Below are positions 1 to 64,000 of a stretch of 64,000 bases of DNA, piece after piece (the first letter of the stretch is position 1; every line of letters begins with the position of its first letter). Source of the DNA: Parcubacteria group bacterium LiPW_30. GTDB lineage: Bacteria; Patescibacteriota; Minisyncoccia; Phycocordibacterales; VMEP01. The position numbers were made by a program, and so were the translations under genes. The notes beneath the pieces were generated by a model, which was given only the letters and a program-made list of their open reading frames with translations, searched no databases and had not been told where the DNA came from. The DNA lies in the NCBI GenBank assembly GCA_007375595.1, contig VMEP01000001.1, positions 479,184 through 543,183 of the forward strand, written 5' to 3'.

Positions 1-495
1 TCTATGGGCACTGATGTTGCCGGGGTTAATGCAAAACTTACAGTAGAGGAAAGAGACAAGCTTTTTGAGACGGCAATGAAAGAGTACGGACTTATTTACA
101 TTGAAGATCCTTACGAAGAAAACGACTTTGCTTCTTTTGCAAAAATGAAGGCTCTTTATGGTGATAAATTAATCGTGACGGGAGATGACCTTACTGTGAC
201 AAATTCAGAATTAATGCGCACAGCAGAAAGAAATAAAAGTATTAACGGAGTCATAATAAAACCAAATCAGATTGGAAGCGTTTCAGAAGCAATGGAAGCA
301 GTACGGACGGCGAATAGTTTTGGCTGGAAAGTTATTGCATCACACAGAAGCGGTGAAACAGAAGATACCTTTATCGCGGATTTTGCTTATGCCGTTGGGG
401 CGTTTGGGTTAAAGCTCGGTGTTCCGACGCAGGCTGTTAGGCACGTAAAATATGATCGTTTGCTGGAAATAGATAAAGAAGTTTCCGGTATTTAA
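1..495 (+). CDS. eno: Enolase, C-terminal portion (gene begins upstream of window)
   Basis: Translated ORF contains the enolase C-terminal TIM-barrel signature SHRSGETEDTFIADFAYA and runs in frame to the window edge. Confidence 0.85.
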   Translation, partial: SMGTDVAGVNAKLTVEERDKLFETAMKEYGLIYIEDPYEENDFASFAKMKALYGDKLIVTGDDLTVTNSELMRTAERNKSINGVIIKPNQIGSVSEAMEAVRTANSFGWKVIASHRSGETEDTFIADFAYAVGAFGLKLGVPTQAVRHVKYDRLLEIDKEVSGI

Positions 496-517
496 AAGTA
501 TATTATTTTAATTTTTT

Positions 518-588
518 CGGGGTATAGTATACCGGTAGTACGCGCGTTTCGGGTGCGCGAAGACTGGGTTCGATTCCCAGTACCCCGA
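518..588 (+). tRNA. tRNA-Pro (anticodon CGG)
   Basis: Manual fold: acceptor CGGGGTA/TACCCCG with C1:G72 and A73 (bacterial tRNA-Pro identity), D-stem GTAT/GTAC, anticodon stem CGCGT/GCGCG with loop TTCGGGT, T-arm CTGGG-TTCGATT-CCCAG. No encoded CCA. Confidence 0.7.
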
Positions 589-593
589 TTTAT

Positions 594-1178
594 ATGCTTA
601 ATAAAATAATTAATTTTACAAAGTTATTAAATAAATTCCGCTCTGTTGAGCGGGTTGTTTTAGTTAACGAAAAAGAAAGAAATGAAAATGATGTAGAACA
701 CAGTTATTATATGGCGATGCTTGCTTGGTATATCGTAAATGTTAATAAACTAGATTTGGATATTAATTTAGTTATTAAGTACGCACTGATACATGATTTT
801 GTTGAAGTTTATGCGGGTGATACTTATATATATTCTTCTGATAAGGCTCATATAGAAAGTAAAGAAAAACGGGAAAAAGAAGCAGCAGAGAAACTGCAAA
901 AAGATTTTTCTGAGTTTGAAGATATGCACACGTTAATTGAGAAGTACGAAAAAAGAGAAGATAAAGAGAGTAGGTTTGTTTATGCTTTAGACAAAATACA
1001 ACCGATGGTAAATATTTATACCGACAATGGTCGTTCTTGGAAAGTTAATAAAGTTAAGTTACAAATGCTTGTTGATCATAAAAAAGACAAGGTTGTTGTT
1101 TCCCCAGAGGTGAAAAAGTATTTTGAGGATTTAATTGAATTATTAAAAAAGGAAGAAAAAGACTTATTTAACGCTTAA
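594..1178 (+). CDS. HD-domain phosphohydrolase (YfbR-like 5'-nucleotidase family)
   Basis: HD motif residues in HSYYMAM...IHDFVEVYAGD. Family assignment by motif only. Confidence 0.55.
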   Translation: MLNKIINFTKLLNKFRSVERVVLVNEKERNENDVEHSYYMAMLAWYIVNVNKLDLDINLVIKYALIHDFVEVYAGDTYIYSSDKAHIESKEKREKEAAEKLQKDFSEFEDMHTLIEKYEKREDKESRFVYALDKIQPMVNIYTDNGRSWKVNKVKLQMLVDHKKDKVVVSPEVKKYFEDLIELLKKEEKDLFNA

Positions 1179-1204
1179 TTTACACGTGTTATAATACATA
1201 AACT

Positions 1205-1933
1205 ATGTCAGTAATTATTTTTATTTTATTCACACTTATTTCATCGTTTCTTGGCGGTTTAATTGCCTTTAAGTATCGTGATCATTTGCACATAGTTTTG
1301 GGCTTTACCGCAGGCATCCTTCTTTCTGTTGTTGCTTTTGACTTGATGCCAGAGATTATGGATATGACAGCAGAACTTGCCATTGACCCGCTAGTACCAA
1401 TGGTTGCGCTTATTGCTGGATTTTTCATTTTTCACATACTTGAAAAAGCAGTTTTGGTACACCACGCAAACGAAGACCAATACGGCCCGCATACCCACCC
1501 AACGGTTGGGATTGTTTCTGCTTTGGCGCTTGCCGCACATTCATTTTTGGACGGTGTTGGTATTGGTTTAGGATTTCAGGTCTCACCAGCTTTAGGGATG
1601 CTCGTTTCTTTGGGGGTGATTTCCCACGCATTCTCTGACGGGTTAAACACAGTGACCCTTATGCTTCAGCATAAAAACCCAACAAAGAAAGTTTTTATAT
1701 TTTTAGGAATTGTGGCATTTGCCCCCGTTTTAGGAGGACTTTCAACTTTGTTCTTTACGGTTCCGGCAGAAATTTTACTTATCTATCTAGGATTTTTTGC
1801 TGGATTTTTCCTTTATATTGGAGCATCAGAGGTTTTACCAGAAGCACATAGCCAAAGACCGTCTGGAAGCGCAGTGTTAGCAACAATTGCTGGTGTTGTT
1901 CTAATGTTTACTGCGACATTGCTCGCACACTAA
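1205..1933 (+). CDS. zupT: ZIP-family divalent metal transporter (ZupT-like)
   Basis: Multi-TM protein with ZIP signature HSFLDGVGIGLGF and HAFSDGLN. Confidence 0.6.
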   Translation: MSVIIFILFTLISSFLGGLIAFKYRDHLHIVLGFTAGILLSVVAFDLMPEIMDMTAELAIDPLVPMVALIAGFFIFHILEKAVLVHHANEDQYGPHTHPTVGIVSALALAAHSFLDGVGIGLGFQVSPALGMLVSLGVISHAFSDGLNTVTLMLQHKNPTKKVFIFLGIVAFAPVLGGLSTLFFTVPAEILLIYLGFFAGFFLYIGASEVLPEAHSQRPSGSAVLATIAGVVLMFTATLLAH

Positions 1934-1940
1934 GGTTATT

Positions 1941-2759
1941 ATGGAAACAAAAAAACTAAATATATTTGTAACGATTGCGATGTTGGTTTTTGTTTTCGTT
2001 CCAGTTTTTTCTTTTGCAGAAGATACTATGGTTAAAAATGCCGGTTTTGCTCCTGGCAATATTTGGTTTTCGCAAAATGATTTTACTCCAGGGAGTACGG
2101 TTAAGGTTTACACAATTCTTTGGAATGGAGGAAAAGATACGATTACCGGTGAAGTTGTCTTTTATGATAATGCTTCGGTTGTGGGGAAGGTCGCCTTTTC
2201 ACTATCTTCTTTAGGAACAAAAATCGCGTCAGCGGATTGGAAGGTAACTGACGGATATCATAAAGTTTATGCTGTTGTTGGAACTTCGAAAATAGGAACC
2301 AGTGGAGCAACCCTTGAATATGCAAAAACAGACGAGAGTGAACATTTTATTGGCGCGCCAATAAAATCAACTAGTCCAACTACTACCGCGCAACAAATTG
2401 TTAATGAGAAAGTTAATTTTGCAAAAGAATACGCCGTAGAAAATTTACCAACGCCAATTACTGAAACCACGCAGTCATTTTTTGGTAAGGTTGAACCAAT
2501 GAGAACTAGTGTAAAAACATGGACCGATAGCACTTCTGCTAACGTTCGCAAAGACATAGAAAATTTAGATGAGAAGATAAAAAATAATGAAGGAAAGACC
2601 GATGTTTGGTCTATGGTCAAAAAACCACTAGATTACGTTTATATTTTCGGCTTAACAATAATCGGATTAGTTCTTGGTAACTCAATTATTTTTTATACAG
2701 TCTCTTTTGTTTTAGTGTTTTTATTTTTACGTTTTATTAAAAGGAGATTTATTTTTTGA
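1941..2759 (+). CDS. Hypothetical secreted protein with C-terminal membrane anchor
   Basis: N-terminal signal-like hydrophobic segment, C-terminal TM helix. No recognisable domain. Confidence 0.45.
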   Translation: METKKLNIFVTIAMLVFVFVPVFSFAEDTMVKNAGFAPGNIWFSQNDFTPGSTVKVYTILWNGGKDTITGEVVFYDNASVVGKVAFSLSSLGTKIASADWKVTDGYHKVYAVVGTSKIGTSGATLEYAKTDESEHFIGAPIKSTSPTTTAQQIVNEKVNFAKEYAVENLPTPITETTQSFFGKVEPMRTSVKTWTDSTSANVRKDIENLDEKIKNNEGKTDVWSMVKKPLDYVYIFGLTIIGLVLGNSIIFYTVSFVLVFLFLRFIKRRFIF

Positions 2760-2799
2760 CCTAATTGAAAAATTTTGGCAGAGTGCATGGGTTAAACAA

Positions 2800-3996
2800 A
2801 TGAAACCAGTTAAATTTACTATTGATAAGAAAATATCAGGGGGCCTAGGTAGGGCTGGAACTATTATTACCCCTCATGGAGCACTTGAAACTCCGGTTTT
2901 TATTGTGGTCGGGACTAAAGGGAGTGTGAAGTCTCTTACCACTGAGCAAGTGTTAGGGCTAGGCGGGCAATCAGTTTTAGCGAATACATATCATCTTTAT
3001 CTTGAGCCGGGAGATGAACTTGTAAAAAATTCTGGTGGTTTAGGAAAATTTATGAATTGGGAAGGACCCACTTTTACAGACTCTGGCGGTTTTCAAGTTT
3101 TCTCTCTTGGTGCTGCTATGGGGAAAAGTGTTGGCAAAATCGCTACTGGAGAAGAAATCGCGGAATATACCGATGAGGGAAATTTTGGGGGTAAGCTCGC
3201 GCAAATAGACGAAGAAGGCGTAACATTCAGGTCTTTTATGAACGGTAGCGAACATCGTTTTACCCCAGAGCGTTCTATGGAGATACAGCAAAATTTGGGA
3301 GCCGATATTATTTTTGCTTTTGATGAGTGTACTTCACCGATGGCGCCTAAGGAATATCAAATGCAGGCTATGGAGAGAACACACCGCTGGGCAAAAAGAT
3401 GTTTGGAGTCGCACAGTAAAATTGATCAAGCATTGTTTGGGGTAATCCAAGGTGGTCGCTTTGAAGATTTAAGAAAAGAAAGCGCTAAAGTTCTCGCAGG
3501 TCTTGAGGTTAATGGTAAAACTTTTGACGGTTTTGGTATTGGTGGATCATTCGTCAAAGAGGATATGGCAACGGCCGTAAGATGGGTTAATGAAATTTTA
3601 CCAGAAGATAAGCCAAGACATTTACTTGGGGTGGGGGAACCAGAAGATTTGTTTCTAGGAGTAGAAAATGGATGTGATACGTTTGATTGTGTCGCCCCGA
3701 CACGTCAAGGTAGGAATGGTAATTTTTATACAAACGAAGGAAGGATAATAATACAAAACTCGAAATTCAGAGAAGATTTGAGCCCTGTTGAAAAAGATTG
3801 CGGTTGCTATGCCTGTAAAAATTTTAGTAAGGCCTACATAGCACATCTTTTTAGGGCTAAGGAAATGCTCGGTCCAACATTAGGTTCAATCCATAATCTT
3901 TACTTCATAGTTAATTTGGTAAAGAAAATTAGACAGTCAATTTTGGATGGCAATTTTCCACAGTTTAAAGAAGAATTTTTAGGGAAATATCGTTAG
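2800..3996 (+). CDS. tgt: Queuine tRNA-ribosyltransferase
   Basis: GVGEPEDLFLGVENGCDTFDCVAPTRQGRNG plus the zinc site CGCYACKNFSKAYIAHL. Confidence 0.85.
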   Translation: MKPVKFTIDKKISGGLGRAGTIITPHGALETPVFIVVGTKGSVKSLTTEQVLGLGGQSVLANTYHLYLEPGDELVKNSGGLGKFMNWEGPTFTDSGGFQVFSLGAAMGKSVGKIATGEEIAEYTDEGNFGGKLAQIDEEGVTFRSFMNGSEHRFTPERSMEIQQNLGADIIFAFDECTSPMAPKEYQMQAMERTHRWAKRCLESHSKIDQALFGVIQGGRFEDLRKESAKVLAGLEVNGKTFDGFGIGGSFVKEDMATAVRWVNEILPEDKPRHLLGVGEPEDLFLGVENGCDTFDCVAPTRQGRNGNFYTNEGRIIIQNSKFREDLSPVEKDCGCYACKNFSKAYIAHLFRAKEMLGPTLGSIHNLYFIVNLVKKIRQSILDGNFPQFKEEFLGKYR

Positions 3997-4025
3997 TTGA
4001 CGCAGACATATTTTTGTTGTATCTT
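3997..4025 (+). promoter_or_regulatory. sigma70-like promoter (TTGACG-17 nt-TATCTT) for the downstream small gene
   Basis: -35/-10 spacing read directly from the sequence. No experimental support. Confidence 0.4.
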
Positions 4026-4063
4026 CTTTGGAAGAGCACTTTAACGAACAGGGGAGAGCTAAT

Positions 4064-4417
4064 ATGTCACGGGCAGGTTTCACTTGGTGGTTTACACTTG
4101 TTTTTCAGAGCATAGTTCATTTCGTCGTCGTAATGATTTCCGTTTTTTCGGCGCACGGTGACGGAATAAAACTGATGTATATTTACGTATTTCTCTCTAT
4201 TGTTTTCTGTAACCCAACAAAGGTTATGCCACTTCGGTCCTTTCCGGCGCTGGCAGTTCTTGTTTTCTTTGGTGGAGGGGTGGCTTTGATGTTAATGACA
4301 GGGTCCATCTTTTCCTTCCTTGTCACACACGTTGCCTACCTTCTAGTTGGATACAACCTGTTTGCGATGAAGGGGTGTAGTTTTCAGAAAGCGATTACAC
4401 CATGGGTACGAGAGTGA
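4064..4417 (+). CDS. Small hydrophobic membrane protein (about 117 aa), GC-richer than its surroundings
   Basis: ATG at 4064 is preceded by GGGGAGAG. The ORF-track start at 4028 is a TTG only 3 nt after the -10. Followed by an intrinsic terminator. Content is W/F-rich and unusual, so a non-coding alternative was considered. Confidence 0.4.
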   Translation: MSRAGFTWWFTLVFQSIVHFVVVMISVFSAHGDGIKLMYIYVFLSIVFCNPTKVMPLRSFPALAVLVFFGGGVALMLMTGSIFSFLVTHVAYLLVGYNLFAMKGCSFQKAITPWVRE

Positions 4418-4450
4418 AAATAGCCTATGGCCTTGGCTCATTGCCGGTCT

Positions 4451-4488
4451 GCCGTCGAAAATAAAATATCGACGGCTTTCCTTTTTGT
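4451..4488 (+). terminator. Intrinsic terminator (GCCGTCGA...TCGACGGC plus T-tract)
   Basis: Perfect 8-bp GC-rich stem followed by TTTCCTTTTTGT. Confidence 0.6.
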
Positions 4489-4515
4489 CTCACTACAGTA
4501 TTATTCATTTTACAT

Positions 4516-6591
4516 ATGTCAGTTTTTAAACTATCAAAACACTTTACCCCAGCCGGAGATCAGCCGAAGGCTGTCTCTGCGCTTACAAAGGGCCTCAAAA
4601 AAGGTTTTAAGAAGCAAACCCTGCTTGGTGTGACTGGTTCCGGAAAAACCTTCACCATGGCAAACATAATCGCAAACGAGGGTAAGCCAACTCTTGTGAT
4701 TGCTCATAACAAAACCCTTGCTGCTCAGTTGGCGCAAGAGTATAAAGAGTTTTTTCCAGAGAATGCGGTACATTATTTTGTTTCCTATTATGACTACTAT
4801 CAACCGGAGGCTTATATGCCTGTGACAGACACCTATATTGAAAAAGATGCTCAGATTAATGAAGAAATAGATCGATTAAGACACGCTTCCACTCAGGCGC
4901 TAATGTCGCGTCGTGATGTGGTAATTGTTGCTTCTGTCTCATGTATTTATGGTTTGGGTAGCCCAGAAGAATATCGTAAGGAGAACTTTGAAATTAAGGT
5001 TGGAGATTCTACTGACCGCCAAGAATTAATTAAGCGTCTTATAAGCATCCATTTTGAAAGAACGAATGCAGACATAAATCCTGGAGAATTTAGGAGTATT
5101 GGTTCGCGGGTTGAAATAATGCCAGTCTCCGAGCGATATGTTTTGAATGTTGATATTAATGATGGAAAAATATCAAATATTATTGTTGTTGATCCAGTAT
5201 CACAAAAAATTATTGGTGAAGAAAAAAGTGTTTTTCTTTTTCCAGCAAAACATTTTCTTACAGAAAAATCACAGCGTGAACGGGCAATAAAAATTATAAA
5301 AAAAGAATTAGCTGATACTTTAAAAAAATTTGAAAAAGAAGGAAAGTTGCTTGAAGCAGACAGATTAAAGCGCCGAACCAATTATGACATGGCAATGATT
5401 CGTGAGGTTGGATATTGTTCTGGAATTGAGAACTATTCAAGACCACTTTCTGGAAGACCTGCGGGGGCGGCGCCAGATACATTGCTTTCTTATTTCCCAA
5501 AAACAAAAGACGGGAAACCAGATTTTTTGACTATCATAGATGAGTCCCATGTGACATTGCCACAATTGCGTGGAATGCAGGCGGGGGATTTTTCTCGAAA
5601 GAAAACACTTGTTGAGCACGGGTTTCGTTTACCATCTGCCGTTGATAATCGTCCTTTAAATTTTAAGGAGTTTGAAGAACGTATCGGAGAAGTGATTTAT
5701 ACGTCAGCAACACCAAGTGAGCTCGAGATGACGACAAGTGAACAAATCGTTGAACAAATCATTCGCCCGACTGGGTTGGTTGATCCTGAAATTACAATAA
5801 GACCAATTTCTGCAAAAGGCGTATATGGAGCTAAATCATCCGCCGAGGGGGCGGATGATCGCCCGACCCATTCGCAGAATGGGTATAGGGGTCAAATTGA
5901 AGATTTCATGACTGAAACAAAGAAGGTGACTGCAAAAGGAGAGCGTTCTATTGCAACAACTTTAACCAAAAAAATGGCAGAAGAATTAAGTACATATTTA
6001 AAAGATCAAGGAATTAAAGCGGAGTATTTACATAGCGACATTAAGACAATAGACCGAATTAAAATATTATCGGAATTTCGTCGTGGAACTTTTGACTGTT
6101 TGGTTGGGGTCAACTTACTCCGTGAGGGTTTGGATTTACCAGAAGTTTCCTTCATTGGTATTTTAGATGCAGACAAAGAAGGCTTTTTACGTTCGGCTGT
6201 TTCTTTGATTCAAACTATCGGACGCGCTGCTAGAAATTCTGCTGGGCGAGTAACTCTTTATGCTGACATAGAAACTGATTCAATGAAGAAAGCTATTGGG
6301 GAAACAAATCGTCGTAGAGTTATTCAAATTGCCTATAATAAAGAACATGGCATTACTCCAACAACGATAAAAAAGAAAATTCACGACATTGCTGAACACT
6401 TGGAAAGTAATCACGATAAGTCTGTTAGATTTAACTTAAGTATAGATGAACAAATTTTTCAAAAAAATCCCAAGAAGCTTATTAAACTAAAAGAAAAAGA
6501 AATGAGTATCGCAGTGAAAGAGTTAGACTTCGAGTCGGCAGCGATATTGCGTGATGAAATATTAGCGCTTAAAAATAAGCTCGGGGAATAA
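4516..6591 (+). CDS. uvrB: Excinuclease ABC subunit B
   Basis: Full-length UvrB helicase motifs (GVTGSGKT, DESH, UVR domain at C-terminus). Confidence 0.9.
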   Translation: MSVFKLSKHFTPAGDQPKAVSALTKGLKKGFKKQTLLGVTGSGKTFTMANIIANEGKPTLVIAHNKTLAAQLAQEYKEFFPENAVHYFVSYYDYYQPEAYMPVTDTYIEKDAQINEEIDRLRHASTQALMSRRDVVIVASVSCIYGLGSPEEYRKENFEIKVGDSTDRQELIKRLISIHFERTNADINPGEFRSIGSRVEIMPVSERYVLNVDINDGKISNIIVVDPVSQKIIGEEKSVFLFPAKHFLTEKSQRERAIKIIKKELADTLKKFEKEGKLLEADRLKRRTNYDMAMIREVGYCSGIENYSRPLSGRPAGAAPDTLLSYFPKTKDGKPDFLTIIDESHVTLPQLRGMQAGDFSRKKTLVEHGFRLPSAVDNRPLNFKEFEERIGEVIYTSATPSELEMTTSEQIVEQIIRPTGLVDPEITIRPISAKGVYGAKSSAEGADDRPTHSQNGYRGQIEDFMTETKKVTAKGERSIATTLTKKMAEELSTYLKDQGIKAEYLHSDIKTIDRIKILSEFRRGTFDCLVGVNLLREGLDLPEVSFIGILDADKEGFLRSAVSLIQTIGRAARNSAGRVTLYADIETDSMKKAIGETNRRRVIQIAYNKEHGITPTTIKKKIHDIAEHLESNHDKSVRFNLSIDEQIFQKNPKKLIKLKEKEMSIAVKELDFESAAILRDEILALKNKLGE

Positions 6592-6657
6592 TAAGTAAGA
6601 ATTGCAAAGAAATTTATACTGATGTATAAGTAAGAAATTAGTTCTTTTACTTACTTG

Positions 6658-6721
6658 TTTACCACAGCTGGAAGCGCCTCTATCTACTAAATAGTTCTAG
6701 TCATTTCCAGCTGTGGTAAAC
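6658..6721. repeat. 17-bp inverted repeat GTTTACCACAGCTGGAA / TTCCAGCTGTGGTAAAC separated by 30 bp
   Basis: 17/18 bp complementary arms immediately upstream of the GC-rich ORF at 6771. Possible operator or structured leader. Confidence 0.6.
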
Positions 6722-6770
6722 TTTCACAACGAAAGAACCCTCCAGCATTAATTACACGAAAGGAACAGCC

Positions 6771-7448
6771 ATGGATTCTCATGGAACACCCTCTTGTACC
6801 AACGGGCAATTTGCTACTTTGGCGAGCCGTATTGTCACTGCTTTGCCGAAGGCGATAAAACTGACAGGTCTTGATCCGAAAGTTATCCTCAACCACACAA
6901 GCCAGGGGGAGCGTCTCTCTCTCGCTGTCGCCGAAGCAATCAACATGTTGTACAACGGAAGCGCTAAAACGATTCCGGTGGATGCGGATTTCATTTACGT
7001 TACGGAAGTAACGGTTCCGGCGATAACGAAACGCATGGACCCGAAGGAGTTTTTCAAAAATTCTGCCGGCTGTGATTTCCGGATATTGCCGTCTGTTAGC
7101 GCAATTGATTCGGCGCCGGAGGCCAGTTTTGAGGTTTTTCGTCTCATGCGCAATGTTCACGAGTCAGACATTGTTGAAAAACTCAAGGACTACGATCTTG
7201 CCGAGTGGTACCACTTTGCGGTCCTTGTTGAGAATCAGGTTGACGGGAACGATGGACCGCTTACCATAAACGGGAGAGCAAACATCTTCCACGTTCGAGG
7301 TGGTAGTGATGAAGTTTTCATCTTTGGCGCCCACTGGAAGCCAGCTGGTTTTGACGAGTGGGAAACAAACGAATACCTCCCCGAAGAGGTGTCCCTGGCG
7401 GGCAGGTGGCGTGCTGGTAGCCTCGTTTTTCTCCGGCTTCGACCGTAG
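6771..7448 (+). CDS. Hypothetical protein (225 aa), GC-rich ORFan between uvrB and uvrA
   Basis: RBS AAAGGAA before the ATG and an intrinsic terminator downstream. About 50% GC against about 35% background. No recognisable motif. Confidence 0.5.
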   Translation: MDSHGTPSCTNGQFATLASRIVTALPKAIKLTGLDPKVILNHTSQGERLSLAVAEAINMLYNGSAKTIPVDADFIYVTEVTVPAITKRMDPKEFFKNSAGCDFRILPSVSAIDSAPEASFEVFRLMRNVHESDIVEKLKDYDLAEWYHFAVLVENQVDGNDGPLTINGRANIFHVRGGSDEVFIFGAHWKPAGFDEWETNEYLPEEVSLAGRWRAGSLVFLRLRP

Positions 7449-7472
7449 CTCTCTCTCGTTGTTGCAATGCCA

Positions 7473-7500
7473 AAGCCCCTTCTCGGGGCTTTGTTTTTTA
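7473..7500 (+). terminator. Intrinsic terminator (AAAGCCCC-TTCT-CGGGGCTTT plus T7)
   Basis: Stem-loop followed by TGTTTTTT. Confidence 0.65.
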
Positions 7501-7537
7501 CATCTTATTCATATATAGTTCACTCATATATACCCCT

Positions 7538-10171
7538 ATGAATGGTCGCGGGGTAGTTTTTAGCGTCATTATGAAAAAACCTGAACATAAAGAAATAGAT
7601 AAAATAATCGTCAAAGGGGCGAGAACTCATAATCTTAAAAATGTTACTGTTGAAATGCCACGTAATAAGATGGTTGTTTTTACTGGGTTATCTGGTTCAG
7701 GTAAATCATCTCTTGCTTTTGATACTATTTTTGCTGAAGGGCAACGTCGTTATGTTGAGTCTCTTTCTGCTTATGCTCGACAATTTTTACATCAAATGCA
7801 AAAGCCGGATGTTGATGAGATAATCGGACTTTCACCTGCAATTTCAATTGACCAAAAATCTCGCTCAAACAATCCTCGTTCAACAGTCGCGACTATTACT
7901 GAAATATACGATTACCTCCGTGTTCTTTATGCGCGTATTGGTAAACCATATTGTTTAGTTTGCGGAGAAAAAATTGAAAAACTTACAACCGAGGAGATTG
8001 TAAGTTTTGTTGTTGAGAAAATAGAAACAGCCACTCATTTTAAAGAGAAAAAAGTTTTAGGTGTTAAATATAGTGATGCAACAGTGCAGATTTTTTCTCC
8101 ACTTGTACGCGGGCGAAAAGGGGAATATTACCAAATGCTTTACGACCTTCTTTCTCGTGGTTATACAAAAGTGCGTGTGGACGGAGAATTAAAAAATCTT
8201 CGTGAGAGAATCGCTCTTTCAAAAACAAAAAAACATACGATTGAGGTTCTCGTTGATGAAATTGGTGTAGTTGAATTTAAAGATAATCAAAAACAAGCAG
8301 AGACAAGACTTGCTGAAGCGATAGAGCGCGCAGTTCTAGAATCAGAGGGATTGGTTTCGGGAGTGGTTTCAGGTGAAGAGTTTATTATGTCGGCTAGATT
8401 TTCTTGCCCTAAAGATGGATTTTCTTATCCAGAAATTGAACCGAGATTATTTTCGTTTAATTCGCCATACGGGGCTTGCCCGAAGTGTAATGGTTTAGGC
8501 ACTAAACATTTGTTTGGAGATGAGCCGTGTGATACGTGTGCTGGCGCGCGCTTGAGGCCAGAGGCTTTGAATGTGTACATAGGAGGACCAAAAGGGGTCG
8601 GCAAGAACATAGTTGATTTTACTGATCTATCAATTTTAAAGGCGAATGATTTCGTTAAAGGATTAAAGCTTACAGCTAAAGAAAAAAATATTGCTAGTGT
8701 TGTTTTTAAAGAAATTGAAGCAAGGCTTACTTTCATGCTCGACGTTGGTCTTGATTACCTAACACTCAATCGTCGCGCTAATACGCTTTCTGGTGGTGAA
8801 GCGCAGCGTATTAGGCTTGCCTCACAGCTTGGTTCTCGTTTGGTAGGGGCGTTATATGTTCTTGATGAACCAACAATTGGGCTTCATCAACGCGACAATG
8901 ATCGTTTAATAAAAACACTTCAAGATTTGCGTAATATGGGCAACACAATAATTGTTGTTGAACATGACGAAGATACAATTTTTTCAGCAGATTATCTTGT
9001 TGACATTGGTCCAGGTGCTGGAATTCACGGAGGGAATATTGTTGTCGCTGGTGATCTAGAAGAATTGTTAACCGCCAAGAAAAATGATTCCAAATCTTTA
9101 ACGCTCGCGTATCTTCGTGGAGAGGTAAAAATTGAGGTGCCAGAGGGAAGGCGAGACAAAGACAAAGGAACTCTTCGAATTGCTGGAGGGAAAGTTTTTA
9201 ATATAAAGAATCTTAATGTTGACGTTCCGCTCGGCAGACTTTCTATCGTGACAGGGGTATCTGGTTCTGGAAAATCGTCTTTCCTTTATGAAATTTTATA
9301 TCGCAATTTACAAGCGCGACTTGAGCGCCGTTATCGAAGTAATAAAATCTATAACTGCTCTGGTTTTACTGGAACAGAATACCTTTCGCGCGTGATAATG
9401 ATTAATCAATCTCCAATCGGGAGAACACCAAGGTCAAACCCAGCCACTTATACTGGCTCATTTACGTTTATTCGCGAATTATTCGCTTCGACAGAAGAGG
9501 CACGTACACGAGGGTGGAAGGCCAATAGATTTTCTTTTAATGTGAAAGGTGGACGTTGTGAGGCATGCCAAGGAAACGGAGAAATCGCCGTAGAAATGCA
9601 CTTTTTACCTACAGTTTATGTAACTTGTGATATTTGTAATGGTAAAAGATTTGACAAAGAAACTCTCCATGTTAAATACAAAAAGAAAAATATCCACGAT
9701 ATTTTAAAAATGACGGTTGAGGAAGCACTTACATTTTTTGAAGATATTCCAGCAATTTACGACAGAATAAAAACACTCTCTGATGTTGGGTTGGGTTATT
9801 TGGAACTCGGACAATCAGCAACAACTCTTTCTGGCGGGGAAGCACAGCGTGTAAAAATATCGTCTGAACTTTATCGTCCACATGTTGAAAAAACGATTTA
9901 CCTCTTAGATGAACCGACAGTTGGCTTGCATTACGAAGATGTTCGTAAGCTTATAGAAATTTTGCAAAAACTTGTTGATAAGGGTAATACAGTTGTCGTG
10001 ATTGAACACAATATGGATGTTATAAAAAGCGCTGATTATGTTTTAGATTTTGGACCCGAAGGAGGAGATGGTGGTGGTAATCTTGTTGCTAAAGGGACAC
10101 CGGAAGATATCGCAAATAGTACGAAATCTCATACTGGGAAATATTTGAAAAAAGTTTTACGTAAAAATTAA
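7538..10171 (+). CDS. uvrA: Excinuclease ABC subunit A
   Basis: Two ABC ATPase modules (GLSGSGKSS / [14 protein letters not shown] signatures) and zinc-finger Cys clusters. Alternative start at 7571 (MKKPEHK). Confidence 0.9.
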
Positions 10172-10194
10172 TTTTGGAGGTTAAACCTCCAAAA
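10172..10194 (+). terminator. Palindromic hairpin TTTTGGAGGTT-TAA-ACCTCCAAAA after uvrA
   Basis: Perfect palindrome with a weak T-tract. Possibly bidirectional. Confidence 0.4.
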
Positions 10195-10212
10195 TTAATA
10201 AACTTATGTTGA

Positions 10213-10254
10213 TAAAAAATAAATGCAAAAGGGCGACGCAATAAGCGTCGCCCT
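10213..10254 (-). terminator. Intrinsic terminator for the minus-strand gene (AGGGCGACGC-AATAA-GCGTCGCCCT plus T-tract on minus strand)
   Basis: 10-bp GC stem. The A-tract on the + strand is the T-tract on the minus strand. Confidence 0.6.
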
Positions 10255-10279
10255 AGTATTTTGCCGAAGGTGCTTTACC

Positions 10280-10699
10280 TTAGGCTGCTTGTTTCTTCTC
10301 GTCGGGAATTGCTTTGTGTATGAACGGGTTTATGACCCGACACCACTCTTCCCAGAGCTCTCTCGTGGCTTTCACGTGAGTTGACTCATATTGCCCCCAT
10401 ATTTCCCCCATGGTTACCCAGAAGTGTTCGCTTCTGATGATACACTCGTCTCCGAACAACTTTCTGATTTGATCGTTGTTTTCTGCCGAGACGAAGATCG
10501 AACCGCTTTCTCCAGAGAAATAAATCTCGATACTTTCCCTGGTGATTTTTATTGCGCTGATCTCCGCCTCAACAAAGAGGGAAGCGAGCTTGTGTAGCTC
10601 GTGACAACTGTTTTCGGCCATTTCGGCCATGAATGACGCGATTATCTCCCTACCGCGGAAATCCATTTTTTTCATTAGGAGCCCTTTCACTAGAAACAA
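10280..10699 (-). CDS. Hypothetical protein (132-139 aa), GC-rich ORFan between uvrA and uvrC
   Basis: Likely start at the second ATG (10675, MKKMDFRG), which has AAAGGG upstream. About 50% GC. No recognisable domain. Confidence 0.45.
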   Translation of the reverse strand: MFLVKGLLMKKMDFRGREIIASFMAEMAENSCHELHKLASLFVEAEISAIKITRESIEIYFSGESGSIFVSAENNDQIRKLFGDECIIRSEHFWVTMGEIWGQYESTHVKATRELWEEWCRVINPFIHKAIPDEKKQAA

Positions 10700-10807
10700 A
10701 AACGACGCTCAGTTGAGCGTTTCCGTTTAATACTATACTATACAAATTACAAAATTGCAACCCTGTGTTGAGTCAGCTTGGTACGGGATAGGGTTCGCTA
10801 AAAATTT

Positions 10808-12040
10808 ATGATCATTAAAGATTTTTCAAAATTTAAACTGCCCACAAAACCAGGTATATACCGCTTTTTAGGAGTGCGCAACGAAGTTTTATATGTTGGT
10901 AAAGCAACGTCACTTAAGGAACGTGTACGAAGTTATTTCTCAAAAGACCTAAACAAAATGCGTGGGGCACAAATTGGCGCCATGGTTTTGCAAGCGCGTA
11001 AGATTGATTGGCAGACTACCGATTCAGTTCTTGAAGCACTTTTACTTGAAGCAAGTTTAATTAAAAAATGGAAACCAAAGTATAATACTAAAGAAAAAGA
11101 CGACAAGAGTTTTAATTGTGTCGTTATAACTAACGAGCTCTTTCCAAAAGTTCTTGTTATCAGAAAGAGAGAAATTGATTTTGATGAACTGAGAGCCAGA
11201 AACTATAAGCTGAAAACTATCTTCGGTCCGTTCCCAAATGGCGGGGCTTTGCGCGACGCGATGAAATTAATACGAAAGATTTTTCCATTTCGTGATAAAT
11301 GTAATCCATCATCCAAAAATTCAAAACCATGCTTTGAGAGACAAATTGGATTATGCCCCGGTGTGTGTACCGGAGAAATTTCTAGTGCCGACTATAAAAA
11401 ACACATCAAACTCCTTTCGTTATTTTTTGAAGGAAAAAAGAGAACACTTTTATCGGAGATTAAAAAGAATATGAAGCAGTCGGCAAAAGAGCAAAAATTT
11501 GAAGAAGCACAACGTTTAAAGAAAATCCTTTTTTCACTTGAACATATCCAAGATATCGCTTTAATTAAACGTGAGCCGGAAGCTTTTAATGAAGATGTTT
11601 TTAGGATTGAAGCGTATGATATTGCGCATATCTCTGGGAAGCAAATGGTTGGGGTGATGACGGTGGTTGAAAATGGAGAAGTTAAAAAATCAGATTACCG
11701 TAAATTTAAAGTAAGCGGTTTTTCGAAGGCGAATGATACTGGTGCGCTGTCCGAGGTTTTAAGACGTAGATTTAATCACGGAGAATGGAAGTTTCCCAAC
11801 CTTATTGTCGTAGATGGCGGTCGTGCACAGCTAAATATCGCGCATAGTATTGCAAAGGAGGTGAATATTAAGACCAAAATTGTTTCAGTTGTTAAAGACG
11901 AAAAACATCGTGCCCGAGAGATTTTTGGTGATGTAGATATATGGAAAGGTAAGGAGAGACAGATTTTCCTTGCAAATAGTGAGGCACATAGATTTGCAAT
12001 TAAGTATCACCGGGAGTTAAGAGATAAAATTCGTAAATAA
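10808..12040 (+). CDS. uvrC: Excinuclease ABC subunit C, short form (GIY-YIG plus UVR plus RNase H-like domains; no C-terminal HhH)
   Basis: GIY-YIG motif PGIYRFLG...LYVGKA, a Cys-rich CFERQIGLCPGVC region and an RNase H-like IEAYDIAHISG...VVDGGRAQL. Only 410 aa against about 600 in model bacteria. Confidence 0.8.
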   Translation: MIIKDFSKFKLPTKPGIYRFLGVRNEVLYVGKATSLKERVRSYFSKDLNKMRGAQIGAMVLQARKIDWQTTDSVLEALLLEASLIKKWKPKYNTKEKDDKSFNCVVITNELFPKVLVIRKREIDFDELRARNYKLKTIFGPFPNGGALRDAMKLIRKIFPFRDKCNPSSKNSKPCFERQIGLCPGVCTGEISSADYKKHIKLLSLFFEGKKRTLLSEIKKNMKQSAKEQKFEEAQRLKKILFSLEHIQDIALIKREPEAFNEDVFRIEAYDIAHISGKQMVGVMTVVENGEVKKSDYRKFKVSGFSKANDTGALSEVLRRRFNHGEWKFPNLIVVDGGRAQLNIAHSIAKEVNIKTKIVSVVKDEKHRAREIFGDVDIWKGKERQIFLANSEAHRFAIKYHRELRDKIRK

Positions 12041-12058
12041 CTTTGCTATAATGTTTTT

Positions 12059-13030
12059 ATGACAGCAATTCGAGTCGGAGTGCTCCGAGGAGGAGTTTCA
12101 AATGAGTATGATGTTTCCCTAAAAACAGGGGGTAATGTGCTTAATGTTTTGCCAAAAAATAAATATAAAGGGATAGACGTTCTTATGGAAAAGGACGGAA
12201 CTATTGTTGTAAACGGAATTACATCAAAATTTAGCGATTTATCAAAACACGTTGATGTCGTTTTTAACGCACTTCATGGAGAATTCGGTGAGGATGGAAG
12301 GGTTCAGCAACTTTTAGAAAGTACAGGAATTCCATATACGGGATCGTCTGCAATGCCATCATCTCTTGGGATGAATAAGGTGATTTCAAAAGAATTTGCC
12401 GAGAGGGCGGGGATGAATGTTCCAAAGCATATTTTGATTAAGCGTGAAGAAGTTTCTGATATACCAGAATTTTCTCTTGGTTTATTTAAAAGTATTTCAC
12501 AACCAAGAATAATAAAACCAATTTTCGGTGGTTCTTCTGTTGGGATGACGTTTGCATCAAATTTAGAAAAATTAAAAGAGGGAATTGAAGAAGGGTTTAA
12601 GCATGAAGACGTGATAATGCTCGAAGAACACATTTTAGGGAAAGAAGTTACGTGTGGAGTTATTGATAATTTTAGGGGACAAAAAAGTTACGCACTTCCA
12701 GTTGTTGAAATTCAACCACCAAAAGAAAATAGTTTTTTTGATTACGATGCAAAGTATAGCGGAAAAAGTAGAGAGATTTGTCCTTCTTACTTACCAGCCG
12801 AATTGAAAAAAAAGATTGAAGAGATGGCGGTGTTGATTCATGAGCAATTAGGGTTAAGGCATTATTCTCGTTCGGATTTTATTATCGGCAGAAATAAGGT
12901 TTATTTTATTGAAGTTAATACACTCCCGGGTCTTACAGAAGAATCTCTTTTGCCAAAATCCCTTGAAGTTATTGGTTTGAATATGCCTGATTTTGTTGAT
13001 CATGTGATTAGACTTGCTCTCTTAAAATAA
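12059..13030 (+). CDS. ddl: D-alanine--D-alanine ligase
   Basis: ATP-grasp Ddl architecture: N-terminal GGVSNEYDVSL and C-terminal EVNTLPGLT. Confidence 0.85.
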   Translation: MTAIRVGVLRGGVSNEYDVSLKTGGNVLNVLPKNKYKGIDVLMEKDGTIVVNGITSKFSDLSKHVDVVFNALHGEFGEDGRVQQLLESTGIPYTGSSAMPSSLGMNKVISKEFAERAGMNVPKHILIKREEVSDIPEFSLGLFKSISQPRIIKPIFGGSSVGMTFASNLEKLKEGIEEGFKHEDVIMLEEHILGKEVTCGVIDNFRGQKSYALPVVEIQPPKENSFFDYDAKYSGKSREICPSYLPAELKKKIEEMAVLIHEQLGLRHYSRSDFIIGRNKVYFIEVNTLPGLTEESLLPKSLEVIGLNMPDFVDHVIRLALLK

Positions 13031-13152
13031 TAAGGTAGTATATTCAGGTAGTCGGAAGTTTGAAAGTTTATAAAGTCCATAAAGTACGGAGATAAAAGGT
13101 TTAGTTTTAGGTTACTTTTAACTTTGAGACTTTTTAACTTTTAACTAAAGTA

Positions 13153-13225
13153 GGGCCGTTAGCTCATCTGGTAGAGCACCGCATTTGCAATGCGGGGGTG
13201 GCAGGTTCGAGTCCTGTACGGTCCA
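13153..13225 (+). tRNA. tRNA-Ala (anticodon TGC)
   Basis: Manual fold: acceptor GGGCCGT with G3:U70 (Ala identity), anticodon loop TTTGCAA, T-loop TTCGAGT, discriminator A. No encoded CCA. Confidence 0.9.
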
Positions 13226-13232
13226 CAAAATT

Positions 13233-13257
13233 AATCCGCGTAAGCGGATTTTTTGTT
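13233..13257 (+). terminator. Hairpin AATCCGC-GTAA-GCGGATT plus T6 after tRNA-Ala
   Basis: Stem-loop directly followed by TTTTTTG. Confidence 0.5.
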
Positions 13258-13660
13258 GGAACGTAAAAAACTGCTGGGAGCAGTTTTGCCAGGACTCGAA
13301 AAGCGGAGCGGGGTACCCATGCACCAGCATGGGTCGCGAGCTGCGGACACGAGAAAAATTTTCGACGGAAAATTTTTACTCGCGGAAGAGTCCTGTACGG
13401 TCCACAATGATTCGCTGAGCACATTGTGTAGTTATTTGTGCGAAGCATCATTGTCAGACCTTACTGATGAGAAAGCCGGAGCGCGACGGCGCGAGTCGGG
13501 TGAGAAAGCGAAGAATGAAGCTTTCGCAAGGTCGGACTGAGCGAAGGCGAAGGAGACGGGGTCGCGGGTTTTGCTAGCAAGCAAAAACCTGTGACCGCAC
13601 AAATTTTCAGCAGAAAATTATGGAAAGTAAAAGGTTGCTATTATTTTTAATAATTACTAA
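13258..13660 (+). other. GC-rich, hairpin-dense non-coding region (candidate structured RNA or degenerate integrated element)
   Basis: No convincing ORF in any frame, only overlapping short ORFs. Multiple stem-loops, including CTGCT-GGG-AGCAG, CCCATGC-ACCA-GCATGGG, AAAATTTTC-GACG-GAAAATTTT and GGTTTTGCT-AGC-AAGCAAAAACC. Contains modules shared with other intergenic loci. Confidence 0.3.
13389..13408 (+). repeat. Exact 20-bp direct repeat of the tRNA-Ala 3' end (GAGTCCTGTACGGTCCACAA, also at 13209-13228)
   Basis: Identical 20-mer 160 bp downstream of the tRNA, the pattern expected of an attL/attR-type remnant. Confidence 0.8.
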
Positions 13661-13669
13661 TATAAACAT

Positions 13670-14443
13670 ATGAAAAAAATATTATCTATATTTGCTTTAA
13701 TCCTTATGTTTGCAGCCGCTGAATCTGCCTACGCGACGCTCATTCCTTATACCTCTCAAGAAAGACCGGAATTGGGTGAGATGTACAAAGTTACGCAGGA
13801 AGTCAAAAAGGGCTGGAATCTCATCCCAGCTTTTAATATGAACTACGACCTTTCTGGTTATGACCGAGGTAGTGTTCCGAAATCTGAATACAAAGCGAGA
13901 GGCCCAATATCTTTTGATAGTGAAATACAAAAGGAAAATATACAAGCATTGTTTTACTACTCAGCTAATCAAAATAAATACTTGAATTTTTGGCCAAATG
14001 TAAACGAGGCGTGGGATGGTATTGGAAAAGATGTCTACGCTTTAGGCATAGACCCAAACAATGAACAAGACACAAAAATTCATAATTACCTTTTGACAAG
14101 CGGAATGTGGTTGTACTCCAACAAAGATGGAATTCTGAAATACGAAATGTTTGCGGGGCAAATGAAGGAGTTAATGAACAAAAGAAAATTACTCAAAGGT
14201 TGGAATTTTGTTGTTGTAACTCCTGACATGGGAACAAAAACTTTTGAAGAAATAGTGGGCACATGCAAAATAGAAAAATCATACTACTACGATAGTGTTG
14301 ATACTAAACAATGGATATCTTTTCCGGTTGATCGCATCAAAGACGCAACAGGGATAGTATGGGTTGTGAAAGTTTCAAATAATTGCCAACTTGGAACGAG
14401 TGGTTCCGTCCCTGTTGCGCCATTACCACAATTGCCAAATTAA
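13670..14443 (+). CDS. Hypothetical secreted protein (257 aa)
   Basis: Signal-peptide-like N-terminus (MKKILSIFALILMFAAAESAYA). No recognisable domain. Confidence 0.5.
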   Translation: MKKILSIFALILMFAAAESAYATLIPYTSQERPELGEMYKVTQEVKKGWNLIPAFNMNYDLSGYDRGSVPKSEYKARGPISFDSEIQKENIQALFYYSANQNKYLNFWPNVNEAWDGIGKDVYALGIDPNNEQDTKIHNYLLTSGMWLYSNKDGILKYEMFAGQMKELMNKRKLLKGWNFVVVTPDMGTKTFEEIVGTCKIEKSYYYDSVDTKQWISFPVDRIKDATGIVWVVKVSNNCQLGTSGSVPVAPLPQLPN

Positions 14444-14448
14444 AATTT

Positions 14449-14715
14449 ATGAACAAATGGATAGTCGTTATAATTATATTGGTCTTGGTGGCGCTTGGCA
14501 TAGGTTTTTATCTGAACAAAAAAAATAACGATTCAACTTTGTATCCGCCAGCATTTCCAAGCGATGAATCCTCTCAAGCCACTCAATCTAACAAAGAAGT
14601 TATAAATAATTTTGGTGTAGACAAAACAACTTCGACGCAAACGTCACTAACACAGAAAAAAACTGAAACACAAAAACCGTCGGCAATACCTAAACCCCCA
14701 GAACTTCCACAGTAA
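14449..14715 (+). CDS. Small membrane-anchored protein with low-complexity T/S/P/Q-rich tail
   Basis: Internal ATG at 14449 (MNKWIVVIIILVLVALGIGF) avoids overlap with the upstream gene. One TM helix. Confidence 0.4.
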   Translation: MNKWIVVIIILVLVALGIGFYLNKKNNDSTLYPPAFPSDESSQATQSNKEVINNFGVDKTTSTQTSLTQKKTETQKPSAIPKPPELPQ

Positions 14716-14770
14716 TAGTTTACTTTAGTCCACCAAAACCACTTTAAAATATTTGTATTGACGCACATCT

Positions 14771-15109
14771 ATGCCAACCGTAAATATCTTCTACAAAGAT
14801 TCAGAAAAAGAACCGCCACTCCAAGCATTAGTGGGCGGACTTAAGGATTATATCGCTGAAGAATTAACCTGTGGAGATATTAAGTTAAAACCAAACGAAG
14901 TAAGCATCCGTCTTATTGAGGTTACTGGCGGTGAAATGATCGGTGCCGTAGAAGTTGAGATAACTGCTCACTCTTTTGCAGAACGAGTGAAAAAACAGGA
15001 TGAAATTTGTCTTAAAATTATGGAGTATATACAAAAAGAAAACCCTTCGCTGAGAGAAGTTAAAGTTTGGTTGCAACTTTCTGAATTAGGACATAGTTGG
15101 AAAGAGTAA
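14771..15109 (+). CDS. Hypothetical protein (112 aa)
   Basis: Intact ORF with no recognisable motif. Confidence 0.4.
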   Translation: MPTVNIFYKDSEKEPPLQALVGGLKDYIAEELTCGDIKLKPNEVSIRLIEVTGGEMIGAVEVEITAHSFAERVKKQDEICLKIMEYIQKENPSLREVKVWLQLSELGHSWKE

Positions 15110-15179
15110 CTTCCCAAACAGCCAATTCTTTTATAATTTTGTTTCAATCAACACAGACGTAGTCCACAAAATAAAGAAG

Positions 15180-15215
15180 CCAGATATCAAAGTATCTGGT
15201 GTTTTTTATTTTTGT
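15180..15215 (+). terminator. Intrinsic terminator (CCAGATA-TCAAAG-TATCTGG plus T-rich tail)
   Basis: 7-bp stem followed by TGTTTTTTATTTTTG. Confidence 0.6.
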
Positions 15216-15273
15216 ATGTGGCTGAGTTCCTGTTAAATTGTTTTTGCAAAAATGTTAAAATATCACCATAATT

Positions 15274-15468
15274 ATGTTTTCTTTAGAACCACAATTTTTT
15301 GATATTTTCGGTTTTGTTGTTTTTGTCTATATTACTTTATTGTCTTGGTTATTATTGCGTAGAATTTATGTAAAAAAGTGGATGATTATTGTTTTGTTTT
15401 TAATAGGAGTTATAGGCCTATTGGTTGATGGTTCTGTTGTTTATGTTTATTATTTGAAATCATTTTAA
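15274..15468 (+). CDS. Small two-TM membrane protein (64 aa)
   Basis: Hydrophobic ORF; could be spurious in AT-rich DNA. Confidence 0.3.
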   Translation: MFSLEPQFFDIFGFVVFVYITLLSWLLLRRIYVKKWMIIVLFLIGVIGLLVDGSVVYVYYLKSF

Positions 15469-15478
15469 TTTTTTATAT

Positions 15479-15820
15479 ATGAATCAATTAGAACAGCCAT
15501 CTTCAAAAAAACCAGAGTTGTCGGCGGTTGATAGTGAAAAAGTTTTTTTAGTGCGTAATTTTTTACAGCTTTATCATGCTCAAAGAAAGACAGGCGTAGA
15601 TGCTGAACTGTATTCCCCAAATAAAGAAGAAAATGAAATTATAGCAGAAGAAACAAGAAATTTCGGTAGTGAATTTCATGATTGGATTGATACAGAAGAA
15701 GGTAAGTTCGTAGTTGAAAATTACACCAAAAACCATTCCTTAGAAGAGGTTGGAAAATTCGAAGATATGGAAGACGTTATGAAGAAGTACGAAGCGTATT
15801 GCGCCAAAACACTCCATTAA
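15479..15820 (+). CDS. Hypothetical acidic protein (113 aa)
   Basis: Intact ORF with no motif. Confidence 0.4.
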   Translation: MNQLEQPSSKKPELSAVDSEKVFLVRNFLQLYHAQRKTGVDAELYSPNKEENEIIAEETRNFGSEFHDWIDTEEGKFVVENYTKNHSLEEVGKFEDMEDVMKKYEAYCAKTLH

Positions 15821-15824
15821 TTTT

Positions 15825-16085
15825 TTACTTACTCTCTTCGGTTTTGTCCTTCATTTTACTAAACACAAAGATATAGAGTATTTCAAGAATTCCAATAGTG
15901 TTTATTAAGAGCATGGCGATAAACCACCACTTCTTTCCTAGCTGTGCTGATTTCCAGAGGGCTAGCCCCTTCCACACCAAACTCCAAACTAAAAGCACTG
16001 CGAACAAAAAACTCAGGTATGGAATTAATTGGGGGTTGCTTGCTATGTATTGATCTAAAAAACTTTGTGAAAAAATTTGGTTCAT
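15825..16085 (-). CDS. Small membrane protein (86 aa)
   Basis: Two predicted TM helices; convergent with the upstream + strand genes. Confidence 0.4.
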   Translation of the reverse strand: MNQIFSQSFLDQYIASNPQLIPYLSFLFAVLLVWSLVWKGLALWKSAQLGKKWWFIAMLLINTIGILEILYIFVFSKMKDKTEESK

Positions 16086-16096
16086 TGTGTTTGTTT

Positions 16097-17101
16097 TTAA
16101 TAATAACGATTAATATTTTTAACGTGTTCTTGGTATGTTACAGAGCAGTGGATATTCCTTCTTTTATCGTGTAGATAAAAGAGGCACTCTGTTTTTTTTG
16201 GATTTAATGCAGCTTGGATTGCTGCCATGCTTGGACTTGAGATTGGTGATGGTGGAAGCCCTTTGTTCTGATACGTATTATATGGTGATTCTATGTATTT
16301 GTCTTCAGATAATACTTTTGGCCACCAACCATTTTTCTCAGATCCTTTTGCGTATTGTAATGTTGCGTCAATATCTAAGCTCATTCCGTTGAAAATACGA
16401 TTCCAGATAATCCCCGAAATAAGACGCATATCACGGGTCCCGTTTGATTCACGTTCGATTATTGAGGCTATCTTGAGAGCAGTTTCTATTGAGATTATGG
16501 ATTTGGTTGAACTAGCAAACTTATCAGCAATTTCTTCCTTAAATTCACTTATCATTACCTCAGCAACCTTTTCTGGCGGTGTGTTTTTTTCAAAAGAATA
16601 ACCAGTTGGGAAATAATACCCTTCGGTAAATTTTATATCATCAAGAGCAACCACACTTCTTGTTGTTAGAAAAATATTTTCAGCCTTTGCATCCCAGTTT
16701 AATTTTTTTGCGAGAATGTCGGCAATTTCTTCTTTCCGCATTCCCGGTTGTACACGTATATGTTTAATAGATGGATTTGCAAGCGATGCGACAGAGGAAA
16801 TATTGTCACTTAAAATTTCATAAACCTTCATTGAGATTTCTCGCGCAAGCTGAGCATCTTTATTTTCAGGCTCAAATCGATCGTCAGCAATCGTCTTTTT
16901 TATCGGGTTAACTGTAACAATAAAGTTTTGGTCTGGAGAAAGAGATTCTTTTTTCCCGGCCAGATATAGGATTATTATTGCAACAAAAAATAGTACAAGA
17001 AAAAATCCAGTTGCAATTATTTTTTTACTAAGGAGTTTTGTTTTTTGTTGAGTTCTTGGAATTCTTTTTGATATCCTTTTCGTGGTGGTTCTAGATTTCA
17101 T
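16097..17101 (-). CDS. mltG: Endolytic murein transglycosylase MltG (YceG-like), paralog 1
   Basis: N-terminal TM and a C-terminal YceG signature (SPYNTYQNKGLPPSPISSPS...AALNP...LFYL). Confidence 0.75.
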   Translation of the reverse strand: MKSRTTTKRISKRIPRTQQKTKLLSKKIIATGFFLVLFFVAIIILYLAGKKESLSPDQNFIVTVNPIKKTIADDRFEPENKDAQLAREISMKVYEILSDNISSVASLANPSIKHIRVQPGMRKEEIADILAKKLNWDAKAENIFLTTRSVVALDDIKFTEGYYFPTGYSFEKNTPPEKVAEVMISEFKEEIADKFASSTKSIISIETALKIASIIERESNGTRDMRLISGIIWNRIFNGMSLDIDATLQYAKGSEKNGWWPKVLSEDKYIESPYNTYQNKGLPPSPISSPSMAAIQAALNPKKTECLFYLHDKRRNIHCSVTYQEHVKNINRYY

Positions 17102-17203
17102 CTATATAGTATAAGTTAATTTGTATCTGTTTAGAAGTCTTTATTTTTTTAATAAATGATTTTTATGTGTTGACCAATTTAGGGTATAGGGTATGCTAAA
17201 CGA

Positions 17204-17399
17204 AGGCACCTTAAGGAGAAAACCATGAAATTCGAATATTTGAGTGACGTTCACGGAAGTATTTCTGGCCTCATGCTTGCCTGGTGGTTTGCGACCTTTG
17301 TGCATGGGCCAGCCGTTATTTATGCCCATGCCATGAGCTTTCCGCTGAAAAAGACAGAGGATGAGGTGGAGAAATAGTCTTCTCGCCAGGCACCTTAAG
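17204..17399. repeat. 12-bp direct repeat AGGCACCTTAAG (17204-17215 and 17388-17399) bracketing a small GC-rich ORF
   Basis: Exact 12-mers on both sides of the 50-aa ORF. Confidence 0.4.
17225..17377 (+). CDS. Small hydrophobic peptide (50 aa) with a strong Shine-Dalgarno sequence
   Basis: AAGGAG 6 nt upstream of the ATG. Peptide MKFEYLSDVHGSISGLMLAWWFATFVHGPAVIYAHAMSFPLKKTEDEVEK. About 47% GC. Below the 60-aa cutoff of the ORF track. Confidence 0.35.
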   Translation: MKFEYLSDVHGSISGLMLAWWFATFVHGPAVIYAHAMSFPLKKTEDEVEK

Positions 17400-17443
17400 T
17401 CATCGCCGGAAAACGTGTTTTGTGGTTTAATAAATTTGGTAAA

Positions 17444-17476
17444 ACACCGTCTGTGTAATTTTTAAACAGACGGTGT
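17444..17476 (-). terminator. Strong hairpin ACACCGTCTGT-(11 nt)-ACAGACGGTGT with T-rich run on the minus strand
   Basis: 11-bp perfect stem. The orientation fits a minus-strand transcript, which could be antisense to the small ORF. Confidence 0.35.
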
Positions 17477-17530
17477 AACCAATATTTATTAATGCTTGAT
17501 ACCCTTTATAAATAAAGATAAAAAAATATT

Positions 17531-17890
17531 ATGAATTTTGGAGAACATGACCCAGCACAGCGAAAAGAGGTTTTTATTTCTGATGAAGATATAACAACCC
17601 CATTGATTAAAAAGGAAGGTCGTAGTTTAGAAATCTCGGACATCGAAGAAGATTTTTATGAGCGAGTTGACGCCATAAATCAACTTATCGGTAATCTTAT
17701 GGTGTTGCGCGAAGTTGATGGGCCATCATCTGAAAACGTTGATATGTTGGAAAAACAAATTATTGGCGTAAAGAATGAATTAGGTGGTTATTTAGCTACT
17801 GTCGTAAAAGAAGGACACAACGTAGCGCTAAGAGAAGATATTGAAGATGTTTTGCAAAAAATTAGCAAAGCAATCGGAACGATTCAGTAA
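17531..17890 (+). CDS. Hypothetical protein (119 aa)
   Basis: Intact ORF with no motif. Confidence 0.4.
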   Translation: MNFGEHDPAQRKEVFISDEDITTPLIKKEGRSLEISDIEEDFYERVDAINQLIGNLMVLREVDGPSSENVDMLEKQIIGVKNELGGYLATVVKEGHNVALREDIEDVLQKISKAIGTIQ

Positions 17891-17897
17891 ATAAAGC

Positions 17898-18437
17898 ATG
17901 GATACGCTAGCGCATGGACTCTGGGGAGGACTTTCCGGGAGAGCTCTTTCTAATAAAACTCGCCGAGTGAGTGCTATTAAGGCGTTTCTTTGGGGTGTGT
18001 TTCCAGATTTATTTGCTTTTACCATTCCGATATTTTTCCTTTTATGGAATATATTTTTTGGTGATATGCCACTTTCTTATTGGCCGCCACCTTCGCCACA
18101 TGTCGAGCCGTCACAAGATTTACTCCCTTTTTCGTCGCTCGTAAACAACTTATACAACATAAGCCACAGCTTTTTTGTTTTTGGCGTAATATTTGGGTTT
18201 GTGTATGTATTTACAAAACGACTGCCACTTGAAATGTTTGGTTGGTTTTTACACATTCTTTTTGATATCCCGACACATAGTTATCAATTTTTTCCAACGC
18301 CGTTTCTTTGGCCATTTTCTGATTTTAAGGTAGATGGTATTTCGTGGGGCGTCTTGTGGTTTATGGTTTTAAATTATTCGGTTCTACTTCTTTTTTATGC
18401 GATAATTAGATTTCGAGAAAAAAATAAAAAAATATGA
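17898..18437 (+). CDS. Membrane protein, possibly a membrane-bound metal-dependent hydrolase (YdjM/DUF457-like)
   Basis: Multi-TM protein with His residues at helix starts (LAHG..., HILFDIPTHSY). Family assignment is tentative. Confidence 0.35.
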   Translation: MDTLAHGLWGGLSGRALSNKTRRVSAIKAFLWGVFPDLFAFTIPIFFLLWNIFFGDMPLSYWPPPSPHVEPSQDLLPFSSLVNNLYNISHSFFVFGVIFGFVYVFTKRLPLEMFGWFLHILFDIPTHSYQFFPTPFLWPFSDFKVDGISWGVLWFMVLNYSVLLLFYAIIRFREKNKKI

Positions 18438-18655
18438 AAGAATTTTTAATGAAAAAAATGCTTGAAAGGCAGCTAAAAGATATCCCTAAAGAAATGCAAG
18501 ATAAGATTGTTAAGGTTGCAAGCGAAAACCCAGAACTTATTTCTAAAATAATGGGAGAAGTAGAGGTTGAAGTGAAAAATGGAAAAGATTATATGTCGGC
18601 GGCGAAAGATGTCGCAGTAAAATACAAAGATCAGTTGTCTTCGCTAATTTCTTAA
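18434..18655 (+). CDS. Hypothetical small protein (73 aa)
   Basis: Overlaps the upstream stop by 4 nt, suggesting translational coupling. No motif. Confidence 0.4.
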   Translation: MKEFLMKKMLERQLKDIPKEMQDKIVKVASENPELISKIMGEVEVEVKNGKDYMSAAKDVAVKYKDQLSSLIS

Positions 18656-18658
18656 TAA

Positions 18659-19243
18659 ATGGACAATAAGAAAAAAATAACAATAATAATCGGACACCCA
18701 GATAAGAACACATATTGTGGTGAGCTTGCGCGGCGCTATGAAAAAGGGGCAAAAGAAGCTGGCCATGAAGTGCGATTGGTCGCTATTGGGGATTTAAAGT
18801 TTGATCCAATTTTGCACTATGGATATAAAGTAATTCAGCCACTTGAACCTGATTTAACAAAGGTGCAAGAAGATATTAAGTGGGCGGAACATTTGGTTGT
18901 TGTTTATCCAAATTGGTGGGGGACAATGCCGGCACTACTTAAGGGAATGTTCGACAGAATGATTTTGCCTGGTTTTGCTTTTCGTTTTCACAAGAATGGG
19001 TATATGTGGGATAAACTTTTATCTGACCGCAGTGCTCGTGTTTACATAACAATGGATTCACCTCCACTTATTGCTCGAATGATGTTTGGTGATAATGCTA
19101 ATGAAATCAAGAGAGACATTTTAGGTTTTGTTGGTTTTAGCCCTGTTTCGATAACAAAAATAGGCGCGATTAAAATGATGTCAGATGATGAGCGTGTTCA
19201 TTGGCTTGAAAAAGTAGAGAAGCACGGGAAGAAAGTCGCTTAA
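18659..19243 (+). CDS. Flavodoxin-like NAD(P)H-dependent oxidoreductase (NQO1/MdaB/KefF family)
   Basis: KITIIIGHPDKNTYCGEL N-terminus typical of the flavodoxin-like fold quinone reductases. Confidence 0.55.
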   Translation: MDNKKKITIIIGHPDKNTYCGELARRYEKGAKEAGHEVRLVAIGDLKFDPILHYGYKVIQPLEPDLTKVQEDIKWAEHLVVVYPNWWGTMPALLKGMFDRMILPGFAFRFHKNGYMWDKLLSDRSARVYITMDSPPLIARMMFGDNANEIKRDILGFVGFSPVSITKIGAIKMMSDDERVHWLEKVEKHGKKVA

Positions 19244-19252
19244 ACTTTAATT

Positions 19253-20353
19253 ATGAATCTATCTATAGGAATCGTAGGACTTCCAAACGTCGGCAAATCG
19301 ACGCTTTTTAATGCGCTCACTAAAAATTCGGTGCCGGCTGAGAATTATCCATTTTGTACGATTGACCCATCTGTTGGGGTTGTTTCTGTGCCAGACGAAC
19401 GAGTGGAGAAACTAACAACTTTATCTCATTCAGCAAAGACAATACCAGCAGTCGTTCAGTTTGTTGATATTGCGGGCCTTGTTAAGGGTGCGGCAGACGG
19501 TGAAGGCCTTGGAAATAAATTTCTTTCTCATATCAGAGAAACAAACGCAATAGCAGAAGTCGTTAGAATTTTTGAGGACGATAATGTCATTCATGTTGAT
19601 GGTGGAATAAATCCTCTTCGTGACATTGAAACAATAAATACAGAACTTGCTCTTGCTGATTTAGACACGGTTTCAAAGAGATTAATAAATATTGAACGCG
19701 ATGTTAAAAAGGGCGACAAAATCGCCATATTTGAAAAGGGTATTTTGGAAAAAGTAAAAATTGCTCTTTTAGAAGGTAAACTTGCTTCAGAAATACCACT
19801 TTCGGTAGAAGAGACCGCGGTTGTAAGAAGTATTCACTTGATTACTTCAAAACAGTTTCTTTATGTTTTAAACAAAAAGGCTGGAGGAAAAAATCTTGAC
19901 GAATCACCGGAGGATGAGCGTTTTGTTGCCCTGATGAAGTTTTTAAAAGATGGGAACAGAAGTTTTGTTATTGTTGACGCAAAAATTGAAGACGAACTTA
20001 AGTCGTTTGAAGGGGAAGAAAAAAATAACTTAAGAGAAGAGCTCGGTGCAAAAGATGATGGTATTAAAGATTTAATTCGTGCTGGGTATGAGATGCTTGG
20101 TTTAATTACGTATTTTACAACAGGGGAAGACGAGACGAGAGCTTGGACAGTTCCCAAAAATTCAACTGCGCCAGAAGCGGGTACTGCAATTCATAATGAT
20201 TTTAAAGATAAATTTATTCGTGCTGAAGTTGTTTATTGTGATGATTTACTGTCGTCTGGATCGTATACTGAAGCGCGCGCCAAGGGGCTAGTCCGTATAG
20301 AAGGAAAAGAATATATCGTCAAAGACGGAGATGTGATTGAGTTTAGGATTTAA
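19253..20353 (+). CDS. ychF: Ribosome-binding ATPase YchF
   Basis: GIVGLPNVGKSTLFNALT P-loop, a TGS C-terminus and the typical 366-aa length. Confidence 0.85.
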   Translation: MNLSIGIVGLPNVGKSTLFNALTKNSVPAENYPFCTIDPSVGVVSVPDERVEKLTTLSHSAKTIPAVVQFVDIAGLVKGAADGEGLGNKFLSHIRETNAIAEVVRIFEDDNVIHVDGGINPLRDIETINTELALADLDTVSKRLINIERDVKKGDKIAIFEKGILEKVKIALLEGKLASEIPLSVEETAVVRSIHLITSKQFLYVLNKKAGGKNLDESPEDERFVALMKFLKDGNRSFVIVDAKIEDELKSFEGEEKNNLREELGAKDDGIKDLIRAGYEMLGLITYFTTGEDETRAWTVPKNSTAPEAGTAIHNDFKDKFIRAEVVYCDDLLSSGSYTEARAKGLVRIEGKEYIVKDGDVIEFRI

Positions 20354-20426
20354 GTACTCTTTAGTTAATACCTGTTACCTCTAAATGATCTTTTTATAAC
20401 CCAAAGGTGTTAACTGGACGTGGCAC

Positions 20427-20454
20427 TTGACAAATAAAATAGACCTGCTATAGT
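20427..20454 (+). promoter_or_regulatory. sigma70-like promoter TTGACA-16 nt-TATAGT
   Basis: Near-consensus hexamers read directly from the sequence. Confidence 0.5.
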
Positions 20455-20460
20455 GGGCGA

Positions 20461-20727
20461 TAGTGATGAGGGAACCAGCCTTGGGTGCAAACCCGAGGTG
20501 GGACCGGAAAGTGGTGAACTCATAACGGGATGATTGCAAAAGTCCCTTCTGTTCTTTAAGCGCAGAATGCGCAACGTGGTCTTCTGTTTAGTCAGTCTGG
20601 TATCGTGAGCCGGTCAAAATAGCCACGACGCCTTCAATCTGGCACACGTTAGTACGGAAAAACTATTGGTCTTCGGATCACCAGGGCCCCCAGCACAACT
20701 TCGGTTGAGTGGGGCCCTTTTCATTTT
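20461..20727 (+). ncRNA. Candidate structured non-coding RNA of unknown class (about 270 nt)
   Basis: Promoter upstream, and a strong terminator at the 3' end (GGGCCCC...GGGGCCC plus TTTTCATTTT). About 52% GC, with no ORF of 60 aa or more in any frame. No conserved RNase P, tmRNA or SRP motifs seen. Confidence 0.4.
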
Positions 20728-20884
20728 CGGAAAATAAAACTGATACAATCTGATACACAACATATATTAAATTGGTTGCTATATAAAACCGTGTTTGCAA
20801 GCTTTCTGTAGATATTTAAGTTTAAACCATTTTAGAAAATGGCGGTGCGGTAAAGTCTGAGATTTAAATAAGAACAAACTAATA

Positions 20885-20925
20885 CCCCACCTATAATTAC
20901 GCTATAGCGTAATTATAGGTGGGGG
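20885..20925 (-). terminator. Perfect palindromic hairpin CCCACCTATAATTACGC-TATA-GCGTAATTATAGGTGGG downstream of the minus-strand gene
   Basis: 17-bp stem, with T-rich sequence after it on the minus strand. Confidence 0.55.
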
Positions 20926-20929
20926 TTCA

Positions 20930-21394
20930 CTACTTCTTTTTTAGTTCTTCGATTTCTCGAACAATAGTCATGAGCTGGTTTTCAATATTTGAAAGAAGTT
21001 TTTTATCTTCGCGGTCTTTCTTTTCTTCCTCTGTTTCGTCTTCTTGAATATCCTCAACATCCTCTTGAATGTCTTCAACGTCTTCCTGGATTTCTTCAAC
21101 GTCTTCCTGAATTTCCTCTATGTCCTCAGAGATTTCCTCAATGTCTTTCTCGACGGCATGCAATTGTGCGGTTGTGCGGTTTATCGTTAGCTGAATAAAG
21201 ATTGAAAGATAAATCGCCTCAAGAGAAACGATAGTTGTTAGGACGAGCATTATTTTATCAAATGACACATCAAGTAAGGCGAGGGTAAAAATACCAATAA
21301 AAAATAAGGTATGAATAACAAGCGAAGGAACTGAACCAATTCCGCCGGTAATTTTCATCGAATATTTTTCTAGTAATTCTTTAAACTTGTTCAT
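20930..21394 (-). CDS. Membrane protein with an acidic heptad tandem-repeat tail (EDVEEIQ x about 5)
   Basis: Two TM helices, then repeats of EDIEEIQEDVEEIQEDVEDIQEDVEDIQED and a coiled-coil C-terminus. Confidence 0.5.
   Translation of the reverse strand: MNKFKELLEKYSMKITGGIGSVPSLVIHTLFFIGIFTLALLDVSFDKIMLVLTTIVSLEAIYLSIFIQLTINRTTAQLHAVEKDIEEISEDIEEIQEDVEEIQEDVEDIQEDVEDIQEDETEEEKKDREDKKLLSNIENQLMTIVREIEELKKK
21040..21150. repeat. Coding 21-bp tandem repeat (about 5 units) inside the gene at 20930-21394
   Basis: Units of CTTCAACGTCTTCCTGGATTT, with variants, seen directly in the DNA. Confidence 0.5.
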
Positions 21395-21489
21395 TTCTGC
21401 GCATTATACTCACGAAAACAAAAAGCACAAAAAATGATGCTTTACAAGGGTCTTTTCGAACATTATGATGAGAACACGTAATTAAACTT

Positions 21490-24324
21490 ATGGAGCAGTA
21501 CGACCACCGAAAAATTGAAAAAAAATGGCAGAAGGTTTGGGAAGAAGAAAATACTTTTGCTACAGACGAAGATTTAAGTAAACCAAAATCTTATATTTTG
21601 GATATGTTTCCATATCCATCAGGAGAGGGTCTTCACACCGGACACGTTAAGGTCTACACGGCGAGTGATATTTACGCACGTTATAAACGAATGAATGGTT
21701 TTCGAGTTCTTCACCCAACAGGGTGGGATGCTTTCGGTTTACCAGCAGAGCGTTTCGCGATAAAACATAAAATTCATCCTCGTGTGGCGGTGGATAATAA
21801 TGTTGCTACTTTTAAACGGCAAATGAAGTCGGTTGGTTTTTCTTATGATTGGGAAAGAGAAATTGATACCACTGATCCAAAGTTTTACAAATGGACGCAG
21901 TGGATGTTTCTTAAAATGTATGAAAAAGGGTTAGCTTACGAGTCTTATCAGCCGATAGTTTGGTGTCCTACGTGTCAGACCGGATTGTCTAACGAGGATT
22001 TGGAGGGCAACGCCTGCGAAATATGTGGAACCGTAGCAGAAAAAAAACTAATGAGACAGTGGGTTATTAAAATTACTGAATATGCAGATAGGTTGGTTGA
22101 GGATTTGGATATTTTGAAAGATTGGCCGGAATCATTTAAAGAAGCGGAAAGAAATTGGATAGGAAAAAGCGAAGGCTCAGAAATAGATTTTAAGATAGAT
22201 GGAATGGATAAAAAATTTACAGTGTTTACGACGCGCGCAGATACCCTTTTTGGTGCGACATATACAGTTCTTTCGCCAGAACATAAATTAGTTGCTGAGT
22301 TAAAATCTAATATTACAAATTGGGATGAAGTTTTGCAGTATCAAAAAATAGCAGGTGAAAAAACGGAGATTGAACGAACATCTGAAGGAAAAGAAAAAAC
22401 GGGGGTGAAATTAGAGGGAATTTTTGCAATTAATCCAGCAAATCAAGACAAGCTTCCGGTTTTTATTGCAGATTATGTTTTAGTTCACTATGGTACTGGG
22501 GCAATTATGGCGGTTCCAGCGCACGATGATAGAGACTATGAATTTGCCAAAAAATTTAATTTACCGATTAAGGTGGTTATCGAGCCTGTTACAGGGGAAG
22601 TTAAGGAAAATGAAGAAAAAAGAAAAAGTATCGTTGCGATAGTTAGAGACCCAAAAAATGGGAAAATCCTATCTCTTAATTGGGGTGAAAAATTTGGTGG
22701 ACAGTTATTTATTGGTGGTGGAATTGAAGACGGAGAAAATGCGGAGAGCACGGCAATTAGGGAAATAAAAGAAGAGACAGGTTATAGCGAGATCCGTTTG
22801 GTTGGAACTTCGGAAACAATTCATCATCATTACTTCGCACATTCAAAAGGGGTGGCAAGGAATATTGATGCTATTGGTTTGCATTTTGAACTAATTGGAA
22901 ATAAACAAGAATTAACATCACAAGACGAATCCGAAAGAGGTAAGTTTAAGGTGGAGTGGATAACAGAAGAGGAGGCCGAGAAAAAAGTGAGTGACCCGCT
23001 ACATCAATATGTGTTTCAAAAATTTATAAAAAATAAAGTGTATACAGGAAATGGAATTCTTACTGAGTCACCTGATTTTAGTGGTTTATCTTCCGAAGAG
23101 GCAAAGATAAAAATAACCAAATTTGTTGGCGGAAAAATGAAAACCACATACAAGCTTCGTGATTGGGTTTTTTCTCGCCAGAGATATTGGGGGGAACCGA
23201 TTCCAATTATTCACTGTGAAAGCTGTGGAGTTGTACCCGTGCCAGAAAAGGATCTGCCGGTTGTTTTGCCGGATGTTAAGGCATATGAGCCAACAGGAAC
23301 GGGGGAATCACCACTTGCTGATATTCCTGAATGGGTAAATACAAAGTGTCCAAAATGTGGAGGTAATGCTAAGCGCGAGACAAATACAATGCCTCAGTGG
23401 GCAGGCTCATCTTGGTATTATTTAAGATTTATCGATCCTAAAAATGATAAGGCCTTAGTAGACGAGAAGAAAGAAAAAAATTGGTCTCCGGTTGATGTTT
23501 ATGTTGGTGGGGCGGAACATGCGACACGGCATCTTATTTATGCCCGCTTCTGGCATAAGTTTTTATATGATTTGGGGATAGTTTCAACCAAAGAGCCATT
23601 CATGCGCCTTGAAAGTGTCGGTCTTATTTTGGCTGGTGGTGGGGTAAAGATGTCTAAGCGTTTAGGCAATATAGTTAATCCCGATGAGATAGTTGAGTTA
23701 TATGGGGCCGACACACTTCGAATTTACGAAATGTTTATGGGACCTTTCGGTCAAGCTAGCGCATGGGACACAAAATCAATAATCGGCCCACGTAGATTTT
23801 TGGAAAGAGTTTGGAAACTACAAGAAAAAATTTCAAGTGATGAAAATTATACCGAAAGTGATAATACGATAATGGTTTTAAATCAGACTATAAAAAAGGT
23901 TGGAGAAGATGTTGAAGAATTTAAGTTTAATACCGCAATAAGCCAAATGATGATTTTAGTGAGCACGCTTGAGTCTGAGGAAAATATCTCTCATAAATCT
24001 TTTAATGAACTGTTGCTTCTTTTATCACCGTTTGCTCCACATTTCGCCGAAGAGTTGTGGGAGATAGTTGGTAACGAAAAATCAATGAATAAGGCTGTTT
24101 GGCCAATCTACGACGAATCTAAATTAACTGGAGGGAAGGTTGTAATTGCAGTGCAGATTAACGGAAAATTGAGAGAGACACTCGAGTTTTTAAGCAACGT
24201 TTCAGAGGATGAAATTAAGGAAGCGGTTATGAATTCTCCTCGTGTTAAATCGTGGATTTTGGATAAAAAAATTAAGAAAACAATATATATAAAAGGAAGA
24301 ATGTTTAGTATTGTTTTGGAGTAA
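21490..24324 (+). CDS. leuS: Leucyl-tRNA synthetase with an embedded Nudix-box domain
   Basis: HTGH and KMSKR class I motifs and CP1 motifs (TRADTLFGATY, GTGAIMAVPAHDDRDYEFA). A roughly 130-aa insert contains a perfect Nudix box, GGIEDGENAESTAIREIKEETGY. Confidence 0.9.
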   Translation: MEQYDHRKIEKKWQKVWEEENTFATDEDLSKPKSYILDMFPYPSGEGLHTGHVKVYTASDIYARYKRMNGFRVLHPTGWDAFGLPAERFAIKHKIHPRVAVDNNVATFKRQMKSVGFSYDWEREIDTTDPKFYKWTQWMFLKMYEKGLAYESYQPIVWCPTCQTGLSNEDLEGNACEICGTVAEKKLMRQWVIKITEYADRLVEDLDILKDWPESFKEAERNWIGKSEGSEIDFKIDGMDKKFTVFTTRADTLFGATYTVLSPEHKLVAELKSNITNWDEVLQYQKIAGEKTEIERTSEGKEKTGVKLEGIFAINPANQDKLPVFIADYVLVHYGTGAIMAVPAHDDRDYEFAKKFNLPIKVVIEPVTGEVKENEEKRKSIVAIVRDPKNGKILSLNWGEKFGGQLFIGGGIEDGENAESTAIREIKEETGYSEIRLVGTSETIHHHYFAHSKGVARNIDAIGLHFELIGNKQELTSQDESERGKFKVEWITEEEAEKKVSDPLHQYVFQKFIKNKVYTGNGILTESPDFSGLSSEEAKIKITKFVGGKMKTTYKLRDWVFSRQRYWGEPIPIIHCESCGVVPVPEKDLPVVLPDVKAYEPTGTGESPLADIPEWVNTKCPKCGGNAKRETNTMPQWAGSSWYYLRFIDPKNDKALVDEKKEKNWSPVDVYVGGAEHATRHLIYARFWHKFLYDLGIVSTKEPFMRLESVGLILAGGGVKMSKRLGNIVNPDEIVELYGADTLRIYEMFMGPFGQASAWDTKSIIGPRRFLERVWKLQEKISSDENYTESDNTIMVLNQTIKKVGEDVEEFKFNTAISQMMILVSTLESEENISHKSFNELLLLLSPFAPHFAEELWEIVGNEKSMNKAVWPIYDESKLTGGKVVIAVQINGKLRETLEFLSNVSEDEIKEAVMNSPRVKSWILDKKIKKTIYIKGRMFSIVLE

Positions 24325-24351
24325 TTCTTCTCTTTTTTGCATTATTACCTA

Positions 24352-24445
24352 CCCGCATACACCCCTAAAATACCTTGCGCAGATTGACGAATCGAGCAGA
24401 GCGAAAATTCAGCAGAATTTTACGTGTGTATTTTAGTGGTGTATG
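24352..24445. repeat. Intergenic hairpin element, copy B (module 1 plus an inner AAAATTC-AGCA-GAATTTT hairpin, closed by an 18-bp outer stem)
   Basis: The outer stem CATACACCCCTAAAATAC pairs with GTGTATTTTAGTGGTGTATG. The first 32 nt are identical to 38652-38683. Confidence 0.5.
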
Positions 24446-24534
24446 AAAAAACGAGTACTTGACCTTTACCTTAATAAATGATAGAAATTAGAACACATAA
24501 GCAGTTAGCCAGTCATTTCTAAGAAAAAAACAAA

Positions 24535-25563
24535 ATGTCACAAATCAATTTTAAGCCAAAACAGGTAGCTAAAAAACTTTTGACCGTTCTTCCAGAGCGT
24601 AATTTTGACGTCATCGTTAATCGCTTTGGTTTAGGGGAATCAAGCGAAGCCAAAACCCTTGATGCTATTGGGAAGAAATATGGTATTACCCGTGAACGCG
24701 TCAGACAAATTGAAAATTTTTCTATTCAGGCTATAAAAAAATCAGAAGTTTTTGCGAAAGAAAAAGAGGCTTTTGAGAACCTATTTTCTGCTATAGAGGC
24801 ATTAGGTGCCGTTGTTTCAGAGGATGAATTACTTAGTCACTTCTCGGAAGACAAGGCAACACAAAATCATATTAATTTCTTTTTAGTTTTAGGTGACGCT
24901 TTTGTTCGCTCAAAAGAAGATAATCATTTTAAACACCGATGGAGTATTGATTCAGATATGTCTGAAAAGGTTCACGCTTCATTAAAAAAACTTTACGAAG
25001 GATTAAGTGATGAGGAGATAGTTCCAGAAGGTGAATTGGTCACACGTTTCCTTTCTCACCTTAAAGATGTTTCAGAAAAATATCGTGATGAAGAGATTTT
25101 AAAGCGATGGTTAAAACTTTCTAAATTGATAGACCGTAATCCTTTTGGAGAATGGGGTCGTTCATCTTCTTCAAACATTAGAGCGCGCGGAATGAGAGAT
25201 TATGCATATTTAGTTTTACGTAGACACGGTTCTCCAATGCATTTCTCTGAAGTTGCAAAAGCAATTACTGCTTCTTTTAAAAAACCAGCGCACGTTGCTA
25301 CTTGTCACAACGAGCTTATAAAAGACAAACGCTTTGTTTTAGTTGGTCGTGGTTTATACGCACTATCTGAGTGGGGCTACAACAAAGGGGTTGTTCGCGA
25401 CGTTATAAAAGAGCTTTTAAAGAAAGAAGGCCCAATGAGTAAAGAAGATATATTGAAAAGAGTTATGAAGGAAAGATACGTTAAAGAAAATACAGTCTTG
25501 GTTAACCTTCAAAATACTAATAACTTTAAGAAAAATAAGAACGGTTTGTACACAGCTGTTTAA
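24535..25563 (+). CDS. Putative DNA-binding protein with an N-terminal sigma70 region-4-like HTH and a C-terminal HARE-HTH-like domain
   Basis: TLDAIGKKYGITRERVRQIE resembles sigma region 4.2. The C-terminal KRFVLVGRGLYALSEWGY resembles the RpoE-delta HARE-HTH. Confidence 0.4.
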   Translation: MSQINFKPKQVAKKLLTVLPERNFDVIVNRFGLGESSEAKTLDAIGKKYGITRERVRQIENFSIQAIKKSEVFAKEKEAFENLFSAIEALGAVVSEDELLSHFSEDKATQNHINFFLVLGDAFVRSKEDNHFKHRWSIDSDMSEKVHASLKKLYEGLSDEEIVPEGELVTRFLSHLKDVSEKYRDEEILKRWLKLSKLIDRNPFGEWGRSSSSNIRARGMRDYAYLVLRRHGSPMHFSEVAKAITASFKKPAHVATCHNELIKDKRFVLVGRGLYALSEWGYNKGVVRDVIKELLKKEGPMSKEDILKRVMKERYVKENTVLVNLQNTNNFKKNKNGLYTAV

Positions 25564-25651
25564 TCTAAAAAACTATAGTAAAAAGGCGGGTCGCTATATG
25601 ACCCGCCTTTTTAACTACCACTTAATTTAATTTCGCGATAAGATATAGAGA

Positions 25652-26830
25652 ATGGTAGATTTTCTTTTTTATATACTGGTAATTATATTTGAATTTATAA
25701 ACAACTCCGCCAATTTTTGGTTGCCGGTAGTCCTTGTTTATGTTTTTTGGAAAGTTTGGATTGCGTATATTCAAGCTGATTGGATTTCTAAACTAAAATG
25801 GATACTTCTTGAAGTTAGATTACCAAAAGAGGTTTTCAAAACTCCAATGGCAATGGAGCTTGTTTTAAATGGGCTTCAACAACCTAGCTCGGGGAATAAA
25901 CTAGATCAGTATTGGAAGGGTCGTGTTCCAGACTGGTTTTCTTTCGAGATTGTTTCTGTTGAGGGATCTATTCGCGTATACATTAGATGTCTTTCAAAAT
26001 ACAAAAATATTATTGAAGCACATGTGTATTCGCAATATCCAGAGGCGATAATTAGTGAAGCCTCTGATTACACAGAAAACATGCCTTGGGATAATAAAAG
26101 CGAAATATCTCTTTGGGGTTCTGAATTTGCGCTTACCCAACCAGATCCATATCCAATAAAAACTTATGTTGATTATGGAATGGATAAGGGCTATGTAGAC
26201 GAAAAACAGCGTATTGAGACAATGGCTCCAACACTAGAGTTTCTCGGTTCTATGGGAAAGGGAGAACAAACGTGGATTCAGATTCTTGTTCGCGCAACGA
26301 GGGGGGAAGGTTGGAAAGCTGAAGGTAAAGAGTTGATAAAAAAGTTAATGCACAGAGACGATAAGGATGATGATAAGGCCGTAACAACAAGATTAACGAA
26401 AGGAGAAACCGATGTTATTAACGCTATCGAAAGAAGCATCTCAAAACCAGCCTTTGAAGTTGGTATTCGGGGATTATATTTTGCAGAAAAAGGTAAATTT
26501 AACCCTGCAAATATTACCGCGCTTTTAAGCACCTTTAAACAGTATTCATCACATAATATGAATGGGTTTAAACCGGGTTATGGACTTACTGTTCTTGATT
26601 ATCCATGGGATGACTTTAGAGATATTCGTAAAAAGACAATTTTGAAAAGTCTCTTTGATTCATATCGACTCAGAGCTTATTTTTATGAGCCATATAAGCG
26701 TAAACCATTTGTATTAAACGTTGAAGAGTTGGCCACTATATTCCATTTTCCAAGTGGAGTTGCTGAGACGCCAACTTTGGCAAGAGTTGATTCTAAGCGT
26801 TCAGAGCCACCAGCAAATTTACCGTTTTAA
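25652..26830 (+). CDS. Hypothetical membrane protein (392 aa)
   Basis: N-terminal TM helices and a large soluble domain with no motif. Confidence 0.45.
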   Translation: MVDFLFYILVIIFEFINNSANFWLPVVLVYVFWKVWIAYIQADWISKLKWILLEVRLPKEVFKTPMAMELVLNGLQQPSSGNKLDQYWKGRVPDWFSFEIVSVEGSIRVYIRCLSKYKNIIEAHVYSQYPEAIISEASDYTENMPWDNKSEISLWGSEFALTQPDPYPIKTYVDYGMDKGYVDEKQRIETMAPTLEFLGSMGKGEQTWIQILVRATRGEGWKAEGKELIKKLMHRDDKDDDKAVTTRLTKGETDVINAIERSISKPAFEVGIRGLYFAEKGKFNPANITALLSTFKQYSSHNMNGFKPGYGLTVLDYPWDDFRDIRKKTILKSLFDSYRLRAYFYEPYKRKPFVLNVEELATIFHFPSGVAETPTLARVDSKRSEPPANLPF

Positions 26831-26836
26831 TTTTTT

Positions 26837-27814
26837 ATGATTCCTTTTAAAAATTACGCTTTTTATTCATTGATATCTGGTAAGTGGTGGAGATGGATAG
26901 CCGTTGCTGTACTTTCGATTTTTGTGTTTTTGGGGGTGTATATAATTCCACCATATAATTTTCCTGCACAACATTCTATTGAGATAAAAGAAGGGCTTAC
27001 TCTTTCAGAAACGGCTGATCTTTTGAAAAATGAAAATGTAATTCGTTCACCATTTGTATTTAAGGCATTTGTCTACATTCTTGGTGGAGAACGTGGTGTG
27101 CAAGTTGGGGAATATTTTTTACCGAAACCAGCCAGTGTTGTTAGTTTGTCTTTTAGAATTATAAAAGGTGATTTTGGTTTTGAACCAGTGAAGATAACTT
27201 TTCCCGAAGGCTCGACAATAGCGGAGATGGCAAAAATTGCAGAAAAAAAACTCCCAAGATTTAATGCCGAGGAATTTATTAAATTGACGGAAGGTAAGGA
27301 GGGTTATCTCTTTCCAGATACTTATGTTTTTTACACAAACACAAAAACAGAAAATGTGGCAAATATGTTAGAAGAAAATTTTAAAGTAAAAACAGATACA
27401 CTGAAACGCTCAGCCGAAAAATTAGGCAAAGATTTTAGGGATATTATAATTATGGCTTCAATTATTGAAGAAGAGGCAAGGAAAGAGGAAGACAGAAAAA
27501 TGATTTCTGGGATTTTATGGAAAAGAATTAAGATCGGTATGGCACTACAAGTTGATGCACCTTTTATATATTCAATTGGTAGAAATACCTATGAATTAAC
27601 AAAAAGCGATTTGAGGGGTAATTCGCCATATAACACTTATCAAAATAGAGGTTTGCCGGTTGGACCAATTTCAAATCCAGGAATTTCTTCAATAACAGCA
27701 GCTCTTTATCCTACAGAATCGCCTTATCTTTTCTACCTTTCAGATAAAAATGGTACTGTCTATTACGGGAAGGATTTTGAGGAGCATAAAAGAAATCGGG
27801 AATTATATCTATAA
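26837..27814 (+). CDS. mltG: Endolytic murein transglycosylase MltG (YceG-like), paralog 2
   Basis: SPYNTYQNRGLPVGPISNPG...LFYL signature, with an N-terminal TM. Confidence 0.7.
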   Translation: MIPFKNYAFYSLISGKWWRWIAVAVLSIFVFLGVYIIPPYNFPAQHSIEIKEGLTLSETADLLKNENVIRSPFVFKAFVYILGGERGVQVGEYFLPKPASVVSLSFRIIKGDFGFEPVKITFPEGSTIAEMAKIAEKKLPRFNAEEFIKLTEGKEGYLFPDTYVFYTNTKTENVANMLEENFKVKTDTLKRSAEKLGKDFRDIIIMASIIEEEARKEEDRKMISGILWKRIKIGMALQVDAPFIYSIGRNTYELTKSDLRGNSPYNTYQNRGLPVGPISNPGISSITAALYPTESPYLFYLSDKNGTVYYGKDFEEHKRNRELYL

Positions 27815-27841
27815 AAACTGGAAAGCTAAATAATTTAAAGA

Positions 27842-28393
27842 ATGAAAAATCAAATACTGGCATTTATCGATTTAGAGACAACAGGGCTTTTGCCTAATAA
27901 ACACGAAATCATAGAAATTGGTTGTGTTTTAGCTCGACAAGAATTCTCAGAGAGCGGAGTTTTAACTTTGGAGTATATTGATGAGTTTGAATATAAGGTA
28001 AAACCAACGCATATTGAAACAGCTGATCCTGTCGGTCTTAGTATTAATGGCTACGACGAGAAAGATTGGATTTTTGCAATTGGTTTAAAAGAAGCGATTG
28101 AGGCCACAGCCGCAAGAGTTAAAAATACGATTATGGTTGGGCATAATGTTGCTTTTGATTTCGCTTTTTTGGAAAAAGCTTTTGAAGAAACCGGAATTCA
28201 AAACCCAATGCATTACCACAAGCTCGATACAATTTCTATTGCTTACGCCAAATTACATAACCATAAAGAAGTTGAAAAATTTTCCCTAAGGGCGCTTTGT
28301 GATTATTTAGGAATAGAAAATAAGCGTGCTCACTCAGCGTTATCTGATGCCCGTGCTACATATGAGATTTTTCAAAAGCTTGTAAATATGTAA
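27842..28393 (+). CDS. DEDDh 3'-5' exonuclease (DnaQ/epsilon-like)
   Basis: Exo I FIDLETTGL, Exo II VGHNVAFDFAFL and Exo III HSALSDARATYEIF. Confidence 0.7.
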   Translation: MKNQILAFIDLETTGLLPNKHEIIEIGCVLARQEFSESGVLTLEYIDEFEYKVKPTHIETADPVGLSINGYDEKDWIFAIGLKEAIEATAARVKNTIMVGHNVAFDFAFLEKAFEETGIQNPMHYHKLDTISIAYAKLHNHKEVEKFSLRALCDYLGIENKRAHSALSDARATYEIFQKLVNM

Positions 28394-28428
28394 CTTTACC
28401 ATCGGTTTTTCTCTGATAGGATAGCGTT

Positions 28429-29541
28429 ATGAAAAAGGAAAAGGTATTTATCGGGCTGTCTGGTGGAGTTGATTCATCTGTATCTGCAGCTTTACTTAAA
28501 AAAGACGGGTATGAAGTGGTAGGTGTTTTTATAAAGGTTTGGCAACCGGATTTTTTTGCCTGCACCTGGAAGGAAGACAGATTAGACGCTATGCGCGTTG
28601 CTGCCAAGCTTAACATTCCATTTTTAACATTAGACCTAGAAAAAGAATATAAAAAGGAAGTTATTGATTACATGATTTCTGAATACAAAAATGGTCGTAC
28701 TCCAAATCCAGATGTCATGTGTAATAAGCATGTTAAGTTTGGTGCATTTTTGGATTTTGCGTTAAAAAATGGAGCAGATTTTGTGGCCACAGGGCATTAT
28801 GCCAGAGTAGAGAGTAGAGAGTTGAAAGTTGAAAGTAAAAATAAAGGTAGTCAAGAGTACCAACTTTTAGCAGGTGTCGATAAAGAAAAAGACCAGTCAT
28901 ATTTTCTTTGGACAATAAAAAAAGGATTACTCCCTAAAATTTTATTTCCAGTGGGTGGTTATAAAAAAACAGAAGTCCGCGCGCTCGCAAAAAAATATAA
29001 TTTGATAACCTGGGAGAAGAAAGATAGTCAGGGTCTTTGTTTTGTCGGCAAATTAGATATCAAGGATTTTTTAAAGCATTACATAAAAGAAAAAAAGGGT
29101 AATTTATTGAATGAAAATGGCGAGATAATTGGCTACCATAGTGGGGCAATTTTTCTTACAGAAGGGGAGAGGCATAATTTTGTTGTAACAAAAAAGACAA
29201 ACTCAAAAGAAACACCGCCACAATATGTTGTTTCTAAAAACTTAAAAAATAACACAGTAACCGTTTCTCCTTTTCCTAAAAAAAGCCATGGCTTATCAAA
29301 GATTGTCAGGTTAAATGATTTCAACCTTATTGAATCGGATATTAAGATTGGTGAAAAACTTGATGCTCGAACAAGATATCGGGAAAAATTATCACCCTGC
29401 TCTTTGGTTGGTATAGATTTATCAAAAAAAACAGTAGAAATAAGGTTTAATAAAGAAAAACTTGTATCAACTGGGCAGTCTCTTGTTTTGTACAAAAAAG
29501 ATGTTTGTGTTGGTGGTGGTGTAATTGTTGAGAAGAATTAA
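28429..29541 (+). CDS. mnmA: tRNA-specific 2-thiouridylase MnmA
   Basis: PP-loop SGGVDSSV and conserved catalytic Cys context. Confidence 0.85.
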   Translation: MKKEKVFIGLSGGVDSSVSAALLKKDGYEVVGVFIKVWQPDFFACTWKEDRLDAMRVAAKLNIPFLTLDLEKEYKKEVIDYMISEYKNGRTPNPDVMCNKHVKFGAFLDFALKNGADFVATGHYARVESRELKVESKNKGSQEYQLLAGVDKEKDQSYFLWTIKKGLLPKILFPVGGYKKTEVRALAKKYNLITWEKKDSQGLCFVGKLDIKDFLKHYIKEKKGNLLNENGEIIGYHSGAIFLTEGERHNFVVTKKTNSKETPPQYVVSKNLKNNTVTVSPFPKKSHGLSKIVRLNDFNLIESDIKIGEKLDARTRYREKLSPCSLVGIDLSKKTVEIRFNKEKLVSTGQSLVLYKKDVCVGGGVIVEKN

Positions 29542-29645
29542 AAATACCCTCATTTTTTTAATTTTGCCGACGGTGTGTATATCCGAAATGTTTAAAGAGG
29601 TATCTTTTGCTATACTATATTTAAGTTAACTTTAAATTTAAATAT

Positions 29646-30137
29646 ATGATTTCAGACTTAGCCATTTTGGTCACCCCAGAAAACACCGAAACATTTGTTC
29701 GTCTTTTCCTTGCAATGTCCCTTGGTGCAATTCTTGGATTAGAGCGTGTTTTTGCGAAAAAGAGTGCCGGAATAAGAACATACGCCCTTGTTTCGATGGG
29801 TTCGGCTCTCTTCATCCTTTCTTCTGAGTATGTTGTAAAACAATATCTCTATACCGGCATTCAAGTTAATCCGCTTCAGGTTGCGTCAAACATTGTTGTG
29901 GGGGTGGGTTTTTTGGGGGCAGGAATAATTATCTTCAAAGATTCCAAGCTTACAGGATTAACCACGGCTGCTGGTTTGTGGGTTGTTTCAGCGATCGGAA
30001 TGGCTGTTGGTTTTGGGTATTATCTTGCAGCCTTTTTTACAACAATTTTTACTTTGGCAATTTTCACGCTACTTTGGTACGTTGAAGAAAAACTATTCAC
30101 TGCCTATAAAGGGATTGATGTTCCTGAAGAGCGTTAG
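29646..30137 (+). CDS. MgtC/SapB-family membrane protein
   Basis: LGLERVFAKKSAGIRTYALVSMGSALF is the MgtC family signature. Confidence 0.6.
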   Translation: MISDLAILVTPENTETFVRLFLAMSLGAILGLERVFAKKSAGIRTYALVSMGSALFILSSEYVVKQYLYTGIQVNPLQVASNIVVGVGFLGAGIIIFKDSKLTGLTTAAGLWVVSAIGMAVGFGYYLAAFFTTIFTLAIFTLLWYVEEKLFTAYKGIDVPEER

Positions 30138-30140
30138 TAT

Positions 30141-30563
30141 ATGTGGTTTTGGTACGCAATTTTCTCCGCAGTATTTGCTTCGCTTGTAGCTATTTTCGGA
30201 AAAATGGGTCTTAGGGGTATTGATACAACGCTTGCGACAACTGTTCGCGCTGTTATCATGGCGGGGTTTCTTCTTATAACGAGCCTTTCTCTTAAAAAAT
30301 TTAATGATTTTTCTTTTTCTAGTTTTACTGGGCGTGATTGGATTTTTATTATTTTATCTGCTGTTGCAGGTGCTCTTTCTTGGCTGTTTTATTTTTCTGC
30401 GTTGAAAGAAGGAAAGACAACGAGCGTCGCAACAATAGATAAGTTGAGCATTGTTTTTGTTATTATCTTTGCTGCTCTTTTTCTTGGAGAAGAACTTGGG
30501 GTTAAATCTTTGGCTGGTGCGTTCTTAATAGTTGCTGGAGCCCTCTTGATTGTATTACGGTAA
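30141..30563 (+). CDS. Small EamA-like (DMT superfamily) transporter
   Basis: Four TM helices, with an EamA-like pattern. Confidence 0.5.
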   Translation: MWFWYAIFSAVFASLVAIFGKMGLRGIDTTLATTVRAVIMAGFLLITSLSLKKFNDFSFSSFTGRDWIFIILSAVAGALSWLFYFSALKEGKTTSVATIDKLSIVFVIIFAALFLGEELGVKSLAGAFLIVAGALLIVLR

Positions 30564-30707
30564 AAATTAATAAGTTATACATAGCAGTTATAATAAATCT
30601 TCGTTGAATTAAAAATATAGAGTTGTTTTGCATATCCATTTTGTTAGTATGCCTGTGGGTATCTTTTCTTTTTTAAATAGGAGCATAAATGGTATATTTA
30701 TGAGTAT

Positions 30708-33700
30708 ATGAAAAAAATTTTCTTTTTCTTGTCGTTTCTTTTATTTTTAGTTTCATTCCAAGCACAGGCGCAAACACCAGTTACTGGTATTTCTGACGGT
30801 GGTGTGCCTAAGGATATTCAAATTATTATTGACAGAGATAGTAAGACTTGGACCACAGAGGAAAAAGAAAAGGTTACTGGTTATGTTATTTCAACAAATT
30901 CTCCTAGTGTCGGATCAACCGGTCCTTCTCTTCCCGGAACAGTTAATTGTTTTGATTACTATCATTTTGGGTCTGTTCAAGTTGACTTGTCTACGACACT
31001 TTCCCAAACTGTTCCTGGTGCGACAATCGGTTTTTCTGGGGAAATAAAAAACAATAATGTTTATCCAATTGTAGATGGGCAAGTTTATGTAAAAATATTT
31101 AAGGTAAAAAACGGTGATTTCAACCAAGAGAATGGTTCCGCTCTTGTTGACCAGTTTCCACTTGAAGAAATGTTTGTTATTCCGGCACTCGGTAGTAAAA
31201 AAATAACATTTTCTTGGAACGTTCCAGAAAATGCAGAAGGGGGAGAATATACCGCGGCTTTCTTTTTTCAGACTAGTAAGCGGTACAATCTTTTGGGTCT
31301 TTCTTTTACTGACGACGTGACAGGTAACCAAGTCCACTTTTCTGTGATAAGTGATGATGACAAAGGAACTGTCGCTTTGGATAAAAATACAGTAACTTTA
31401 AATAACCAAACACACCGTTTCGCTGCCTTCCCACTTCGTTTTGCTAAAGATGAAAACGTAAAAGTTGTTGTTCGGATTGTAAACCCAAGAAACGAAGCTG
31501 TTACGGTTCCTGTTGTGTGGAAATTGTATGCATGGGATAGTCTTCGCGAAGAAGCTCTTAGAGACACAAAAATAGAAGCTGTTCAATTAAAACCAAAGGA
31601 GATAAAGGAAATTTCATATACAGCTTTGCCAATTAAGGAAATTGTTTCCTATCTTGTAGTAGAAACCAGTGATCAAGCAAGTAAATCAATTCTTAATATT
31701 CGTTTTGCTCGCGATGGTATAGAAGAAACTAGAATAAATTTTCCAAGCATTGTTGCTTATCCACTGGAAAAAAATAAGGAGAATAATATTTTTTCATGCG
31801 TTCACTCAATTGGCGATGGTGTGGTTAAAGATAATAGTTTGACTTTAACGTTAAGGGACGAGAAAGAAAGGGTTATTCATACTTACACCTATGAAGGGGA
31901 TATAACAAGCGCAATGATGGGAATAAAGGACTCTTTTGTTCCATTAAAAAATTATACAACTTTCTCTCTCACTGCAAACCTTAAACATAAAGGTAAGACA
32001 GTTGAAGAAGTGAGGGTTGTTTATGATTGTCGTGATATTGATGTGAATTCTTGCCCAAAACCAATGAGTACTACGACAAAAGTTATAATTGTGGTGACTG
32101 TCTTGCTATTTATTTTTGCTTTTGGAAAAATTTTGAAAAATAAAGGGATAATACCATTAGCCGTTTATTTACTTATTGTTTTACCTGCTTTGTTTTTAGG
32201 AACACCCAATAGCGCAGAGGCAAAGAGCGTTTCAGTTACGCAAAGTTTGCCAATACTTGGTTTTTACGAAGGGTCTGCTAACCCTGGAGGTAATGGTATT
32301 GGCGGAATATCAACGACAGTGACATATAACGCGACCGTATCTCTTTTTGGGGCAGACCTTGTCGACGGATCCTCAATTCCTTCTGGTTCCACTGTCCGGG
32401 TGCAGTGGGCCCCAGGTAGCAGTAATACTTCATGGGTTGGTACTGGCGGGACATACGATTCTCCTTATGGGCGATGGGATTCTTCGGCTAAATCTTGTAC
32501 GACTTATAGTGATTGTTATGGGATTAACACTATTTACGGTAGTTTTTATCGGATTATATATCAAGGAGATATGGCTATTACCCCACCTTCATTTTCTATT
32601 TCTGGAAGTGGTCTTACTTGTGGGACTACTTTAGGTGGGGTTAGAACAAGTGGCCCATATAATGCTTTTATGTGCCAATATGTTCCATCGCCAACTTATT
32701 GCGCCACCGTGGTGAGCTACTCTCCTTTTTACGCCGATTGTGTGGTTACCGCTCTTTCTGGGGAGTCAATAACAATGAATGTTGCGTACCCTTCTGCAAG
32801 TGGAGCTATGAGAGCTGGGGAATTTGTAAGTTACGACAGCGGATCGACGGCCACATACTCTCGTTCCGGTGGCCTTAGTTTTAGTGTCCCAGCCCAAGCA
32901 ATCTCTTTTTCGTTTGTTGCCGCTCCTCCAAGTAGCCCACCAACAACACCAACTGTTACATATCAAAATCCAAGCCTTGTTAATACTCCCGTTGACTTTA
33001 CTGTTACTTCAACCGATGCTGACGGTGATAATATTAGGTATGGTTTTGATTGGGATCGAAATAATACGATTGACGAGTGGGTCCCTTCCGTTGGATATGT
33101 ATCGTCAGGTACATCGCAAACAGTTAGTCACACATGGAGTACAACTGGGTATAAATATTTTAACGCAAAAACTCAAGATATAAATAATAACTACTCAACC
33201 CAAGTTTTAAAAAGTATTAATATTGTATCTACTATAGTTAACGGTGTGTGTGGTCCAGCTAATGGTACTACAAGATTAACAACCGCTCCGACCTCTGGTC
33301 TTTGTGATGCTGGTACTTTGAGTTTTGTTATGGACGGGGGTACTTATTACAGATGGGATTGTCGCGGAACTAATGGAACAGATTCCGTTTGTTATGCTTA
33401 CAAAAATAAAACACCAACGGCTTCTATTTCTAGCCCTACTACAAACATTACAATAAATACTTCCCAATCACAGCAGTTTACAGGGACGGCTACTGACCTT
33501 GATGCCGATGGGACAATCGTGGCCTATGAATGGAGAACTGGTGGTTGTTCCTCCGGTACGCTACTTAGCTCTTTGGCAAGTTTTGTTCATCAATTTTCTG
33601 CCGGAACATACAGGGTTTATTTTAGGGGTAAAGATGATTCTGGTGTGTGGTCTACTAATTGTCCGAATCGCCTGATAACCGTGAACACTCCAGATCCAAT

Positions 33701-33992
33701 AAACGGAGTTTGCGGGTCTGCAAATGGGGCTGCATCTCAAAACAAACCAACATCGAATCTCTGTAATACAGTAGGATTACCAGGACCCGTTGTCTCGCCG
33801 GAAAATATTAGCGTCTTACCAGAAAGTGGTACTCCTTCTTCATGGACATGGACTTGTGCAGGAGAATACGGAGGAACGGATGTTTCGTGCAGTTCAAATA
33901 CATCTTGTGGTGATAATAAATGTCAGCGAACTAAAGGAGAAAGCCCTGCGACATGTAGAGCAGATTGCAAGGTTAAGTTTTTTGAGTTCTAG
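30708..33992 (+). CDS. Large cell-surface protein (1094 aa) with a signal peptide, a mid-protein TM segment and repeated Cys motifs
   Basis: N-terminal signal. Internal TM VIIVVTVLLFIFAFGKIL...LLIVLPALFLG. Two copies of NGVCG[PS]ANG...W.W.C.G, and PKD-like DADGD motifs. Confidence 0.6.
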   Translation: MKKIFFFLSFLLFLVSFQAQAQTPVTGISDGGVPKDIQIIIDRDSKTWTTEEKEKVTGYVISTNSPSVGSTGPSLPGTVNCFDYYHFGSVQVDLSTTLSQTVPGATIGFSGEIKNNNVYPIVDGQVYVKIFKVKNGDFNQENGSALVDQFPLEEMFVIPALGSKKITFSWNVPENAEGGEYTAAFFFQTSKRYNLLGLSFTDDVTGNQVHFSVISDDDKGTVALDKNTVTLNNQTHRFAAFPLRFAKDENVKVVVRIVNPRNEAVTVPVVWKLYAWDSLREEALRDTKIEAVQLKPKEIKEISYTALPIKEIVSYLVVETSDQASKSILNIRFARDGIEETRINFPSIVAYPLEKNKENNIFSCVHSIGDGVVKDNSLTLTLRDEKERVIHTYTYEGDITSAMMGIKDSFVPLKNYTTFSLTANLKHKGKTVEEVRVVYDCRDIDVNSCPKPMSTTTKVIIVVTVLLFIFAFGKILKNKGIIPLAVYLLIVLPALFLGTPNSAEAKSVSVTQSLPILGFYEGSANPGGNGIGGISTTVTYNATVSLFGADLVDGSSIPSGSTVRVQWAPGSSNTSWVGTGGTYDSPYGRWDSSAKSCTTYSDCYGINTIYGSFYRIIYQGDMAITPPSFSISGSGLTCGTTLGGVRTSGPYNAFMCQYVPSPTYCATVVSYSPFYADCVVTALSGESITMNVAYPSASGAMRAGEFVSYDSGSTATYSRSGGLSFSVPAQAISFSFVAAPPSSPPTTPTVTYQNPSLVNTPVDFTVTSTDADGDNIRYGFDWDRNNTIDEWVPSVGYVSSGTSQTVSHTWSTTGYKYFNAKTQDINNNYSTQVLKSINIVSTIVNGVCGPANGTTRLTTAPTSGLCDAGTLSFVMDGGTYYRWDCRGTNGTDSVCYAYKNKTPTASISSPTTNITINTSQSQQFTGTATDLDADGTIVAYEWRTGGCSSGTLLSSLASFVHQFSAGTYRVYFRGKDDSGVWSTNCPNRLITVNTPDPINGVCGSANGAASQNKPTSNLCNTVGLPGPVVSPENISVLPESGTPSSWTWTCAGEYGGTDVSCSSNTSCGDNKCQRTKGESPATCRADCKVKFFEF

Positions 33993-34099
33993 GAGTTCTT
34001 GGAGTTTTTGTTTTTTAAACGAGGTGAAAATGAGTAATTTAATCCTACTCTTCTTGTTATGTTTGCCCAGATAGTTTTAATTGTATTACAATAGAAAAA

Positions 34100-35956
34100 A
34101 TGAACGGGACTGAGATAAGAAAAAAATATCTGGAATATTTTAATTCGCGTGAACACGCGATTATTCCGTCCGCCCCAATTATTCCGGAAAATGACCCCAC
34201 AACCCTTTTTACGAGCTCTGGGATGCAACCACTTCTCCCGTATCTTTTGGGTTCTCCTCACCCAAAAGGGGCTCGTTTGGTTAATTCTCAGAAATGTTTT
34301 CGTGCCGAAGATATTGAGGAAATAGGAGATAATCGCCATACGACCTGTTTTGAAATGCTCGGCAATTGGTCTTTAGGTGACTACTTTAAAAAAGAACAAT
34401 TAAATTGGATTTTTGATTTTTTCACTAAAGAGGTCGGCCTTTCTCCTGAAAAATTATATGTAACAGTTTTTGCGGGAGAAGAAAAATATGGAATTCCAAA
34501 AGATAACGAAGCGGTTTTGATCTGGAAAGAACTTTTTAAAAAAGTTGGAATTGATGCTAAAGATATATTTATTGGTAGCGAAGAAGATGGCGGAAAGACT
34601 GGAATGCAAGGCGGAAGAATTTTTTATTACAACTCTAAAAAGAATTGGTGGAGTCGCTCTGGTGTCCCAGAAAATATGCCAGCAGGTGAGCCGGGTGGAC
34701 CAGATTCTGAGGTTTTTTATGATTTTGGAACACCACACGATAAAAGTTTTGGGGAGAATTGTCACCCTAATTGTGACTGCGGGCGTTTTATGGAGATAGG
34801 TAATTCCGTATTTATGGAATACGTAAAAGAAGCAGATGGAAGTTTTTCTACATTGCCTCAAAAAAATGTTGATTTTGGTGGTGGGCTGGAAAGAATTGCG
34901 GCAGCTAGCTTAGGTGGAGCTGATATTTTCGGGACAGATCTTTTTAAGCCTATTATTGAATCTATAGAAAAACTTTCTCAGAAAAAATATCAAGGCGGTT
35001 TAGTAAAAGATGACTCTGCTTTTAGAATTATTGCGGATCATATGAAGGGAGCTGTCTTTATGATGAGTGGTGGAATTTTGCCGGCAAATACTGAACAGGG
35101 CTACGTCTTAAGAAGGTTAATTAGACGCGCCGTTAGATACGCGGATCTACTCGGGCTAAAAGAAAACGAACTTCAAAAAACAGTTGATTCAATTTCTTTG
35201 ATTTATAAAGATGTTTATCCTGAAATTCAGGAGAAAATTGAATATATTCGTGAAGGAGTAAAAAACGAGGAAGTGAAGTTTAGAAAAACTCTTGAGGTTG
35301 GAATGCGTCAATTTGAAAAAATAAAAAGTGAAGGTATTAGCGGACACGAAGCTTTTCTTCTGTTTACTACCTACGGTTTTCCTATCGAGCTTACACTGGA
35401 GCTTGCAAAAGAAAAAGAACTTTCTGTTGATTTAGATGGGTTTAAGGCTGAGATGGAAAAGCATAAGATTTTGTCGAAATCACAATCAGATCAGAAATTT
35501 AAAGGTGGATTAGCTGATCACGGTGAAATGGCTGTTAAATATCACACTGCAACACATTTACTTCAAAAAGCACTTATAGAAATATTAGGTAATCATGTCG
35601 CGCAAAAGGGTAGTAATATAACGGGGGAACGACTTCGTTTTGATTTTTCGCATAACCAAAAAATGACCGATGAGGAAAAAAAGAAAGTTGAAGATTTAGT
35701 TAATCAAAAAATAAAAGAAGCACTTCCTGTGTCATATGAGGATATTCCACTTGTTGAGGCGGAAAAAAGAGGGGCAATAAGATTATTTGAAGAGAAGTAT
35801 GGTGACGTTGTTCGTGTTTATAAAGTTGGGGATTTTAGTCTTGAGTTTTGTGGAGGACCACATGTTAAAAATACGAGCGAGCTTGGTAATTTTAAAATAA
35901 CAAAAGAAGAAGCCGTTTCTTCTGGAGTGCGTAGAATTAAAGCGATTTTGACTTAA
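34100..35956 (+). CDS. alaS: Alanyl-tRNA synthetase, short form (catalytic, tRNA-recognition and editing domains; no C-Ala domain)
   Basis: Class II AlaRS N-terminus (FTSSGMQPL, FEMLGNWSLGDYFK) and the editing-domain HxxxH...CGGPHV motif. Only 618 aa. Confidence 0.8.
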   Translation: MNGTEIRKKYLEYFNSREHAIIPSAPIIPENDPTTLFTSSGMQPLLPYLLGSPHPKGARLVNSQKCFRAEDIEEIGDNRHTTCFEMLGNWSLGDYFKKEQLNWIFDFFTKEVGLSPEKLYVTVFAGEEKYGIPKDNEAVLIWKELFKKVGIDAKDIFIGSEEDGGKTGMQGGRIFYYNSKKNWWSRSGVPENMPAGEPGGPDSEVFYDFGTPHDKSFGENCHPNCDCGRFMEIGNSVFMEYVKEADGSFSTLPQKNVDFGGGLERIAAASLGGADIFGTDLFKPIIESIEKLSQKKYQGGLVKDDSAFRIIADHMKGAVFMMSGGILPANTEQGYVLRRLIRRAVRYADLLGLKENELQKTVDSISLIYKDVYPEIQEKIEYIREGVKNEEVKFRKTLEVGMRQFEKIKSEGISGHEAFLLFTTYGFPIELTLELAKEKELSVDLDGFKAEMEKHKILSKSQSDQKFKGGLADHGEMAVKYHTATHLLQKALIEILGNHVAQKGSNITGERLRFDFSHNQKMTDEEKKKVEDLVNQKIKEALPVSYEDIPLVEAEKRGAIRLFEEKYGDVVRVYKVGDFSLEFCGGPHVKNTSELGNFKITKEEAVSSGVRRIKAILT

Positions 35957-35988
35957 TGGTGTGATACAATTTTAGGAATAGAAAACTT

Positions 35989-37203
35989 ATGGGATTTTTT
36001 TCAAAAAATGATAAGGAGTTCGTTCTTTTGTTTGATATCGGAAATGGGAGTATTGGTGTTGCTGTCGCTGAAATTTCTGACAATAAAAATATCTTAAACA
36101 AAGCAAAGCTCGTAGAGGTTTATAGAGAAACGATTCCTTTTCAAGAGCATTTACGATTTGATCATTTTACGAAAACTGTTGCTAAGAGTATTGAAAGTGC
36201 CGCAAAGAGGGTGCAAGCTGAGTTAAAATATCCAATTGAAAAAGCATATCTTATTTTGGCTTCTCCTTGGTATGCATCCCAAACGCGAGTGGTTAATTTA
36301 CGCAAAAGCGAACCCTTTACTTTTACTGAAGAATTATTCGCAGAAATGATTAAAAAAGAGAGTGATGATTTTAAGAATGAACATATAAAAGGCAGGTTTA
36401 AGAAGGCCGCAAAAGAAGATAATTTGGTTTTAATTGAGCAACATGTCGTTCAGCTAAAATGTAATGGTTATGAAATTGAAGATCCTTTTGATAAGAAAGT
36501 AAAAACCATTGAAATGCCTTTGTATTTAAGTGTTGCCCCACAAGTTGTTTTGGAGGCGTTTGTTTCCGCTATAAAAAATGTTTTTCCGAAAATTGACATA
36601 GTTTTCGGTACGTTTCCGTTAGCCTACTTTTTCGCAGCTCGAGAACTTTATCCTAAATTTGACGATGCGCTTTTAGTTGATGTGAGTGGAGAGGTGACCG
36701 ATATAGCTTTTGTTTTAAACGGAGCATTACTTGAAATAACGTCTTTCCCTCTTGGGAGAAACACAATTTTTCGTCGACTCTCTTCTTCTTTACATAGACC
36801 AGCAGAAGAAATTATTTCTTTATTGAGCACTTTCTTTACCGGTAAAACCAATAAAGAAATGAGTATTAAGATTGAAAAAGCTTTTGCTGAAGTAGCTGAT
36901 TCCTGGGTGGTTTCGTTTGAAAAAGCGCTCGAGAAATTAGCTGACACGTTTTATCTACCAGATCAGGTTTTCTTGACAGCCGACGATGACATCAAAAAAT
37001 GGCTTGTTGAGGGCATAAAAAAAGAAAGTTTTAGTCAATACGTTATGACTCACACTCCGTTTTCCGTTGTTGATACGAATACTCTTTTTAATGCGCGAGG
37101 AAAGCATATTTTTGAAAAAGGAGAAGTCGATGTTTTTCTTGGAATAGGGGCTTTTTACATTATTCATAATACTAATAAAAATTTTCGTTCGGAGGCGTTC
37201 TAG
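35989..37203 (+). CDS. Actin-fold ATPase-like protein (FtsA/PilM family)
   Basis: FDIGNGSIGVAV phosphate-1-like motif and VDVSGEVTDIAFVLNG phosphate-2-like motif. Glycines are degenerate. Confidence 0.4.
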   Translation: MGFFSKNDKEFVLLFDIGNGSIGVAVAEISDNKNILNKAKLVEVYRETIPFQEHLRFDHFTKTVAKSIESAAKRVQAELKYPIEKAYLILASPWYASQTRVVNLRKSEPFTFTEELFAEMIKKESDDFKNEHIKGRFKKAAKEDNLVLIEQHVVQLKCNGYEIEDPFDKKVKTIEMPLYLSVAPQVVLEAFVSAIKNVFPKIDIVFGTFPLAYFFAARELYPKFDDALLVDVSGEVTDIAFVLNGALLEITSFPLGRNTIFRRLSSSLHRPAEEIISLLSTFFTGKTNKEMSIKIEKAFAEVADSWVVSFEKALEKLADTFYLPDQVFLTADDDIKKWLVEGIKKESFSQYVMTHTPFSVVDTNTLFNARGKHIFEKGEVDVFLGIGAFYIIHNTNKNFRSEAF

Positions 37204-37221
37204 GTGGTATAATCTAAATAT

Positions 37222-38583
37222 ATGAAGGAAAAGAAAATTCTAAGTGATGTGGTAATACGAAATACAGCTGGAAGAAGACCACTTTCCGACGTCATTCAAA
37301 GAAATAATCATAAACAACAAACACCTATAAAAAACAGGGAGGTGATAAAACCTGTACAGAAAAAGAAAGAAGTTGAGTATGTTATTAAAGAACCAACTAT
37401 CCACCGAGAAAATGCTACTGTTGGAGACCTTAATAAAACTAAAAATCTTGTTAAAAAAACAGCTTGGGTTTCAATTCCAGTCGGCATCATTTTGGTTGTT
37501 TATCTCGTAATATCAATTTTATTTTCTGGCGCAGAACTAAAAATTACCCCAAAGTCTGAACAGCTTGAAGTTTCAGCTTCACTAAATGCAAAAAAGGGTG
37601 ATGCAAAAACAAGTTTTGCTTTTGAGACAGTAAGTTTATCTGAAGAGGGAAGTAAACTCGTTGCCTCAACTGGTACTAAAGACGTTTCAGAAAAAGCTAC
37701 TGGCCGAGTTGTTATTTATAATGCCTATAGCACTGCAACTCAGAAATTAATTAAAGACACTAGATTAGAAACTACCGACGGAAAAATATACCGTATTGTT
37801 TCAAACATTGTTGTTCCAGGTCTTAAAACTGTTAATGGAGAGACAATCCCCGGTTCAGTCGAAGTTTCGGTATATGCTGACAAGCCCGGCGAGCAATACA
37901 ACATAGGACTAGCAGACTTCACAATTACAGGATTTAAAGGTGACCCTAGGTACAGTAAATTCTATGCACGCTCGAAGGGGGAGATAAAAGGAGGTTATGT
38001 TGGCAGTGTTCAAGTGGCATCACCAGACGCTGTCAATGCGACCAGAAATGAACTTAGAACAGTGATTAAGGACTCACTATTAAGACAAATTTCATCACAA
38101 ATACCAGAATCTTTTGTCTTATTTAAAGAGGCGTCAGAAATTACCTTCGAGACAAAAGACGATCTAAAGAATGAAAGTGGAGTTATTGTCAAAGAGGAAG
38201 GAACTTATACGGGAATACTTTTACCAAAGAATTTGTTGTCTGAAGAAATTTTAAAGAAGGCCAACTATTCAATGAAAGATGTTGATGCGACAACTCTAAA
38301 AAATACAGAAAGCTTAGTTTTTATGTTTGATGGTGCCAACGAGTCACTACTTAAAGCAACAAGCATAAGCTTCACGCTTAAAGGAACAGCAATAGTAGAA
38401 GCTCTGGTTGATACTGAAAAATTGAAAAAAGATATTGCCGGAAAACCAAGAAGTGATTTTAATAAACTACTTGCAGATTACAAGGGGATTAAGACCGCAA
38501 CACTTTCTATGAATCCTTTCTGGGCTCGATATATTCCAACAAATGAAGAAAAGATCACTATTGTCCAAACTAGCGATAGATAG
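37222..38583 (+). CDS. Hypothetical bitopic membrane protein (453 aa) with a large extracytoplasmic domain
   Basis: Basic N-terminus, a single TM (AWVSIPVGIILVVYLVISILF) and a soluble domain with no motif. Confidence 0.45.
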   Translation: MKEKKILSDVVIRNTAGRRPLSDVIQRNNHKQQTPIKNREVIKPVQKKKEVEYVIKEPTIHRENATVGDLNKTKNLVKKTAWVSIPVGIILVVYLVISILFSGAELKITPKSEQLEVSASLNAKKGDAKTSFAFETVSLSEEGSKLVASTGTKDVSEKATGRVVIYNAYSTATQKLIKDTRLETTDGKIYRIVSNIVVPGLKTVNGETIPGSVEVSVYADKPGEQYNIGLADFTITGFKGDPRYSKFYARSKGEIKGGYVGSVQVASPDAVNATRNELRTVIKDSLLRQISSQIPESFVLFKEASEITFETKDDLKNESGVIVKEEGTYTGILLPKNLLSEEILKKANYSMKDVDATTLKNTESLVFMFDGANESLLKATSISFTLKGTAIVEALVDTEKLKKDIAGKPRSDFNKLLADYKGIKTATLSMNPFWARYIPTNEEKITIVQTSDR

Positions 38584-38651
38584 CTACAAGTTAATGAGTT
38601 CTTTTTAAGGTAAGACGTTTTTCCGTACGCACATTTCTGGGTATTTTATTT

Positions 38652-38683
38652 CCCGCATACACCCCTAAAATACCTTGCGCAGA
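38652..38683. repeat. Intergenic element copy C: 32-nt module 1 (CCCGCATACACCCCTAAAATACCTTGCGCAGA), identical to 24352-24383
   Basis: Exact 32-mer shared with locus B. A longer variable body (to about 38850) contains the module CATTACGGAGCGCGACGG, shared with loci A and D. Confidence 0.5.
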
Positions 38684-38866
38684 CTTGTGAATTTTCTTAA
38701 AAATTCCCCTTTTTCCATTTTAAAAACATTACGGAGCGCGACGGTATTTCGTATCTAAATACCCATAAGATACAGCTGAAAGACATTGCGGAATGCGGCG
38801 GCATGAGCATAGCAAAAATTTAGCAAAGTTTTATGCGTGTCTTTCAGATGTATCTTAATAAGAAAT

Positions 38867-38895
38867 TTGACTAAAAACCCATATTTTGTTATATT
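38867..38895 (+). promoter_or_regulatory. sigma70-like promoter TTGACT-17 nt-TATATT upstream of infA
   Basis: Hexamers and spacing read from the sequence. Confidence 0.4.
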
Positions 38896-38906
38896 TCAAA
38901 CACTAA

Positions 38907-39125
38907 ATGAGTAATGAAGTTGATCCAGAATTAGTGAAAGAGGGGGTTGTAACCGAAGCGTTACCTAGCACCCTTTTTAGAGTTACGCTTAAGGATGGGT
39001 CAGAGATTCTTGCTTACTTGGGAGGGAAAATGCGCTTTAACCGAATCAAGGTTTTAATCGGAGATAAGGTTTCGGTACAGCTTGACCCGTACGGTGGTAA
39101 AGGAAGGGTTGTAAAAAGATTATAG
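38907..39125 (+). CDS. infA: Translation initiation factor IF-1
   Basis: 72-aa S1-like OB fold (GVVTEALPSTLFRVTLKDG...GKMR). Confidence 0.9.
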   Translation: MSNEVDPELVKEGVVTEALPSTLFRVTLKDGSEILAYLGGKMRFNRIKVLIGDKVSVQLDPYGGKGRVVKRL

Positions 39126-39207
39126 ATATTGTAGTATACGAAACACGACACTCCCTGAAAAAGGGTTGGGTTCTGTTTTTGTTAGTGCAAAATTTTAAAT
39201 AAAAAAA

Positions 39208-39321
39208 ATGAAAGTAAAGTCGTCGGTAAAAAAAAGATGCGCAAAATGTAAAATGGTACGCCGTAAGGGTTTAGTCGTTGTTATTTGCGATAATCCACGC
39301 CATAAACAAAGACAAGGATAG
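39208..39321 (+). CDS. rpmJ: 50S ribosomal protein L36
   Basis: 37-aa [37 protein letters not shown], found by eye because it is below the ORF-track cutoff. Sits in the expected infA-rpmJ-rpsM position. Confidence 0.85.
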
Positions 39322-39341
39322 TCTTAATTTTAAGTATAAAC

Positions 39342-39722
39342 ATGAGAATTTTTGGTATAACAGTCCCAGAACAAAAAAGATTAGAGATAGCTCTAACTGT
39401 TTTTTACGGAATTGGTCGCCCAAGAGCTCAAGAAATCCTTGATCGTGCCGGCGTGCCATATGGTAAAAAAGCAACCGAATTAAGTACCGACGAAGAAGCT
39501 AAGATTCGTAAAGAAATTGAATCCATAAAACTTGAAGGAGATTTGAGACGCGAAATAGGAGCAAACGTTAAGCGATTGAAAGACATTAAGTCTTATCGCG
39601 GAACAAGACACGCAAAACGCCTTCCAGCACGCGGTCAGCGCACAAAAACTAACTCCCGTACCGTTCGTGGAAACGTTCGAAAGACGATGGGTTCAGGAAG
39701 ACGTAAGGCTGAAAAGACATAA
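39342..39722 (+). CDS. rpsM: 30S ribosomal protein S13
   Basis: MRIFGITVPEQKRLEIALTVFYGIGRPRAQEIL. Confidence 0.9.
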   Translation: MRIFGITVPEQKRLEIALTVFYGIGRPRAQEILDRAGVPYGKKATELSTDEEAKIRKEIESIKLEGDLRREIGANVKRLKDIKSYRGTRHAKRLPARGQRTKTNSRTVRGNVRKTMGSGRRKAEKT

Positions 39723-39728
39723 AATAAC

Positions 39729-40163
39729 ATGGGTAAAAAAAGAATTATAAAAAAAGGAGGAAGTGGAGCCGATGAAGGACTAAAGTCCCGTTCTTTGTCG
39801 AAGGTTCCAAAAAAGAAAGTTGTATCAGGAACCCTTTATGTTGGCGCAACATACAACAACACCAAGTTGCTCTTGGCGGATAAAAGCGGAAATGCTTTGT
39901 TCTGGTCATCTTCTGGTGCACTTGGTTTCAAAGGTGCAAAAAAGGGTACTCCATTCGCAGCCGCAAAAGTTGGCGAGCTTATGGGTGAAAAAGGTTTACT
40001 CGTTGGAATGAAAGAAGTCAACGTTATTATAAAAGGGGTTGGCCCAGGAAGAGAGTCTTCTGTTAGAGCTTTTATTTCAAAAGGAATTGACCTTGAGGGT
40101 GTTAAGGATAAAACACCAGTCCCACATAATGGACCAAAGCCTAAGAAGCCACGAAGAATATAA
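39729..40163 (+). CDS. rpsK: 30S ribosomal protein S11
   Basis: GTLYVGATYNNTKLLLADKSGNAL...ALGFKGAKKGTPFAA. Confidence 0.9.
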   Translation: MGKKRIIKKGGSGADEGLKSRSLSKVPKKKVVSGTLYVGATYNNTKLLLADKSGNALFWSSSGALGFKGAKKGTPFAAAKVGELMGEKGLLVGMKEVNVIIKGVGPGRESSVRAFISKGIDLEGVKDKTPVPHNGPKPKKPRRI

Positions 40164-40168
40164 ATATC

Positions 40169-40801
40169 ATGATAATCGATAAAAAATGTAAAGTTTGCCG
40201 TCGTGCTGGAGAGAAACTTTTCCTTAAAGGGGAAAAGTGTTTTACCCCAAAATGTGTTTTTAATAAAAAACCATATGCACCAGGCAAGCTTGATTCAGAA
40301 AGAAAGCATAAATCAACTCTTACTGAATATGGTCGCCAGCTTAGAGAAAAGCAGAAAGTTCGTAATATTTACGGAGTAAGCGAAAAGCAATTTTCAAACT
40401 ATGTTGTTAAGGCATCTGAAAAGAAATCTGGAGACCCAGCAGAGCGCCTTTATCAGAGTCTTGAGAATCGTCTTGATAACGTTACATTCCGTCTTGGTTT
40501 AGCAAAATCAAGAACAATGGCAAGGCAGATGGTTTCCCATGGACACATTACAGTCAACGGGGTTCGTTCAATGGTGGCTTCAAGAGCAATTAAAATTGGA
40601 GATGTTATTGCTGTTCGAGAGGGAAGCAAGGAAACAGCTCCAATCATTGAAGCCGGAAAAAGAATGTTAGATCATAAAGTACCAGGGTGGATTTCTTTTG
40701 ACGCAAAGACAGGTAGGGCGGAAATAAAAAGCCTACCTTCTGAGAAAGAAAAAGATATGACGGTTAACTTACATTCGGTGATTGAATTTTATAGTCGTTA
40801 A
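40169..40801 (+). CDS. rpsD: 30S ribosomal protein S4
   Basis: N-terminal Cys cluster, then a YGVSEKQF and S4 domain. Confidence 0.9.
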   Translation: MIIDKKCKVCRRAGEKLFLKGEKCFTPKCVFNKKPYAPGKLDSERKHKSTLTEYGRQLREKQKVRNIYGVSEKQFSNYVVKASEKKSGDPAERLYQSLENRLDNVTFRLGLAKSRTMARQMVSHGHITVNGVRSMVASRAIKIGDVIAVREGSKETAPIIEAGKRMLDHKVPGWISFDAKTGRAEIKSLPSEKEKDMTVNLHSVIEFYSR

Positions 40802-40824
40802 TTTATTAATTTTAAAAAAATATT

Positions 40825-41793
40825 ATGTCTGACCACAACATTATTTTACCTTCAAAGCCGAAAGTTATTTCGGATGAGGAAACAAGTGCTGTTTTTGAAA
40901 TCGAGGGACTCTATCCTGGTTATGGACACACACTAGGTAACTCTCTTCGTCGTATAATTCTATCCTCCCTTCCTGGGGCTGCTATAACTGCGCTCAAGAT
41001 AGATGGAGTTAGCCATGAATTTTCTGTAATCGACGGAGTTAAAGAAGATGTTGTTGGTATTTTGTTGAACTTAAAGAAGGTTCGTTTTAAACTACTTACC
41101 GACGAACCACAGAAGGTTACCCTTTCTGTTAAGGGACCTAAGGTTGTTACCGCAAAGGATATTGTCACACCAGGACAGGTTGAAGTTTTAAATGGAGATG
41201 CTTACATAGCAGAACTTGTTGGAAAGGGTTCATCTTTAAATATTGAATTAAGTATTGAAAAAGGCCTTGGTTACGTTCCAAAAGAGGCGATGCATAAAGA
41301 CAAGGTTGATATAGGTAGTATTGCAGTAGATGCCATTTTTACTCCAATTCGTCGCGTTAATTACGAAGTTGAGAACATGCGTGTTGGCGATCGTACAGAC
41401 TACAACCGCCTACGTATTTTTGTTGAGACCGATGGTACATTAACTCCCCGCGAAGCTCTTGAAAATTCTATTGAAGTTATGATTCATCAGCTTAAAGCCA
41501 TCGTTGGTTTTAAGGAACCTGAAGTTGAGATTGATGGACGAGCTGTTTCTTCTTCTAGTAAGAATGAAGGTGAGGGAGAGAAAGGTGAAGACGATGACGT
41601 TATGAAGACAAGAATAGAAACTCTTGATTTTTCAACTAGAACATTAAATGCCTTGACCAATGCAAACATCCGCACAATCGGTGGTTTGGCACGAAAAAAG
41701 AAAGATGATTTACTTGAAGTCGGCGGTTTAGGAGAAAAAGGAATTCAGGAAATCAAGCGTGTGCTTGGTAATTTCGGAATCACACTAAAATAA
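40825..41793 (+). CDS. rpoA: DNA-directed RNA polymerase subunit alpha
   Basis: N-terminal dimerisation domain ([25 protein letters not shown]) and an alpha-CTD HhH. Confidence 0.9.
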   Translation: [322 protein letters not shown]

Positions 41794-41794
41794 C

Positions 41795-42151
41795 ATGCGT
41801 CACCATAATGCAAACAGAAAATTCGGTCGTGTAAGAAAAGTGAGAAAAGCACTTATGCGTTCTCTCGCGCTTGCTCTTATTGTTCGTGGGAAGATAAAAA
41901 CTACAGAAGCAAAAGCAAAAGAACTTCGACCATATATTGAAAAATTTGTTACAAGAGCAAAGAAAGATTCTCTTGCGTCAAGACGCCTTGTTGGTGCTGA
42001 GTTTTTCAACAGCACGAAAGAAGTCAAAAAACTTTTTGAAGTTATCGCCCCTAAATATGTTGAAAGACCGGGTGGTTATACTCGTATAACCAAACTTTCA
42101 ACACCAAGAAAGGGTGATGCAAGTAAGCTTGCTGTTATCGAATTTATATAA
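41795..42151 (+). CDS. rplQ: 50S ribosomal protein L17
   Basis: MRHHNANRKFGRVRKVRKALMRSLALALI. Confidence 0.9.
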   Translation: MRHHNANRKFGRVRKVRKALMRSLALALIVRGKIKTTEAKAKELRPYIEKFVTRAKKDSLASRRLVGAEFFNSTKEVKKLFEVIAPKYVERPGGYTRITKLSTPRKGDASKLAVIEFI

Positions 42152-42159
42152 AAAAGATT

Positions 42160-42504
42160 ATGAAATACACAATAGATGCTACAGGAAGAACAATAGGTAG
42201 AGTCGCAGCGGAAGCAGCTTCTTTGCTTATGGGTAAAAACACAACATCTTTTGTGCGAAACAAAGCACCGGAGGTTACTGTCACTGTTCTAAACTGCTCA
42301 AAAGCAAAGGTTACAGAGAAGAAAAAGAAGCAAACTCTATTTCATACTTACTCTGGATACCCTGGTGGTTTAAAAGAAAGGCGCTTAGAAGAGGTTGCCG
42401 AGAAAAAGGGTATGAAGGAAGTTATGTTAATTGCAATCACAGGAATGCTTCCCAAAAATAGATTGCAAGCCGTTATGTTAAAGAATTTGATTGTCACCGA
42501 ATAA
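42160..42504 (+). CDS. rplM: 50S ribosomal protein L13
   Basis: IDATGRTIGRVAAEAASLLMGKN. Confidence 0.85.
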   Translation: MKYTIDATGRTIGRVAAEAASLLMGKNTTSFVRNKAPEVTVTVLNCSKAKVTEKKKKQTLFHTYSGYPGGLKERRLEEVAEKKGMKEVMLIAITGMLPKNRLQAVMLKNLIVTE

Positions 42505-42508
42505 TAAT

Positions 42509-42928
42509 ATGGAAACTACAACAAAAACCAAAAAAGAAGGACGCTATATTGAGACAGTCGGCCGTCGCAAGACATCATCTGCTCGTGTTCGCGTAACTCC
42601 TGGAGCAAAATTGAATGTTATTGTTAATGAGAAAGACTACAAAGAATATTTCCCAACAGAAGAAATGCAGGGAATTATCACAGATGCTTTCAATAAAGCA
42701 AAGCCACTAGAGAAATACTCTGTTACAGCACTTGTTAAGGGTGGTGGTATTCACTCACAGGCAGAAGCTGTGCGACACGGAATAGCTCGCGCGCTATCTA
42801 CAACAGACGAGGAATTGAAAACTCGTCTAAAGAGACTTGGTTATTTAAAGCGTGACCCAAGAATGAAGGAAAGAAGGAAGTTCGGTTTGAAGAAGGCACG
42901 AAAGGCTCCACAGTGGTCGAAACGTTAG
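42509..42928 (+). CDS. rpsI: 30S ribosomal protein S9
   Basis: GRRKTSSARVRV...C-terminal KKARKAPQWSKR. Start taken at the internal METTTK, to avoid overlap with rplM. Confidence 0.85.
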   Translation: METTTKTKKEGRYIETVGRRKTSSARVRVTPGAKLNVIVNEKDYKEYFPTEEMQGIITDAFNKAKPLEKYSVTALVKGGGIHSQAEAVRHGIARALSTTDEELKTRLKRLGYLKRDPRMKERRKFGLKKARKAPQWSKR

Positions 42929-43000
42929 TTTTCTAATAACACTCAACTATTTATCTATAATTTGATCTATGTAAAAAGTAGCTCATAATTATTTAAATTT

Positions 43001-43573
43001 ATGACAGATGAATTAAACGAGGAGGAAAATATTAAAGACGACTTTGCTTTTGAACCAGACGAAGGCGAAGGTGAAATTTCTGTTTCTAAACAAAAAATTA
43101 AAGAACTTCGTGACAAGCTGGCCACAGCGCTAAAGGAAAGAGATGAATATTTAGCTGGTTGGCAGAGGGCTAAGGCAGATTATATAAACGCAAGAAAAGA
43201 TGAACTTGCCTCGGGGACAAATGCGACACGTATTGCTAGCGAAAGAATGGTTTTAGAAATATTACCGGTACTTGATAGCTTTGCTTTAGCTTTTGCTAAC
43301 AAAGAATCGTGGGAAAAGGTTGATGAAAATTGGCGAAAAGGGGTTGAGTATATTGCATCACAACTGAAAACATCAATAAGTAATATGGGGGTAGAGGAGA
43401 TTGGTAAAATAGGTGAAGTTTTTGATCCCAATTACCACAATGCGGTAGAAAATATTCCAACTGAAGATAAGAAAGATGACCATACCATTGCGGAAATAAT
43501 TCAAAATGGATATGTTTTACAGGGAAAAGTAATAAGACCGGCAAAAGTGAAAGTTTTTGTTTTTAGTGAGTAG
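43001..43573 (+). CDS. grpE: Nucleotide exchange factor GrpE
   Basis: Coiled-coil N-terminus and a GrpE C-terminal beta domain. Confidence 0.85.
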   Translation: MTDELNEEENIKDDFAFEPDEGEGEISVSKQKIKELRDKLATALKERDEYLAGWQRAKADYINARKDELASGTNATRIASERMVLEILPVLDSFALAFANKESWEKVDENWRKGVEYIASQLKTSISNMGVEEIGKIGEVFDPNYHNAVENIPTEDKKDDHTIAEIIQNGYVLQGKVIRPAKVKVFVFSE

Positions 43574-43602
43574 AATAGGAATTTTGTCTTTTGAACCCCT
43601 GT

Positions 43603-43690
43603 ATTCGCCATTAAAATACATTACGGAGTCTGACGAGGCGAGTATAGTAAATTTTCAGCAGAAAATTATACGCGTATTTTAATGGCGAAT
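43603..43690. repeat. Intergenic hairpin element, copy D (17-bp perfect outer stem ATTCGCCATTAAAATAC/GTATTTTAATGGCGAAT enclosing CATTACGGAG... and an AATTTTC-AGCA-GAAAATT hairpin)
   Basis: Perfect 17-bp inverted repeat. The inner 21-mer AAATTTTCAGCAGAAAATTAT is identical to 13601-13621. Confidence 0.5.
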
Positions 43691-43701
43691 ATTAAAAATA
43701 A

Positions 43702-43729
43702 TTGACAATTATAAATTATTCGGTATAAT
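43702..43729 (+). promoter_or_regulatory. sigma70-like promoter TTGACA-16 nt-TATAAT upstream of dnaK
   Basis: Consensus hexamers immediately downstream of element D. No CIRCE element found. Confidence 0.55.
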
Positions 43730-43772
43730 AATTTTAATTAAGATATTTAATTTATAACTTTGTAATAAAAAT

Positions 43773-45695
43773 ATGGGAAAAATAATCGGTATTGACTTAG
43801 GAACAACAAATTCGGCCGTCGCCTTAATAGAAGGTGGCGTTCCAAAAATAATTGAAAATATTGAAGGTAATCGTACAACTCCTTCGGTTGTTGCGCTTGC
43901 TAAAAACGGAGAAAGACTTGTTGGTTTACTTGCAAAGCGTCAAGCGGTTACAAATCCAGAAAATACAGTCTATGGAATCAAGCGTCTTATGGGTCACCGT
44001 TTTGACGACGCAGAAGTAAAACGAGACAAGAGTTTTTCACCATATGCTATTGAAGAAAACGAAGGTGGAGGCGTTAAGGTTAAGATGGGTGTAGATTTTT
44101 ATCGTCCTGAGGAAATTTCAGCGATGATTCTTCAGAAGATAAAACACGACGTGGAAGCTAAGATTGGTGAGCCTGTAACAGAGGCGGTTATTACTGTGCC
44201 GGCATACTTTGATGATTCACAGCGTAAAGCAACAAAAGATGCTGGTAAAATTGCGGGCCTTGATGTAAAGCGCATTATTAATGAACCAACTGCCGCTGCT
44301 TTAGCTTATGGATTTAATAAAAAGAAAAACGAGAAAATAGTTGTTTACGACTTTGGTGGAGGAACTTTTGACGTTTCTATCTTGGAAGTTGGAGACGATG
44401 TTATTGAAGTTAAAGCAACCGACGGAGATTCTCACATGGGTGGTGAAGATATTGATCAAAAAATTGTTGCTTGGATTGCAGAACAATTTAAAAAAGAAAG
44501 TGGTATTGATATTACTAAAGATGTTTTAGCGCTTCAGAGATTAAAAGAATCTGCTGAAAAAGCAAAACACGAACTTTCGACAACAATGGAATCGGAAATT
44601 AATATTCCGTTTATAAGTTCAGACGCATCAGGACCAAAACATCTTCTTCTTAAGATGTCTCGATCGACACTAGAAGAGCTTGCTCGTGAATTTATTGATC
44701 GCTCTATTGAAATTACAAAAAGAGCTTTTGAAAAGTCACCGGTTAAGATGGGTGAAATTAATGAAATCGTAATGGTTGGTGGGCAAACACGAATGCCGGC
44801 GATTATTGCTGCGGTTAAAGAATTATTTGGCAAAGAACCAAATCGCTCAATCAACCCAGACGAAGTTGTGGCCGCAGGAGCCGCAGTTCAAGCTGGTGTT
44901 TTGCAGGGAGATGTCCGTGATATCCTATTGCTCGATGTTATTCCGCTTTCCCTTGGTATCGAGACGTTTGGAGGTGTTGCGACAAAACTTATTGAAAAGA
45001 ACATGACTATCCCAACATCTAAGTCACAGGTTTTTTCAACGGCGGCCGATAATCAAACATCTGTTGAAATACACATTGTTCAAGGTGAACGACCAATGGC
45101 GGCTGACAATAAATCTTTAGGTAGATTTATTTTGGATGGAGTGCCACCAGCACCACGTGGAATGCCCCAAGTTGAAGTTTCTCTTGATGTTGATGCCAAT
45201 GGAATTTTAAATGTCACGGCAAAAGAAAAAACTTCTGGTAAAACACAAAGCATTCGCATTGAAGCAAGTTCTGGTTTAACAGATGCTGATATTGAAAGAA
45301 TGACCAAAGAAGCTGAATTACACGCCGACGAAGATCGCAAGAAAAAAGAAGTTGCTGATTTTAAAAATGATTCAGAAATAATGGTTTATACCGCGGAAAA
45401 ATCTCTACGTGATGCAGGTGATAAGGTTCCAGCAGAAATAAAAACTTCAGTTGAAGAAAAAGTTAATGCACTAAAGGCTGTTAAAAATGGAACCGATATT
45501 GAGGCTATTAGAAAGGCTTCAACAGAGCTTTCTCTTGAAATGCAAAAAATAGGAGAGGCGATGATGAAGGCACAACAAGAAAGTGGGACTAAAGAGGAAG
45601 CGCCAAAAGATGGTGGCTCAGGGGCTCCCGAAGATAAAATCCACGACGCCGACTTTAAGGAAGGCGATACCGGGACAGAAGATAAAACATCGTAA
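43773..45695 (+). CDS. dnaK: Chaperone DnaK (Hsp70)
   Basis: [10 protein letters not shown] and DFGGGTFD Hsp70 signatures. Confidence 0.9.
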
Positions 45696-45703
45696 AATCA
45701 ACA

Positions 45704-45740
45704 AAAAAACTACTTTTTTGATAAGTAGTTTTTTTGTTTT
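45704..45740 (+). terminator. Intrinsic terminator after dnaK (AAAAAACTACTT-TTTTGAT-AAGTAGTTTTTT)
   Basis: Stem-loop with a long T-tract. Confidence 0.6.
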
Positions 45741-45912
45741 TCTTAAACTTCACCTTTATTTGTTTTTATGTATAATTCCGTATAATAATCCCGTTAGAAA
45801 TCACGCAGTTATGTTTACGGGATAAAGACGAATAAAATCGGTAATTAAAAATGAGAAAGATTATATTAAAATTAAATGATAGAAGTATTTTATACTTCTA
45901 ATTTCTAATGGG

Positions 45913-46992
45913 ATGCAAAAAGACTACTACCAAATTTTAGGAGTTGAGCGAAAGGCTTCTAAAGAGGAAATAAAAAAAGCTTTTCACAAGCTAGCTCACA
46001 AATATCATCCTGATAAAAAGGGGGGTGATGAGGAGCGATTTAAAGAGGTAAACGAAGCATACCAGGTTCTTTCCAATGAAAAGAAAAGGTCTGAGTATGA
46101 TACTTATGGCCAAGTTTTTAATGATGGAAGTGGTCAGCAACAAGGGGCATCTGGATTTCATGGTTTTGATCCATCACAGTTTGGTGATTTTGATTTTAGT
46201 AACGCTGGTGGTTTTGGAGATATTTTTAGTGAAATATTTAACGGCGGTCGTGGTGGCGCACAAGGAAGACGTGGCTCCGATATTTCTATTGAAATAACAG
46301 TAAGCTTTTCAGAATCAATCTTTGGAACAACTCGCAAAGTTTTGATAACAAAAAGAGCGCTATGCGATACCTGTAAAGGAGACGGCGAAAAGCCGGGAAC
46401 AAAACGTAAGAAGTGTGATACCTGTAATGGTCAAGGAAAAGTTCGCGAGACAAAGAAATCGTTTATAGGTGTTTTCACGAGCGTGAGAGAATGTAATTCT
46501 TGTATGGGCTCTGGCACAATTCCAGAAGAGAAGTGTTCAACCTGTAAAGGTCAAGGCATTCTTAGGAAGCAGGAAGAAATTGCTATCCATGTTCCAGCGG
46601 GAATTGAAAATGGTGAAATGATTCGTCTTTCAGGTATGGGTGAAGCAGTTTTGCGTGGTGTTTCTGGTGATTTGTACGTTAAGATAAGCGTTTTGCCACA
46701 CCAGACCTTGAAACGCGAAGGAAACAACCTAACAATGAATCTTGATATTAAACTGACAGAAGCGTTGCTTGGGGGAGAGCGTTCGATTGATACTCTTGAC
46801 GGGAAAATTGATTTGAAAATTCCAGAAGGCGTTAATACTGGAGAAATTCTTCGACTAAAAGGTAAGGGCGTCCCACAGGGTAATAATAACCAAAGAGGAG
46901 ATTTGCTTGTGAAAATAAAAGTTGTTTTGCCCCATAAACTATCCAAAAAAGCCCGTGGCATAGTAGAGGACTTAAAGGGAGAGGGAATGTAA
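45913..46992 (+). CDS. dnaJ: Chaperone DnaJ
   Basis: J-domain HPD (YHPDK), a G/F region and four CxxCxGxG zinc-finger repeats. Confidence 0.9.
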
Positions 46993-46997
46993 ATAAA

Positions 46998-48437
46998 ATG
47001 ACAATTCTCGGCGCATCAGTATTTATATATCTTGTTGCGATGATACCAGTGAGCTTTTATGCTTCACGATTTGTTAAGAACTCAAAAGATTATGTTTTAG
47101 CTGGGCGAAACTTGCCTTTTTATATGGCACTTGCCACTGTTTTTGCTACTTGGTTTGGATCAGAATCTATTTTAGGGGCTAGTTCAAAAATGGCAGAGGG
47201 TGGTTTTTTAAACGTGATTGAAGATCCGTTTGGCGCCGGGTTATGTCTTATTTTAATTGGTTTATTTTTTGCAAAAAAATTATATTCATTAAATCATTTA
47301 ACAATAGGAGACTACTTTGCTGAACGTTATAACAAGACAGTTGCGATGCTTTTAAGTATCGCCATAACTGTCACTTATTTTGGTTGGGTCGCCGCGCAAT
47401 TTGTTGCGCTTGGTATTATCATGCAGTTCGTTTTTGGGATGTCTTTTATAAATGGTTTATTGGTAGCAGCAGGGGTTGTTGTTCTTTATACATACATTGG
47501 TGGAATGTGGTCGGTTGTTATGCATGACCTTATACAAACCACAATAATTATTTTAGGGCTTTTCGCAATATTAATTGAAATAACCTATAAAATAAGTATC
47601 CACGATGTAATCGTGGCAACCCCTCCAGAATTTTTTAATATTATTCCGGAACATACAACTAAAGATTGGCTTGCGTTTATTGCGGCATTAATGACAATTG
47701 GCCTCGGCTCAATTCCACAGCAAGATGTTTATCAAAGAGCGATGTCTGCAAAATCAGCAGATGTATCAAAATGGGCCGCGATTGTGGGCGGAGTGTTGTA
47801 TTTTACAATCGTTTTAATTCCAATTTTCTTAGGGCTTGCCGCTCGCGCACTTTATCCGGAATTAGTTGCCCCAGGGGCAGATTCTCAGCTTTTGATACCA
47901 ACTCTTATTGCTAATAATACAAACATATTTACTCAGGTAATATTTTATGGGGCATTACTCTCAGCAATCATGAGTACTGCCTCGGGGGCGCTTCTTGCTC
48001 CTGCAACACTACTTGCAGAAAATATTATTAAGCCCTTTTTCCCACGTGTATCTGACATTCGTTTGTTGCGTTTTATTAAAATATCGATTTTGGTTATTTC
48101 TGCTGGTGCAATATTGCTCGCAGTTAAACAAGGAAATATTTACGAATTGGTTGGTGGTGCGTATTCAATAACACTTGTTTCTGCTTTTGTGCCACTTGCT
48201 GCTGGTTTGTATTTAAAGAAGGCAAATAGTTTAGGAGCAATGTTTGCAATGCTTCTCGGGGCGCTTTCTTGGCAATACGTTGAACATTTCACAGATGAGA
48301 ATTTTATTGTTCCTTCAATAATTGTTGGCTTTTTGGCTAGTATTACTGGTATGCTATTAGGAATCATTGTTGAGCGTGTTGTTTTAAACAAAAAACAGAC
48401 GACAGGCGAGAACATTTCTGTTCAAATGAATAATTAA
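46998..48437 (+). CDS. Sodium:solute symporter family transporter
   Basis: About 13 TM helices, SSF-like. Confidence 0.65.
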   Translation: MTILGASVFIYLVAMIPVSFYASRFVKNSKDYVLAGRNLPFYMALATVFATWFGSESILGASSKMAEGGFLNVIEDPFGAGLCLILIGLFFAKKLYSLNHLTIGDYFAERYNKTVAMLLSIAITVTYFGWVAAQFVALGIIMQFVFGMSFINGLLVAAGVVVLYTYIGGMWSVVMHDLIQTTIIILGLFAILIEITYKISIHDVIVATPPEFFNIIPEHTTKDWLAFIAALMTIGLGSIPQQDVYQRAMSAKSADVSKWAAIVGGVLYFTIVLIPIFLGLAARALYPELVAPGADSQLLIPTLIANNTNIFTQVIFYGALLSAIMSTASGALLAPATLLAENIIKPFFPRVSDIRLLRFIKISILVISAGAILLAVKQGNIYELVGGAYSITLVSAFVPLAAGLYLKKANSLGAMFAMLLGALSWQYVEHFTDENFIVPSIIVGFLASITGMLLGIIVERVVLNKKQTTGENISVQMNN

Positions 48438-48441
48438 ATAA

Positions 48442-49086
48442 ATGAAAGAATTTTTACCACCTTTTTTTCTACAGAATCTAGTTTGGGTGCCTACTCGAAT
48501 ATTTCTAAAATTTTTTGGACATTTTGAAATTATTGGATTTGAGAATTTGAAAAACCTAAAAGGAAAAATTATTTTTGTTAGTAATCATAGTAGTGAACTT
48601 GATCCAATATTATTACCGGCCTCGTTCCCATTTTTGTCACGATTCTCACCAGCTTTCTACACATCAAGAGAGAAGGAGTTTTATGATAGACATTCTTTTT
48701 TAAAATGGCTTTTTTATCGTGAATGGTTTTTCGAAATATGGGGCGCGTATCGCGTTTTAGTTGGAAAGCATGATTACGAAAAATCACTAAAAAAGCATCT
48801 AGAAATTTTAAACAAAGGACACTCTTTGTTAGTTTTCCCGGAAGGTGAAAAAACTAAGGATGGAAATTTGTTGCCCGCACACGGTGGAGCGATATATCTA
48901 GCAAGGGCTTCACAGGCGCCGATAGTGCCAACTTCAATTAAGGGTGTTTTCAATATCAAATTAAGTGATTTTATTTTTCGTCGCGCGAGAATAAAGATAA
49001 TCTTTGGTACTCCGGTTTTTCCATTAACCGATGATTATAAAACAGAGATACAAAAAATTATGGATATTATCGCGAAAAATCTTTAA
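48442..49086 (+). CDS. Lysophospholipid acyltransferase (PlsC-like)
   Basis: HxxxxD motif NHSSELD and an FPEGEKT motif. Confidence 0.65.
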   Translation: MKEFLPPFFLQNLVWVPTRIFLKFFGHFEIIGFENLKNLKGKIIFVSNHSSELDPILLPASFPFLSRFSPAFYTSREKEFYDRHSFLKWLFYREWFFEIWGAYRVLVGKHDYEKSLKKHLEILNKGHSLLVFPEGEKTKDGNLLPAHGGAIYLARASQAPIVPTSIKGVFNIKLSDFIFRRARIKIIFGTPVFPLTDDYKTEIQKIMDIIAKNL

Positions 49087-49417
49087 TAGTTATTTTTTAT
49101 CGCTAGCTTTAACCTTGACTCTCAATATAAAAACAAAAAAATTTAAGCGGAATATTGAAGACTTTACTTGTAGTGAATGTGGTTTTTTTGTTGAGGGGAA
49201 TGGTTATACAAACCACTGTCCAAAATGTTTATGGAGTAAACACGTTGATATAAATCCAGGAGATAGAAAATCCGATTGTTTAGGATCTATGGAACCAACT
49301 GGGGTTGAGGTTAAGGCGGGGGAGTATGTAATTACACACCAGTGTATTAAATGTGGTTTTGTTCGAAAAAATAAAACCACAAAAGATGACGATTTTAATT
49401 TATTGTTGAACTTATAA
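49031..49417 (+). CDS. RNHCP-domain zinc-ribbon protein
   Basis: CSECGF...NHCPKCLW...CIKCGF. The 5' part of the ORF overlaps the upstream acyltransferase. The true start is probably internal, for example the TTG near 49119. Confidence 0.45.
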   Translation: MIIKQRYKKLWILSRKIFNSYFLSLALTLTLNIKTKKFKRNIEDFTCSECGFFVEGNGYTNHCPKCLWSKHVDINPGDRKSDCLGSMEPTGVEVKAGEYVITHQCIKCGFVRKNKTTKDDDFNLLLNL

Positions 49418-50342
49418 TGTTTTTAGACCGCTTTTCTGTTAATACGTCGGCGATTTTTATAAAAAATTCTTCGTCTATTTTTTTCTTGTTGTTTACATAT
49501 TCCCAGAAAAAATCTTTACAATAAAAAGCGTATAAATAATAGACTCGGTGAAAACTATAATTATCTTTTTTATTAAACTTTCCATTCAGTAATTCATCTT
49601 TATCTGTAAATTGTTTTGGGTTATATTTTTGTAAATTATAAATACCCTCTTTTTTACCAAGATAACTAAAGTCCCAATTTGAAAATAAATTGGCAAGTAT
49701 TTCTCTTGTTATATAATATCCATTTCCAAATTCCTTTTTTAACAAAAACCAAGATTTATAGAAGTCTTTTTCTCTTGGTCTAAAAATATTTTTTATTTTT
49801 TCTAAAACACGTTCTTTTTCGTGTAAGTGGGCTAGTTCGTGAATTAAATTAATTTTCAAGTTTGAAATATAGTCCTTACTCTTCTTGTTTAGTATATAAA
49901 TATAGATAGAATCTATACTGGAGCTTGCACTAGCACCAACGTTTTTTTTGTCTAAATATGACGGCAAAAGGTATATATTGATATTTTTGACTTTAATACC
50001 ATAAAACCCCTCTATAACTTTTATTGTTTCTTGAACATTAAATTTTTTTATAATATTTTTAGAGAATAGAAAATTTTTACCATTTTTTATTTCAAAATCT
50101 TTTTCTGAAATTATACTTTTTATGTATTCAAAGAGTTTCTCTTCTAACTTTCTATCACTGTCATTTTTTTTAGATAGCAAAGATTTTACTTCTTTTAGGT
50201 TTTTGCGCGTAAAAAATAATTTTTTTATAGCTTGAAACTCTTCTTTTATGAAAGATGGAAGTATTTTGTCATCATTTTCTTTAATAAAATTAAGTACCAA
50301 TCTGTCAACAAAAACCTTATATCCGTAATTTATTTTTATCAT
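49395..50342 (-). CDS. Hypothetical HExxH protein (putative zinc metallopeptidase), extremely AT-rich
   Basis: LIHELAHLHE motif. About 24% GC. Minus strand inside a + strand block, convergent with and overlapping the RNHCP gene by 23 nt. Confidence 0.45.
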   Translation of the reverse strand: MIKINYGYKVFVDRLVLNFIKENDDKILPSFIKEEFQAIKKLFFTRKNLKEVKSLLSKKNDSDRKLEEKLFEYIKSIISEKDFEIKNGKNFLFSKNIIKKFNVQETIKVIEGFYGIKVKNINIYLLPSYLDKKNVGASASSSIDSIYIYILNKKSKDYISNLKINLIHELAHLHEKERVLEKIKNIFRPREKDFYKSWFLLKKEFGNGYYITREILANLFSNWDFSYLGKKEGIYNLQKYNPKQFTDKDELLNGKFNKKDNYSFHRVYYLYAFYCKDFFWEYVNNKKKIDEEFFIKIADVLTEKRSKNIISSTIN

Positions 50343-50380
50343 AATTTAGAAAATCTTTATTTAGGTTATATGTGTTTAAT

Positions 50381-50417
50381 GGCAACGAAAACGGGTAGAA
50401 GCGCAAAACTTCTACCC
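50381..50417 (-). terminator. Intrinsic terminator on the minus strand (GGGTAGAAG-7 nt-CTTCTACCC plus GTTTTCGTT)
   Basis: 9-bp stem, with a T-rich tail in the minus orientation. Confidence 0.55.
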
Positions 50418-50436
50418 GCACGACCAGGCCGAAGGG

Positions 50437-50523
50437 TCAAGCTGGGGGATTCCCCGGATTGTTGCCCTGCTCATCCGCGGGCGTGGAGTCCCAGTCGTCA
50501 TCGCCACCAAACAGCTTTTTCAT
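50437..50523 (-). CDS. Small acidic, Pro/Gly/Asn-rich peptide (28 aa) with a strong Shine-Dalgarno sequence
   Basis: GAGGAG 6 nt before the ATG. Peptide MKKLFGGDDDWDSTPADEQGNNPGNPPA, followed by a terminator. About 60% GC. Divergent from the TPR gene. Confidence 0.35.
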   Translation of the reverse strand: MKKLFGGDDDWDSTPADEQGNNPGNPPA

Positions 50524-50623
50524 TTAAATCTCCTCGTGACCTACCGGTTAAGAAATCCCAACCTTTTAATAGGCCATATAAAGCATGACGTTTTATTTAT
50601 ATTATGTCAACGCCTAGAATCCT

Positions 50624-50664
50624 CGGTATTTTTACGGTATAATTTCGACATGAATTCGCACCGA
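50624..50664 (+). repeat. Left copy of a roughly 40-bp direct repeat covering the promoter-like TATAAT and the first codons of the TPR gene (partner at 55104-55144)
   Basis: GTATTTTTACGGTATAATTT[C/T]GA[C/T]ATGAATTCG[C/T]ACC, with 3 mismatches over about 40 bp. Confidence 0.6.
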
Positions 50665-51690
50665 CCAACAATTATAGTTGATGTTGATCCAGAGTTGTCT
50701 TTTGAAACAAATGGAGTGCTTAGAAAAATATTTAATTTTTTTGAAAATGGAAAATTTCAAACAGCACTTGAGAGCCTTCATAACATTAAAATTAATAGTT
50801 TAAAACCATCAGAACAAGTCATATTAAAACTCTTTACTGGAGAGATCTACGAAAAAATGGGCTATTTTTTAAAGGCGCTACAAAATTACCGCATGGCCCG
50901 CGAACTAGCAGTAAAAATTAAAAAAGTAGATCTCGCAAATGTAGCTAGAATTAAAGTTGGCCGGATTAATATTGCAATGGGACATATTGATGTTGGGTTA
51001 AAGCAACTTAAAAATTTAGCATCGGAGTCAGGTATTTTGCTCAACAATGAATTATTTGCAAATACCCTGAACGCTATTGGGTATGGTTACCGAGTTGCTG
51101 GTAATAGAAAAATGGCGCTCCGATATATTGATATGGCGACTGGTCTTTTTGGAAAAAAACATGATATTTCAATCAAAACAGAATTCGCGGTACTTCATAA
51201 TAAGGCAGGGTTGTTGAGGGAAACATCCAACTATGATGATGCGCTAAAAATTTACTTATTTTTGATTAAAAGGGTGAATAAAAATAATACTTTCTTTCGT
51301 GCTCGATTACTCAACAATATTGGTTTTATTTTCCGCAAACAAGGGCAATATCGGAGGGCTCGGATATATTACACGAAGGCCCATAAACTTGAGCGGGATA
51401 TCAACGCGCGGCAATTACAAGCACGAACCTTAAACAATCTTGGTGGAGTATCAAGAATGGAGGGAGATCTAACCAAGGCTTTGGAGTATTTTAACGAAAG
51501 TGTCCGCATAAGAAAACAGTTACACGATCAATTAGGTCTTTCGTCATCATTACTAAATAAAGGTATACTACTAAAGCAGATGGGTAAGAAAAAAACTGGC
51601 GAAAAGTACCTTATACAAAGCTACAAAATAAGGAAGTTGAGTGGATCGAAGCACATGCTACGTGAAGTATTAGCAGAACTAAAAAATTAA
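50650..51690 (+). CDS. TPR-repeat protein (about 346 aa)
   Basis: Multiple 34-residue TPR-like repeats. Start taken at MNSHRPTIIV, because the ORF-track start at 50536 runs through the GC island. Confidence 0.55.
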   Translation: MNSHRPTIIVDVDPELSFETNGVLRKIFNFFENGKFQTALESLHNIKINSLKPSEQVILKLFTGEIYEKMGYFLKALQNYRMARELAVKIKKVDLANVARIKVGRINIAMGHIDVGLKQLKNLASESGILLNNELFANTLNAIGYGYRVAGNRKMALRYIDMATGLFGKKHDISIKTEFAVLHNKAGLLRETSNYDDALKIYLFLIKRVNKNNTFFRARLLNNIGFIFRKQGQYRRARIYYTKAHKLERDINARQLQARTLNNLGGVSRMEGDLTKALEYFNESVRIRKQLHDQLGLSSSLLNKGILLKQMGKKKTGEKYLIQSYKIRKLSGSKHMLREVLAELKN

Positions 51691-51692
51691 CA

Positions 51693-52442
51693 ATGAGAGG
51701 GATAAACCTAAGAATGCAGAAACTACTACATAGGAAGCAAGTCGTCTTTCTTGCTCTTGATCATGGGTTCTCCATGGGACCAATATATGGTCTTGAAGAC
51801 CTTGGCGCAACAGTTAAAAAACTAGCTCGTTGTGATGTAGATGCGGTGATTCTTCATAGGGGAGCGATTAAGAACTTACCACTAAATACCTTTGAGGGTA
51901 ATTTTCCACCGCTCATAATGCATTTAGCGGGGAGTGATATAAGTAATGGTGTAAATAAATTCTTGACCGCTGATCCATACCAAGCTCTTCTTTTAGGGGC
52001 GGATGCTGTTTCGTTTCAAATTAACATCGGTACACAGAACGAGGAAACACAGATTAAAGAGGCTGTACATTTGATTGAGAGGGCCGACGGTCTCGAGTTA
52101 CCAGTTTTGCTTATGATTTACGATAAAAGAAATCACATAGAGATTGGAGAGCGAATCAGGGGATCTATTCGTTTAAGTATTGAGCTTGGTGCTGATATGG
52201 TAAAAATAGATCCAGGTGATGATTTCCAAGGTCTTCAAGAGGCGATAGGCTACTCTTCAATCCCAGTTTTTATTGCGGGAGGTGAAAAAATGTCGGATGA
52301 AGCTGTTTTTTTGAGAAAAATCCAAAATGGTCTCGGTAGTGGAATCCGCGGTGTTTCGGTGGGAAGGAACATTTTTCAAAATTCAAATGCTATAAATATT
52401 TTGGAAAAGTTATGCGATTTTGTCCATAAATATGAAAAATAA
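51693..52442 (+). CDS. DhnA-type class I aldolase family protein (FbaB / AroA'-like, COG1830)
   Basis: LALDHG N-terminal motif, a candidate Schiff-base lysine in DMVKID, and a length of about 250 aa like archaeal AroA'. Confidence 0.6.
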   Translation: MRGINLRMQKLLHRKQVVFLALDHGFSMGPIYGLEDLGATVKKLARCDVDAVILHRGAIKNLPLNTFEGNFPPLIMHLAGSDISNGVNKFLTADPYQALLLGADAVSFQINIGTQNEETQIKEAVHLIERADGLELPVLLMIYDKRNHIEIGERIRGSIRLSIELGADMVKIDPGDDFQGLQEAIGYSSIPVFIAGGEKMSDEAVFLRKIQNGLGSGIRGVSVGRNIFQNSNAINILEKLCDFVHKYEK

Positions 52443-53598
52443 GAGTTTTGAGATCGTGTTTGTCGAAGTTAATCAACATACGCCAATAGAAATTCGCGAA
52501 CGTCTTAATTATCATAGCACTGAATTAAAACTAATTATAGAGTCTTTGCGCGACGAACCAATTTTACTAGAAAAACTATTCCTGTGCACATGCAATAGGA
52601 GTCTACTTATCTTTATTTGTCATAAAGAAAATCTGAATAACGCAAAAAAACGGTCATTGGAACTTTTTGACCTGTGGGCAAAAATACATATTTCAGAACA
52701 GTATATTCAGTTTTATACTGGACGTAACGCTTTATCGAGGCTTGTCCGCCTTGCCGTTGGTATGGAATCGCCCATTTTTGGTGAAGATCAAATTTTAGGA
52801 CAGATTAAGTTATTTTTTGGAATTTTCCTTAAGCATAAATTAACCGGCCCGATTCTTAATAGAGTATTCCAGCAACTACAATTTATTGCACGAAAAATTA
52901 AACGAAAAATTCCGATTTCAAGAGGAAGGCTTTCACTCTCAGGGTTGGTTATTCAGGAAGTTGAGGGGTTTATAAAAAAAACAGGCCAAGACAAATTGCA
53001 GGTTCTGATTATTGGGTGGGGTGAAATTACCGCTACCATATTTAAGATACTCAATTCAATGAAAGAAATTGAAAAAATCAGCGTCGCAAACCGTACTTTA
53101 AATAAAGTTAATGTGTCATGTGATAAGTTAAAAATAGACAAAGTTGTAGAAATAGCAAAATATTTTGATATCATTGTCAGTATGACCAGTAGATTTGGCT
53201 ATGTTGTAAATTCAGACTGCTTTAGGGATGGAGTCGAAAGGGATATGTTACTTGTAGACCTTGGAGTTCCACGTAACATTGACCCACATTTAGCAAAAAT
53301 ATCGCTAGTAAAGCTTGTTAACATTGATACATTAAATCTTAAGACAATAAAAAATATACGTGGTCGAAAACAACAAATACCACAAGCACAGGTGTATATT
53401 TCTGGATTTCAAGATAAAATGATAAAATTCATTGAGAATTATCAGAAACAACAAAATATTGTCCAGATTCTGAAACAAGCCAAGTCCGTTTATATTCATG
53501 ACCGCAAACTGTTTTTCAGAACTATTAGCCCCAAAAAAAGTAAGCAGATAGTTAATTCTTTTTGCAAAAAAACATACCGAGAAATAATTACTCAGTAA
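52420..53598 (+). CDS. hemA: Glutamyl-tRNA reductase homolog
   Basis: EVNQHTPIEIRERL, the catalytic LCTCNRS motif, GEDQILGQIK, the Rossmann motif IIGWGEIT, ANRT, and LLVDLGVPRNIDP. All align with E. coli HemA. Alternative start at 52432 overlaps the aldolase stop. Confidence 0.75.
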   Translation: MSINMKNKSFEIVFVEVNQHTPIEIRERLNYHSTELKLIIESLRDEPILLEKLFLCTCNRSLLIFICHKENLNNAKKRSLELFDLWAKIHISEQYIQFYTGRNALSRLVRLAVGMESPIFGEDQILGQIKLFFGIFLKHKLTGPILNRVFQQLQFIARKIKRKIPISRGRLSLSGLVIQEVEGFIKKTGQDKLQVLIIGWGEITATIFKILNSMKEIEKISVANRTLNKVNVSCDKLKIDKVVEIAKYFDIIVSMTSRFGYVVNSDCFRDGVERDMLLVDLGVPRNIDPHLAKISLVKLVNIDTLNLKTIKNIRGRKQQIPQAQVYISGFQDKMIKFIENYQKQQNIVQILKQAKSVYIHDRKLFFRTISPKKSKQIVNSFCKKTYREIITQ

Positions 53599-53606
53599 TT
53601 TATATT

Positions 53607-53681
53607 GCCCCTGTCGTTTAGGTAGGACAAGGACGCTAGATTTTCGATCTAGAAACAGAGGTTCGAATCCTCTCAGGGGTA
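53607..53681 (+). tRNA. tRNA-Glu (anticodon TTC)
   Basis: Manual fold: acceptor GCCCCTG/CAGGGGT, anticodon stem CTAGA/TCTAG with loop TTTTCGA, T-arm AGAGG-TTCGAAT-CCTCT. Confidence 0.85.
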
Positions 53682-53708
53682 CTTACAATAAGCAAAAGAA
53701 GTTCAGTT

Positions 53709-55085
53709 ATGAATAAAAATAATGAAAAAATAGTCGTGCGATTCGCCCCATCTCCTACGGGGGTTGTTCATCTTGGAACAGCGAGAACAGCACTTTTTAA
53801 CTTTCTTTTTTCAAAAAAAAATAATGGTAAATATATTTTACGCATTGAGGACACGGATAAAGATAGGTCAAAAAAAGAGTTTGAGGATAATATTTTAGAG
53901 ACGCTTTCGTGGCTTGGTCTTGATTTCGATGAATTATATTACCAATCTAAAAGGGTAGATATCTATAAAAATTATATCCAACAACTTATAACTCGGAATT
54001 TGGCCTATATTTCACAAGAGGGTATATCTGGTAGTGGGGATAATATTGAAAAACGAGATGAGGTTATTAGATTTCGGAATCCGAATAAAATCGTTATGTT
54101 TAAGGACGAACTTCGTGGCAATATTCAATTTGATACAACCGACTTAGGCGATTTCGTTATAGCAAAGAGTTTCGAGGAACCACTCTATAATTTTGCGGTT
54201 GTTGTTGATGATTATGAAATGGGGGTAACGCATATTATCCGAGGAGAAGACCATATACCGAACACACCCAGACAAATACTCATACAAGAAGCAATTGGTG
54301 CTCGGTTACCAATATATATTCATTTACCACTTATTTTAGGAAGGGATCGCTCTAAACTTTCTAAACGAGATGGTGCTCTGCCGGTTTTAGAATATCGAAA
54401 TGCTGGTTATCTACCATCTACCATCGTTAATTATTTAGCTTTTCTTGGGTGGAATCCGGGGAATGACAAAGAAGTACTTACACAAGAGCAACTCATTGAG
54501 TTTTTTGGTATTGAAGGGTTACAAAAATCACCAGCAGTGTTTAATGAAGAAAAAATTGATTGGTTAAACCGAAAGCACATGGCCTTACTTTCCGATGATG
54601 ATTTTGGGAAAGGTGTACTTTCTTTTCTGCCTAAGGAGGTCTGGGGAAGGTATACAAAACTGTCAAAACGCCTACTACCGTTTATCAGGGAGCGCATTTC
54701 TAAATTTGGAGATATTCGAGATAGGTACGACGATGAATGGGTATATTTTTTTGAGCGACCAGAATATTTAATTGATAATTTAATTTACCCACCAAATATT
54801 AAGAAAGGAGAATCTGTGGGAATAATACAAAAGCACCTCTCGTTTATCCTAGATGCATTATCTTCTATTGAGGAAAATGAATTTGATATCGAAAGAATTA
54901 AAGGTCTTGTTTGGAATTACGCCACCGAAAACGACAGAGGTACAGTGCTTTGGCCGATGCGTTTTGCGCTTTCTGGAAAAGAGAAATCTCTCGACCCTTT
55001 TAGTATTGCTGCTATTTTGGGAAAAAAAGAGACATTAGAAAGAATTTCTATAGCAATTAAAAAATTTTCTTATTCATCAGTATAA
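53709..55085 (+). CDS. gltX: Glutamyl-tRNA synthetase
   Basis: Class I HIGH-type motif PSPTGVVHLGTART, a KMSK-like LSKRDG, and an anticodon-binding C-terminus. Confidence 0.9.
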   Translation: MNKNNEKIVVRFAPSPTGVVHLGTARTALFNFLFSKKNNGKYILRIEDTDKDRSKKEFEDNILETLSWLGLDFDELYYQSKRVDIYKNYIQQLITRNLAYISQEGISGSGDNIEKRDEVIRFRNPNKIVMFKDELRGNIQFDTTDLGDFVIAKSFEEPLYNFAVVVDDYEMGVTHIIRGEDHIPNTPRQILIQEAIGARLPIYIHLPLILGRDRSKLSKRDGALPVLEYRNAGYLPSTIVNYLAFLGWNPGNDKEVLTQEQLIEFFGIEGLQKSPAVFNEEKIDWLNRKHMALLSDDDFGKGVLSFLPKEVWGRYTKLSKRLLPFIRERISKFGDIRDRYDDEWVYFFERPEYLIDNLIYPPNIKKGESVGIIQKHLSFILDALSSIEENEFDIERIKGLVWNYATENDRGTVLWPMRFALSGKEKSLDPFSIAAILGKKETLERISIAIKKFSYSSV

Positions 55086-55103
55086 TATGAGGGTTACAAT
55101 CTT

Positions 55104-55144
55104 TAGTATTTTTACGGTATAATTTTGATATGAATTCGTACCAA
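55104..55144 (+). repeat. Right copy of the roughly 40-bp direct repeat. It carries a duplicated start (MNSYQPVMFF-stop, 55130-55162) of the TPR gene
   Basis: Matches 50624-50664. The remnant 10-codon ORF ends in TAG. Confidence 0.6.
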
Positions 55145-55190
55145 CCGGTGATGTTTTTTTAGGACACGAAAAACCCTTACATAAAATAGG

Positions 55191-55886
55191 ATGAAAATAC
55201 CACATCGTGATAATTTGTTTTTTGAAATTGCTTACCACACAATAAGAATATTTCTTTCCCCGTTCGTTAAGTTATTTTGGATTAAAAGAGTATCTGGACT
55301 TGAAAATATACCGAAAGAAGGAGCTGCTATATTAGCGTTTAATCATCAAAGTTATTTTGACTTTATTTGTTTTATTGCAGTGTGCCCACGACATATACAC
55401 TATCTTTCCGCAGAAAAATTTTTCTCCAGTTATTTTTGGCGTCCTGTTATGAAAATAATGGGGCAAATAAAGGTAGAAAGAACTAGTAAGAATAAAAATC
55501 TTTTACATTCCTCAATACAATCACACTTAAAACGCGGTAAATTAGTGGGAATATTTCCAGAGGGAACACGTTCTCCACATAAAGAAAAAATGCTTGAGGC
55601 ATTTATCGGGGTAGCTAGATACGCCTATCATGGTAACGTCCCAGTTATACCAATTGGCATAAAAGGTGCATATGAAGTAATGTCTCGTTTTGATGAAAAG
55701 CCGAAAATTAAAAAAAGCATCCAAATTATTATTGGGAGCCCTATAGACCTTTCTGTATATCACAAAAGTAAATTAAACCGCAAAGCCTTTAAGGTTATAA
55801 CAAACAAGATAATGTTAAGAATCTCTGAGTTATCAGGAAAAGCTTATCCGTATAAAATTTACCCACCATGGCCACAAAAAATTTAG
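55191..55886 (+). CDS. Lysophospholipid acyltransferase family protein (second PlsC-like paralog)
   Basis: NHQSYFDF (HxxxxD) and FPEGTRS motifs. Confidence 0.6.
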   Translation: MKIPHRDNLFFEIAYHTIRIFLSPFVKLFWIKRVSGLENIPKEGAAILAFNHQSYFDFICFIAVCPRHIHYLSAEKFFSSYFWRPVMKIMGQIKVERTSKNKNLLHSSIQSHLKRGKLVGIFPEGTRSPHKEKMLEAFIGVARYAYHGNVPVIPIGIKGAYEVMSRFDEKPKIKKSIQIIIGSPIDLSVYHKSKLNRKAFKVITNKIMLRISELSGKAYPYKIYPPWPQKI

Positions 55887-56530
55887 CCATTTTTGATATT
55901 GATAGAACTTTAATTAAAGGGCAAAGCCAAGAAGCTTTGCTTAAATTTATTTATAAAAAGGGGTACATTAAAAATTGTTATTACATTAAAATTATTTTTT
56001 GGTTTGTTTTATATAAATTACATATTGTAAAAAACCCAAAAAAAATAATGGAATACGCCTTTTCCGTTTTTGGTGGAAAGTCAGAACAAGAAGTAAAAGA
56101 AATTATCAATGAGTTTTTCAATGAAGACCTAAAAGGTAGGTTTTATGGTGATGGAATAAAATTAGTTAATGAATTAAAAGATAAGAGATTTCGTATAATT
56201 TTAATATCAAATGCCGTCGATGTTTTGGTAGAAAAAATCGCAGAATATCTTGCGGTGAATGATTTTAGGGGAACTACTCTTGAAGTAAAAGACGGTAAAC
56301 TTACTGGGAAAATTGAAGGTCCAATTGTTTATGGAGTTGAGAAAAGCAATATTGTTAAAAAATATATATCAGACAACAATATAGAACTGGATAATGTATA
56401 CGCATACGGAGATCACATTTCAGATGTCTTCATGTTAGAATTAGCTAAACACCCGTTTGTTGTTAACCCGTCAAATAATTTAAGAAATATTGCGGTAAAA
56501 AGAAACTGGCCAATTTTGATTTTTAAGTAA
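55868..56530 (+). CDS. HAD-superfamily hydrolase (phosphoserine-phosphatase-like, subfamily IB)
   Basis: IFDIDRTLI motif I and the downstream HAD motifs. Overlaps the upstream gene by 19 nt. Confidence 0.6.
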   Translation: MATKNLAIFDIDRTLIKGQSQEALLKFIYKKGYIKNCYYIKIIFWFVLYKLHIVKNPKKIMEYAFSVFGGKSEQEVKEIINEFFNEDLKGRFYGDGIKLVNELKDKRFRIILISNAVDVLVEKIAEYLAVNDFRGTTLEVKDGKLTGKIEGPIVYGVEKSNIVKKYISDNNIELDNVYAYGDHISDVFMLELAKHPFVVNPSNNLRNIAVKRNWPILIFK

Positions 56531-56536
56531 ACAAAT

Positions 56537-58126
56537 ATGAATCTTTTTTATATTTCAAGCATCCTCATATTTTTTGCAAGTTTAACCTTTGGTTTATTTG
56601 TTTACGTTAATAACACAAAAGCAAAATTAAACAGTTCTTGGTTTTTATTCTCATCCCTTATTGCGTTTTGGGGATTCTCGCTTTATGGAGTAACTTCAGC
56701 TAAAGATGTTGAAACTGCGATGTTGTGGCAATACGCACTTGATGTGATAGCAATTTTTATTCCGGTTCTTTACCTTAATTTTATTTTAAGTTTTCTTTCA
56801 ATTAGAAAAAAATGGTTAATTTTCATTACTTTTATCGTTGGGTTATTTTTAGCCTTTTTAAGCACAACACCACTTTTTAAAATTGGCATTGTAAATAAGT
56901 TTGGTTTTTTCTGGATAAATCCCGGACCTTATTATCTATTGTTCCCAGCTTTTTTTATTGTATGTGTTTTGTTATCTTTAGCCTTTCTTTTTAACTCGTA
57001 CTGGAAACACAAAACTGATAAACGCTTACGCGCACAAATACGCTTACAAATAATCGCCGGGGCTATCGGTTTTAGTGGTGGTATTACGAATTTTCTACCG
57101 CAATTTTTTAATATTTTTCCGTTCGGCAATTATTTTGTTTTGCTTTATATATTTTTTATTAGTTATTCAATTATTAAATATAAGTTTTTTGACCTTAAGA
57201 CCGCCGCGACAGAACTTTTTGCCGGTGGTGTTGTTATTTTATTTTTCTTTAATTTGCTTACCTCGGTTACGTTACAAGATTGGCTTATTAGGGCGTTGCT
57301 CTTAGCTCTGGTTTCATTTTTTAGTATTCTTATTGTTCGCGGTGTTTCAAAAGAAGTTAGGGCTCGCGAACAGATTGAATTACTTGCAGGTGATCTAAAA
57401 AAGGCTAATGATAGACTGCAATTCCTTGATAAACAAAAGTCTGAATTCGTTTCTATCGCATCACATCAACTAAGAAGTCCGCTTACAGCCATTAAGGGGT
57501 ATACATCAATGGTTCTTGAGGGGTCATTTGGTTTTATAGAACCAAAAACAAGAGAGGCTGTTGAGCGCATTTTTCAATCGGCTCAAAATCTTGTTGGGAT
57601 TGTTGATGATTTGCTAAACATTACGCGTCTAGAGCAAGGTAGAATGGAATATTCTTTTGAGAAAGTTGATCTATCAGCATTAACTAAAGAAATTGTTGAT
57701 TCGCTTTATCCAAACGCGCTTAATAAAAAACTCGGACTAACTTTTGAAAACGATAACGCTCAAGATTATTTTGTGAACGCAGATTTATTGAAAATTCGCC
57801 AAGTTGTACTAAATTTAGTTGATAACGCAATAAAATATACAAAGGAAGGATCGGTTAAGGTGAATGTTTCTAGAGATTCTGTGAAAAAAATAATTAAGGT
57901 TATGGTTACAGATTCTGGTGTTGGTATTACTCCGGAATTACGTACGCGACTTTTTGAAAAATTTAGCCGAGGGGATGACGTCAGTAAGCTTCACGCAAAT
58001 GGCACAGGGTTAGGTTTATACATTGCAAAACAAATGATAGAAGCCCACAAAGGTTCAATTGGGGTTAATTCTGAAGGAGAGGGTAAGGGCTCAACATTTT
58101 ATATAGAACTTCCTGCGTTGAATTAA
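56537..58126 (+). CDS. Membrane sensor histidine kinase (orphan in this window)
   Basis: Six TM helices, then a HisKA domain (SHQLRSPLTAI) and HATPase (DNAIKYT...GTGLGLYIAK). Confidence 0.75.
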   Translation: MNLFYISSILIFFASLTFGLFVYVNNTKAKLNSSWFLFSSLIAFWGFSLYGVTSAKDVETAMLWQYALDVIAIFIPVLYLNFILSFLSIRKKWLIFITFIVGLFLAFLSTTPLFKIGIVNKFGFFWINPGPYYLLFPAFFIVCVLLSLAFLFNSYWKHKTDKRLRAQIRLQIIAGAIGFSGGITNFLPQFFNIFPFGNYFVLLYIFFISYSIIKYKFFDLKTAATELFAGGVVILFFFNLLTSVTLQDWLIRALLLALVSFFSILIVRGVSKEVRAREQIELLAGDLKKANDRLQFLDKQKSEFVSIASHQLRSPLTAIKGYTSMVLEGSFGFIEPKTREAVERIFQSAQNLVGIVDDLLNITRLEQGRMEYSFEKVDLSALTKEIVDSLYPNALNKKLGLTFENDNAQDYFVNADLLKIRQVVLNLVDNAIKYTKEGSVKVNVSRDSVKKIIKVMVTDSGVGITPELRTRLFEKFSRGDDVSKLHANGTGLGLYIAKQMIEAHKGSIGVNSEGEGKGSTFYIELPALN

Positions 58127-58234
58127 GCAGGGTTTATTTAGTTTTAAATACGTGCTACCGTTTTTGGTAGGCGTTGATGGTTTAATTGTTGGGAGAATCC
58201 TGACGACATCAATGTTCTTTTTAGGGAGCTTGTC

Positions 58235-58450
58235 ATGGGAAAATGGACTAACGCTGATACCGCAGCCTATAGCGGTGATTCCGCAAGCAAGGTCGCAGAG
58301 GCAGAGCACACTGCACGCGACGACGCAACAAAAGCCGGTGTTTTCGAGCGTGGAAATAGCTCGAAAAACAGCGAGCGCTTTAGTCGAGACGATGAGTCTG
58401 GGCGCGAAGCGACGGGTTTTTGGAACTCGATTTTCGGGTCCAAAAAATGA
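58235..58450 (+). CDS. Small hydrophilic protein (71 aa), GC-rich cassette
   Basis: AGGGAG 6 nt upstream of the ATG, and a terminator downstream. D/E/S/G-rich and stress-protein-like in composition. About 52% GC. Confidence 0.4.
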   Translation: MGKWTNADTAAYSGDSASKVAEAEHTARDDATKAGVFERGNSSKNSERFSRDDESGREATGFWNSIFGSKK

Positions 58451-58465
58451 TGGTTGGGTTTGGCT

Positions 58466-58500
58466 GGGGTGAGTGCTTGCGCTCACCCCTTCATATTTTT
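58466..58500 (+). terminator. Intrinsic terminator (GGGGTGAG-TGCTTGCG-CTCACCCC plus T-tract)
   Basis: 8-bp GC stem followed by TTCATATTTTT. Confidence 0.55.
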
Positions 58501-58511
58501 AATATTGTTGT

Positions 58512-59048
58512 GTGGTAAAATATGTAGAAATGGACAAGATTTATAATATTAAATACGTTGACGCTTCCTATAGTTATGAGGAAAGTATAAATCAAACTAA
58601 GTTAGATTTATTTGAAGCTTATGGATATGTTGAAAAGAATAAAAATAATATTGTCATAACTTTTATAAAAAAACACGGAATATCTGAGGAGAAGCAAAAT
58701 CATGACAAAGAGGTAAACATCATCAACGGCTTAGTGATACCAGATACTTCTTTGGCGTCAATTTCTTCTGCTTATAAAACGAATATTTTAGATAACATTA
58801 AGATAAATTATGCTGTTTCTGTAACATGGCGCGACGTAGTACATGTTGAAAATTTACCAAGATATGATTGTTCTGTTATGTATACAGAAGGAATTTTAGT
58901 TAAAATTGAAAGTGACTACGTTATTTTAAAAGATCCAAAAACTATTCGCACATATCCAACGCCAGTTAAAAATCATCCAGGTAGCGGGCTTCCAACATAC
59001 CTTGTTATACCAATATCATTTATTACTGATATTGAAGTTGTGAAGTAA
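58512..59048 (+). CDS. Hypothetical protein (178 aa)
   Basis: Intact AT-rich ORF with no motif. A start at 58530 (MDKIYN) is also possible. Confidence 0.4.
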   Translation: MVKYVEMDKIYNIKYVDASYSYEESINQTKLDLFEAYGYVEKNKNNIVITFIKKHGISEEKQNHDKEVNIINGLVIPDTSLASISSAYKTNILDNIKINYAVSVTWRDVVHVENLPRYDCSVMYTEGILVKIESDYVILKDPKTIRTYPTPVKNHPGSGLPTYLVIPISFITDIEVVK

Positions 59049-59053
59049 AAAAT

Positions 59054-59290
59054 ATGAAAAAATTACTTGTAAAAGATAGTGATGAAAATGTAATTGTAGA
59101 CGTTATTTTTAGGGCTGACGACAACAACGAATATGAATGCGTTGGCGTTTTAGTGGAAGAAAACGACAATTTAATCGAGGTAGCTTTTAATTCTAAAAAC
59201 GGTGAAATTGTAGATTCTATAAACATAAAAAGAGCAGACATAATTAGTATTAATGTTTTAGATTCGTCAAAAATAGAAAAGCTGACATAG
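59054..59290 (+). CDS. Hypothetical small protein (78 aa)
   Basis: Intact ORF, 5 nt after the previous stop. Confidence 0.4.
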   Translation: MKKLLVKDSDENVIVDVIFRADDNNEYECVGVLVEENDNLIEVAFNSKNGEIVDSINIKRADIISINVLDSSKIEKLT

Positions 59291-59349
59291 CTAATCTTTT
59301 AAATCTCAAAAGCTTTTAAAATAAGCCATATTTTGCTATTATTTCAAGC

Positions 59350-60327
59350 ATGTCCGATAAGAAAATAATGCTTTCCGGGGTAAAACCAACAGGGGAGCCA
59401 CATATTGGCAACTATTTCGGCGCTATGCGTCAGTTTGTTCTATTGCAGGATAAATACAAAGGATTCGTTTTTGTGGCCAATTATCATGCACTAACTAATA
59501 ATCCAACAAAAGAAGAGCTTTTAAGTAACTCAAAAAATGTTATTGCGACATATCTTGCGATTGGTCTTGATCCAAAACAAACAACACTATTCTTACAATC
59601 TGATGTTCCAGAAGTTACAGAGCTTATGGCAATTTTTAATAACTTGATTACGATGCCATATCTTATGAGGGCGCACGCGTATAAAGATGCAGCAGCAAAA
59701 AATAAAGAGTTAAATGTTGGAACTTTCGAATACCCAGTTTTAATGGCTGCCGACATTTTGCTTTATGGAGCTGATGTTGTTCCTGTTGGGCAAGACCAAA
59801 AACAACACGTTGAATACGCAAGAGATATTGCAGAAAAATTCAACTATGTTTACGGAGAAACATTTAAATTACCAGAACCTTACATTTTAGATGACGTTAA
59901 AACGGTTGTTGGTACAGACGGAAGAAAAATGAGCAAGAGTTATAACAACACAATTCCACTTTTTGCAGAATATGAAGAAATAAAAAAAGCGGTGATGTCC
60001 ATTCCAACAGACTCAAAGGGCGTTGATGAGGAGAAAGACCCAGAAGTTTGTAATGTTTTTGCCTTACATAAACTATTTAGCGAAGATAGTTTACCTTTAC
60101 TTGAAGAGCGATATCGCAATGGTGGTATTGGTTATAAAGAATCTAAAGAAATTTTAGTTGAGAATATTGAAAAATTTATTGCACCTCTTCGAGAAAAGCG
60201 TAAAGAAATTATTGTGGATGACGATTTTATCATGCAAACTCTTAAAGATGGTAGGGAAGTTGCACAAAAAATTGCTCGCGAAAAAATGATCGAGGTTAGA
60301 GAAAAAGTTGGACTAATAACTACATAA
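59350..60327 (+). CDS. trpS: Tryptophanyl-tRNA synthetase
   Basis: Class I motifs GEPHIGNYFG (HIGH) and KMSKS. Confidence 0.85.
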   Translation: MSDKKIMLSGVKPTGEPHIGNYFGAMRQFVLLQDKYKGFVFVANYHALTNNPTKEELLSNSKNVIATYLAIGLDPKQTTLFLQSDVPEVTELMAIFNNLITMPYLMRAHAYKDAAAKNKELNVGTFEYPVLMAADILLYGADVVPVGQDQKQHVEYARDIAEKFNYVYGETFKLPEPYILDDVKTVVGTDGRKMSKSYNNTIPLFAEYEEIKKAVMSIPTDSKGVDEEKDPEVCNVFALHKLFSEDSLPLLEERYRNGGIGYKESKEILVENIEKFIAPLREKRKEIIVDDDFIMQTLKDGREVAQKIAREKMIEVREKVGLITT

Positions 60328-60329
60328 TT

Positions 60330-61718
60330 ATGAAAAGGACATACATAGACAAGCTTCGTGAACATGTTGGTGAGGAAGTTTTAATTTCTGGCTGGGTAGA
60401 CGTGCGTCGTGATCAGGGTAAGCTTGTTTTTTTTGATTTTCGCGACATGACCGGGAAGGTGCAAGGTGTTGTTTTACCAGCATCTCCTGCAATGGAAATT
60501 GCAAAAGGAATTCGCGATGAATTTGTCGTAACGGTGCGTGGAAAAATCAACGAGCGACCAGAAAAAAATAAACAAGCGGATAGATTAAATGGAGGCGTTG
60601 AGCTTGAGATTTTAGAGATAACCATTTTAAATGGAGCTGAGCCAATGCCTTTTGATATCCACTCTGATACTCGTGAAGTGAACGAGGAAGTTCGTCTTAA
60701 ATACCGCTACCTTGATTTGAGAAGTGAGCGTATGCAAAAAAACATTAGAATGCGTGACAAGATTATTTCTTTTTTCCGTGACTACATGCATAGAAATAAT
60801 TTTGTTGAAATTGAAACACCAATGCTTATGAAGGGGACACCGGAAGGAAGTCGTGAATATGTTGTTCCTTCCCGCCTACATGCGGGAAAATTTTATGTTT
60901 TACCGCAATCACCACAGCAGTTTAAGCAACTCTCAATGGTTGCCTCGTTTGAGAGATATTTCCAAATTGCTCGATGTATGCGTGACGAAGACCAACGAGG
61001 AGACCGTCAACCAGAATTTACACAACTCGACTTTGAAATGTCTTTTGTGGAAAGAGAAGATATTCTTTCTTATACCGAAGAGATGTTTATTGAACTCGTC
61101 AAAAAACTTTATCCTGAGAAAAAGATTTCTGAAACTCCTTTCCCTCGCATAACCTACAAAGAATCTATTGAAAAATATGGTAGCGATAAACCAGATTTAC
61201 GTAAAGATAAAAATGATGCAAACGAGCTTGCTTTTGCTTGGATTGTTGATTTCCCAATGTTTGAAAAAACAAAAGATGGTGAAATCCAAGCAGCGCACCA
61301 TCCTTTCTGTGCGATTAATCCAGAGGATAAGGAAAACTTTATGTCAGGTGAAGATATTTTTTCAATCAGGGCAAATTCTTACGACCTAGTTTTAAATGGT
61401 TACGAACTTTCATCTGGCTCAATTCGTATTCACCAAGAAGCTGAACAAAAACGTGTTTTTGAATTATTAAATATAAGCGAGGAAGAACAACAAAAGAAAT
61501 TTGGACACATGTTGTCAGCTTTCAAATTTGGGGCTCCTCCTCATGGAGGTTTTGCACCTGGAATAGATAGAATTGTAATGCTCCTTCAAGGAGAACCGAA
61601 TATTCGTGAAGTTATTGCGTTTCCTAAGACTGGCGAAGGAAAAGACTTAATGATGGATGCTCCAGCAGAAATCAGTGACAAGCAACTTAAAGAAGTTGGA
61701 ATCAAGATAATTAAGTAG
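60330..61718 (+). CDS. aspS: Aspartyl-tRNA synthetase, short archaeal/eukaryal-type (possibly non-discriminating; AsnRS not excluded)
   Basis: Class IIb OB anticodon-binding N-terminus, motif 2 FQIARCMRDEDQRGDRQPEFTQLDFEMSF and motif 3 GGFAPGIDRIVML. No GAD insertion; 462 aa. Confidence 0.7.
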   Translation: MKRTYIDKLREHVGEEVLISGWVDVRRDQGKLVFFDFRDMTGKVQGVVLPASPAMEIAKGIRDEFVVTVRGKINERPEKNKQADRLNGGVELEILEITILNGAEPMPFDIHSDTREVNEEVRLKYRYLDLRSERMQKNIRMRDKIISFFRDYMHRNNFVEIETPMLMKGTPEGSREYVVPSRLHAGKFYVLPQSPQQFKQLSMVASFERYFQIARCMRDEDQRGDRQPEFTQLDFEMSFVEREDILSYTEEMFIELVKKLYPEKKISETPFPRITYKESIEKYGSDKPDLRKDKNDANELAFAWIVDFPMFEKTKDGEIQAAHHPFCAINPEDKENFMSGEDIFSIRANSYDLVLNGYELSSGSIRIHQEAEQKRVFELLNISEEEQQKKFGHMLSAFKFGAPPHGGFAPGIDRIVMLLQGEPNIREVIAFPKTGEGKDLMMDAPAEISDKQLKEVGIKIIK

Positions 61719-61785
61719 AAAACTTCCGTTTTTTAACCCGTAAATATCCCTAAAGCCTTGAAAATGGCTGTAAAATTGGTATTAT

Positions 61786-62544
61786 TTGACGATGGTAGAA
61801 ACCTATCGTGTTAAAACTGATGCATTTGAAGGGCCGGTTGAGCTTCTCCTGTCTCTCATTGAAAAGCGTAAACTTTTTATAAACGAGGTGTCACTCGCAA
61901 GTGTTACCGATGAGTATTTAAACTTTTTAAAAGGCGCTACCGCTATTTCAATTGGAAGTATCGCAAATTTTATCGTTATTGCTTCAACTCTTCTTTTGGT
62001 TAAGTCAAAATCTTTACTCCCAGACTTTACACTAACGAGTGAAGAAGAAGAATCAATCGGGGATCTTGAAAACAGAATCAGGCTTTACAAAATAGTACGT
62101 GATATCGTTCCAACTCTACGTTCTTTATTCCTTGGAAACACAATTTTTGCTAGACCGTTTTCTAGAAACAAAGAAGTAGTTTTTTTGCCAGATGAGGCGA
62201 TGACAAAAGATAATTTACACGGAGCAATTCTTAATATAATTGAGAGATTGCCTAAAAAAAATCTAGTTCCAGAGGTTGCTGTAAAAAAGGTTATTACAAT
62301 AGAGGAGATGATTAGTAATTTAACTGATAGAATTACAGCTGGGATGTCGATGAGTTTTAAAAGGATTTCAAGCGGGGATGGTGGCAAAGAAGCACGCGTC
62401 CACATGATTGTTAGTTTTCTTGCGCTACTTGAGCTTGTTAAGCAAGGTATTTTTGAAGTTAAGCAAGCAGCGCATTTTGACGATATAATTATCGAGAAAA
62501 ATAACCCTGATACTGAAGCAGAAATAAACCCACAATATACATGA
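61786..62544 (+). CDS. scpA: Segregation and condensation protein A
   Basis: FEGPVELLLSLIEKRKL N-terminus, typical of the ScpA kleisin. Confidence 0.8.
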   Translation: MTMVETYRVKTDAFEGPVELLLSLIEKRKLFINEVSLASVTDEYLNFLKGATAISIGSIANFIVIASTLLLVKSKSLLPDFTLTSEEEESIGDLENRIRLYKIVRDIVPTLRSLFLGNTIFARPFSRNKEVVFLPDEAMTKDNLHGAILNIIERLPKKNLVPEVAVKKVITIEEMISNLTDRITAGMSMSFKRISSGDGGKEARVHMIVSFLALLELVKQGIFEVKQAAHFDDIIIEKNNPDTEAEINPQYT

Positions 62545-63131
62545 CAATAGACGCAAAAATTGAAGCAATGCTTTTTTTTAAAACCGAACCGGTGTCTTCT
62601 TTGGATTTGGCGAAAATGCTTAAAGTTTCAGAAGAAGAAATTTTAAACGGAATAAAAATACTTGAAGAAAAACTAGAAGGGCGTGGAATTTGTCTTCTCA
62701 AGAAAGGCGAATCTTTTATGCTTGGAACTGCTTCGGAGATGAGTCCCATTGTTGAAGAGTTGATAAAGGAAGAACTAAACCGCGACTTAGGAAAAGCTGG
62801 GCTTGAAACGTTGGCGATTGTTTTGTATCGTGGGCCAATATTAAAGAGCGAGATAGACTATATTCGTGGTGTAAACTCTGGTTTTATTTTACGTAACCTT
62901 TTAGTAAGGGGGCTTATTGAAAAAGAGCAGAATAAGGTTGGTCGTGGTTTTATCTATAAACCAACTTTTGATTTAATGCAGCATCTCGGTATAACAGAAG
63001 TTCAAAAATTGCCGGATTTTAACGAGATTAACGCCTCTTTGGATTCTGGAATTAAACAAGGAGACAATTCTTCCGATGAAGAAGGGGAGGTGCCTTCAGG
63101 AGAGGAAGTAAAAACACAAACAAATGGATAG
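62541..63131 (+). CDS. scpB: Segregation and condensation protein B
   Basis: Tandem winged-helix ScpB pattern (IEAMLFF...ETLAIVLYRGPI). Overlaps scpA by 4 nt. Confidence 0.8.
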   Translation: MTIDAKIEAMLFFKTEPVSSLDLAKMLKVSEEEILNGIKILEEKLEGRGICLLKKGESFMLGTASEMSPIVEELIKEELNRDLGKAGLETLAIVLYRGPILKSEIDYIRGVNSGFILRNLLVRGLIEKEQNKVGRGFIYKPTFDLMQHLGITEVQKLPDFNEINASLDSGIKQGDNSSDEEGEVPSGEEVKTQTNG

Positions 63132-64000
63132 AATCAAAGACATTACACTTATTTTTACGCTCGGAACAATGCTTTCCGTCGGTATTTTTTCGTCGTTCGG
63201 GTTGCCAGTGTCTGACCATAAAAAACAATCTGCATCCCTACTTCTTGCTACAACCCTTAAAGAAAAACAGTTTTATTTTGAGAATATTTCTTTGGATGCA
63301 CAAGCAGCGTATGTATGGGATATAAAAAATGACAAGGTTCTTTTTGAAAAAAATTCCACCTATCAATTACCGTTGGCCTCTCTTAATAAAATTATGACGG
63401 CAGTGGTCGCGCTTGAAGGTGGCAAGGAAAATATAATTATTGGTTCATCGGATATAAAAGCGTTTGGTGACTCAGGATTAAAAACAAAAGAGGTATTTAA
63501 AAATACTGAAATTGTTAAGCTCATGCTTACATCATCATCAAACGACGCCGCTTCCGCAATTTCATCAAACTATAACGAAGTGGCGGGTAGTCAAAACTTT
63601 ATTGATTTAATGAATAATAAAGCGTTAGAACTTGGTTTGACTCAAACATACTATGTAAACGAATCTGGTTTAGATTTGTCTAAAGAATTGAGTGGGGGAT
63701 ATGGATCGGCAGAAGATATAGCAAAACTACTTTATTACAGCGTAAAAAAATATCCTGAAATCTTTTCTGCTACAACACAAAAAACGGAAGAGCTTTACTC
63801 TCTAGAGAAGAAACACGTAGTAAAAAATACTAATCCCATAGTAGAAACCATCCCAGGTATTTTAGCTTCAAAAACCGGATTTACAGATATGGCTCAAGGA
63901 AACCTAGCAATAGTTTTTAATGTTGGTTTAAATAGACTAGTCGCAGTTATCGTTTTGGGTTCAACTCAAGATGGACGTTTTGAGGACGCCCAAAAACTCA
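63124..64000 (+). CDS. D-alanyl-D-alanine carboxypeptidase (PBP5/6-like S11 peptidase), truncated by the window end
   Basis: Signal/TM N-terminus, then SxxK (ASLNKIMTA) and SxN (SSSND) motifs. The ORF runs to the window edge. Confidence 0.65.
   Translation, partial: MDRIKDITLIFTLGTMLSVGIFSSFGLPVSDHKKQSASLLLATTLKEKQFYFENISLDAQAAYVWDIKNDKVLFEKNSTYQLPLASLNKIMTAVVALEGGKENIIIGSSDIKAFGDSGLKTKEVFKNTEIVKLMLTSSSNDAASAISSNYNEVAGSQNFIDLMNNKALELGLTQTYYVNESGLDLSKELSGGYGSAEDIAKLLYYSVKKYPEIFSATTQKTEELYSLEKKHVVKNTNPIVETIPGILASKTGFTDMAQGNLAIVFNVGLNRLVAVIVLGSTQDGRFEDAQKL

Follow-up and report, generated by a model that had tools for sequence, protein, structure and literature searches.

The locus lies in a window of 64,000 nucleotides from Parcubacteria group bacterium LiPW_30, the window being the whole stretch of DNA that was analysed. 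Downstream of uvrA, uvrC and ddl stands a tRNA-Ala (UGC) gene with no encoded CCA, and this gene is followed on the same strand by an exact copy of its own 3' end. The 179 bp attached to the 3' end of the gene by this arrangement (13229-13407) form a module whose folded part comprises about 150 bases and which we refer to as unit A. The features of the gene and of the module are as follows.

13124..13151, + strand: promoter-like site TTGAGA-16-TAAAGT just 5' of tRNA-Ala (consensus scan, pattern match only)
13153..13225, + strand: tRNA-Ala (UGC) gene (ARAGORN; Rfam tRNA, 64 bits)
13209..13228, + strand: direct repeat copy 1 (X), from T-loop G57 to the discriminator plus CAA; sequence GAGTCCTGTACGGTCCACAA
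13233..13255, unstranded: hairpin (13233-13250) and T-run, a bidirectional terminator forming the first part of the module (terminator scan; AATTAATCC)
13258..13264, + strand: P1 left strand, GGAACGT, inverted copy of the acceptor 3' strand (sequence, minimum free energy fold, relatives with the same feature)
13266..13287, + strand: P2 hairpin with a GGGA-type loop, between the halves of the left arm (folds)
13290..13297, + strand: P3 left strand, CAGGACTC, inverted copy of GAGTCCTG (3' part of the T-loop and 3' strand of the T-stem)
13298..13387, + strand: conserved structured core S, comprising a GAAAAG junction, P4, P5 and a GGAAG junction (match to covariance model R1, described below)
13388..13407, + strand: direct repeat copy 2 (X), the right arm of the module, closing P3 and P1; sequence GAGTCCTGTACGGTCCACAA

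The two copies of X are identical at 20 of 20 positions, both on the + strand, and 100 shuffles yielded no match to the 20-mer at up to three mismatches. Copy 1 begins at G57 of the T-loop and runs through the 3' strands of the T-stem and acceptor and the discriminator before ending in the bases CAA. A sequence-only reading of this DNA had already reported the exact duplication, with the second copy placed one base off (13389-13408), and had correctly described the intervening 160 bp as containing a terminator hairpin and further stem-loops; a bidirectional terminator and several hairpins are present. Its statement that the interval holds no ORF stands in the restricted sense that the ORFs overlapping the interval are only mechanical ones. 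Three features were absent from that reading, namely the inverted copy of the tRNA end (13258-13264 and 13290-13297), a remnant of the tRNA end at 14728-14735 and a decayed second module at 13408-13623.

The module begins with a replacement tRNA trailer and terminator; next comes the tRNA end in inverted form, interrupted by a small hairpin, then a core of about 90 nt and finally the tRNA end as a direct copy. Read on the tRNA-sense strand, the two copies pair with each other, rebuilding the double-stranded acceptor/T-stem helix around the core, with the P1 left strand pairing at 6 of 7 positions with ACGGTCC. The core is composed of two helices linked by purine-rich junctions: P4, with the form GCGG-AG-CG...CG-CGAG-CTGC, and P5, an AU-rich hairpin with a CGACGG loop. 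In 24 metagenome loci the position of P2 is taken by hairpins of about 9 bp whose sequences are unrelated. The window copy matches R1 at 13289-13396 with 87.1 bits (E=1.8e-23). No tRNA-like elbow is possible in the module, in which the core replaces the T-loop, and the discriminator and the next base are paired, leaving no free NCCA end. The alanine identity pair G3:U70 is A3-U70 in the units inspected by eye, although a few keep G3. Our scan found no promoter-like site before unit A, which is preceded by a terminator; the sequence of this terminator is wholly different from that of the terminator at the same position in the relative L002. The left arm extends the palindrome of the terminator, with tRNA end, spacer and terminator mirrored.

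Strain variation and decayed material beyond the module

Downstream of unit A lie further segments, interspersed with shorter pieces of the tRNA 3' end.

13408..13623, + strand: decayed second module (R1 31.6 bits, E=3e-7, plus a weak match)
13624..14727, + strand: strain-specific segment, missing from L140, L141 and L002
14728..14735, + strand: 8-nt remnant of the tRNA 3' end, GTCCACCA, at the junction with the 112-aa gene segment
14736..15161, + strand: 112-aa gene segment (gene 14771-15109), missing in L002 and L141
15162..15172, + strand: distal remnant of the tRNA 3' end, GTCCACAAAAT, with ACGTA before it (window 15162 corresponds to L002 7231)
15179..15208, unstranded: displaced terminator, presumably the original one of the tRNA gene (terminator scan; kept in L002 and L140)

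Comparison with related strains shows that the module is a DNA insertion bounded by a direct repeat. In the closely related strain L140 the tRNA end runs straight into the sequence found after copy 2 in the window, giving a precise empty site for the 179-bp module. Such a site had been proposed as a check on the att-type origin suggested in the sequence-only reading, and the locus does behave as expected of insertion at a tRNA 3' end, with L002, L140 and L141 differing in what lies between the tRNA and the distal remnants. The tRNA-Ala gene itself is 100% identical in L002, and the terminator between tRNA and unit is absent in both L140 and L141. Modules stack next to the tRNA: unit A, the nearest, is missing from relatives, and the older material further out decays. 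Both the number of modules and the core subtype vary between very close relatives.

Of the decayed module there remain a leader hairpin, a left arm with mutations and two core fragments (13468-13524 and 13526-13598), followed by a second P5-like hairpin; the right arm is lost. The orthologues of this module in L140 (R1 67 bits) and L141 (R1 62 bits) are intact, and L140 holds the complete right arm at the position of the 8-nt remnant, the point at which identity between the window and L140 rises from 88.8% to 98.9%. A hammerhead ribozyme, suggested by CUGAUGAG in the decayed module, was rejected, since the other units examined lack this string and Rfam gives no match.

The strain-specific segment carries ORFs of 257 aa (13670-14443) and 88 aa (14449-14715 from an ATG, or 14383-14715 from a TTG in the ORF list), neither of which matched a protein family. 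The 112-aa protein is a member of a conserved Paceibacterota protein family. Its status as mobile cargo is ambiguous, since the family occurs in varied contexts and one copy of the gene segment, in L264, adjoins the 3' end of another tRNA-Ala gene (GGC) with the same leader. The partial third copy that the sequence-only reading had pointed out at 15162-15172 is not a chance match, because homology with L002, a relative with 93% identical Ddl, restarts exactly there; the remnant thus marks the distal junction. The counterpart of the terminator at 15179..15208 lies directly after the last tRNA-end copy in L002 and L140.

A family of structured modules behind tRNA genes

Unit A belongs to a family of units of about 85-160 nt that share a fixed architecture and lie behind many tRNAs. 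In a scan of metagenomes this layout recurred behind Arg, Val, Met, Asn, Ala, Leu, Lys, Gln, Tyr, Pro, Trp, Ile and Ser tRNAs, and a direct copy of the tRNA 3' end is present 119-216 nt downstream in 52 of 97 loci. R1, a covariance model built on the conserved core, detected 48 further copies when run on tRNA loci totalling ~1 Mb. Of these copies at least 45 either follow a same-strand tRNA at a distance of 46-86 nt or stand in tandem behind one that does, and three have no called tRNA in range; among the tRNAs concerned are Thr, Gly, Pro, Val and Leu tRNAs outside the search pattern. The family trails many tRNA isotypes and always does so on the tRNA strand. Within the window R1 matches only the tRNA-Ala locus, so that one of the three tRNAs has a unit. 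At the Ddl-tRNA-Ala locus of species-representative genomes, 9 of 12 loci have one or two modules with arms that fit their own tRNA-Ala.

The family is widespread in Patescibacteria, a group of ultra-small, uncultured bacteria, and apparently undescribed. Searches of Rfam 15 with the window and with 26 related loci that span several core subtypes gave tRNA matches only, at gathering thresholds as well as at permissive E-values; the families without a match include tmRNA, Y RNA, T-box, ribozymes and group II intron domains. ARAGORN found no one- or two-piece tmRNA in the window, and a GC-rich non-coding block at 20400-20725 has neither an Rfam match nor an unusual fold. Full-text literature searches gave no description of such modules; the only papers retrieved were general ones on partial tRNA genes and tycheposons, in which partial tRNA duplication by integration (bioRxiv 10.1101/2022.07.05.498093) and stacked partial tRNAs in the tycheposon islands of Prochlorococcus (bioRxiv 10.1101/2020.12.28.424599) are described.

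Compensatory changes keep the base pairing of the core. Paired cells make up 92.2% of the core alignment as against 64.7% in shuffles, and double-change cells number 221 as against 68, although these pair counts are somewhat inflated because the alignment was fitted to the model. The covariation score is 0.613, compared with 0.179 in shuffles and at most 0.114 in slid controls, and none of 500 shuffles reaches the observed value. The tRNA-sense strand is marked as the structured one by a conserved G.U pair (20 of 31 sequences) and by purine-rich loops: of 62 units, 56 fold better as the + strand (p=4e-11), purines account for 73% of the bases left unpaired, and GNRA-like loops occur. Compensatory changes well above controls, together with this strand asymmetry, identify the module as a structured single-stranded element, whether RNA or folded DNA, on which selection acts.

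Whilst the core is common to the family, the arms are local. Across the family the direct repeat, with a median of 19 nt, starts 1-5 nt into the T-loop and usually extends 0-4 nt beyond the discriminator, thereby including flank bases other than CCA that lie outside the mature tRNA; no difference in CCA between tRNA and distal copy, sought as a marker of polarity, was found. In L127, cores that are 99% identical stand behind tRNA-Leu and tRNA-Val with different arms, P2 hairpins and terminators, and core similarity crosses tRNA types. The arms fit the local tRNA, including flank bases outside the mature tRNA, and the cores do not follow tRNA identity.

Relationship to known elements and the search for an enzyme

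Several known systems share part of this organization. In integron attC sites and in CTX-phi attP(+), two inverted copies of the recombination core, tens of nucleotides apart, fold into a hairpin that mimics the duplex target. The modules are similar in that structure is kept over sequence with a strand-specific asymmetry, and their arrays resemble attC cassette arrays in having a fixed anchor site with the newest insertion next to it. An imperfect hairpin conserved on one strand is also found in RNA genes, however, and hence is not diagnostic of attC. The attC R''/R' consensus RYYYAAC / GTTRRRY is absent, the outer ends of the modules being of a tRNA-dependent GTGGAC...GTCCAC type; there is no IntI gene next to the anchor, where the upstream genes are those named above, and no dif/XerCD site. 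Most modules also lack an ORF, the anchor is a tRNA 3' end, and sequence motifs of the core are conserved. IS110 bridge RNAs and the omega RNAs of TnpB and IscB join a structured scaffold to segments that match target DNA on both strands, a combination that the module resembles, but the two target-matching segments of the module correspond to one and the same set of target bases and pair together.

MITEs, REP/BIME and other small palindromic repeats are likewise small, non-coding, bounded by inverted repeats, present in multiple copies per genome and highly structured. We did not find the dispersed copies with element-specific terminal inverted repeats that would mark a MITE: the modules stand behind tRNA genes, their terminal inverted repeats fit the local tRNA and thus differ from tRNA to tRNA, and the flanking duplication is ~19 bp. 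Among tRNA-like RNAs (the tRNA-like domain of tmRNA, bacterial YrlA/Y RNAs, PMC4201824, and mascRNA) the same stacking of an acceptor-like on a T-stem-like helix closes a larger RNA. Unlike these, the module has no T-loop/D-loop elbow, has a paired discriminator, lacks an Rfam match and copies the neighbouring gene, flank bases included, in its helix. The integrative elements that target tRNA genes (those with P4-type T-loop att cores, tycheposons, bioRxiv 10.1101/2020.12.28.424599, and CIME-like derivatives lacking an integrase) have the same direct repeat, which begins in the T-loop and extends a few bases beyond the gene. They too supply a new tRNA 3' end at a strain-variable locus, where close relatives lack the module next to the tRNA and older material is found farther out. 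The modules are distinguished from them by their tiny size (about 110-200 bp) with no integrase or other gene, by the extra inverted target copy and conserved single-strand fold inside, and by the occurrence of one core with arms for many tRNAs.

The sequence-only reading had found no integrase, and nor did we: Pfam scans of 29 window ORFs and a regular expression for the tyrosine-recombinase motif revealed no recombinase, and none was seen as a recurrent neighbour in the 97 loci. All-versus-all clustering of ORFs from these loci, for which the top clusters were inspected, yielded no recurrent partner protein, the clusters corresponding to the syntenic genes for Ddl, the CCA-adding enzyme and UvrC. 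No IS110, TnpB or IscB gene was seen in the top neighbour clusters or by Pfam in the 29 window ORFs. A phage origin was considered and rejected: blastn of 13229-13640 found no match in phage records, R1 gave 0 matches in 0.91 Mb of viral DNA, two pattern scans of viral contigs returned reverse-strand tRNAs or chance matches only, and neither viral contigs nor phage records contained a free or attP-like form.

Origin and possible role of the modules

Our preferred reading, to which we would give an even chance, is that the module is a miniature, non-autonomous and selfish insertion element that targets tRNA 3' ends and whose function depends on a single-stranded fold, be it RNA or folded DNA. 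This comes close to the miniature element using tRNA-Ala as attB that the sequence-only reading had offered as an alternative. Entry would be by Campbell-type recombination across a ~19-bp core that, as in the att sites of integrases targeting tRNA genes, begins in the T-loop, with the recombinase supplied in trans. The folded arm helix and core may be the cis-acting site of that recombinase, in the form either of folded single-stranded DNA or of RNA transcribed by read-through from the tRNA promoter, and insertion would be harmless because the module brings its own tRNA 3' end and terminator. Against this mobile interpretation, site-specific integration covers the direct repeat but neither the inverted copy nor the gain by one core of arms for a new tRNA, and gene conversion among resident units could imitate the spread of a core. 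A further idea, which we consider unlikely, is a self-reprogramming system, specific for tRNA 3' ends, that copies its target and in which the core, as RNA or folded single-stranded DNA, would direct insertion behind any tRNA and no integrase would be dedicated to one tRNA. Both arms would be templated from the target, one as an inverted and the other as a direct copy, possibly through a small circle of order X - terminator - X' - core (where X stands for the copied tRNA end and X' for its inverse). Such copying would account for the same core carrying arms for different tRNAs in one genome, for the flank bases in the arms and for tandem arrays with the look of unrolled circles. It is also possible, if rather doubtful, that the units are structured non-coding RNAs used by the host, trailing tRNA genes and read through from the tRNA promoter. 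The arm helix might mimic an acceptor/T-stem minihelix by which RNase P, RNase Z or the CCA-adding enzyme releases or marks the RNA, or the left arm might act as a competitor for the 3' half of the tRNA, thereby governing how read-through transcripts mature; local duplication and gene conversion would fit the arms to the neighbouring tRNA, and the insertion-like polymorphism would be secondary. The strong strand-specific conservation of structure, with its purine-rich loops and junctions, GNRA-like loops and G.U pair, favours such an RNA, as do the position of the units immediately 3' of the tRNA on the same strand and the persistence of the unit at the Ddl-tRNA-Ala locus among lineages with Ddl only 36-50% identical. 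Co-transcription is expected in L140 and L141, where no terminator separates tRNA and unit, and 41 of 97 first units have no T-run terminator after the tRNA. Most first units (56 of 97), however, stand behind such a terminator and have no promoter of their own, which argues against strong co-transcription and is neutral for a role at the DNA level. A host RNA is also hard to reconcile with a repeat that copies flank bases and has no tie to CCA, with the loss of the elbow and, a few units apart, of G3:U70, with the paired discriminator, and with units that vary among very close relatives, decay in place and follow only one of the three window tRNAs.

The sequence-only reading had favoured a decayed or excised larger element, a prophage or island with tRNA-Ala as attB, of which the 160-bp interval would be the scar. 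Such an event classically leaves a direct repeat of the tRNA 3' end that begins in the T-loop, and the locus does vary between strains, but this explanation is already contradicted and we regard it as very improbable. The interval is an intact, high-scoring member of a family with fixed architecture that lies behind many tRNAs, and shared boundaries and compensatory base pairs are not what random decay would produce. Moreover, no tRNA-end copies more than 450 nt downstream, such as would bound larger islands, were found in the 97 loci, and the searches above revealed no integrase fragments. The repeat itself is the closing helix of a conserved fold, an outcome that the sequence-only reading had itself set against its scar. 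Comparably remote is an origin as a by-product of replication error, neither functional nor mobile, in which the inverted copy would come from template switching or from fold-back priming at the hairpin of the terminator and the direct one from slippage. The continuation of the terminator palindrome into the left arm and the tandem arrays with identical terminators in L061, L072 and L127 would fit this origin, which nevertheless leaves unexplained a covarying core common to distant genomes and tRNA types and the near-identical cores behind different tRNAs.

If mobile, the modules would be the smallest known tRNA-targeted insertion elements and the first with a single structured core plus target-matched arms for many tRNAs. 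How the arms arise would then be the question, one that points to an unknown trans-acting recombinase or to structure- or RNA-directed insertion. If they are instead RNAs used by the cell, they would form a large new class of tRNA-linked structured RNAs in Patescibacteria, a phylum whose non-coding RNA repertoire is, to our knowledge, almost unknown. On either interpretation the modules account for GC-rich 'orphan' intergenic blocks and partial tRNA matches beside tRNA genes in metagenome-assembled genomes, and they mark strain-level recombination breakpoints. In L001 a short-read contig ends where the modules sit.

Repeat, fold and relatives at tRNA-Ala

The forward strand of the window contains exactly two copies of the 20-mer GAGTCCTGTACGGTCCACAA, at 13209-13228 (copy 1) and 13388-13407 (copy 2), and a control of 100 shuffles gave zero matches even with 3 mismatches permitted. 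The exact duplication described in the sequence-only reading is thus real, with its second copy one base away from the position given there; the partial copy of the tRNA end at 15162-15172 was found as described. Copy 1 runs from G57 of the T-loop through the 3' strands of the T-stem and acceptor stem to the discriminator and then CAA. Around the locus lie uvrA, uvrC, ddl and mltG, and related records show the chromosome to be of Patescibacteria (Paceibacterota-like) type. The 412-bp non-coding stretch behind the tRNA (13229-13640) has 51-54% G+C, compared with 37% for the window, and folds far better than its shuffles (z = -7.4). Within it, the 179-bp insertion 13229-13407 (unit A) carries an inverted copy of the tRNA end, absent from the earlier reading, which is split into two parts and forms the left arm of the unit.

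13153-13225, forward strand: tRNA-Ala(UGC), whose 3' end is copy 1
13233-13250, both strands: bidirectional terminator of the tRNA, directly before the inverted tRNA-end copy
13258-13264, forward strand: GGAACGT, left-arm part complementing the acceptor 3' strand
13266-13287, forward strand: small hairpin between the two left-arm parts
13290-13297, forward strand: CAGGACTC, left-arm part complementing GAGTCCTG

In the minimum-energy fold both inverted segments are base-paired to copy 2, enclosing a core of two helices, so that copy 2 is predicted to be one strand of a helix and not a loose leftover.

Relatives of the window differ in what follows the tRNA.

L002 (Ddl 93% identical): identical tRNA, then 137 bp comprising its own terminator and one unit; homology restarts at GTCCACAAA (window 15162), the window having 1930 bp instead of 137 bp
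L140: tRNA end directly joined to TGATTCAT..., the window sequence behind copy 2; beyond this junction, a complete unit (67 bits) and then the gene for a 112-aa protein
L141-L143: first unit as in L140 (L141 and L142, 62 bits each), followed by a 180-aa methyltransferase, a truncated unit and the junction with window sequence at 15232
L143: contig starts inside the first unit, with only the unit's 3' end present

The search for an empty site that the sequence-only reading had proposed was therefore successful, since in L140 the site of the 179-bp module is precisely empty. L140 also lacks the window's 257-aa and 88-aa ORFs, and the right arm of its unit occupies the exact place where the window retains only GTCCACCA (14728-14735). 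Identity between L140 and the window jumps from 88.8% upstream of the tRNA (12017-13226) to 98.9% from this remnant on (14728-15970), implying a recombination breakpoint at the tRNA-end copy that probably reflects recent recombination or transfer. Window positions 13408-13623 are a decayed orthologue of the intact unit of L140 and L141, and thus the module nearest the tRNA is the latest insertion. This order resembles that of stacked tRNA islands, in which the newest insertion lies nearest the tRNA (bioRxiv 10.1101/2020.12.28.424599).

A family of units behind tRNA genes

A Ddl protein query of species-representative genomes gave 12 Ddl-tRNA-Ala loci, nine of which, the window's own type included, have one or two units behind the tRNA. 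In each unit-bearing locus the arms fit the genome's own tRNA-Ala, even where acceptor stems differ. Metagenomes were scanned for T-arms whose reverse complement recurs 58-88 nt further on, giving at least 120 loci. Among the 120 matches listed, 97 have one anchor inside a tRNA (Arg, Val, Met, Asn, Ala, Leu, Lys, Gln, Tyr, Pro, Trp, Ile or Ser); 52 of these 97 have a direct copy of the tRNA 3' end 119-216 nt downstream and 56 a terminator between tRNA and unit, whilst in 24 of the listed loci a 9-bp hairpin of unrelated sequence splits the inverted tRNA end. The common order is tRNA, often a terminator, inverted tRNA end, GAAAG-type junction, core and direct tRNA end, and tandem units are common (L010, L023, L031, L072, L127). 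Taken over the whole family, direct repeats have a median of 19 nt; they start 1-5 nt into the T-loop and mostly end 0-4 nt beyond the discriminator. They duplicate any bases flanking the gene, with no CCA bias, which points to duplication of the locus at the DNA level rather than mimicry of mature tRNA.

The core occurs in several subtypes, and the window's two are homologous (GGAGCG...CGCGAG with an AU-rich hairpin; GGGGTCG-hairpin-GTGACCG). RNAalifold applied to 14 cores predicted an arm helix, a two-part helix P4 and a long helix P5, with double compensatory changes in 20 of the 26 predicted pairs. The matches of R1, a covariance model of the core, were as follows.

Window unit, 13289-13396: 87.1 bits, E = 1.8e-23
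Decayed second unit, 13526-13598: 31.6 bits
Rest of the 64-kb window: a single weak match, 6.9 bits, E = 5.7, within the decayed second unit
Fetched tRNA loci, ~0.97 Mb: 48 matches

On 0.91 Mb of viral contigs holding chance matches to the search pattern, R1 had 0 matches. A same-strand tRNA lies upstream of 45 of the 48, at 46-86 nt or farther where the unit stands in tandem behind another, and the linked tRNAs include Thr, Gly, Pro, Val and Leu genes outside the search-pattern selection. The other three matches have no called tRNA, one lying at a contig start and two on T-arm pattern matches. In a 33-sequence alignment, which was fitted to the model and so biases the pairing numbers towards structure, 92.2% of cells are paired (64.7% in shuffles, at most 47% with slid partners), 221 cells are changed on both sides (68 in shuffles) and the covariation score is 0.613 (0.179 shuffled, reached by 0 of 500; at most 0.114 slid). 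Pair counts based on MAFFT are consistent with these. The basal G.U pair of P5 is retained by 20 of 31 sequences.

At L127, a core of ~107 nt is ~99% identical between units behind tRNA-Leu and tRNA-Val, whereas the terminators, left arms, P2 hairpins (which split the left arm) and right arms differ, each set fitting its own tRNA. Core likeness is independent of tRNA type (Tyr-linked versus Ala-linked, 83% identical; Trp-linked versus Gly-linked, 72%), and core pairs from the same genome often exceed the 95th percentile of between-genome pairs. The arms are thus target-specific, and the near-identical cores with tRNA-matched arms indicate either spread of the core from one tRNA locus to another or its homogenisation across such loci. 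Rfam 15 has no family matching any core subtype, and a full-text literature search found no description of such modules. The locus exposes a widespread family missing from Rfam.

Insertion module or host RNA

The best-supported reading is that of a miniature, non-autonomous insertion module targeting tRNA 3' ends. The proposal of insertion at an attB-like tRNA end holds, as does the claim that no integrase is present: there was no integrase or other recombinase in the module or the 29 window ORFs scanned, a recombinase motif search was negative, and no recombinase recurs as a neighbour across the 97 tRNA-anchored loci among the matches listed. At these 97 loci we found no larger islands flanked by distant tRNA-end copies (more than 450 nt downstream), and there was no free form of the module in the phage or viral collections searched. 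What does not survive is the notion of a scar: the conserved, covarying core contradicts both a purely decayed remnant and a function-less replication error.

Of 62 units, 56 fold better on the tRNA-sense strand than on its complement (p = 4e-11), and purines make up 73% of unpaired bases. Structure is thus selected on one strand, and the selected form is RNA or folded single-stranded DNA. The main rival explanation, less likely but plausible, is a host-used RNA made by read-through from the tRNA promoter, with insertion-like behaviour as a secondary matter; a consensus scan of the window gave no promoter-like site before unit A, and the precise empty site and the DNA-level duplication of flanking bases stand on the side of insertion. 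As an insertion module, the unit would enter across a T-loop-type core in the manner of tRNA-targeting integrative elements and provide a replacement tRNA end and terminator; like such elements, units stack and decay. Its function would depend on a single-strand fold in which inverted and direct target copies rebuild the duplex target sequence, by analogy with the well-established folded attC sites or CTX-phi attP hairpin, although the module fell outside the attC-type class when membership was tested. The insertion account leaves unexplained the origin of the inverted arm and how a core gains the arms of a new tRNA.

Further observations

At tRNA-Pro of L072 (674-kb contig) we read at least two tandem repeats of ~141 bp, each made up of an AT-rich spacer, a 58-nt minimal core and a copy of the tRNA-Pro 3' end, with another spacer starting past the second. 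Behind tRNA-Val(GAC) in L036, L044, L045, L052, L067, L070, L092 and L106, several of them human-gut metagenome records, a terminator is followed by one to three tandem inverted 3'-end copies without a direct copy; as read in L036 and L045, a different GC-rich structured segment of ~100 nt lies behind each inverted copy. These arrays may represent a related class with reversed orientation. Behind tRNA-Met and tRNA-Arg (L024, L057, L097, L110, L119, L122, L022, L035), arms matched to the tRNA in the usual way enclose another, larger core subtype, which holds GGGTAAACCGGCATGGATGCCGGTTTAGC and CGGCCTGGAAnGAG-hairpin-CGAnTGGAAGGC and has no Rfam match.

In L003 (7113-7500), a relative without any module, two small ORFs directly behind tRNA-Ala look, read by eye, like a HicB/HicA-like toxin-antitoxin pair, a further sign of the tRNA-Ala site collecting variable genes. 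L001 (Logan contig, SRR8863432), identical to the window, ends at window 13521 inside the decayed second module, which fits strain heterogeneity or repeats breaking assembly. The 112-aa protein (gene 14771-15109) starts Met-Pro and belongs to a conserved Paceibacterota family of ~300 homologues without a Pfam domain; in L264 (3392-3839) the gene with its leader lies immediately against the 3' end of tRNA-Ala(GGC), and its homologues in other genomes have no tRNA close by. L002 has at 7350-7865 a type IV pilin-like gene (FTLIELLVVIAIIGIL N-terminus), missing from the window and flanked by two copies of the promoter-like AAAAATGTTAAAATA, which precedes a 64-aa ORF.

Elsewhere in the window, a GC-rich block between uvrA and uvrC (10171-10808), with hairpins on its flanks, holds an ORF on the reverse strand (10280-10699; the L001 and L140 calls are 116 aa long) and may be an inserted gene. 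A non-coding block of ~320 nt (20400-20725; ~50% G+C) has a strong terminator-like hairpin at its end; Rfam yielded no match for this block, which folds no better than its shuffles (z = -1.15). The 41-nt sequence CCCGCATACACCCCTAAAATACCTTGCGCAGATTGACGAAT occurs three times, at 24352-24392, 38652-38692 and 43598-43638 (100%, 90% and 68% identity).

Follow-up and report, generated by a model that had tools for sequence, protein, structure and literature searches.

Which kind of gene, if any, occupies the GC-rich interval between the end of ychF and a convergent gene in LiPW_30? The window analyzed here is the whole 64-kb stretch of DNA around this locus. A sequence-only reading had placed in the interval a promoter, about 52% GC without an open reading frame (ORF) of at least 60 aa, and a 7-bp all-GC terminator stem, flanked by ychF and a convergent minus-strand gene. 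Each of these elements was found in place, and the features of the locus are as follows.

20427-20454, plus strand: sigma-70-type promoter TTGACA-16-TATAGT with a TG extended -10 element (TGnTATAGT); consensus score, 11/12
20460-20725, plus strand: candidate gene for a structured RNA of about 262 nt; predicted start at 20460-20462, 3' end within the T-run at 20718-20727
20683-20727, plus strand: intrinsic terminator; outer stem AGGGCCCC/GGGGCCCU and an inner CAAC-UUCG-GUUG extension, then TTTTCATTTT
20885-20924, unstranded: palindromic bidirectional terminator of 40 nt with 18 pairs, common to ychF and the convergent 154-aa gene; ancestral and outside the insertion described below

The -35 hexamer TTGACA (20427-20432) and the -10 hexamer TATAGT (20449-20454) are separated by a 16-nt spacer, and a consensus scan ranked this site as the best within 19000-22500. 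By itself, such a match is at the level of chance in the AT-rich window, where three matches scoring at least 11/12 were counted versus 3.8 expected from shuffles. The GC content was 51.6% over 20455-20727 versus 37.1% over the whole window, whose tRNAs have 49 to 60% GC. No ORF of at least 60 aa was present in the RNA region, the longest start-to-stop frame being 54 aa (minus strand) and the longest stop-to-stop frame 68 aa. In the terminator, GGGCCCC (20684-20690) pairs with GGGGCCC (20711-20717) around a UUCG-capped hairpin, and the hairpin at 20683-20718 folds at -21.9 kcal/mol; a consensus terminator scanner passed over it solely because of the 8-nt loop limit of that program. The ychF gene ends upstream, at 20353, and the convergent 154-aa gene ends downstream, at 20930. 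The RNA gene is a self-contained unit with its own promoter and its own terminator.

The sequence-only reading had proposed a search for homologues in related genomes together with a test for covariation. A pattern scan of 241 M JGI metagenome records gave one homologue, on a contig referred to here as L010, with 83% identity overall and 88% outside the variable hairpin described below. Positions 1036-1298 of L010 align with 20461-20721 of the window only; the homology runs from the predicted start site to the terminator T-run. The L010 copy has its own promoter, TTAACA-17-TATACT, in register, and its terminator hairpin folds at -18.1 kcal/mol, with two compensatory changes relative to the window (G-C to U-A and C-G to A-U). 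Upstream, the only conserved flank is the -35 region, ACG.GG.ACTT.ACAAA; the other flanks are unrelated, and the DNA between the RNA and the repeats that bracket each copy showed no similarity between the two loci. The conserved unit is exactly the interval from promoter to terminator, and within it two stretches are perfectly conserved, a block of 47 nt and a 16-nt stretch, TCCCTTCTGTTCTTTA. Both copies come from uncultured Parcubacteria-like (Patescibacteria) groundwater bacteria, and the RNA is common to lineages of different base composition.

To describe the fold, we list the structural elements of the RNA.

20466-20523, plus strand: 5' three-way junction, with P1 (20466-70/20519-23), P2 (20475-86/20491-502), and P3 (20503-06/20512-15)
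20495-20541, plus strand: 47-nt invariant block, GAGGTGGGACCGGAAAGTGGTGAACTCATAACGGGATGATTGCAAAA, identical in both homologues and covering the P3 hairpin, the junction strands, and the P4 loop GAUUGCAAAA
20527-20546, plus strand: P4 hairpin, GGGAU-GAUUGCAAAA-GUCCC, with a U.G to U-A change at the closing pair
20547-20659, plus strand: central domain, closed by the long-range helix P5 (20547-55/20651-59) and containing P6 (20560-64/20568-72), the long-range helix P7 (20573-81/20641-50), P8 (20584-86/20593-95), and the variable hairpin P9 (20599-20632)
20599-20640, plus strand: hypervariable part, made up of the P9 stem and a linker; both copies retain the P9 loop, GGUCAAA(A)UA
20668-20679, plus strand: P10 hairpin, GGUC-UUCG-GAUC, with a G.U to G-C change

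Both copies fit one fold of 11 helices that includes GNRA and UUCG tetraloops and two long-range helices, and 73/73 pairs of the curated structure were kept. Between the two sequences, seven pairs, spread over five helices, had changed on both sides, whereas slid controls gave 0-1 and shuffles 1/500. The RNAalifold consensus contained 76 pairs with 0 broken, and its energy was -71.75, compared with -45.4 +/- 4.7 for column shuffles (z, -5.6; 0/300 as good); folding of the single sequence was only mildly better than that of shuffles (z, -1.9). The covariation rests on two sequences, and P1, P3, P5, and P8 are invariant and hence uninformative. Elsewhere, compensatory changes were found in P2 (one, G-C to U-A), P6 (C-G to U-A), P7 (G-C to A-U), and P9 (two). 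P2 is capped by a GCAA tetraloop and P3 by a GAAAG loop, and the P4 loop, as read from the sequence, holds the self-complementary hexamer UUGCAA. Half of the substitutions (27/54) fall within alignment columns 137-181, which correspond to the hypervariable part; there, the P9 stem is re-formed from a different sequence in L010. The secondary structure appears to be maintained by compensatory substitutions. Because the ends of the L010 match coincide with the transcript ends, the promoter is in register, and the structure is shared with compensatory changes, the features taken together go far beyond what chance would produce.

The unit is strain specific, having been inserted at a recombination hot spot; this is its most telling feature, and one that the sequence-only reading missed.

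20347-20353, unstranded: left direct repeat GATTTAA, 7 bp, the end of ychF including its TAA stop
20354-20867, unstranded: strain-specific segment of 514 bp carrying the RNA gene, downstream of the ychF stop codon and ahead of the ancestral bidirectional terminator
20861-20867, unstranded: right direct repeat GATTTAA, 7 bp, the right end of the inserted segment

The insertion was exposed by the ychF-locus contigs without the RNA: none of 20 contigs around ychF or its convergent 154-aa neighbor in relatives carries it. The 514-bp segment is absent from L001 and L002, whose YchF is 98% identical, from L004, L006, and L009, and from L047, in which YchF differs by 1 aa; at the empty junction of L047, GAATTTAA is followed directly by ATAATAACAAATTAATACCCC. 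In L001, L002, and L047 the bidirectional terminator comes directly after ychF. The 7-bp repeat flanks the segment, and its first base is a single-nucleotide polymorphism (SNP): where the window has G at 20347, empty-site strains have A, and the ancestral microhomology is therefore ATTTAA. Illegitimate recombination also leaves microhomology of 6 to 7 bp. No terminal inverted repeats joining the ends of 20354-20867 were found. Other alleles occupy the same spot in other strains, namely, 151 bp of unrelated DNA in L016 to L021 and a 204-aa gene in L005 and L008. A diverged tract adjoins the insertion, with 33 SNPs relative to L001 in 20868-21158 and then 0 up to 22250, which indicates import by homologous recombination. 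The insertion was seen in one assembly; the contig L022, of the same strain, breaks off at 20895, inside the palindrome. This recombination hot spot varies from strain to strain in the DNA that it carries.

The copy in L010, too, is part of a replaceable island. It lies within a stretch of about 1.7 kb bracketed by an imperfect repeat of 31 to 35 nt; the relatives L024 and L025 have this repeat once, and in L024 other genes replace the whole block. The neighbors of the L010 copy are small membrane ORFs, DUF218, and NT5C. Its 174-aa neighbor had no phage or plasmid relative, and none of nine contigs around the adjoining DUF218 gene carries the RNA. The island starts next to a truncated ORF with a putative transposase-like motif, which Pfam did not confirm.

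How widely the RNA occurs was assessed by several searches. No second copy was present in the 64-kb window, nor, apart from the match in L010, in the other 46 fetched loci. An invariant 20-mer matched once in the JGI set of 241 M records, even though that set contains close relatives, namely, L007, L009, L020, and the contig of P0241. Among the GTDB species representatives, a 19-base loop pattern gave five chance matches and no homologue; pattern scans of IMG/VR gave no homologue and 14 chance matches to a 16-mer only; and blastn against phage and plasmid collections gave no match. Because homologues were sought with exact patterns taken from the invariant block, more-diverged relatives would have escaped, and the RNA may be less rare than it seems and may occur elsewhere in the genomes of the relatives. 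Literature searches on structured RNAs of Patescibacteria and on the conserved sequence strings yielded no relevant work. Two further candidates were tried and rejected. Against a CsrB-like sponge, the six GGA motifs in 265 nt are about the number expected from base composition, as estimated from the sequence; against a hammerhead, GUGAUGAG is GUAAUGAG in L010 and lacks the catalytic C.

Several known kinds of element could in principle account for such a unit. A housekeeping RNA (RNase P, 6S, SRP, or tmRNA) so diverged in Patescibacteria that it escapes the Rfam models would be GC-rich and strongly structured with a strong promoter, as is this one, and could have this size as a minimal RNase P or a large SRP RNA; moreover, Patescibacteria are divergent and covariance models can miss their RNAs. 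With Rfam 15, however, no family matched, either at the gathering score over the window or at an E value of ≤10 on the region 20350-20950 and on the bare RNA of both copies, where the output was only noise (snoRNA, miRNA, and ctRNA matches at 12 to 23 bits); the rejection of known families by eye in the sequence-only reading agrees with this. RNase P in particular gave no RNaseP_bact_a/b match at these settings, and its P4 helix of CR-I (GAGGAAAGUCC) and CR-V (ACAGAA..GGCUUA) is not formed. Instead of a P4-type long-range pairing, AAAAGUCCC (20538-20546) pairs with GGGAU as a local hairpin, with no downstream GGGACUU partner, and ACGGAA (20654-59) pairs with UUCUGU in P5. The 6S model gave no match either, the fold being multibranched rather than a rod with a central bubble and its 3' end being the terminator hairpin, unpaired with the 5' end. 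For SRP there was no match at an E value of ≤10 and no domain IV motif; CCGGAAAGUGG forms a 4-bp hairpin with a 5-nt loop, without AGCA/GGAA internal loops. As for tmRNA, ARAGORN found three tRNAs only in the window, and Rfam gave no match. The gene is missing at the locus in strains that are near-identical elsewhere (L001, L002, L004, L006, L009, and L047), where an essential gene such as that of RNase P would be expected, and the invariant 20-mer has its single JGI match despite the close relatives there. A diverged RNase P, 6S, or SRP RNA, which the sequence-only reading had kept as a fallback, is very unlikely given a strain-specific 514-bp segment at a variable site, and the single JGI match of the 47-nt core, with none in GTDB representatives or IMG/VR, the 11-helix fold, and the terminator of its own speak against it as well; for housekeeping RNAs as a group we see scarcely any chance. 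The RNA is an accessory one, not a housekeeping one. A cis-acting element, whether a riboswitch or leader that has lost its gene, part of the 3' untranslated region of the preceding gene, or a regulated promoter antisense to the convergent gene, would fit an aptamer-like three-way junction at the 5' end followed by a terminator, and in both loci a co-oriented gene lies upstream and convergent genes downstream. It is not a leader, because convergent genes follow the RNA in both loci; the earlier claim that no downstream plus-strand gene is available for regulation in cis holds in two unrelated genomic contexts. In addition, the second, bidirectional terminator separates the RNA from the convergent gene in the window, and the upstream genes are unrelated, ychF in one case and a 75-aa membrane ORF in the other (L010). 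No segment was seen that could compete with the very stable terminator, which is itself conserved with compensatory changes; by sequence reading, neither terminator strand had a complement outside the terminator. The riboswitch and T-box models gave no match at an E value of ≤10, and the resemblance that we presumed between GGGAA...GGUGCAAACC and the cobalamin core, or between GGUGGGACCG and T-box sequence, is supported by neither model. Taken together, these points make a cis-acting element highly improbable. The same holds for a micro-protein or type I toxin gene or a functionless, decaying relic of foreign DNA. The segment is indeed foreign to the ychF locus, and short ORFs exist (19 codons from an ATG at 20466, and 26 to 54 aa on either strand). 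These ORFs are not conserved: the ATG ORF stops after 9 codons in L010, the copies differ by two 1-nt indels, stops occur in all six frames of both, and no small ORF with a ribosome-binding site is common to them. Substitutions are distributed 20/16/18 over the three codon positions, without codon periodicity, and a 393-aa chimera of all six-frame open stretches had no match at an E value of ≤1 among 5.8 billion proteins. The sequence-only reading had named a conserved micro-protein as the finding that would count against an RNA gene; no shared ORF, codon periodicity, or protein homologue came to light, and the RNA gene is noncoding. A relic, for its part, would not keep all of the pairs, seven compensatory changes, the 47-nt block, the promoter, and the terminator across two lineages, and we give this pair of readings very little weight.

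Two other readings keep a trans-acting RNA. In a base-pairing regulatory sRNA, a conserved single-stranded segment, for example, the CU-rich stretch at 20544-20559 or the P4 loop, would pair with mRNAs elsewhere, the rest serving as a stabilizing scaffold. Bacterial sRNA genes as a standard stand alone and combine a strong promoter with a terminator hairpin and U-tail, as does this one; the 47-nt and 16-nt stretches are long and perfectly conserved; and the gene is accessory and horizontally acquired, as many sRNAs are. With 262 nt, 11 helices (two of them long range), and multiway junctions kept by compensation, however, the RNA is far more structured than typical seed-type sRNAs, the CU-rich stretch is paired in P5 of the consensus fold, and BLAST of the segment against the 64-kb window gave no extended complementarity. 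This reading is unlikely, though we keep it in view. Alternatively, the gene might specify the orphan RNA subunit of a mobile-element or defense ribonucleoprotein whose protein lies elsewhere (guide, bridge, or omega type), or it might be a nonautonomous element mobilized in trans. Both copies sit at strain-variable insertion hot spots, with a 7-bp direct repeat around the window segment and a 31- to 35-nt repeat around the L010 stretch; omega, bridge, and retron RNAs are of similar size and complexity; one hypervariable region lies inside an otherwise conserved scaffold; and the L010 island starts beside the truncated, putatively transposase-like ORF mentioned above, which Pfam did not confirm. 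On the other hand, a recombinase, nuclease, or reverse-transcriptase gene is found in or beside neither copy. No element ends are conserved, because the DNA between repeats and RNA is unrelated in the two loci, and there are no terminal inverted repeats. Rather than a free guide, the variable part forms a hairpin stem that has undergone compensatory changes, and it has no complementarity of at least 8 nt to the insertion flanks, and a search for guide-like matches to the window junction flanks gave none of at least 8 nt for the variable region and none of at least 9 nt for the whole RNA, with one chance 8-mer in L010. The RNA's own terminator comes 140 nt before the end of the segment, unlike omega RNAs, which run into the flank, and HEARO and the other element RNAs of Rfam gave no match. 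For an IS110 bridge RNA or IS1111 seekRNA, an adjoining DEDD/RuvC-like recombinase is lacking, the 514-bp segment containing no ORF of at least 60 aa; for an IscB/TnpB omega RNA, no IscB, IsrB, or TnpB gene is adjacent and HEARO did not match. As for a MITE or insertion sequence, the unit is single copy in the 64-kb window and its ends differ between the window and L010. We regard an orphan subunit or nonautonomous element as rather improbable.

We lean, with modest confidence, towards reading 20460-20725 as an independent accessory gene for a structured noncoding RNA (ncRNA) of about 262 nt that belongs to an undescribed family, acts in trans through its fold, and is spread by recombination. 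The proposal of a trans-acting structured RNA in the sequence-only reading is borne out as far as a stand-alone, noncoding, structured RNA without a target in cis is concerned, while trans action itself is suggested by architecture and context. On these same grounds, it is the folded shape of the RNA that would act, most probably by binding, as scaffold or decoy, a protein whose gene lies elsewhere; action by a short antisense seed is unlikely, as is control of a neighboring gene. The 47-nt invariant core of junction and loop (P3, P1', and the P4 loop) may be the functional surface. The gene would be carried between strains and lineages, as cargo, by homologous or illegitimate recombination at hypervariable spots and not by transposition machinery of its own.

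On a bolder reading, the gene would stand for a new class of accessory gene in Patescibacteria, mobile and RNA-only. The RNA would then function alone, as a ribozyme, as an RNA toxin or decoy, or as a dimer formed via the invariant palindromic UUGCAA in the P4 loop, and would pass from lineage to lineage as a minimal cassette of promoter, RNA, and terminator, with no dedicated protein. We consider this speculative and improbable. To our knowledge, Patescibacteria, which have very small genomes, have almost no characterized ncRNAs beyond the universal ones. The accessory gene favored here means that an RNA gene of considerable size and intricate fold belongs to their flexible gene pool, where it is gained and lost between near-identical strains with no protein gene traveling along. 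With a family of only two, this is for now a sound lead rather than a discovery. If the family is enlarged, it would offer a new RNA fold to characterize and a marker of recombination hot spots in uncultured bacteria, and LiPW_30 and the empty-site strains would provide a natural presence/absence contrast for finding a partner or a phenotype.

Compared with known systems, the RNA resembles the housekeeping RNAs (RNase P, 6S, SRP, and tmRNA) in being structured, GC-rich, independently transcribed, and within 200 to 400 nt, whereas it is strain specific and not universal, has no covariance-model or ARAGORN match, and lacks the P4 pseudoknot, the rod with a central bubble, domain IV, and the tRNA-like domain plus tag. 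With classical trans-acting sRNAs it shares a sigma-70 promoter, a length of about 260 nt, a terminator hairpin with a U-tail, a position between convergent genes, and horizontal acquisition, but its secondary structure is much more extensive and conserved. Like the IS110 bridge RNA and IS1111 seekRNA, the IscB/TnpB omega RNA, and the retron msr-msd, it lies in inserted, strain-variable DNA, is of comparable length and complexity, and has one hypervariable segment; unlike them, it has no adjacent enzyme gene, conserved ends, or guide-like flank match, and its terminator is inside the insert. The orphan large structured bacterial ncRNAs of the type discovered by the Breaker lab, whose functions are unknown or have only recently begun to emerge, namely, the raiA motif RNA, OLE, ROOL, GOLLD, and HEARO, differ from it in that none of them matches it in sequence or structure in Rfam 15; it is smaller than OLE, ROOL, and GOLLD, and it has two known members only and comes from Patescibacteria. 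It is like these orphan RNAs in being GC-rich relative to an AT-rich genome, in its multihelix fold with GNRA and UUCG loops and long-range helices, and in forming a stand-alone unit with no obvious target in cis and a patchy distribution. ROOL, GOLLD, and HEARO are linked to variable or mobile DNA, and the same is true of the RNA described here.

The region between ychF and a convergent gene carries an RNA gene with its own transcription signals. The window is AT-rich (GC content, 37.1%), and its plus strand carries nearly all of its genes. The YchF encoded here and TSC55055.1 of LiPW_30, which lies on a 680-kb contig, are identical, and Taylorbacteria and Yonathbacteria are the best named relatives. 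The locus comprises the following features.

ychF, ending at 20353
20347-20353 and 20861-20867, 7-bp direct repeat GATTTAA, bounding a 514-bp segment
20460-20725, plus strand, predicted structured RNA of about 262 nt
20930-21394, convergent with ychF, gene of a 154-aa protein with a coiled coil and membrane-like character
LeuRS gene, starting at 21490

A sequence-only reading had proposed an orphan unit of about 52% GC with a consensus promoter, a GGGCCCC/GGGGCCC terminator stem and no long ORF, and all of this was borne out. The promoter (TTGACA-16-TATAGT, 20427-20454) scored 11/12, with a TG-extended -10, and was the top site in the surrounding 3.5 kb; matches of such quality were not in excess over chance in the window (3 seen versus 3.8 expected). 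The GC content of the approximately 270 nt 3' of the promoter was 51.6%, similar to that of the window tRNAs, and no ORF of at least 60 aa was found in the unit. The terminator stem is real and is the lower part of a more extended hairpin (20683-20718, -21.9 kcal/mol), whose inner extension is capped by UUCG and which is followed by TTTTCATTTT. As a single sequence, the RNA folded only modestly better than shuffled sequences (z, -1.9).

Next, homologues of the RNA were sought. No match was obtained by blastn against phage and plasmid collections, with a chimera of the six-frame translations searched against 5.8 billion proteins, or with two 20-mers scanned in IMG/VR. A search of JGI metagenomes with the 20-mer GGGACCGGAAAGTGGTGAAC gave one match, on a 4.8-kb contig of 46% GC (L010). 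Positions 1036-1298 of L010 were 83% identical to window positions 20461-20721, with the homology starting at the predicted start site and stopping in the T-run of the terminator. A promoter, TTAACA-17-TATACT, lies in the same register as that of the window, and the flanks are dissimilar except for the -35 region. The two copies share an invariant block of 47 nt (20495-20541), and one 45-column region of the alignment holds half of all substitutions. L010 was also the sole match when the fetched loci were searched by nhmmer in three batches; a 19-base loop pattern scanned against GTDB yielded nothing beyond chance matches, four further IMG/VR scans were negative, and nine contigs fetched around DUF218 relatives lacked the RNA.

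The pair of sequences was folded with RNAalifold, which gave 76 pairs, none broken. After a spurious helix with the U-tail was removed, 73 pairs in 11 helices were counted, and 73/73 were standard in both sequences. Both sides of a pair had changed in seven cases, in P2, P6, P7, P9 (two) and the terminator (two); controls in which the 3' partner was slid by 1 to 3 columns gave 0 or 1 such change, and 1/500 partner shuffles reached the observed number. The consensus energy was -71.75 kcal/mol, compared with -45.4 ± 4.7 kcal/mol for column-shuffled alignments (z, -5.6; 0/300 as good). The predicted fold has the following elements, from 5' to 3'.

5' three-way junction: formed by P1, P2 (GCAA tetraloop) and P3 (GAAAG loop)
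P4: hairpin with the 10-nt loop GAUUGCAAAA, which contains the palindrome UUGCAA
Central domain: closed by the long-range helices P5 and P7; its hairpins are P6, P8 and P9, the last one variable
P9: conserved loop GGUCAAA(A)UA on a rebuilt stem
P10: UUCG hairpin
Terminator: the 3' element of the fold

P1, P3, P5 and P8 are invariant in both copies and are predictions only. A coding explanation was contradicted by the distribution of the 54 substitutions over codon phases (20/16/18), by two single-base indels between the copies and by stops in every frame of both. The ATG ORF at 20466 stops after 9 codons in L010, and the compensatory changes of P2 account for its differences. The gene is an autonomous promoter-RNA-terminator unit for a conserved, intricately folded noncoding RNA.

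Contigs bearing close YchF homologues were fetched from relatives. In L001 and L002 (YchF 98% identical), the ychF stop leads straight into a palindromic bidirectional terminator and then the 154-aa gene, and the 514-bp segment (20354-20867) has no counterpart. The site was also empty in L047, whose YchF differs from that of the window by one residue, and the segment was missing in the more distant L004/L006 and L009. No terminal inverted repeats were found in it, and no second copy within the window. The same site is a hot spot: it holds 151 bp of unrelated DNA in L016-L021, whose 154-aa protein is identical, and a 204-aa gene without a Pfam match in L005 (3299-3913) and L008 (6159-6773), on the minus strand. 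Against L001, 33 SNPs were found immediately right of the insertion (20868-21158) and then 0 up to 22250; against L047, one SNP was found in the last 440 nt to its left. These maps reveal a mosaic population, and given this mosaic beside the insertion, homologous recombination probably brought in the RNA-bearing allele from a diverged relative in which the RNA was already present. From 20895 on, the window is matched by L022 at 100% identity; because this contig breaks off within the palindrome, only one assembly documents the insertion. Over 15289-25866, stretches with 0 to 2 SNPs per 250 nt relative to L047 and L001 alternate with others that diverge by up to 20% (19000-19250 is one such stretch, in the end of a flavodoxin-like gene immediately ahead of the ychF start); this sharp mosaic suggests that homologous recombination between related Parcubacteria strains is frequent.

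The other genes of L010 encode small membrane ORFs, a DUF218/SanA protein and NT5C. The relatives of the DUF218/SanA protein are Parcubacteria, and these genes place L010 in the same broad group as the window but in a different lineage. The RNA is accessory, being present in one strain and absent from near-identical ones, and is common to two lineages. As in the window, the genes downstream of the L010 RNA are convergent. The RNA stretch (about 945-2663) is bracketed by an imperfect 31- to 35-nt repeat, present once in L024/L025 upstream of the DUF218 gene, and L024 has other genes in place of block 305-2663; this copy, too, lies in exchangeable DNA. A unit of about 55 nt, CACATATTACACCATGAATCAAATGATTATGATGTGCTTAGCCCCATATCCC, occurs in three tandem copies in L024 (250-420) and once in L010 (250-305); it lies where a conserved truncated ORF meets the variable island. 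This ORF has no Pfam match and may be transposase-like, from its YIERNAVRAKL...WQWGS motif. Adjoining the RNA copy, L010 1400-2400 is a 55 to 60% GC block, unlike the left part of the contig (33% GC), and carries two membrane-protein genes in convergent orientation, one of 69 aa and one of 174 aa that weakly matches 8xMP; 2400-2660 is purine-rich, with ATAAGCACGTCTA(G/A)AAC twice.

Several other features of the window were recorded. The 154-aa gene contains a 21-nt tandem repeat (5.3 copies, 21037-21147) encoding acidic EDIEEIQEDVEE-type repeats, and its product is 147, 154 or 173 aa long among relatives. LeuRS (21490-24324) has a NUDIX hydrolase domain (aa 378-508; Pfam E value, 1.8e-13, above the cutoff) inserted directly behind a CP1 editing-domain match that is truncated, covering positions 1-151 of the 185-position profile, an architecture also precomputed in the orthologues of L001, L004, L009 and L016. 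The 3' end of tRNA-Ala(UGC), GAGTCCTGTACGGTCCACAA, is repeated exactly and directly over 20 nt (13209-13228 and 13388-13407), which is the signature of an integration into this tRNA gene; the approximately 160 nt in between hold a terminator and GC-rich hairpins. The unannotated 13410-13600 is GC rich (up to 64%), with no Rfam match at an E value of ≤1. A 41-nt intergenic motif, CCCGCATACACCCCTAAAATACCTTGCGCAGA..., lies upstream of a sigma-70-like gene (24352-24392), infA (38652-38692) and dnaK (43598-43638), the latter copies having 90% and 68% identity to the first. The gene at 13670 and dnaK share an identical 21-nt string, AAATTTTCAGCAGAAAATTAT, in their upstream regions (13601-13621 and 43649-43669, respectively); both motifs are possibly shared promoter or operator elements. 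In the 17102-17521 gap, a small ORF of about 50 aa (17226-17378) with a good ribosome-binding site (AAGGAGAAAACC ATG) encodes a seemingly hydrophobic, membrane-like product; L004 and L005 have a called gene of 55 aa at the corresponding position.

What kind of RNA is it? The sequence-only reading had kept a diverged RNase P, 6S or SRP RNA as a fallback. With Rfam 15 at the gathering score, the whole window gave three tRNAs and nothing else. In E-value mode, the region and the bare RNA gave no match above 23 bits and none to RNase P, 6S, SRP, tmRNA, riboswitch, T-box, HEARO or ribozyme models, and ARAGORN found no tmRNA. With these searches empty, the site empty in near-identical strains and the homologue data at hand, a housekeeping RNA is now very unlikely. 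Cis-regulatory and relic explanations were each contradicted by specific results from context, homologue, structure and coding tests; both copies lie tail to tail with their downstream neighbours, and no common protein gene is adjacent.

The RNA would act in trans, via its three-dimensional fold. Such a degree of structure, with junction strands and loops forming an invariant core, is what protein- or ligand-binding or catalytic RNAs typically show and seed-type antisense sRNAs typically do not. Because of this degree of structure and core, a protein-binding scaffold or decoy is proposed as the most likely role, with modest confidence. The RNA would spread as passive recombination cargo in hypervariable spots. 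No element ends or inverted repeats are common to both copies, and neither has guide-like complementarity to its junctions. A base-pairing sRNA is possible and would fit the gene anatomy, but the structure is unusually elaborate for one and no target was seen within the window. The genomic context makes it attractive to see the RNA as the orphan subunit of a mobile-element or defence enzyme whose gene lies elsewhere; however, the RNA failed on every family feature that could be tested. That the RNA is a functional module by itself (a ribozyme, a toxin or decoy, or a self-assembling RNA) is improbable.

With two members, the RNA gene is a good lead. It represents a new family within a well-known general type of RNA, the stand-alone structured bacterial noncoding RNAs, with an unusual twist: a minimal, strain-specific, RNA-only cassette in a recombination hot spot of Patescibacteria.

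Follow-up and report, generated by a model that had tools for sequence, protein, structure and literature searches.

What kind of element is the hairpin that separates the end of leuS from the next promoter (24352-24445) in a 64-kb stretch of Parcubacteria DNA, the whole of which is called the window in the following? The first-pass annotation had described it as one of four related loci (A to D), and had left the choice between a structured small RNA, a REP/MITE-like repeat with terminator or insulator character and a binding site for a regulator.

Copies and fragments in the window

Three intact copies (B, C2, and D), all on the + strand, were found in the window, together with two fragments (C1 and X) and a composite, degenerate cluster 3' of tRNA-Ala. 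Each intact copy has a copy-specific stem of 18-19 bp, termed P1, bearing a head of fixed length, 55 nt, with two helices (P2 and P3). Bit scores are those of the covariance model R1 (CM).

24356-24445, + strand: copy B, intact (96.4 bits, E 8.5e-25)
24356-24373, + strand: P1 5' arm of copy B
24374-24428, + strand: 55-nt head of copy B
24428-24445, + strand: P1 3' arm of copy B
38766-38857, + strand: copy C2, intact, head 38785-38839 (98.6 bits)
43601-43692, + strand: copy D, intact, head 43620-43674 (101.8 bits)
38641-38683, + strand: fragment C1, leader, B-type 5' arm and first 10 nt of the head
38715-38744, + strand: fragment X, 5' arm CCATTTTAAAAAC and head ending after the P2 loop (ATTACGGAGCGCGACGG)
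13290-13395, + strand: variant copy A1, P1 CAGGACTC/GAGTCCTG, P2 with an extra hairpin, P3 loop GACG
about 13455-13640, + strand: composite or degenerate copy A2, P2 module 13477-13495, P3 module 13600-13622
24375-24428, + strand: match to the relaxed 54-nt core pattern
38786-38839, + strand: match to the relaxed 54-nt core pattern
43621-43674, + strand: match to the relaxed 54-nt core pattern

The core pattern, derived from an alignment of the middle parts of B, D, and the C2 region, has exactly three matches in the window against 0.00 expected (0 in 100 shuffles). B and D share the architecture X-TAAAATAC...GTATTTTA-X' around about 50 nt, with the inner hairpins AAAATTC-AGCA-GAATTTT in B and AATTTTC-AGCA-GAAAATT in D, as first annotated. 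Their outer arms are complementary, with one C.U mismatch in B (CATACACCCC/GTGGTGTATG) and perfectly so in D (ATTCGCCAT/ATGGCGAAT). The difference between these two pairs of arms had been taken as compensatory covariation. Covariation is real, but it is shown only by the family alignment described below; the arms of B and D are unrelated arms of different element lineages and not substitutions at the same locus. The stem of C2 (TAAGATACAGCTGAAAGAC/GTCTTTCAGATGTATCTTA) also consists of arms of its own, unrelated to those of the other copies.

Locus C had been recognised by a 32-mer shared with B and by a shared module. Both are present (38652-38683 is identical to 24352-24383 in 32/32 positions, direct-repeat family D1, and CATTACGGAGCGCGACGG lies at 38727-38744), but the complete copy C2 had been overlooked, and the recognised pieces belong to truncated copies: C1 is a truncated B-type copy, and the CATTACGG piece is fragment X, another truncated copy. 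Locus L111 of the nearest genome has a more decayed counterpart of C1 at the same position and a full-length counterpart of X. Locus A likewise carries the shared modules (GGAGCGCGACGG at 13478-13489, and the 21-mer 13601-13621, identical to 43649-43669), but it is not one copy: diverged or nested copies, A1 and A2, are combined there. The 3' arm of A1 is part of a 20-nt direct duplicate (GAGTCCTGTACGGTCCACAA, 13388-13407) of the tRNA-Ala 3' end (13209-13228). In A2 about 100 nt of GC-rich inserted hairpins separate the P2 and P3 modules; local CM matches were of 16.6 and 21.2 bits, with an additional P3-like match at 13566-13590. The GC-rich 400 nt 3' of tRNA-Ala have a fold z of -9.0, and the CM sees isolated P2 and P3 modules only. 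For A1, to which the CM gives no full-copy score, we infer the module-by-module reading.

The genes flanking the window copies encode LeuRS, a sigma-like protein, GrpE and DnaK, with tRNA-Ala at locus A, which agrees with the first-pass annotation for LeuRS, GrpE, and tRNA-Ala. B, C2, and D are located 27-182 nt 3' of stop codons and 9-13 nt 5' of the next -35 box; these boxes belong to the next genes. For B the LeuRS stop is 30 nt upstream and TTGACC 13 nt downstream, and D has the grpE stop on one side and the dnaK promoter on the other. Each window copy is in sense orientation to the gene that precedes it, and 7/7 copies and fragments share one orientation. A C-rich box precedes each hairpin (CCCG at 24352-24355, and 43596-43600 and 38762-38765; types CCCG, CCCCTGT, and ACC), and an A-rich run follows it (24446-24458, 43693-43703, and 38858-38866), with the -35 box of the next gene 9-13 nt further on. 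This C-rich leader and A-rich run are the arrangement of this lineage and are not family-wide.

Plain perfect hairpins of 13-18 bp, without a head, were also found after genes (20885-20925, 10167-10199, 45700-45738, 17444-17477, 6657-6721, and 25576-25612). Only 25576-25612, and in addition 13233-13250 after tRNA-Ala, look like a canonical U-tract terminator. LeuRS (21490-24324) has a NUDIX domain inserted after the editing domain (aa 378-508), and the same insertion was found in a distant Parcubacteria relative (L089:3-2291). A 52-nt direct repeat, 85% identical (50615-50666 and 55095-55146, family D4), carries the promoter-like box TTTTTACGGTATAAT. Several large ORFs had no Pfam or NCBIfam match (25652-26830, 30708-33992, 35989-37203, 37222-38583, and 49395-50342 on the minus strand), one of them of 1094 aa.

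Architecture and extent of the family

B, C2, and D each fold alone into the same three-way junction (z = -7.4, -5.8, and -6.0, respectively). In P2 a G-S-A/G-A internal loop separates 3-4 bp from a second run of 4 bp, which is capped by a GNCG loop; in P3 an A is bulged out between 3 bp and 7 bp, and the loop is AGCA. A one-genome-per-species collection was then searched with a pattern relaxed further, which specifies about 19.5 bases and would give about two matches by chance, and the family was found to comprise at least 114 loci. Except for one chance match (Burkholderiales, L049), the matches listed are all from Patescibacteria of the Parcubacteria/Paceibacterota type (Nomura-, Giovannoni-, Zambryski-, Yonath-, Kaiser-, Adler-, and Taylorbacteria and Minisyncoccia, some labelled generically). 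One contig (L095, CAYHUV010000063.1) is labelled Woesearchaeota archaeon; at the pepN locus, where the element lies, it is 68-74% identical to the Patescibacteria-type L025, and it is therefore probably mis-binned.

The alignment contains 116 usable copies among the matches listed and is free of gaps in the head. P2 and P3 were 99% paired, in copies found by an exact pattern that selects intact heads, and 34 of 38 pairs had changes on both sides. The covariation score was 0.678, compared to 0.21 for shuffled alignments and 0.10-0.19 with the partners slid, and RNAalifold on the family alignment independently gave the same three-way junction. The covariance model suggested by the first-pass annotation was built (R1) and scanned, without the bias of the pattern, over the same loci and 80 grpE loci; the additional copies ranged from 112 down to about 30 bits, that is from intact to decayed, and many copies are thus decayed. 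In 13 of 100 loci a second copy directly adjoins the first, mostly inverted, which is a BIME-like arrangement. Adjoining copies were seen at L057, L091, L037, L024, L075, L060, L050, L030, L020, L036, L042, and L074, and loci A and C of the window are such clusters.

Stem and head together form the unit, a hairpin of about 90-190 nt in which P1 is long. Among the matches listed P1 ranges from 10 to more than 40 bp (median about 28) and the whole unit from 74 to 187 nt (median 116). Semi-conservation of P1 is confined to its proximal 10-14 bp (5'-UUUU-N-AAAAR-C / G-YUUUU-N-AAAA-3'), while the distal part is lineage-specific, with positions beyond -15/+11 carrying about 0-0.3 bits. N1 (position -3) pairs with K (core 23) as C-G, A-U, or U-A. 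About a quarter of the copies, from GC-richer genomes, carry one more conserved internal loop (5'-..CGAAGG / CCGAG..-3') with another stem outside it. In this extended subfamily (L004, L017, L022, L025, L074, L095, L096, L098, L103, L105, and others) the loop reads 5' AACUC-GUCGMA-GG / CC-GAGAAA-GAGUU 3' and the rods reach about 150 nt. Several of these copies start with CGTC, the tag of CGTC-class REPs/RPEs (PMC3733652). Conservation is inverted relative to a usual MITE: the centre is conserved and the termini are free.

The paired cells were also examined for non-Watson-Crick combinations. P2 had 7 G.U versus 2 A.C in 928 cells, and P3 had 7 versus 2 in 1044 cells, counted without the 74-98 pair. 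Such near-pure Watson-Crick helices are unusual for an RNA family with so much covariation, and fit DNA palindromes under hairpin-templated correction or a single-stranded DNA intermediate. With DNA parameters both strands fold equally well. As RNA, the minus strands of B, C2, and D fold less well, and the + strand fold was the more stable in 111 of 114 heads. Further, G74-Y98 is a G.U pair in 45 of the 116 copies among the matches listed, and 100 P1 wobbles pair on the + strand versus 55 on the - strand. From the G74.U98 pair, the bias of the P1 wobbles and the stability of the + strand fold we conclude that one defined strand matters; single-stranded DNA and RNA both fit.

The cores of hammerhead, twister, twister-sister, and pistol ribozymes did not fit the consensus, nor did a K-turn in the P2 internal loop, the AGCA motif of SRP domain IV or group II intron domain V; a self-cleaver would be incompatible with copies inside essential mRNAs. 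The Rfam scan that had been proposed matched no known RNA family, either at the gathering threshold or at E<=10: with Rfam 15 the whole window gave tRNAs only, 24300-24540 gave no match at E<=10, 13100-13700 gave noise only, and 24 related loci gave no additional families. In the literature no paper was found that links Parcubacteria or Patescibacteria to palindromic repeats, an absence that is not proof of novelty, and the core strings of the element occur in no paper. The element is apparently an undescribed repeat family of Parcubacteria (candidate phyla radiation).

Genomic sites, turnover and search for a mobiliser

The orientation of the copies relative to neighbouring genes is about random: among the matches listed, the orientation versus the flanking ORFs was -- in 24, ++ in 20, -+ in 13, and +- in 7. 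In the window each copy follows a gene 3' end, as first annotated, but this does not hold elsewhere. One copy fills the divergent spacer between dprA and serS (L001), another lies antisense between tandem genes (L005), and a third lies antisense within the dnaK 5' UTR (L061), where the same site is empty in L113 and L155. Two copies are located between tRNA genes, sense in tRNA-operon spacers (L035 and L038). No insertions in rRNA genes were seen; the one locus with such a gene in its vicinity is L021, 2.5 kb from a 16S end. Matches to sigma70-like promoters were no commoner than in shuffles on either side of the element, and a promoter of its own or an outward promoter was therefore rejected.

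All copies had been described as intergenic, which is true of the window, but 34 of the 116 copies among the matches listed lie in-frame inside long ORFs of real genes, in about 20 different host genes. A copy was counted as genic when the ORF was open for at least 60 codons on each side. Pfam domains flank or span the insert in all ten hosts tested, i.e., LeuRS, UvrD/PcrA, RecG, PepN (aminopeptidase N), ArgRS, a phosphoglucosamine mutase-like protein (PGM), a class-V aminotransferase (IscS-like), KsgA, ComEC, and RecJ, and the host ORFs of these ten are genuine proteins. One sense frame accounts for 27 of the genic copies and six are antisense. The genic copies must be translated, adding about 35 aa to the host protein, and the sense-frame peptides resemble [IL]AQ[RA]DG[AP]S[IR]A.xQQxxM[RC]. 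Of 82 non-genic copies, only 20 keep frame 0 open over about 102 nt. Because stops in this frame are so frequent outside genes, the element is not a coding module, the idea that the encoded peptide drives conservation was rejected, and the peptide is a by-product, with the genic copies being filtered survivors.

Four MAGs carry the KsgA insertion at one and the same site, and L112 lacks it. The empty version reads ...ILNF-TAKQK-YKII..., and the occupied version is 34 aa longer. This insertion is old, yet it is still a good palindrome in four genera. In UvrD, insertions were found at two different sites in different genomes.

In close relatives of the window, sites are occupied, empty or occupied by another hairpin. 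In L115, where grpE is 87% and dnaK 94% identical in nucleotides to the window and the promoter is nearly identical, the grpE-dnaK spacer has a different hairpin, with arms and helices differing by many compensated changes. In L116 (GrpE 76% identical in amino acids) the spacer has no hairpin: the stop codon is followed by 18 nt and then the -35 box. The nearest genome, CAZOFV01 (L033, L082, L102, and L111), is 91% identical to the window in the infA region. Two of its loci (L033 and L111), neither of them the leuS site of the window, carry a B-type hairpin with the same pair of arms, and at the site upstream of infA (L111) the window has C2 instead, together with the B-type 5' fragment C1. 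It follows that whole hairpins are copied to new places and that resident hairpins are replaced up to the stem base. Insertion of a head into a pre-existing, site-specific hairpin was rejected, since B-type arms are found at different loci, the window and L115 have different arms at the grpE-dnaK site, and L116 lacks a hairpin at that position.

No transposase-like family was enriched in the 8-kb neighbourhoods of the at least 114 loci, where the top recurrent neighbour was EF-G. No transposase or integrase was detected by Pfam/NCBIfam in the scanned ORFs of the window, including those next to tRNA-Ala, and a cognate Y1 (HUH) transposase was found neither among the recurrent neighbours nor in these ORFs. 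A phage vector was rejected, as the viral contigs of IMG/VR contained 0 copies. In the test for target-site duplications the distribution of longest common substrings between flanks was close to that of the control, and a small excess was due to a weak subterminal motif, GAGCGA/CGAAGG; the empty sites, at 70-83% identity, are too diverged for defining junctions. Terminal inverted repeats common to all copies were absent, the arms being lineage-specific, and the search for a MITE parent element found none.

Explanations, known systems and significance

We consider it probable, at about 0.65, that the loci belong to a non-autonomous, selfish palindromic repeat family of Parcubacteria/Paceibacterota. 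This is based on the random orientation, the in-frame genic copies, the occupied, empty, and swapped sites, and the relocation, clustering, nesting, and decay of copies. Of the readings offered by the first-pass annotation, it is the REP/MITE-like repeat family that gains support, from the at least 114 Parcubacteria loci and from the presence/absence and replacement polymorphism. The element would move as a folded single strand, and DNA is favoured because the stems are almost purely Watson-Crick and the two DNA strands fold equally. The conserved head and proximal stem would be the cis-signal for a trans-acting enzyme whose gene lies elsewhere, and the stems would stay near-perfect via hairpin-templated correction, selection for mobility, or both. 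Precise excision and reinsertion, by analogy with IS200/IS605-RAYT, would explain hairpin swapping in the absence of target duplications. Stems at gene ends would be tolerated and may be co-opted as transcript-end or insulating hairpins upstream of the next promoter; judged from their positions, such a secondary role of the window copies is plausible.

Several observations speak against a selfish repeat. In the ranges searched there was no mobilising enzyme, no shared terminal inverted repeat and no viral copy. The unpaired head bases and the helix lengths are conserved across a phylum-level clade, and this conservation and the old, intact KsgA palindrome exceed the needs of a decaying parasite, partly due to ascertainment by the exact pattern. 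The strand asymmetry (G74.U98, the P1 wobbles, and the 111/114 + folds) fits RNA or a single defined strand, and all seven window copies and fragments share one orientation. A bolder reading, to which we give a minor share of belief, is that the head is the handle of an undescribed, Parcubacteria-specific hairpin-mobilising system, or else a domesticated RNA module with a host function. In the former case the branched head would be recognised by a structure-specific enzyme that copies or excises hairpins of any stem sequence and reinserts them precisely, which would account for swapped hairpins at fixed sites with neither terminal repeats nor target duplications. If true, this would be a mode of transposition or retro-transposition with no characterised counterpart.

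A functional structured RNA transcribed from the + strand, either a multi-copy small RNA or a cis-acting module, is rather unlikely. In the cis version it would be a 3'-UTR or spacer element that is processed (e.g., by RNase III on the long stem) or protects the transcript, with the junction as a protein- or RNA-binding head. The very strong covariation and fixed helix lengths, the better + strand RNA fold, the G74.U98 wobble (45/116), the 100 versus 55 P1 wobbles, the sense orientation of the window copies to the upstream gene and the sense copies in tRNA-operon spacers all speak for such an RNA. It is, however, at odds with the nearly random orientation relative to genes, the copies within ORFs of essential genes in both orientations, the empty or swapped sites in close relatives, the missing promoter enrichment on both sides, the near absence of G.U from P2 and P3, the frequent decayed and truncated copies and the failure to match any Rfam family even at E<=10. 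The near-pure Watson-Crick stems, the DNA-parameter fold equally stable on both strands and the orientation independent of genes would suit a site in DNA, i.e., a cruciform or hairpin bound by a host protein (a nucleoid protein, topoisomerase, replication or repair factor or regulator) with a function for the chromosome. REPs bind gyrase, IHF, and Pol I, which counts in favour of such a site. We hold it to be improbable, since the copies have no fixed position relative to promoters or genes, occur inside coding sequence and are dispensable in close relatives, and a duplex site would have no need of asymmetric unpaired bases and + strand-biased wobbles. Both the small RNA and the regulator site of the first-pass annotation are thus disfavoured.

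Least credible is a hairpin that serves primarily as transcription terminator or insulator between genes. The placement of B, C2, and D, 27-182 nt past stop codons and 9-13 nt before -35 boxes, and the plain long hairpins in equivalent positions after other genes led in this direction. However, the stems are AU-rich, of 18-19 bp, and followed by A-rich sequence, unlike the G+C-rich stem and U-tract of an intrinsic terminator; the missing U-tract behind B, C2, and D speaks against the terminator part of the first-pass annotation, while canonical terminators stand nearby at 13233-13250 and 25576-25612. Copies also lie in divergent promoter regions, a 5' UTR and genes, the conserved 55-nt head is superfluous for termination, and L116 does without any hairpin at the grpE-dnaK site.

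Read as a selfish repeat, the element works, by analogy, most like the Rickettsia palindromic elements (RPEs) among known systems. RPEs insert in-frame in Rickettsia genes (PMC10969869), and RPE-1 to RPE-10 (Ogata 2000/2002) are summarised in PMC10969869 and PMC3733652. Both are repeated palindromes of about 100-150 bp from reduced genomes of small size, both occur between genes as well as in-frame in housekeeping genes unrelated to one another, which yields short translated inserts, and in neither case is there a linked transposase, the mechanism of RPE mobilisation being likewise obscure. A palindrome in-frame within functional protein genes, which defines RPEs, is what was found here (34/116 of the listed copies, and 10/10 hosts). 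The likeness is one of behaviour, and membership is not claimed: the phyla differ, the Parcubacteria family spans a phylum-level clade versus one genus, and its apex is a strictly conserved three-way junction on a mostly lineage-specific stem. Moreover, RPEs are described as encoding a conserved peptide, whereas non-genic Parcubacteria copies often have stops in that frame.

The REP/BIME/REPIN-RAYT elements (IS200/IS605-related) also form hairpins, occur in clusters of alternating orientation and are occasionally intragenic. REP mobility is thought to use folded single-stranded DNA with precise excision, which would also explain hairpin swapping at fixed sites. REPs, however, are simple hairpins of 20-40 nt with a GTAG/CGTC end tag and a sequence conserved within the genome, whereas the Parcubacteria unit is 90-190 nt (74-187 nt over the matches listed) and has a branched head; B, C2, and D are tagless, GTAG is absent, CGTC occurs in one subfamily only, and no RAYT was found near the copies. 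Genes for replication and repair are notable among the hosts of intragenic REPs, and target palindromes also receive REP insertions (PMC3733652). The bcr1 repeat of the Bacillus cereus group is a mobile repeat with a structure kept by compensatory changes (PMC3184786). Like the present element it is non-autonomous, of about 155 nt, non-conserved in genomic distribution and branched in a cruciform-like manner; it differs in having 5-bp direct repeats at its ends, where no target duplication was found here, and in being confined to one species group, and in-frame intragenic copies are not a hallmark of bcr1.

MITEs such as Correia/NEMIS and ERIC are likewise short, multi-copy, and non-autonomous with presence/absence polymorphism. 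Their transcripts form long hairpins that are possible substrates of RNase III/E, and ERIC can be intragenic. The present element resembles them as a short, non-coding, multi-copy sequence with insertion polymorphism, but MITEs have family-wide terminal inverted repeats from a parent IS and target-site duplications, whereas terminal inverted repeats common to the copies and a parent IS are lacking here and the termini are the most variable part around a conserved centre. Integron attC sites are bulged hairpins beside gene cassettes, with R''/R' core sites (RYYYAAC...GTTRRRY) at their base. They were rejected as a model, since B, C2, and D have no such motifs at the stem base, the neighbours are housekeeping genes, and it is the apex that is conserved and the base that varies. 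By their defining features the Parcubacteria element is thus not counted among RPE, REP, or bcr1. It is probably a palindromic mobile repeat, and it differs in architecture, with a conserved junction of fixed length in the centre and free termini.

Parcubacteria genomes are among the smallest and most streamlined of bacterial genomes. The finding places a probably parasitic palindrome in such genomes, both in spacers and in core genes, including those for aminoacyl-tRNA synthetases, UvrD, RecG, RecJ, and KsgA. In-frame "protein-coding palindromes" have precedents in Rickettsia (RPEs) and, in the case of REPs, in a few further bacteria; the present family adds a second reduced-genome lineage, from an unrelated phylum. 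The well-supported three-way junction is a bait for finding the mobilising or binding factor. The element can mislead screens for non-coding RNA and gene callers, it marks hot spots of recombination and rearrangement in MAGs, and it explains many CPR-specific protein insertions.
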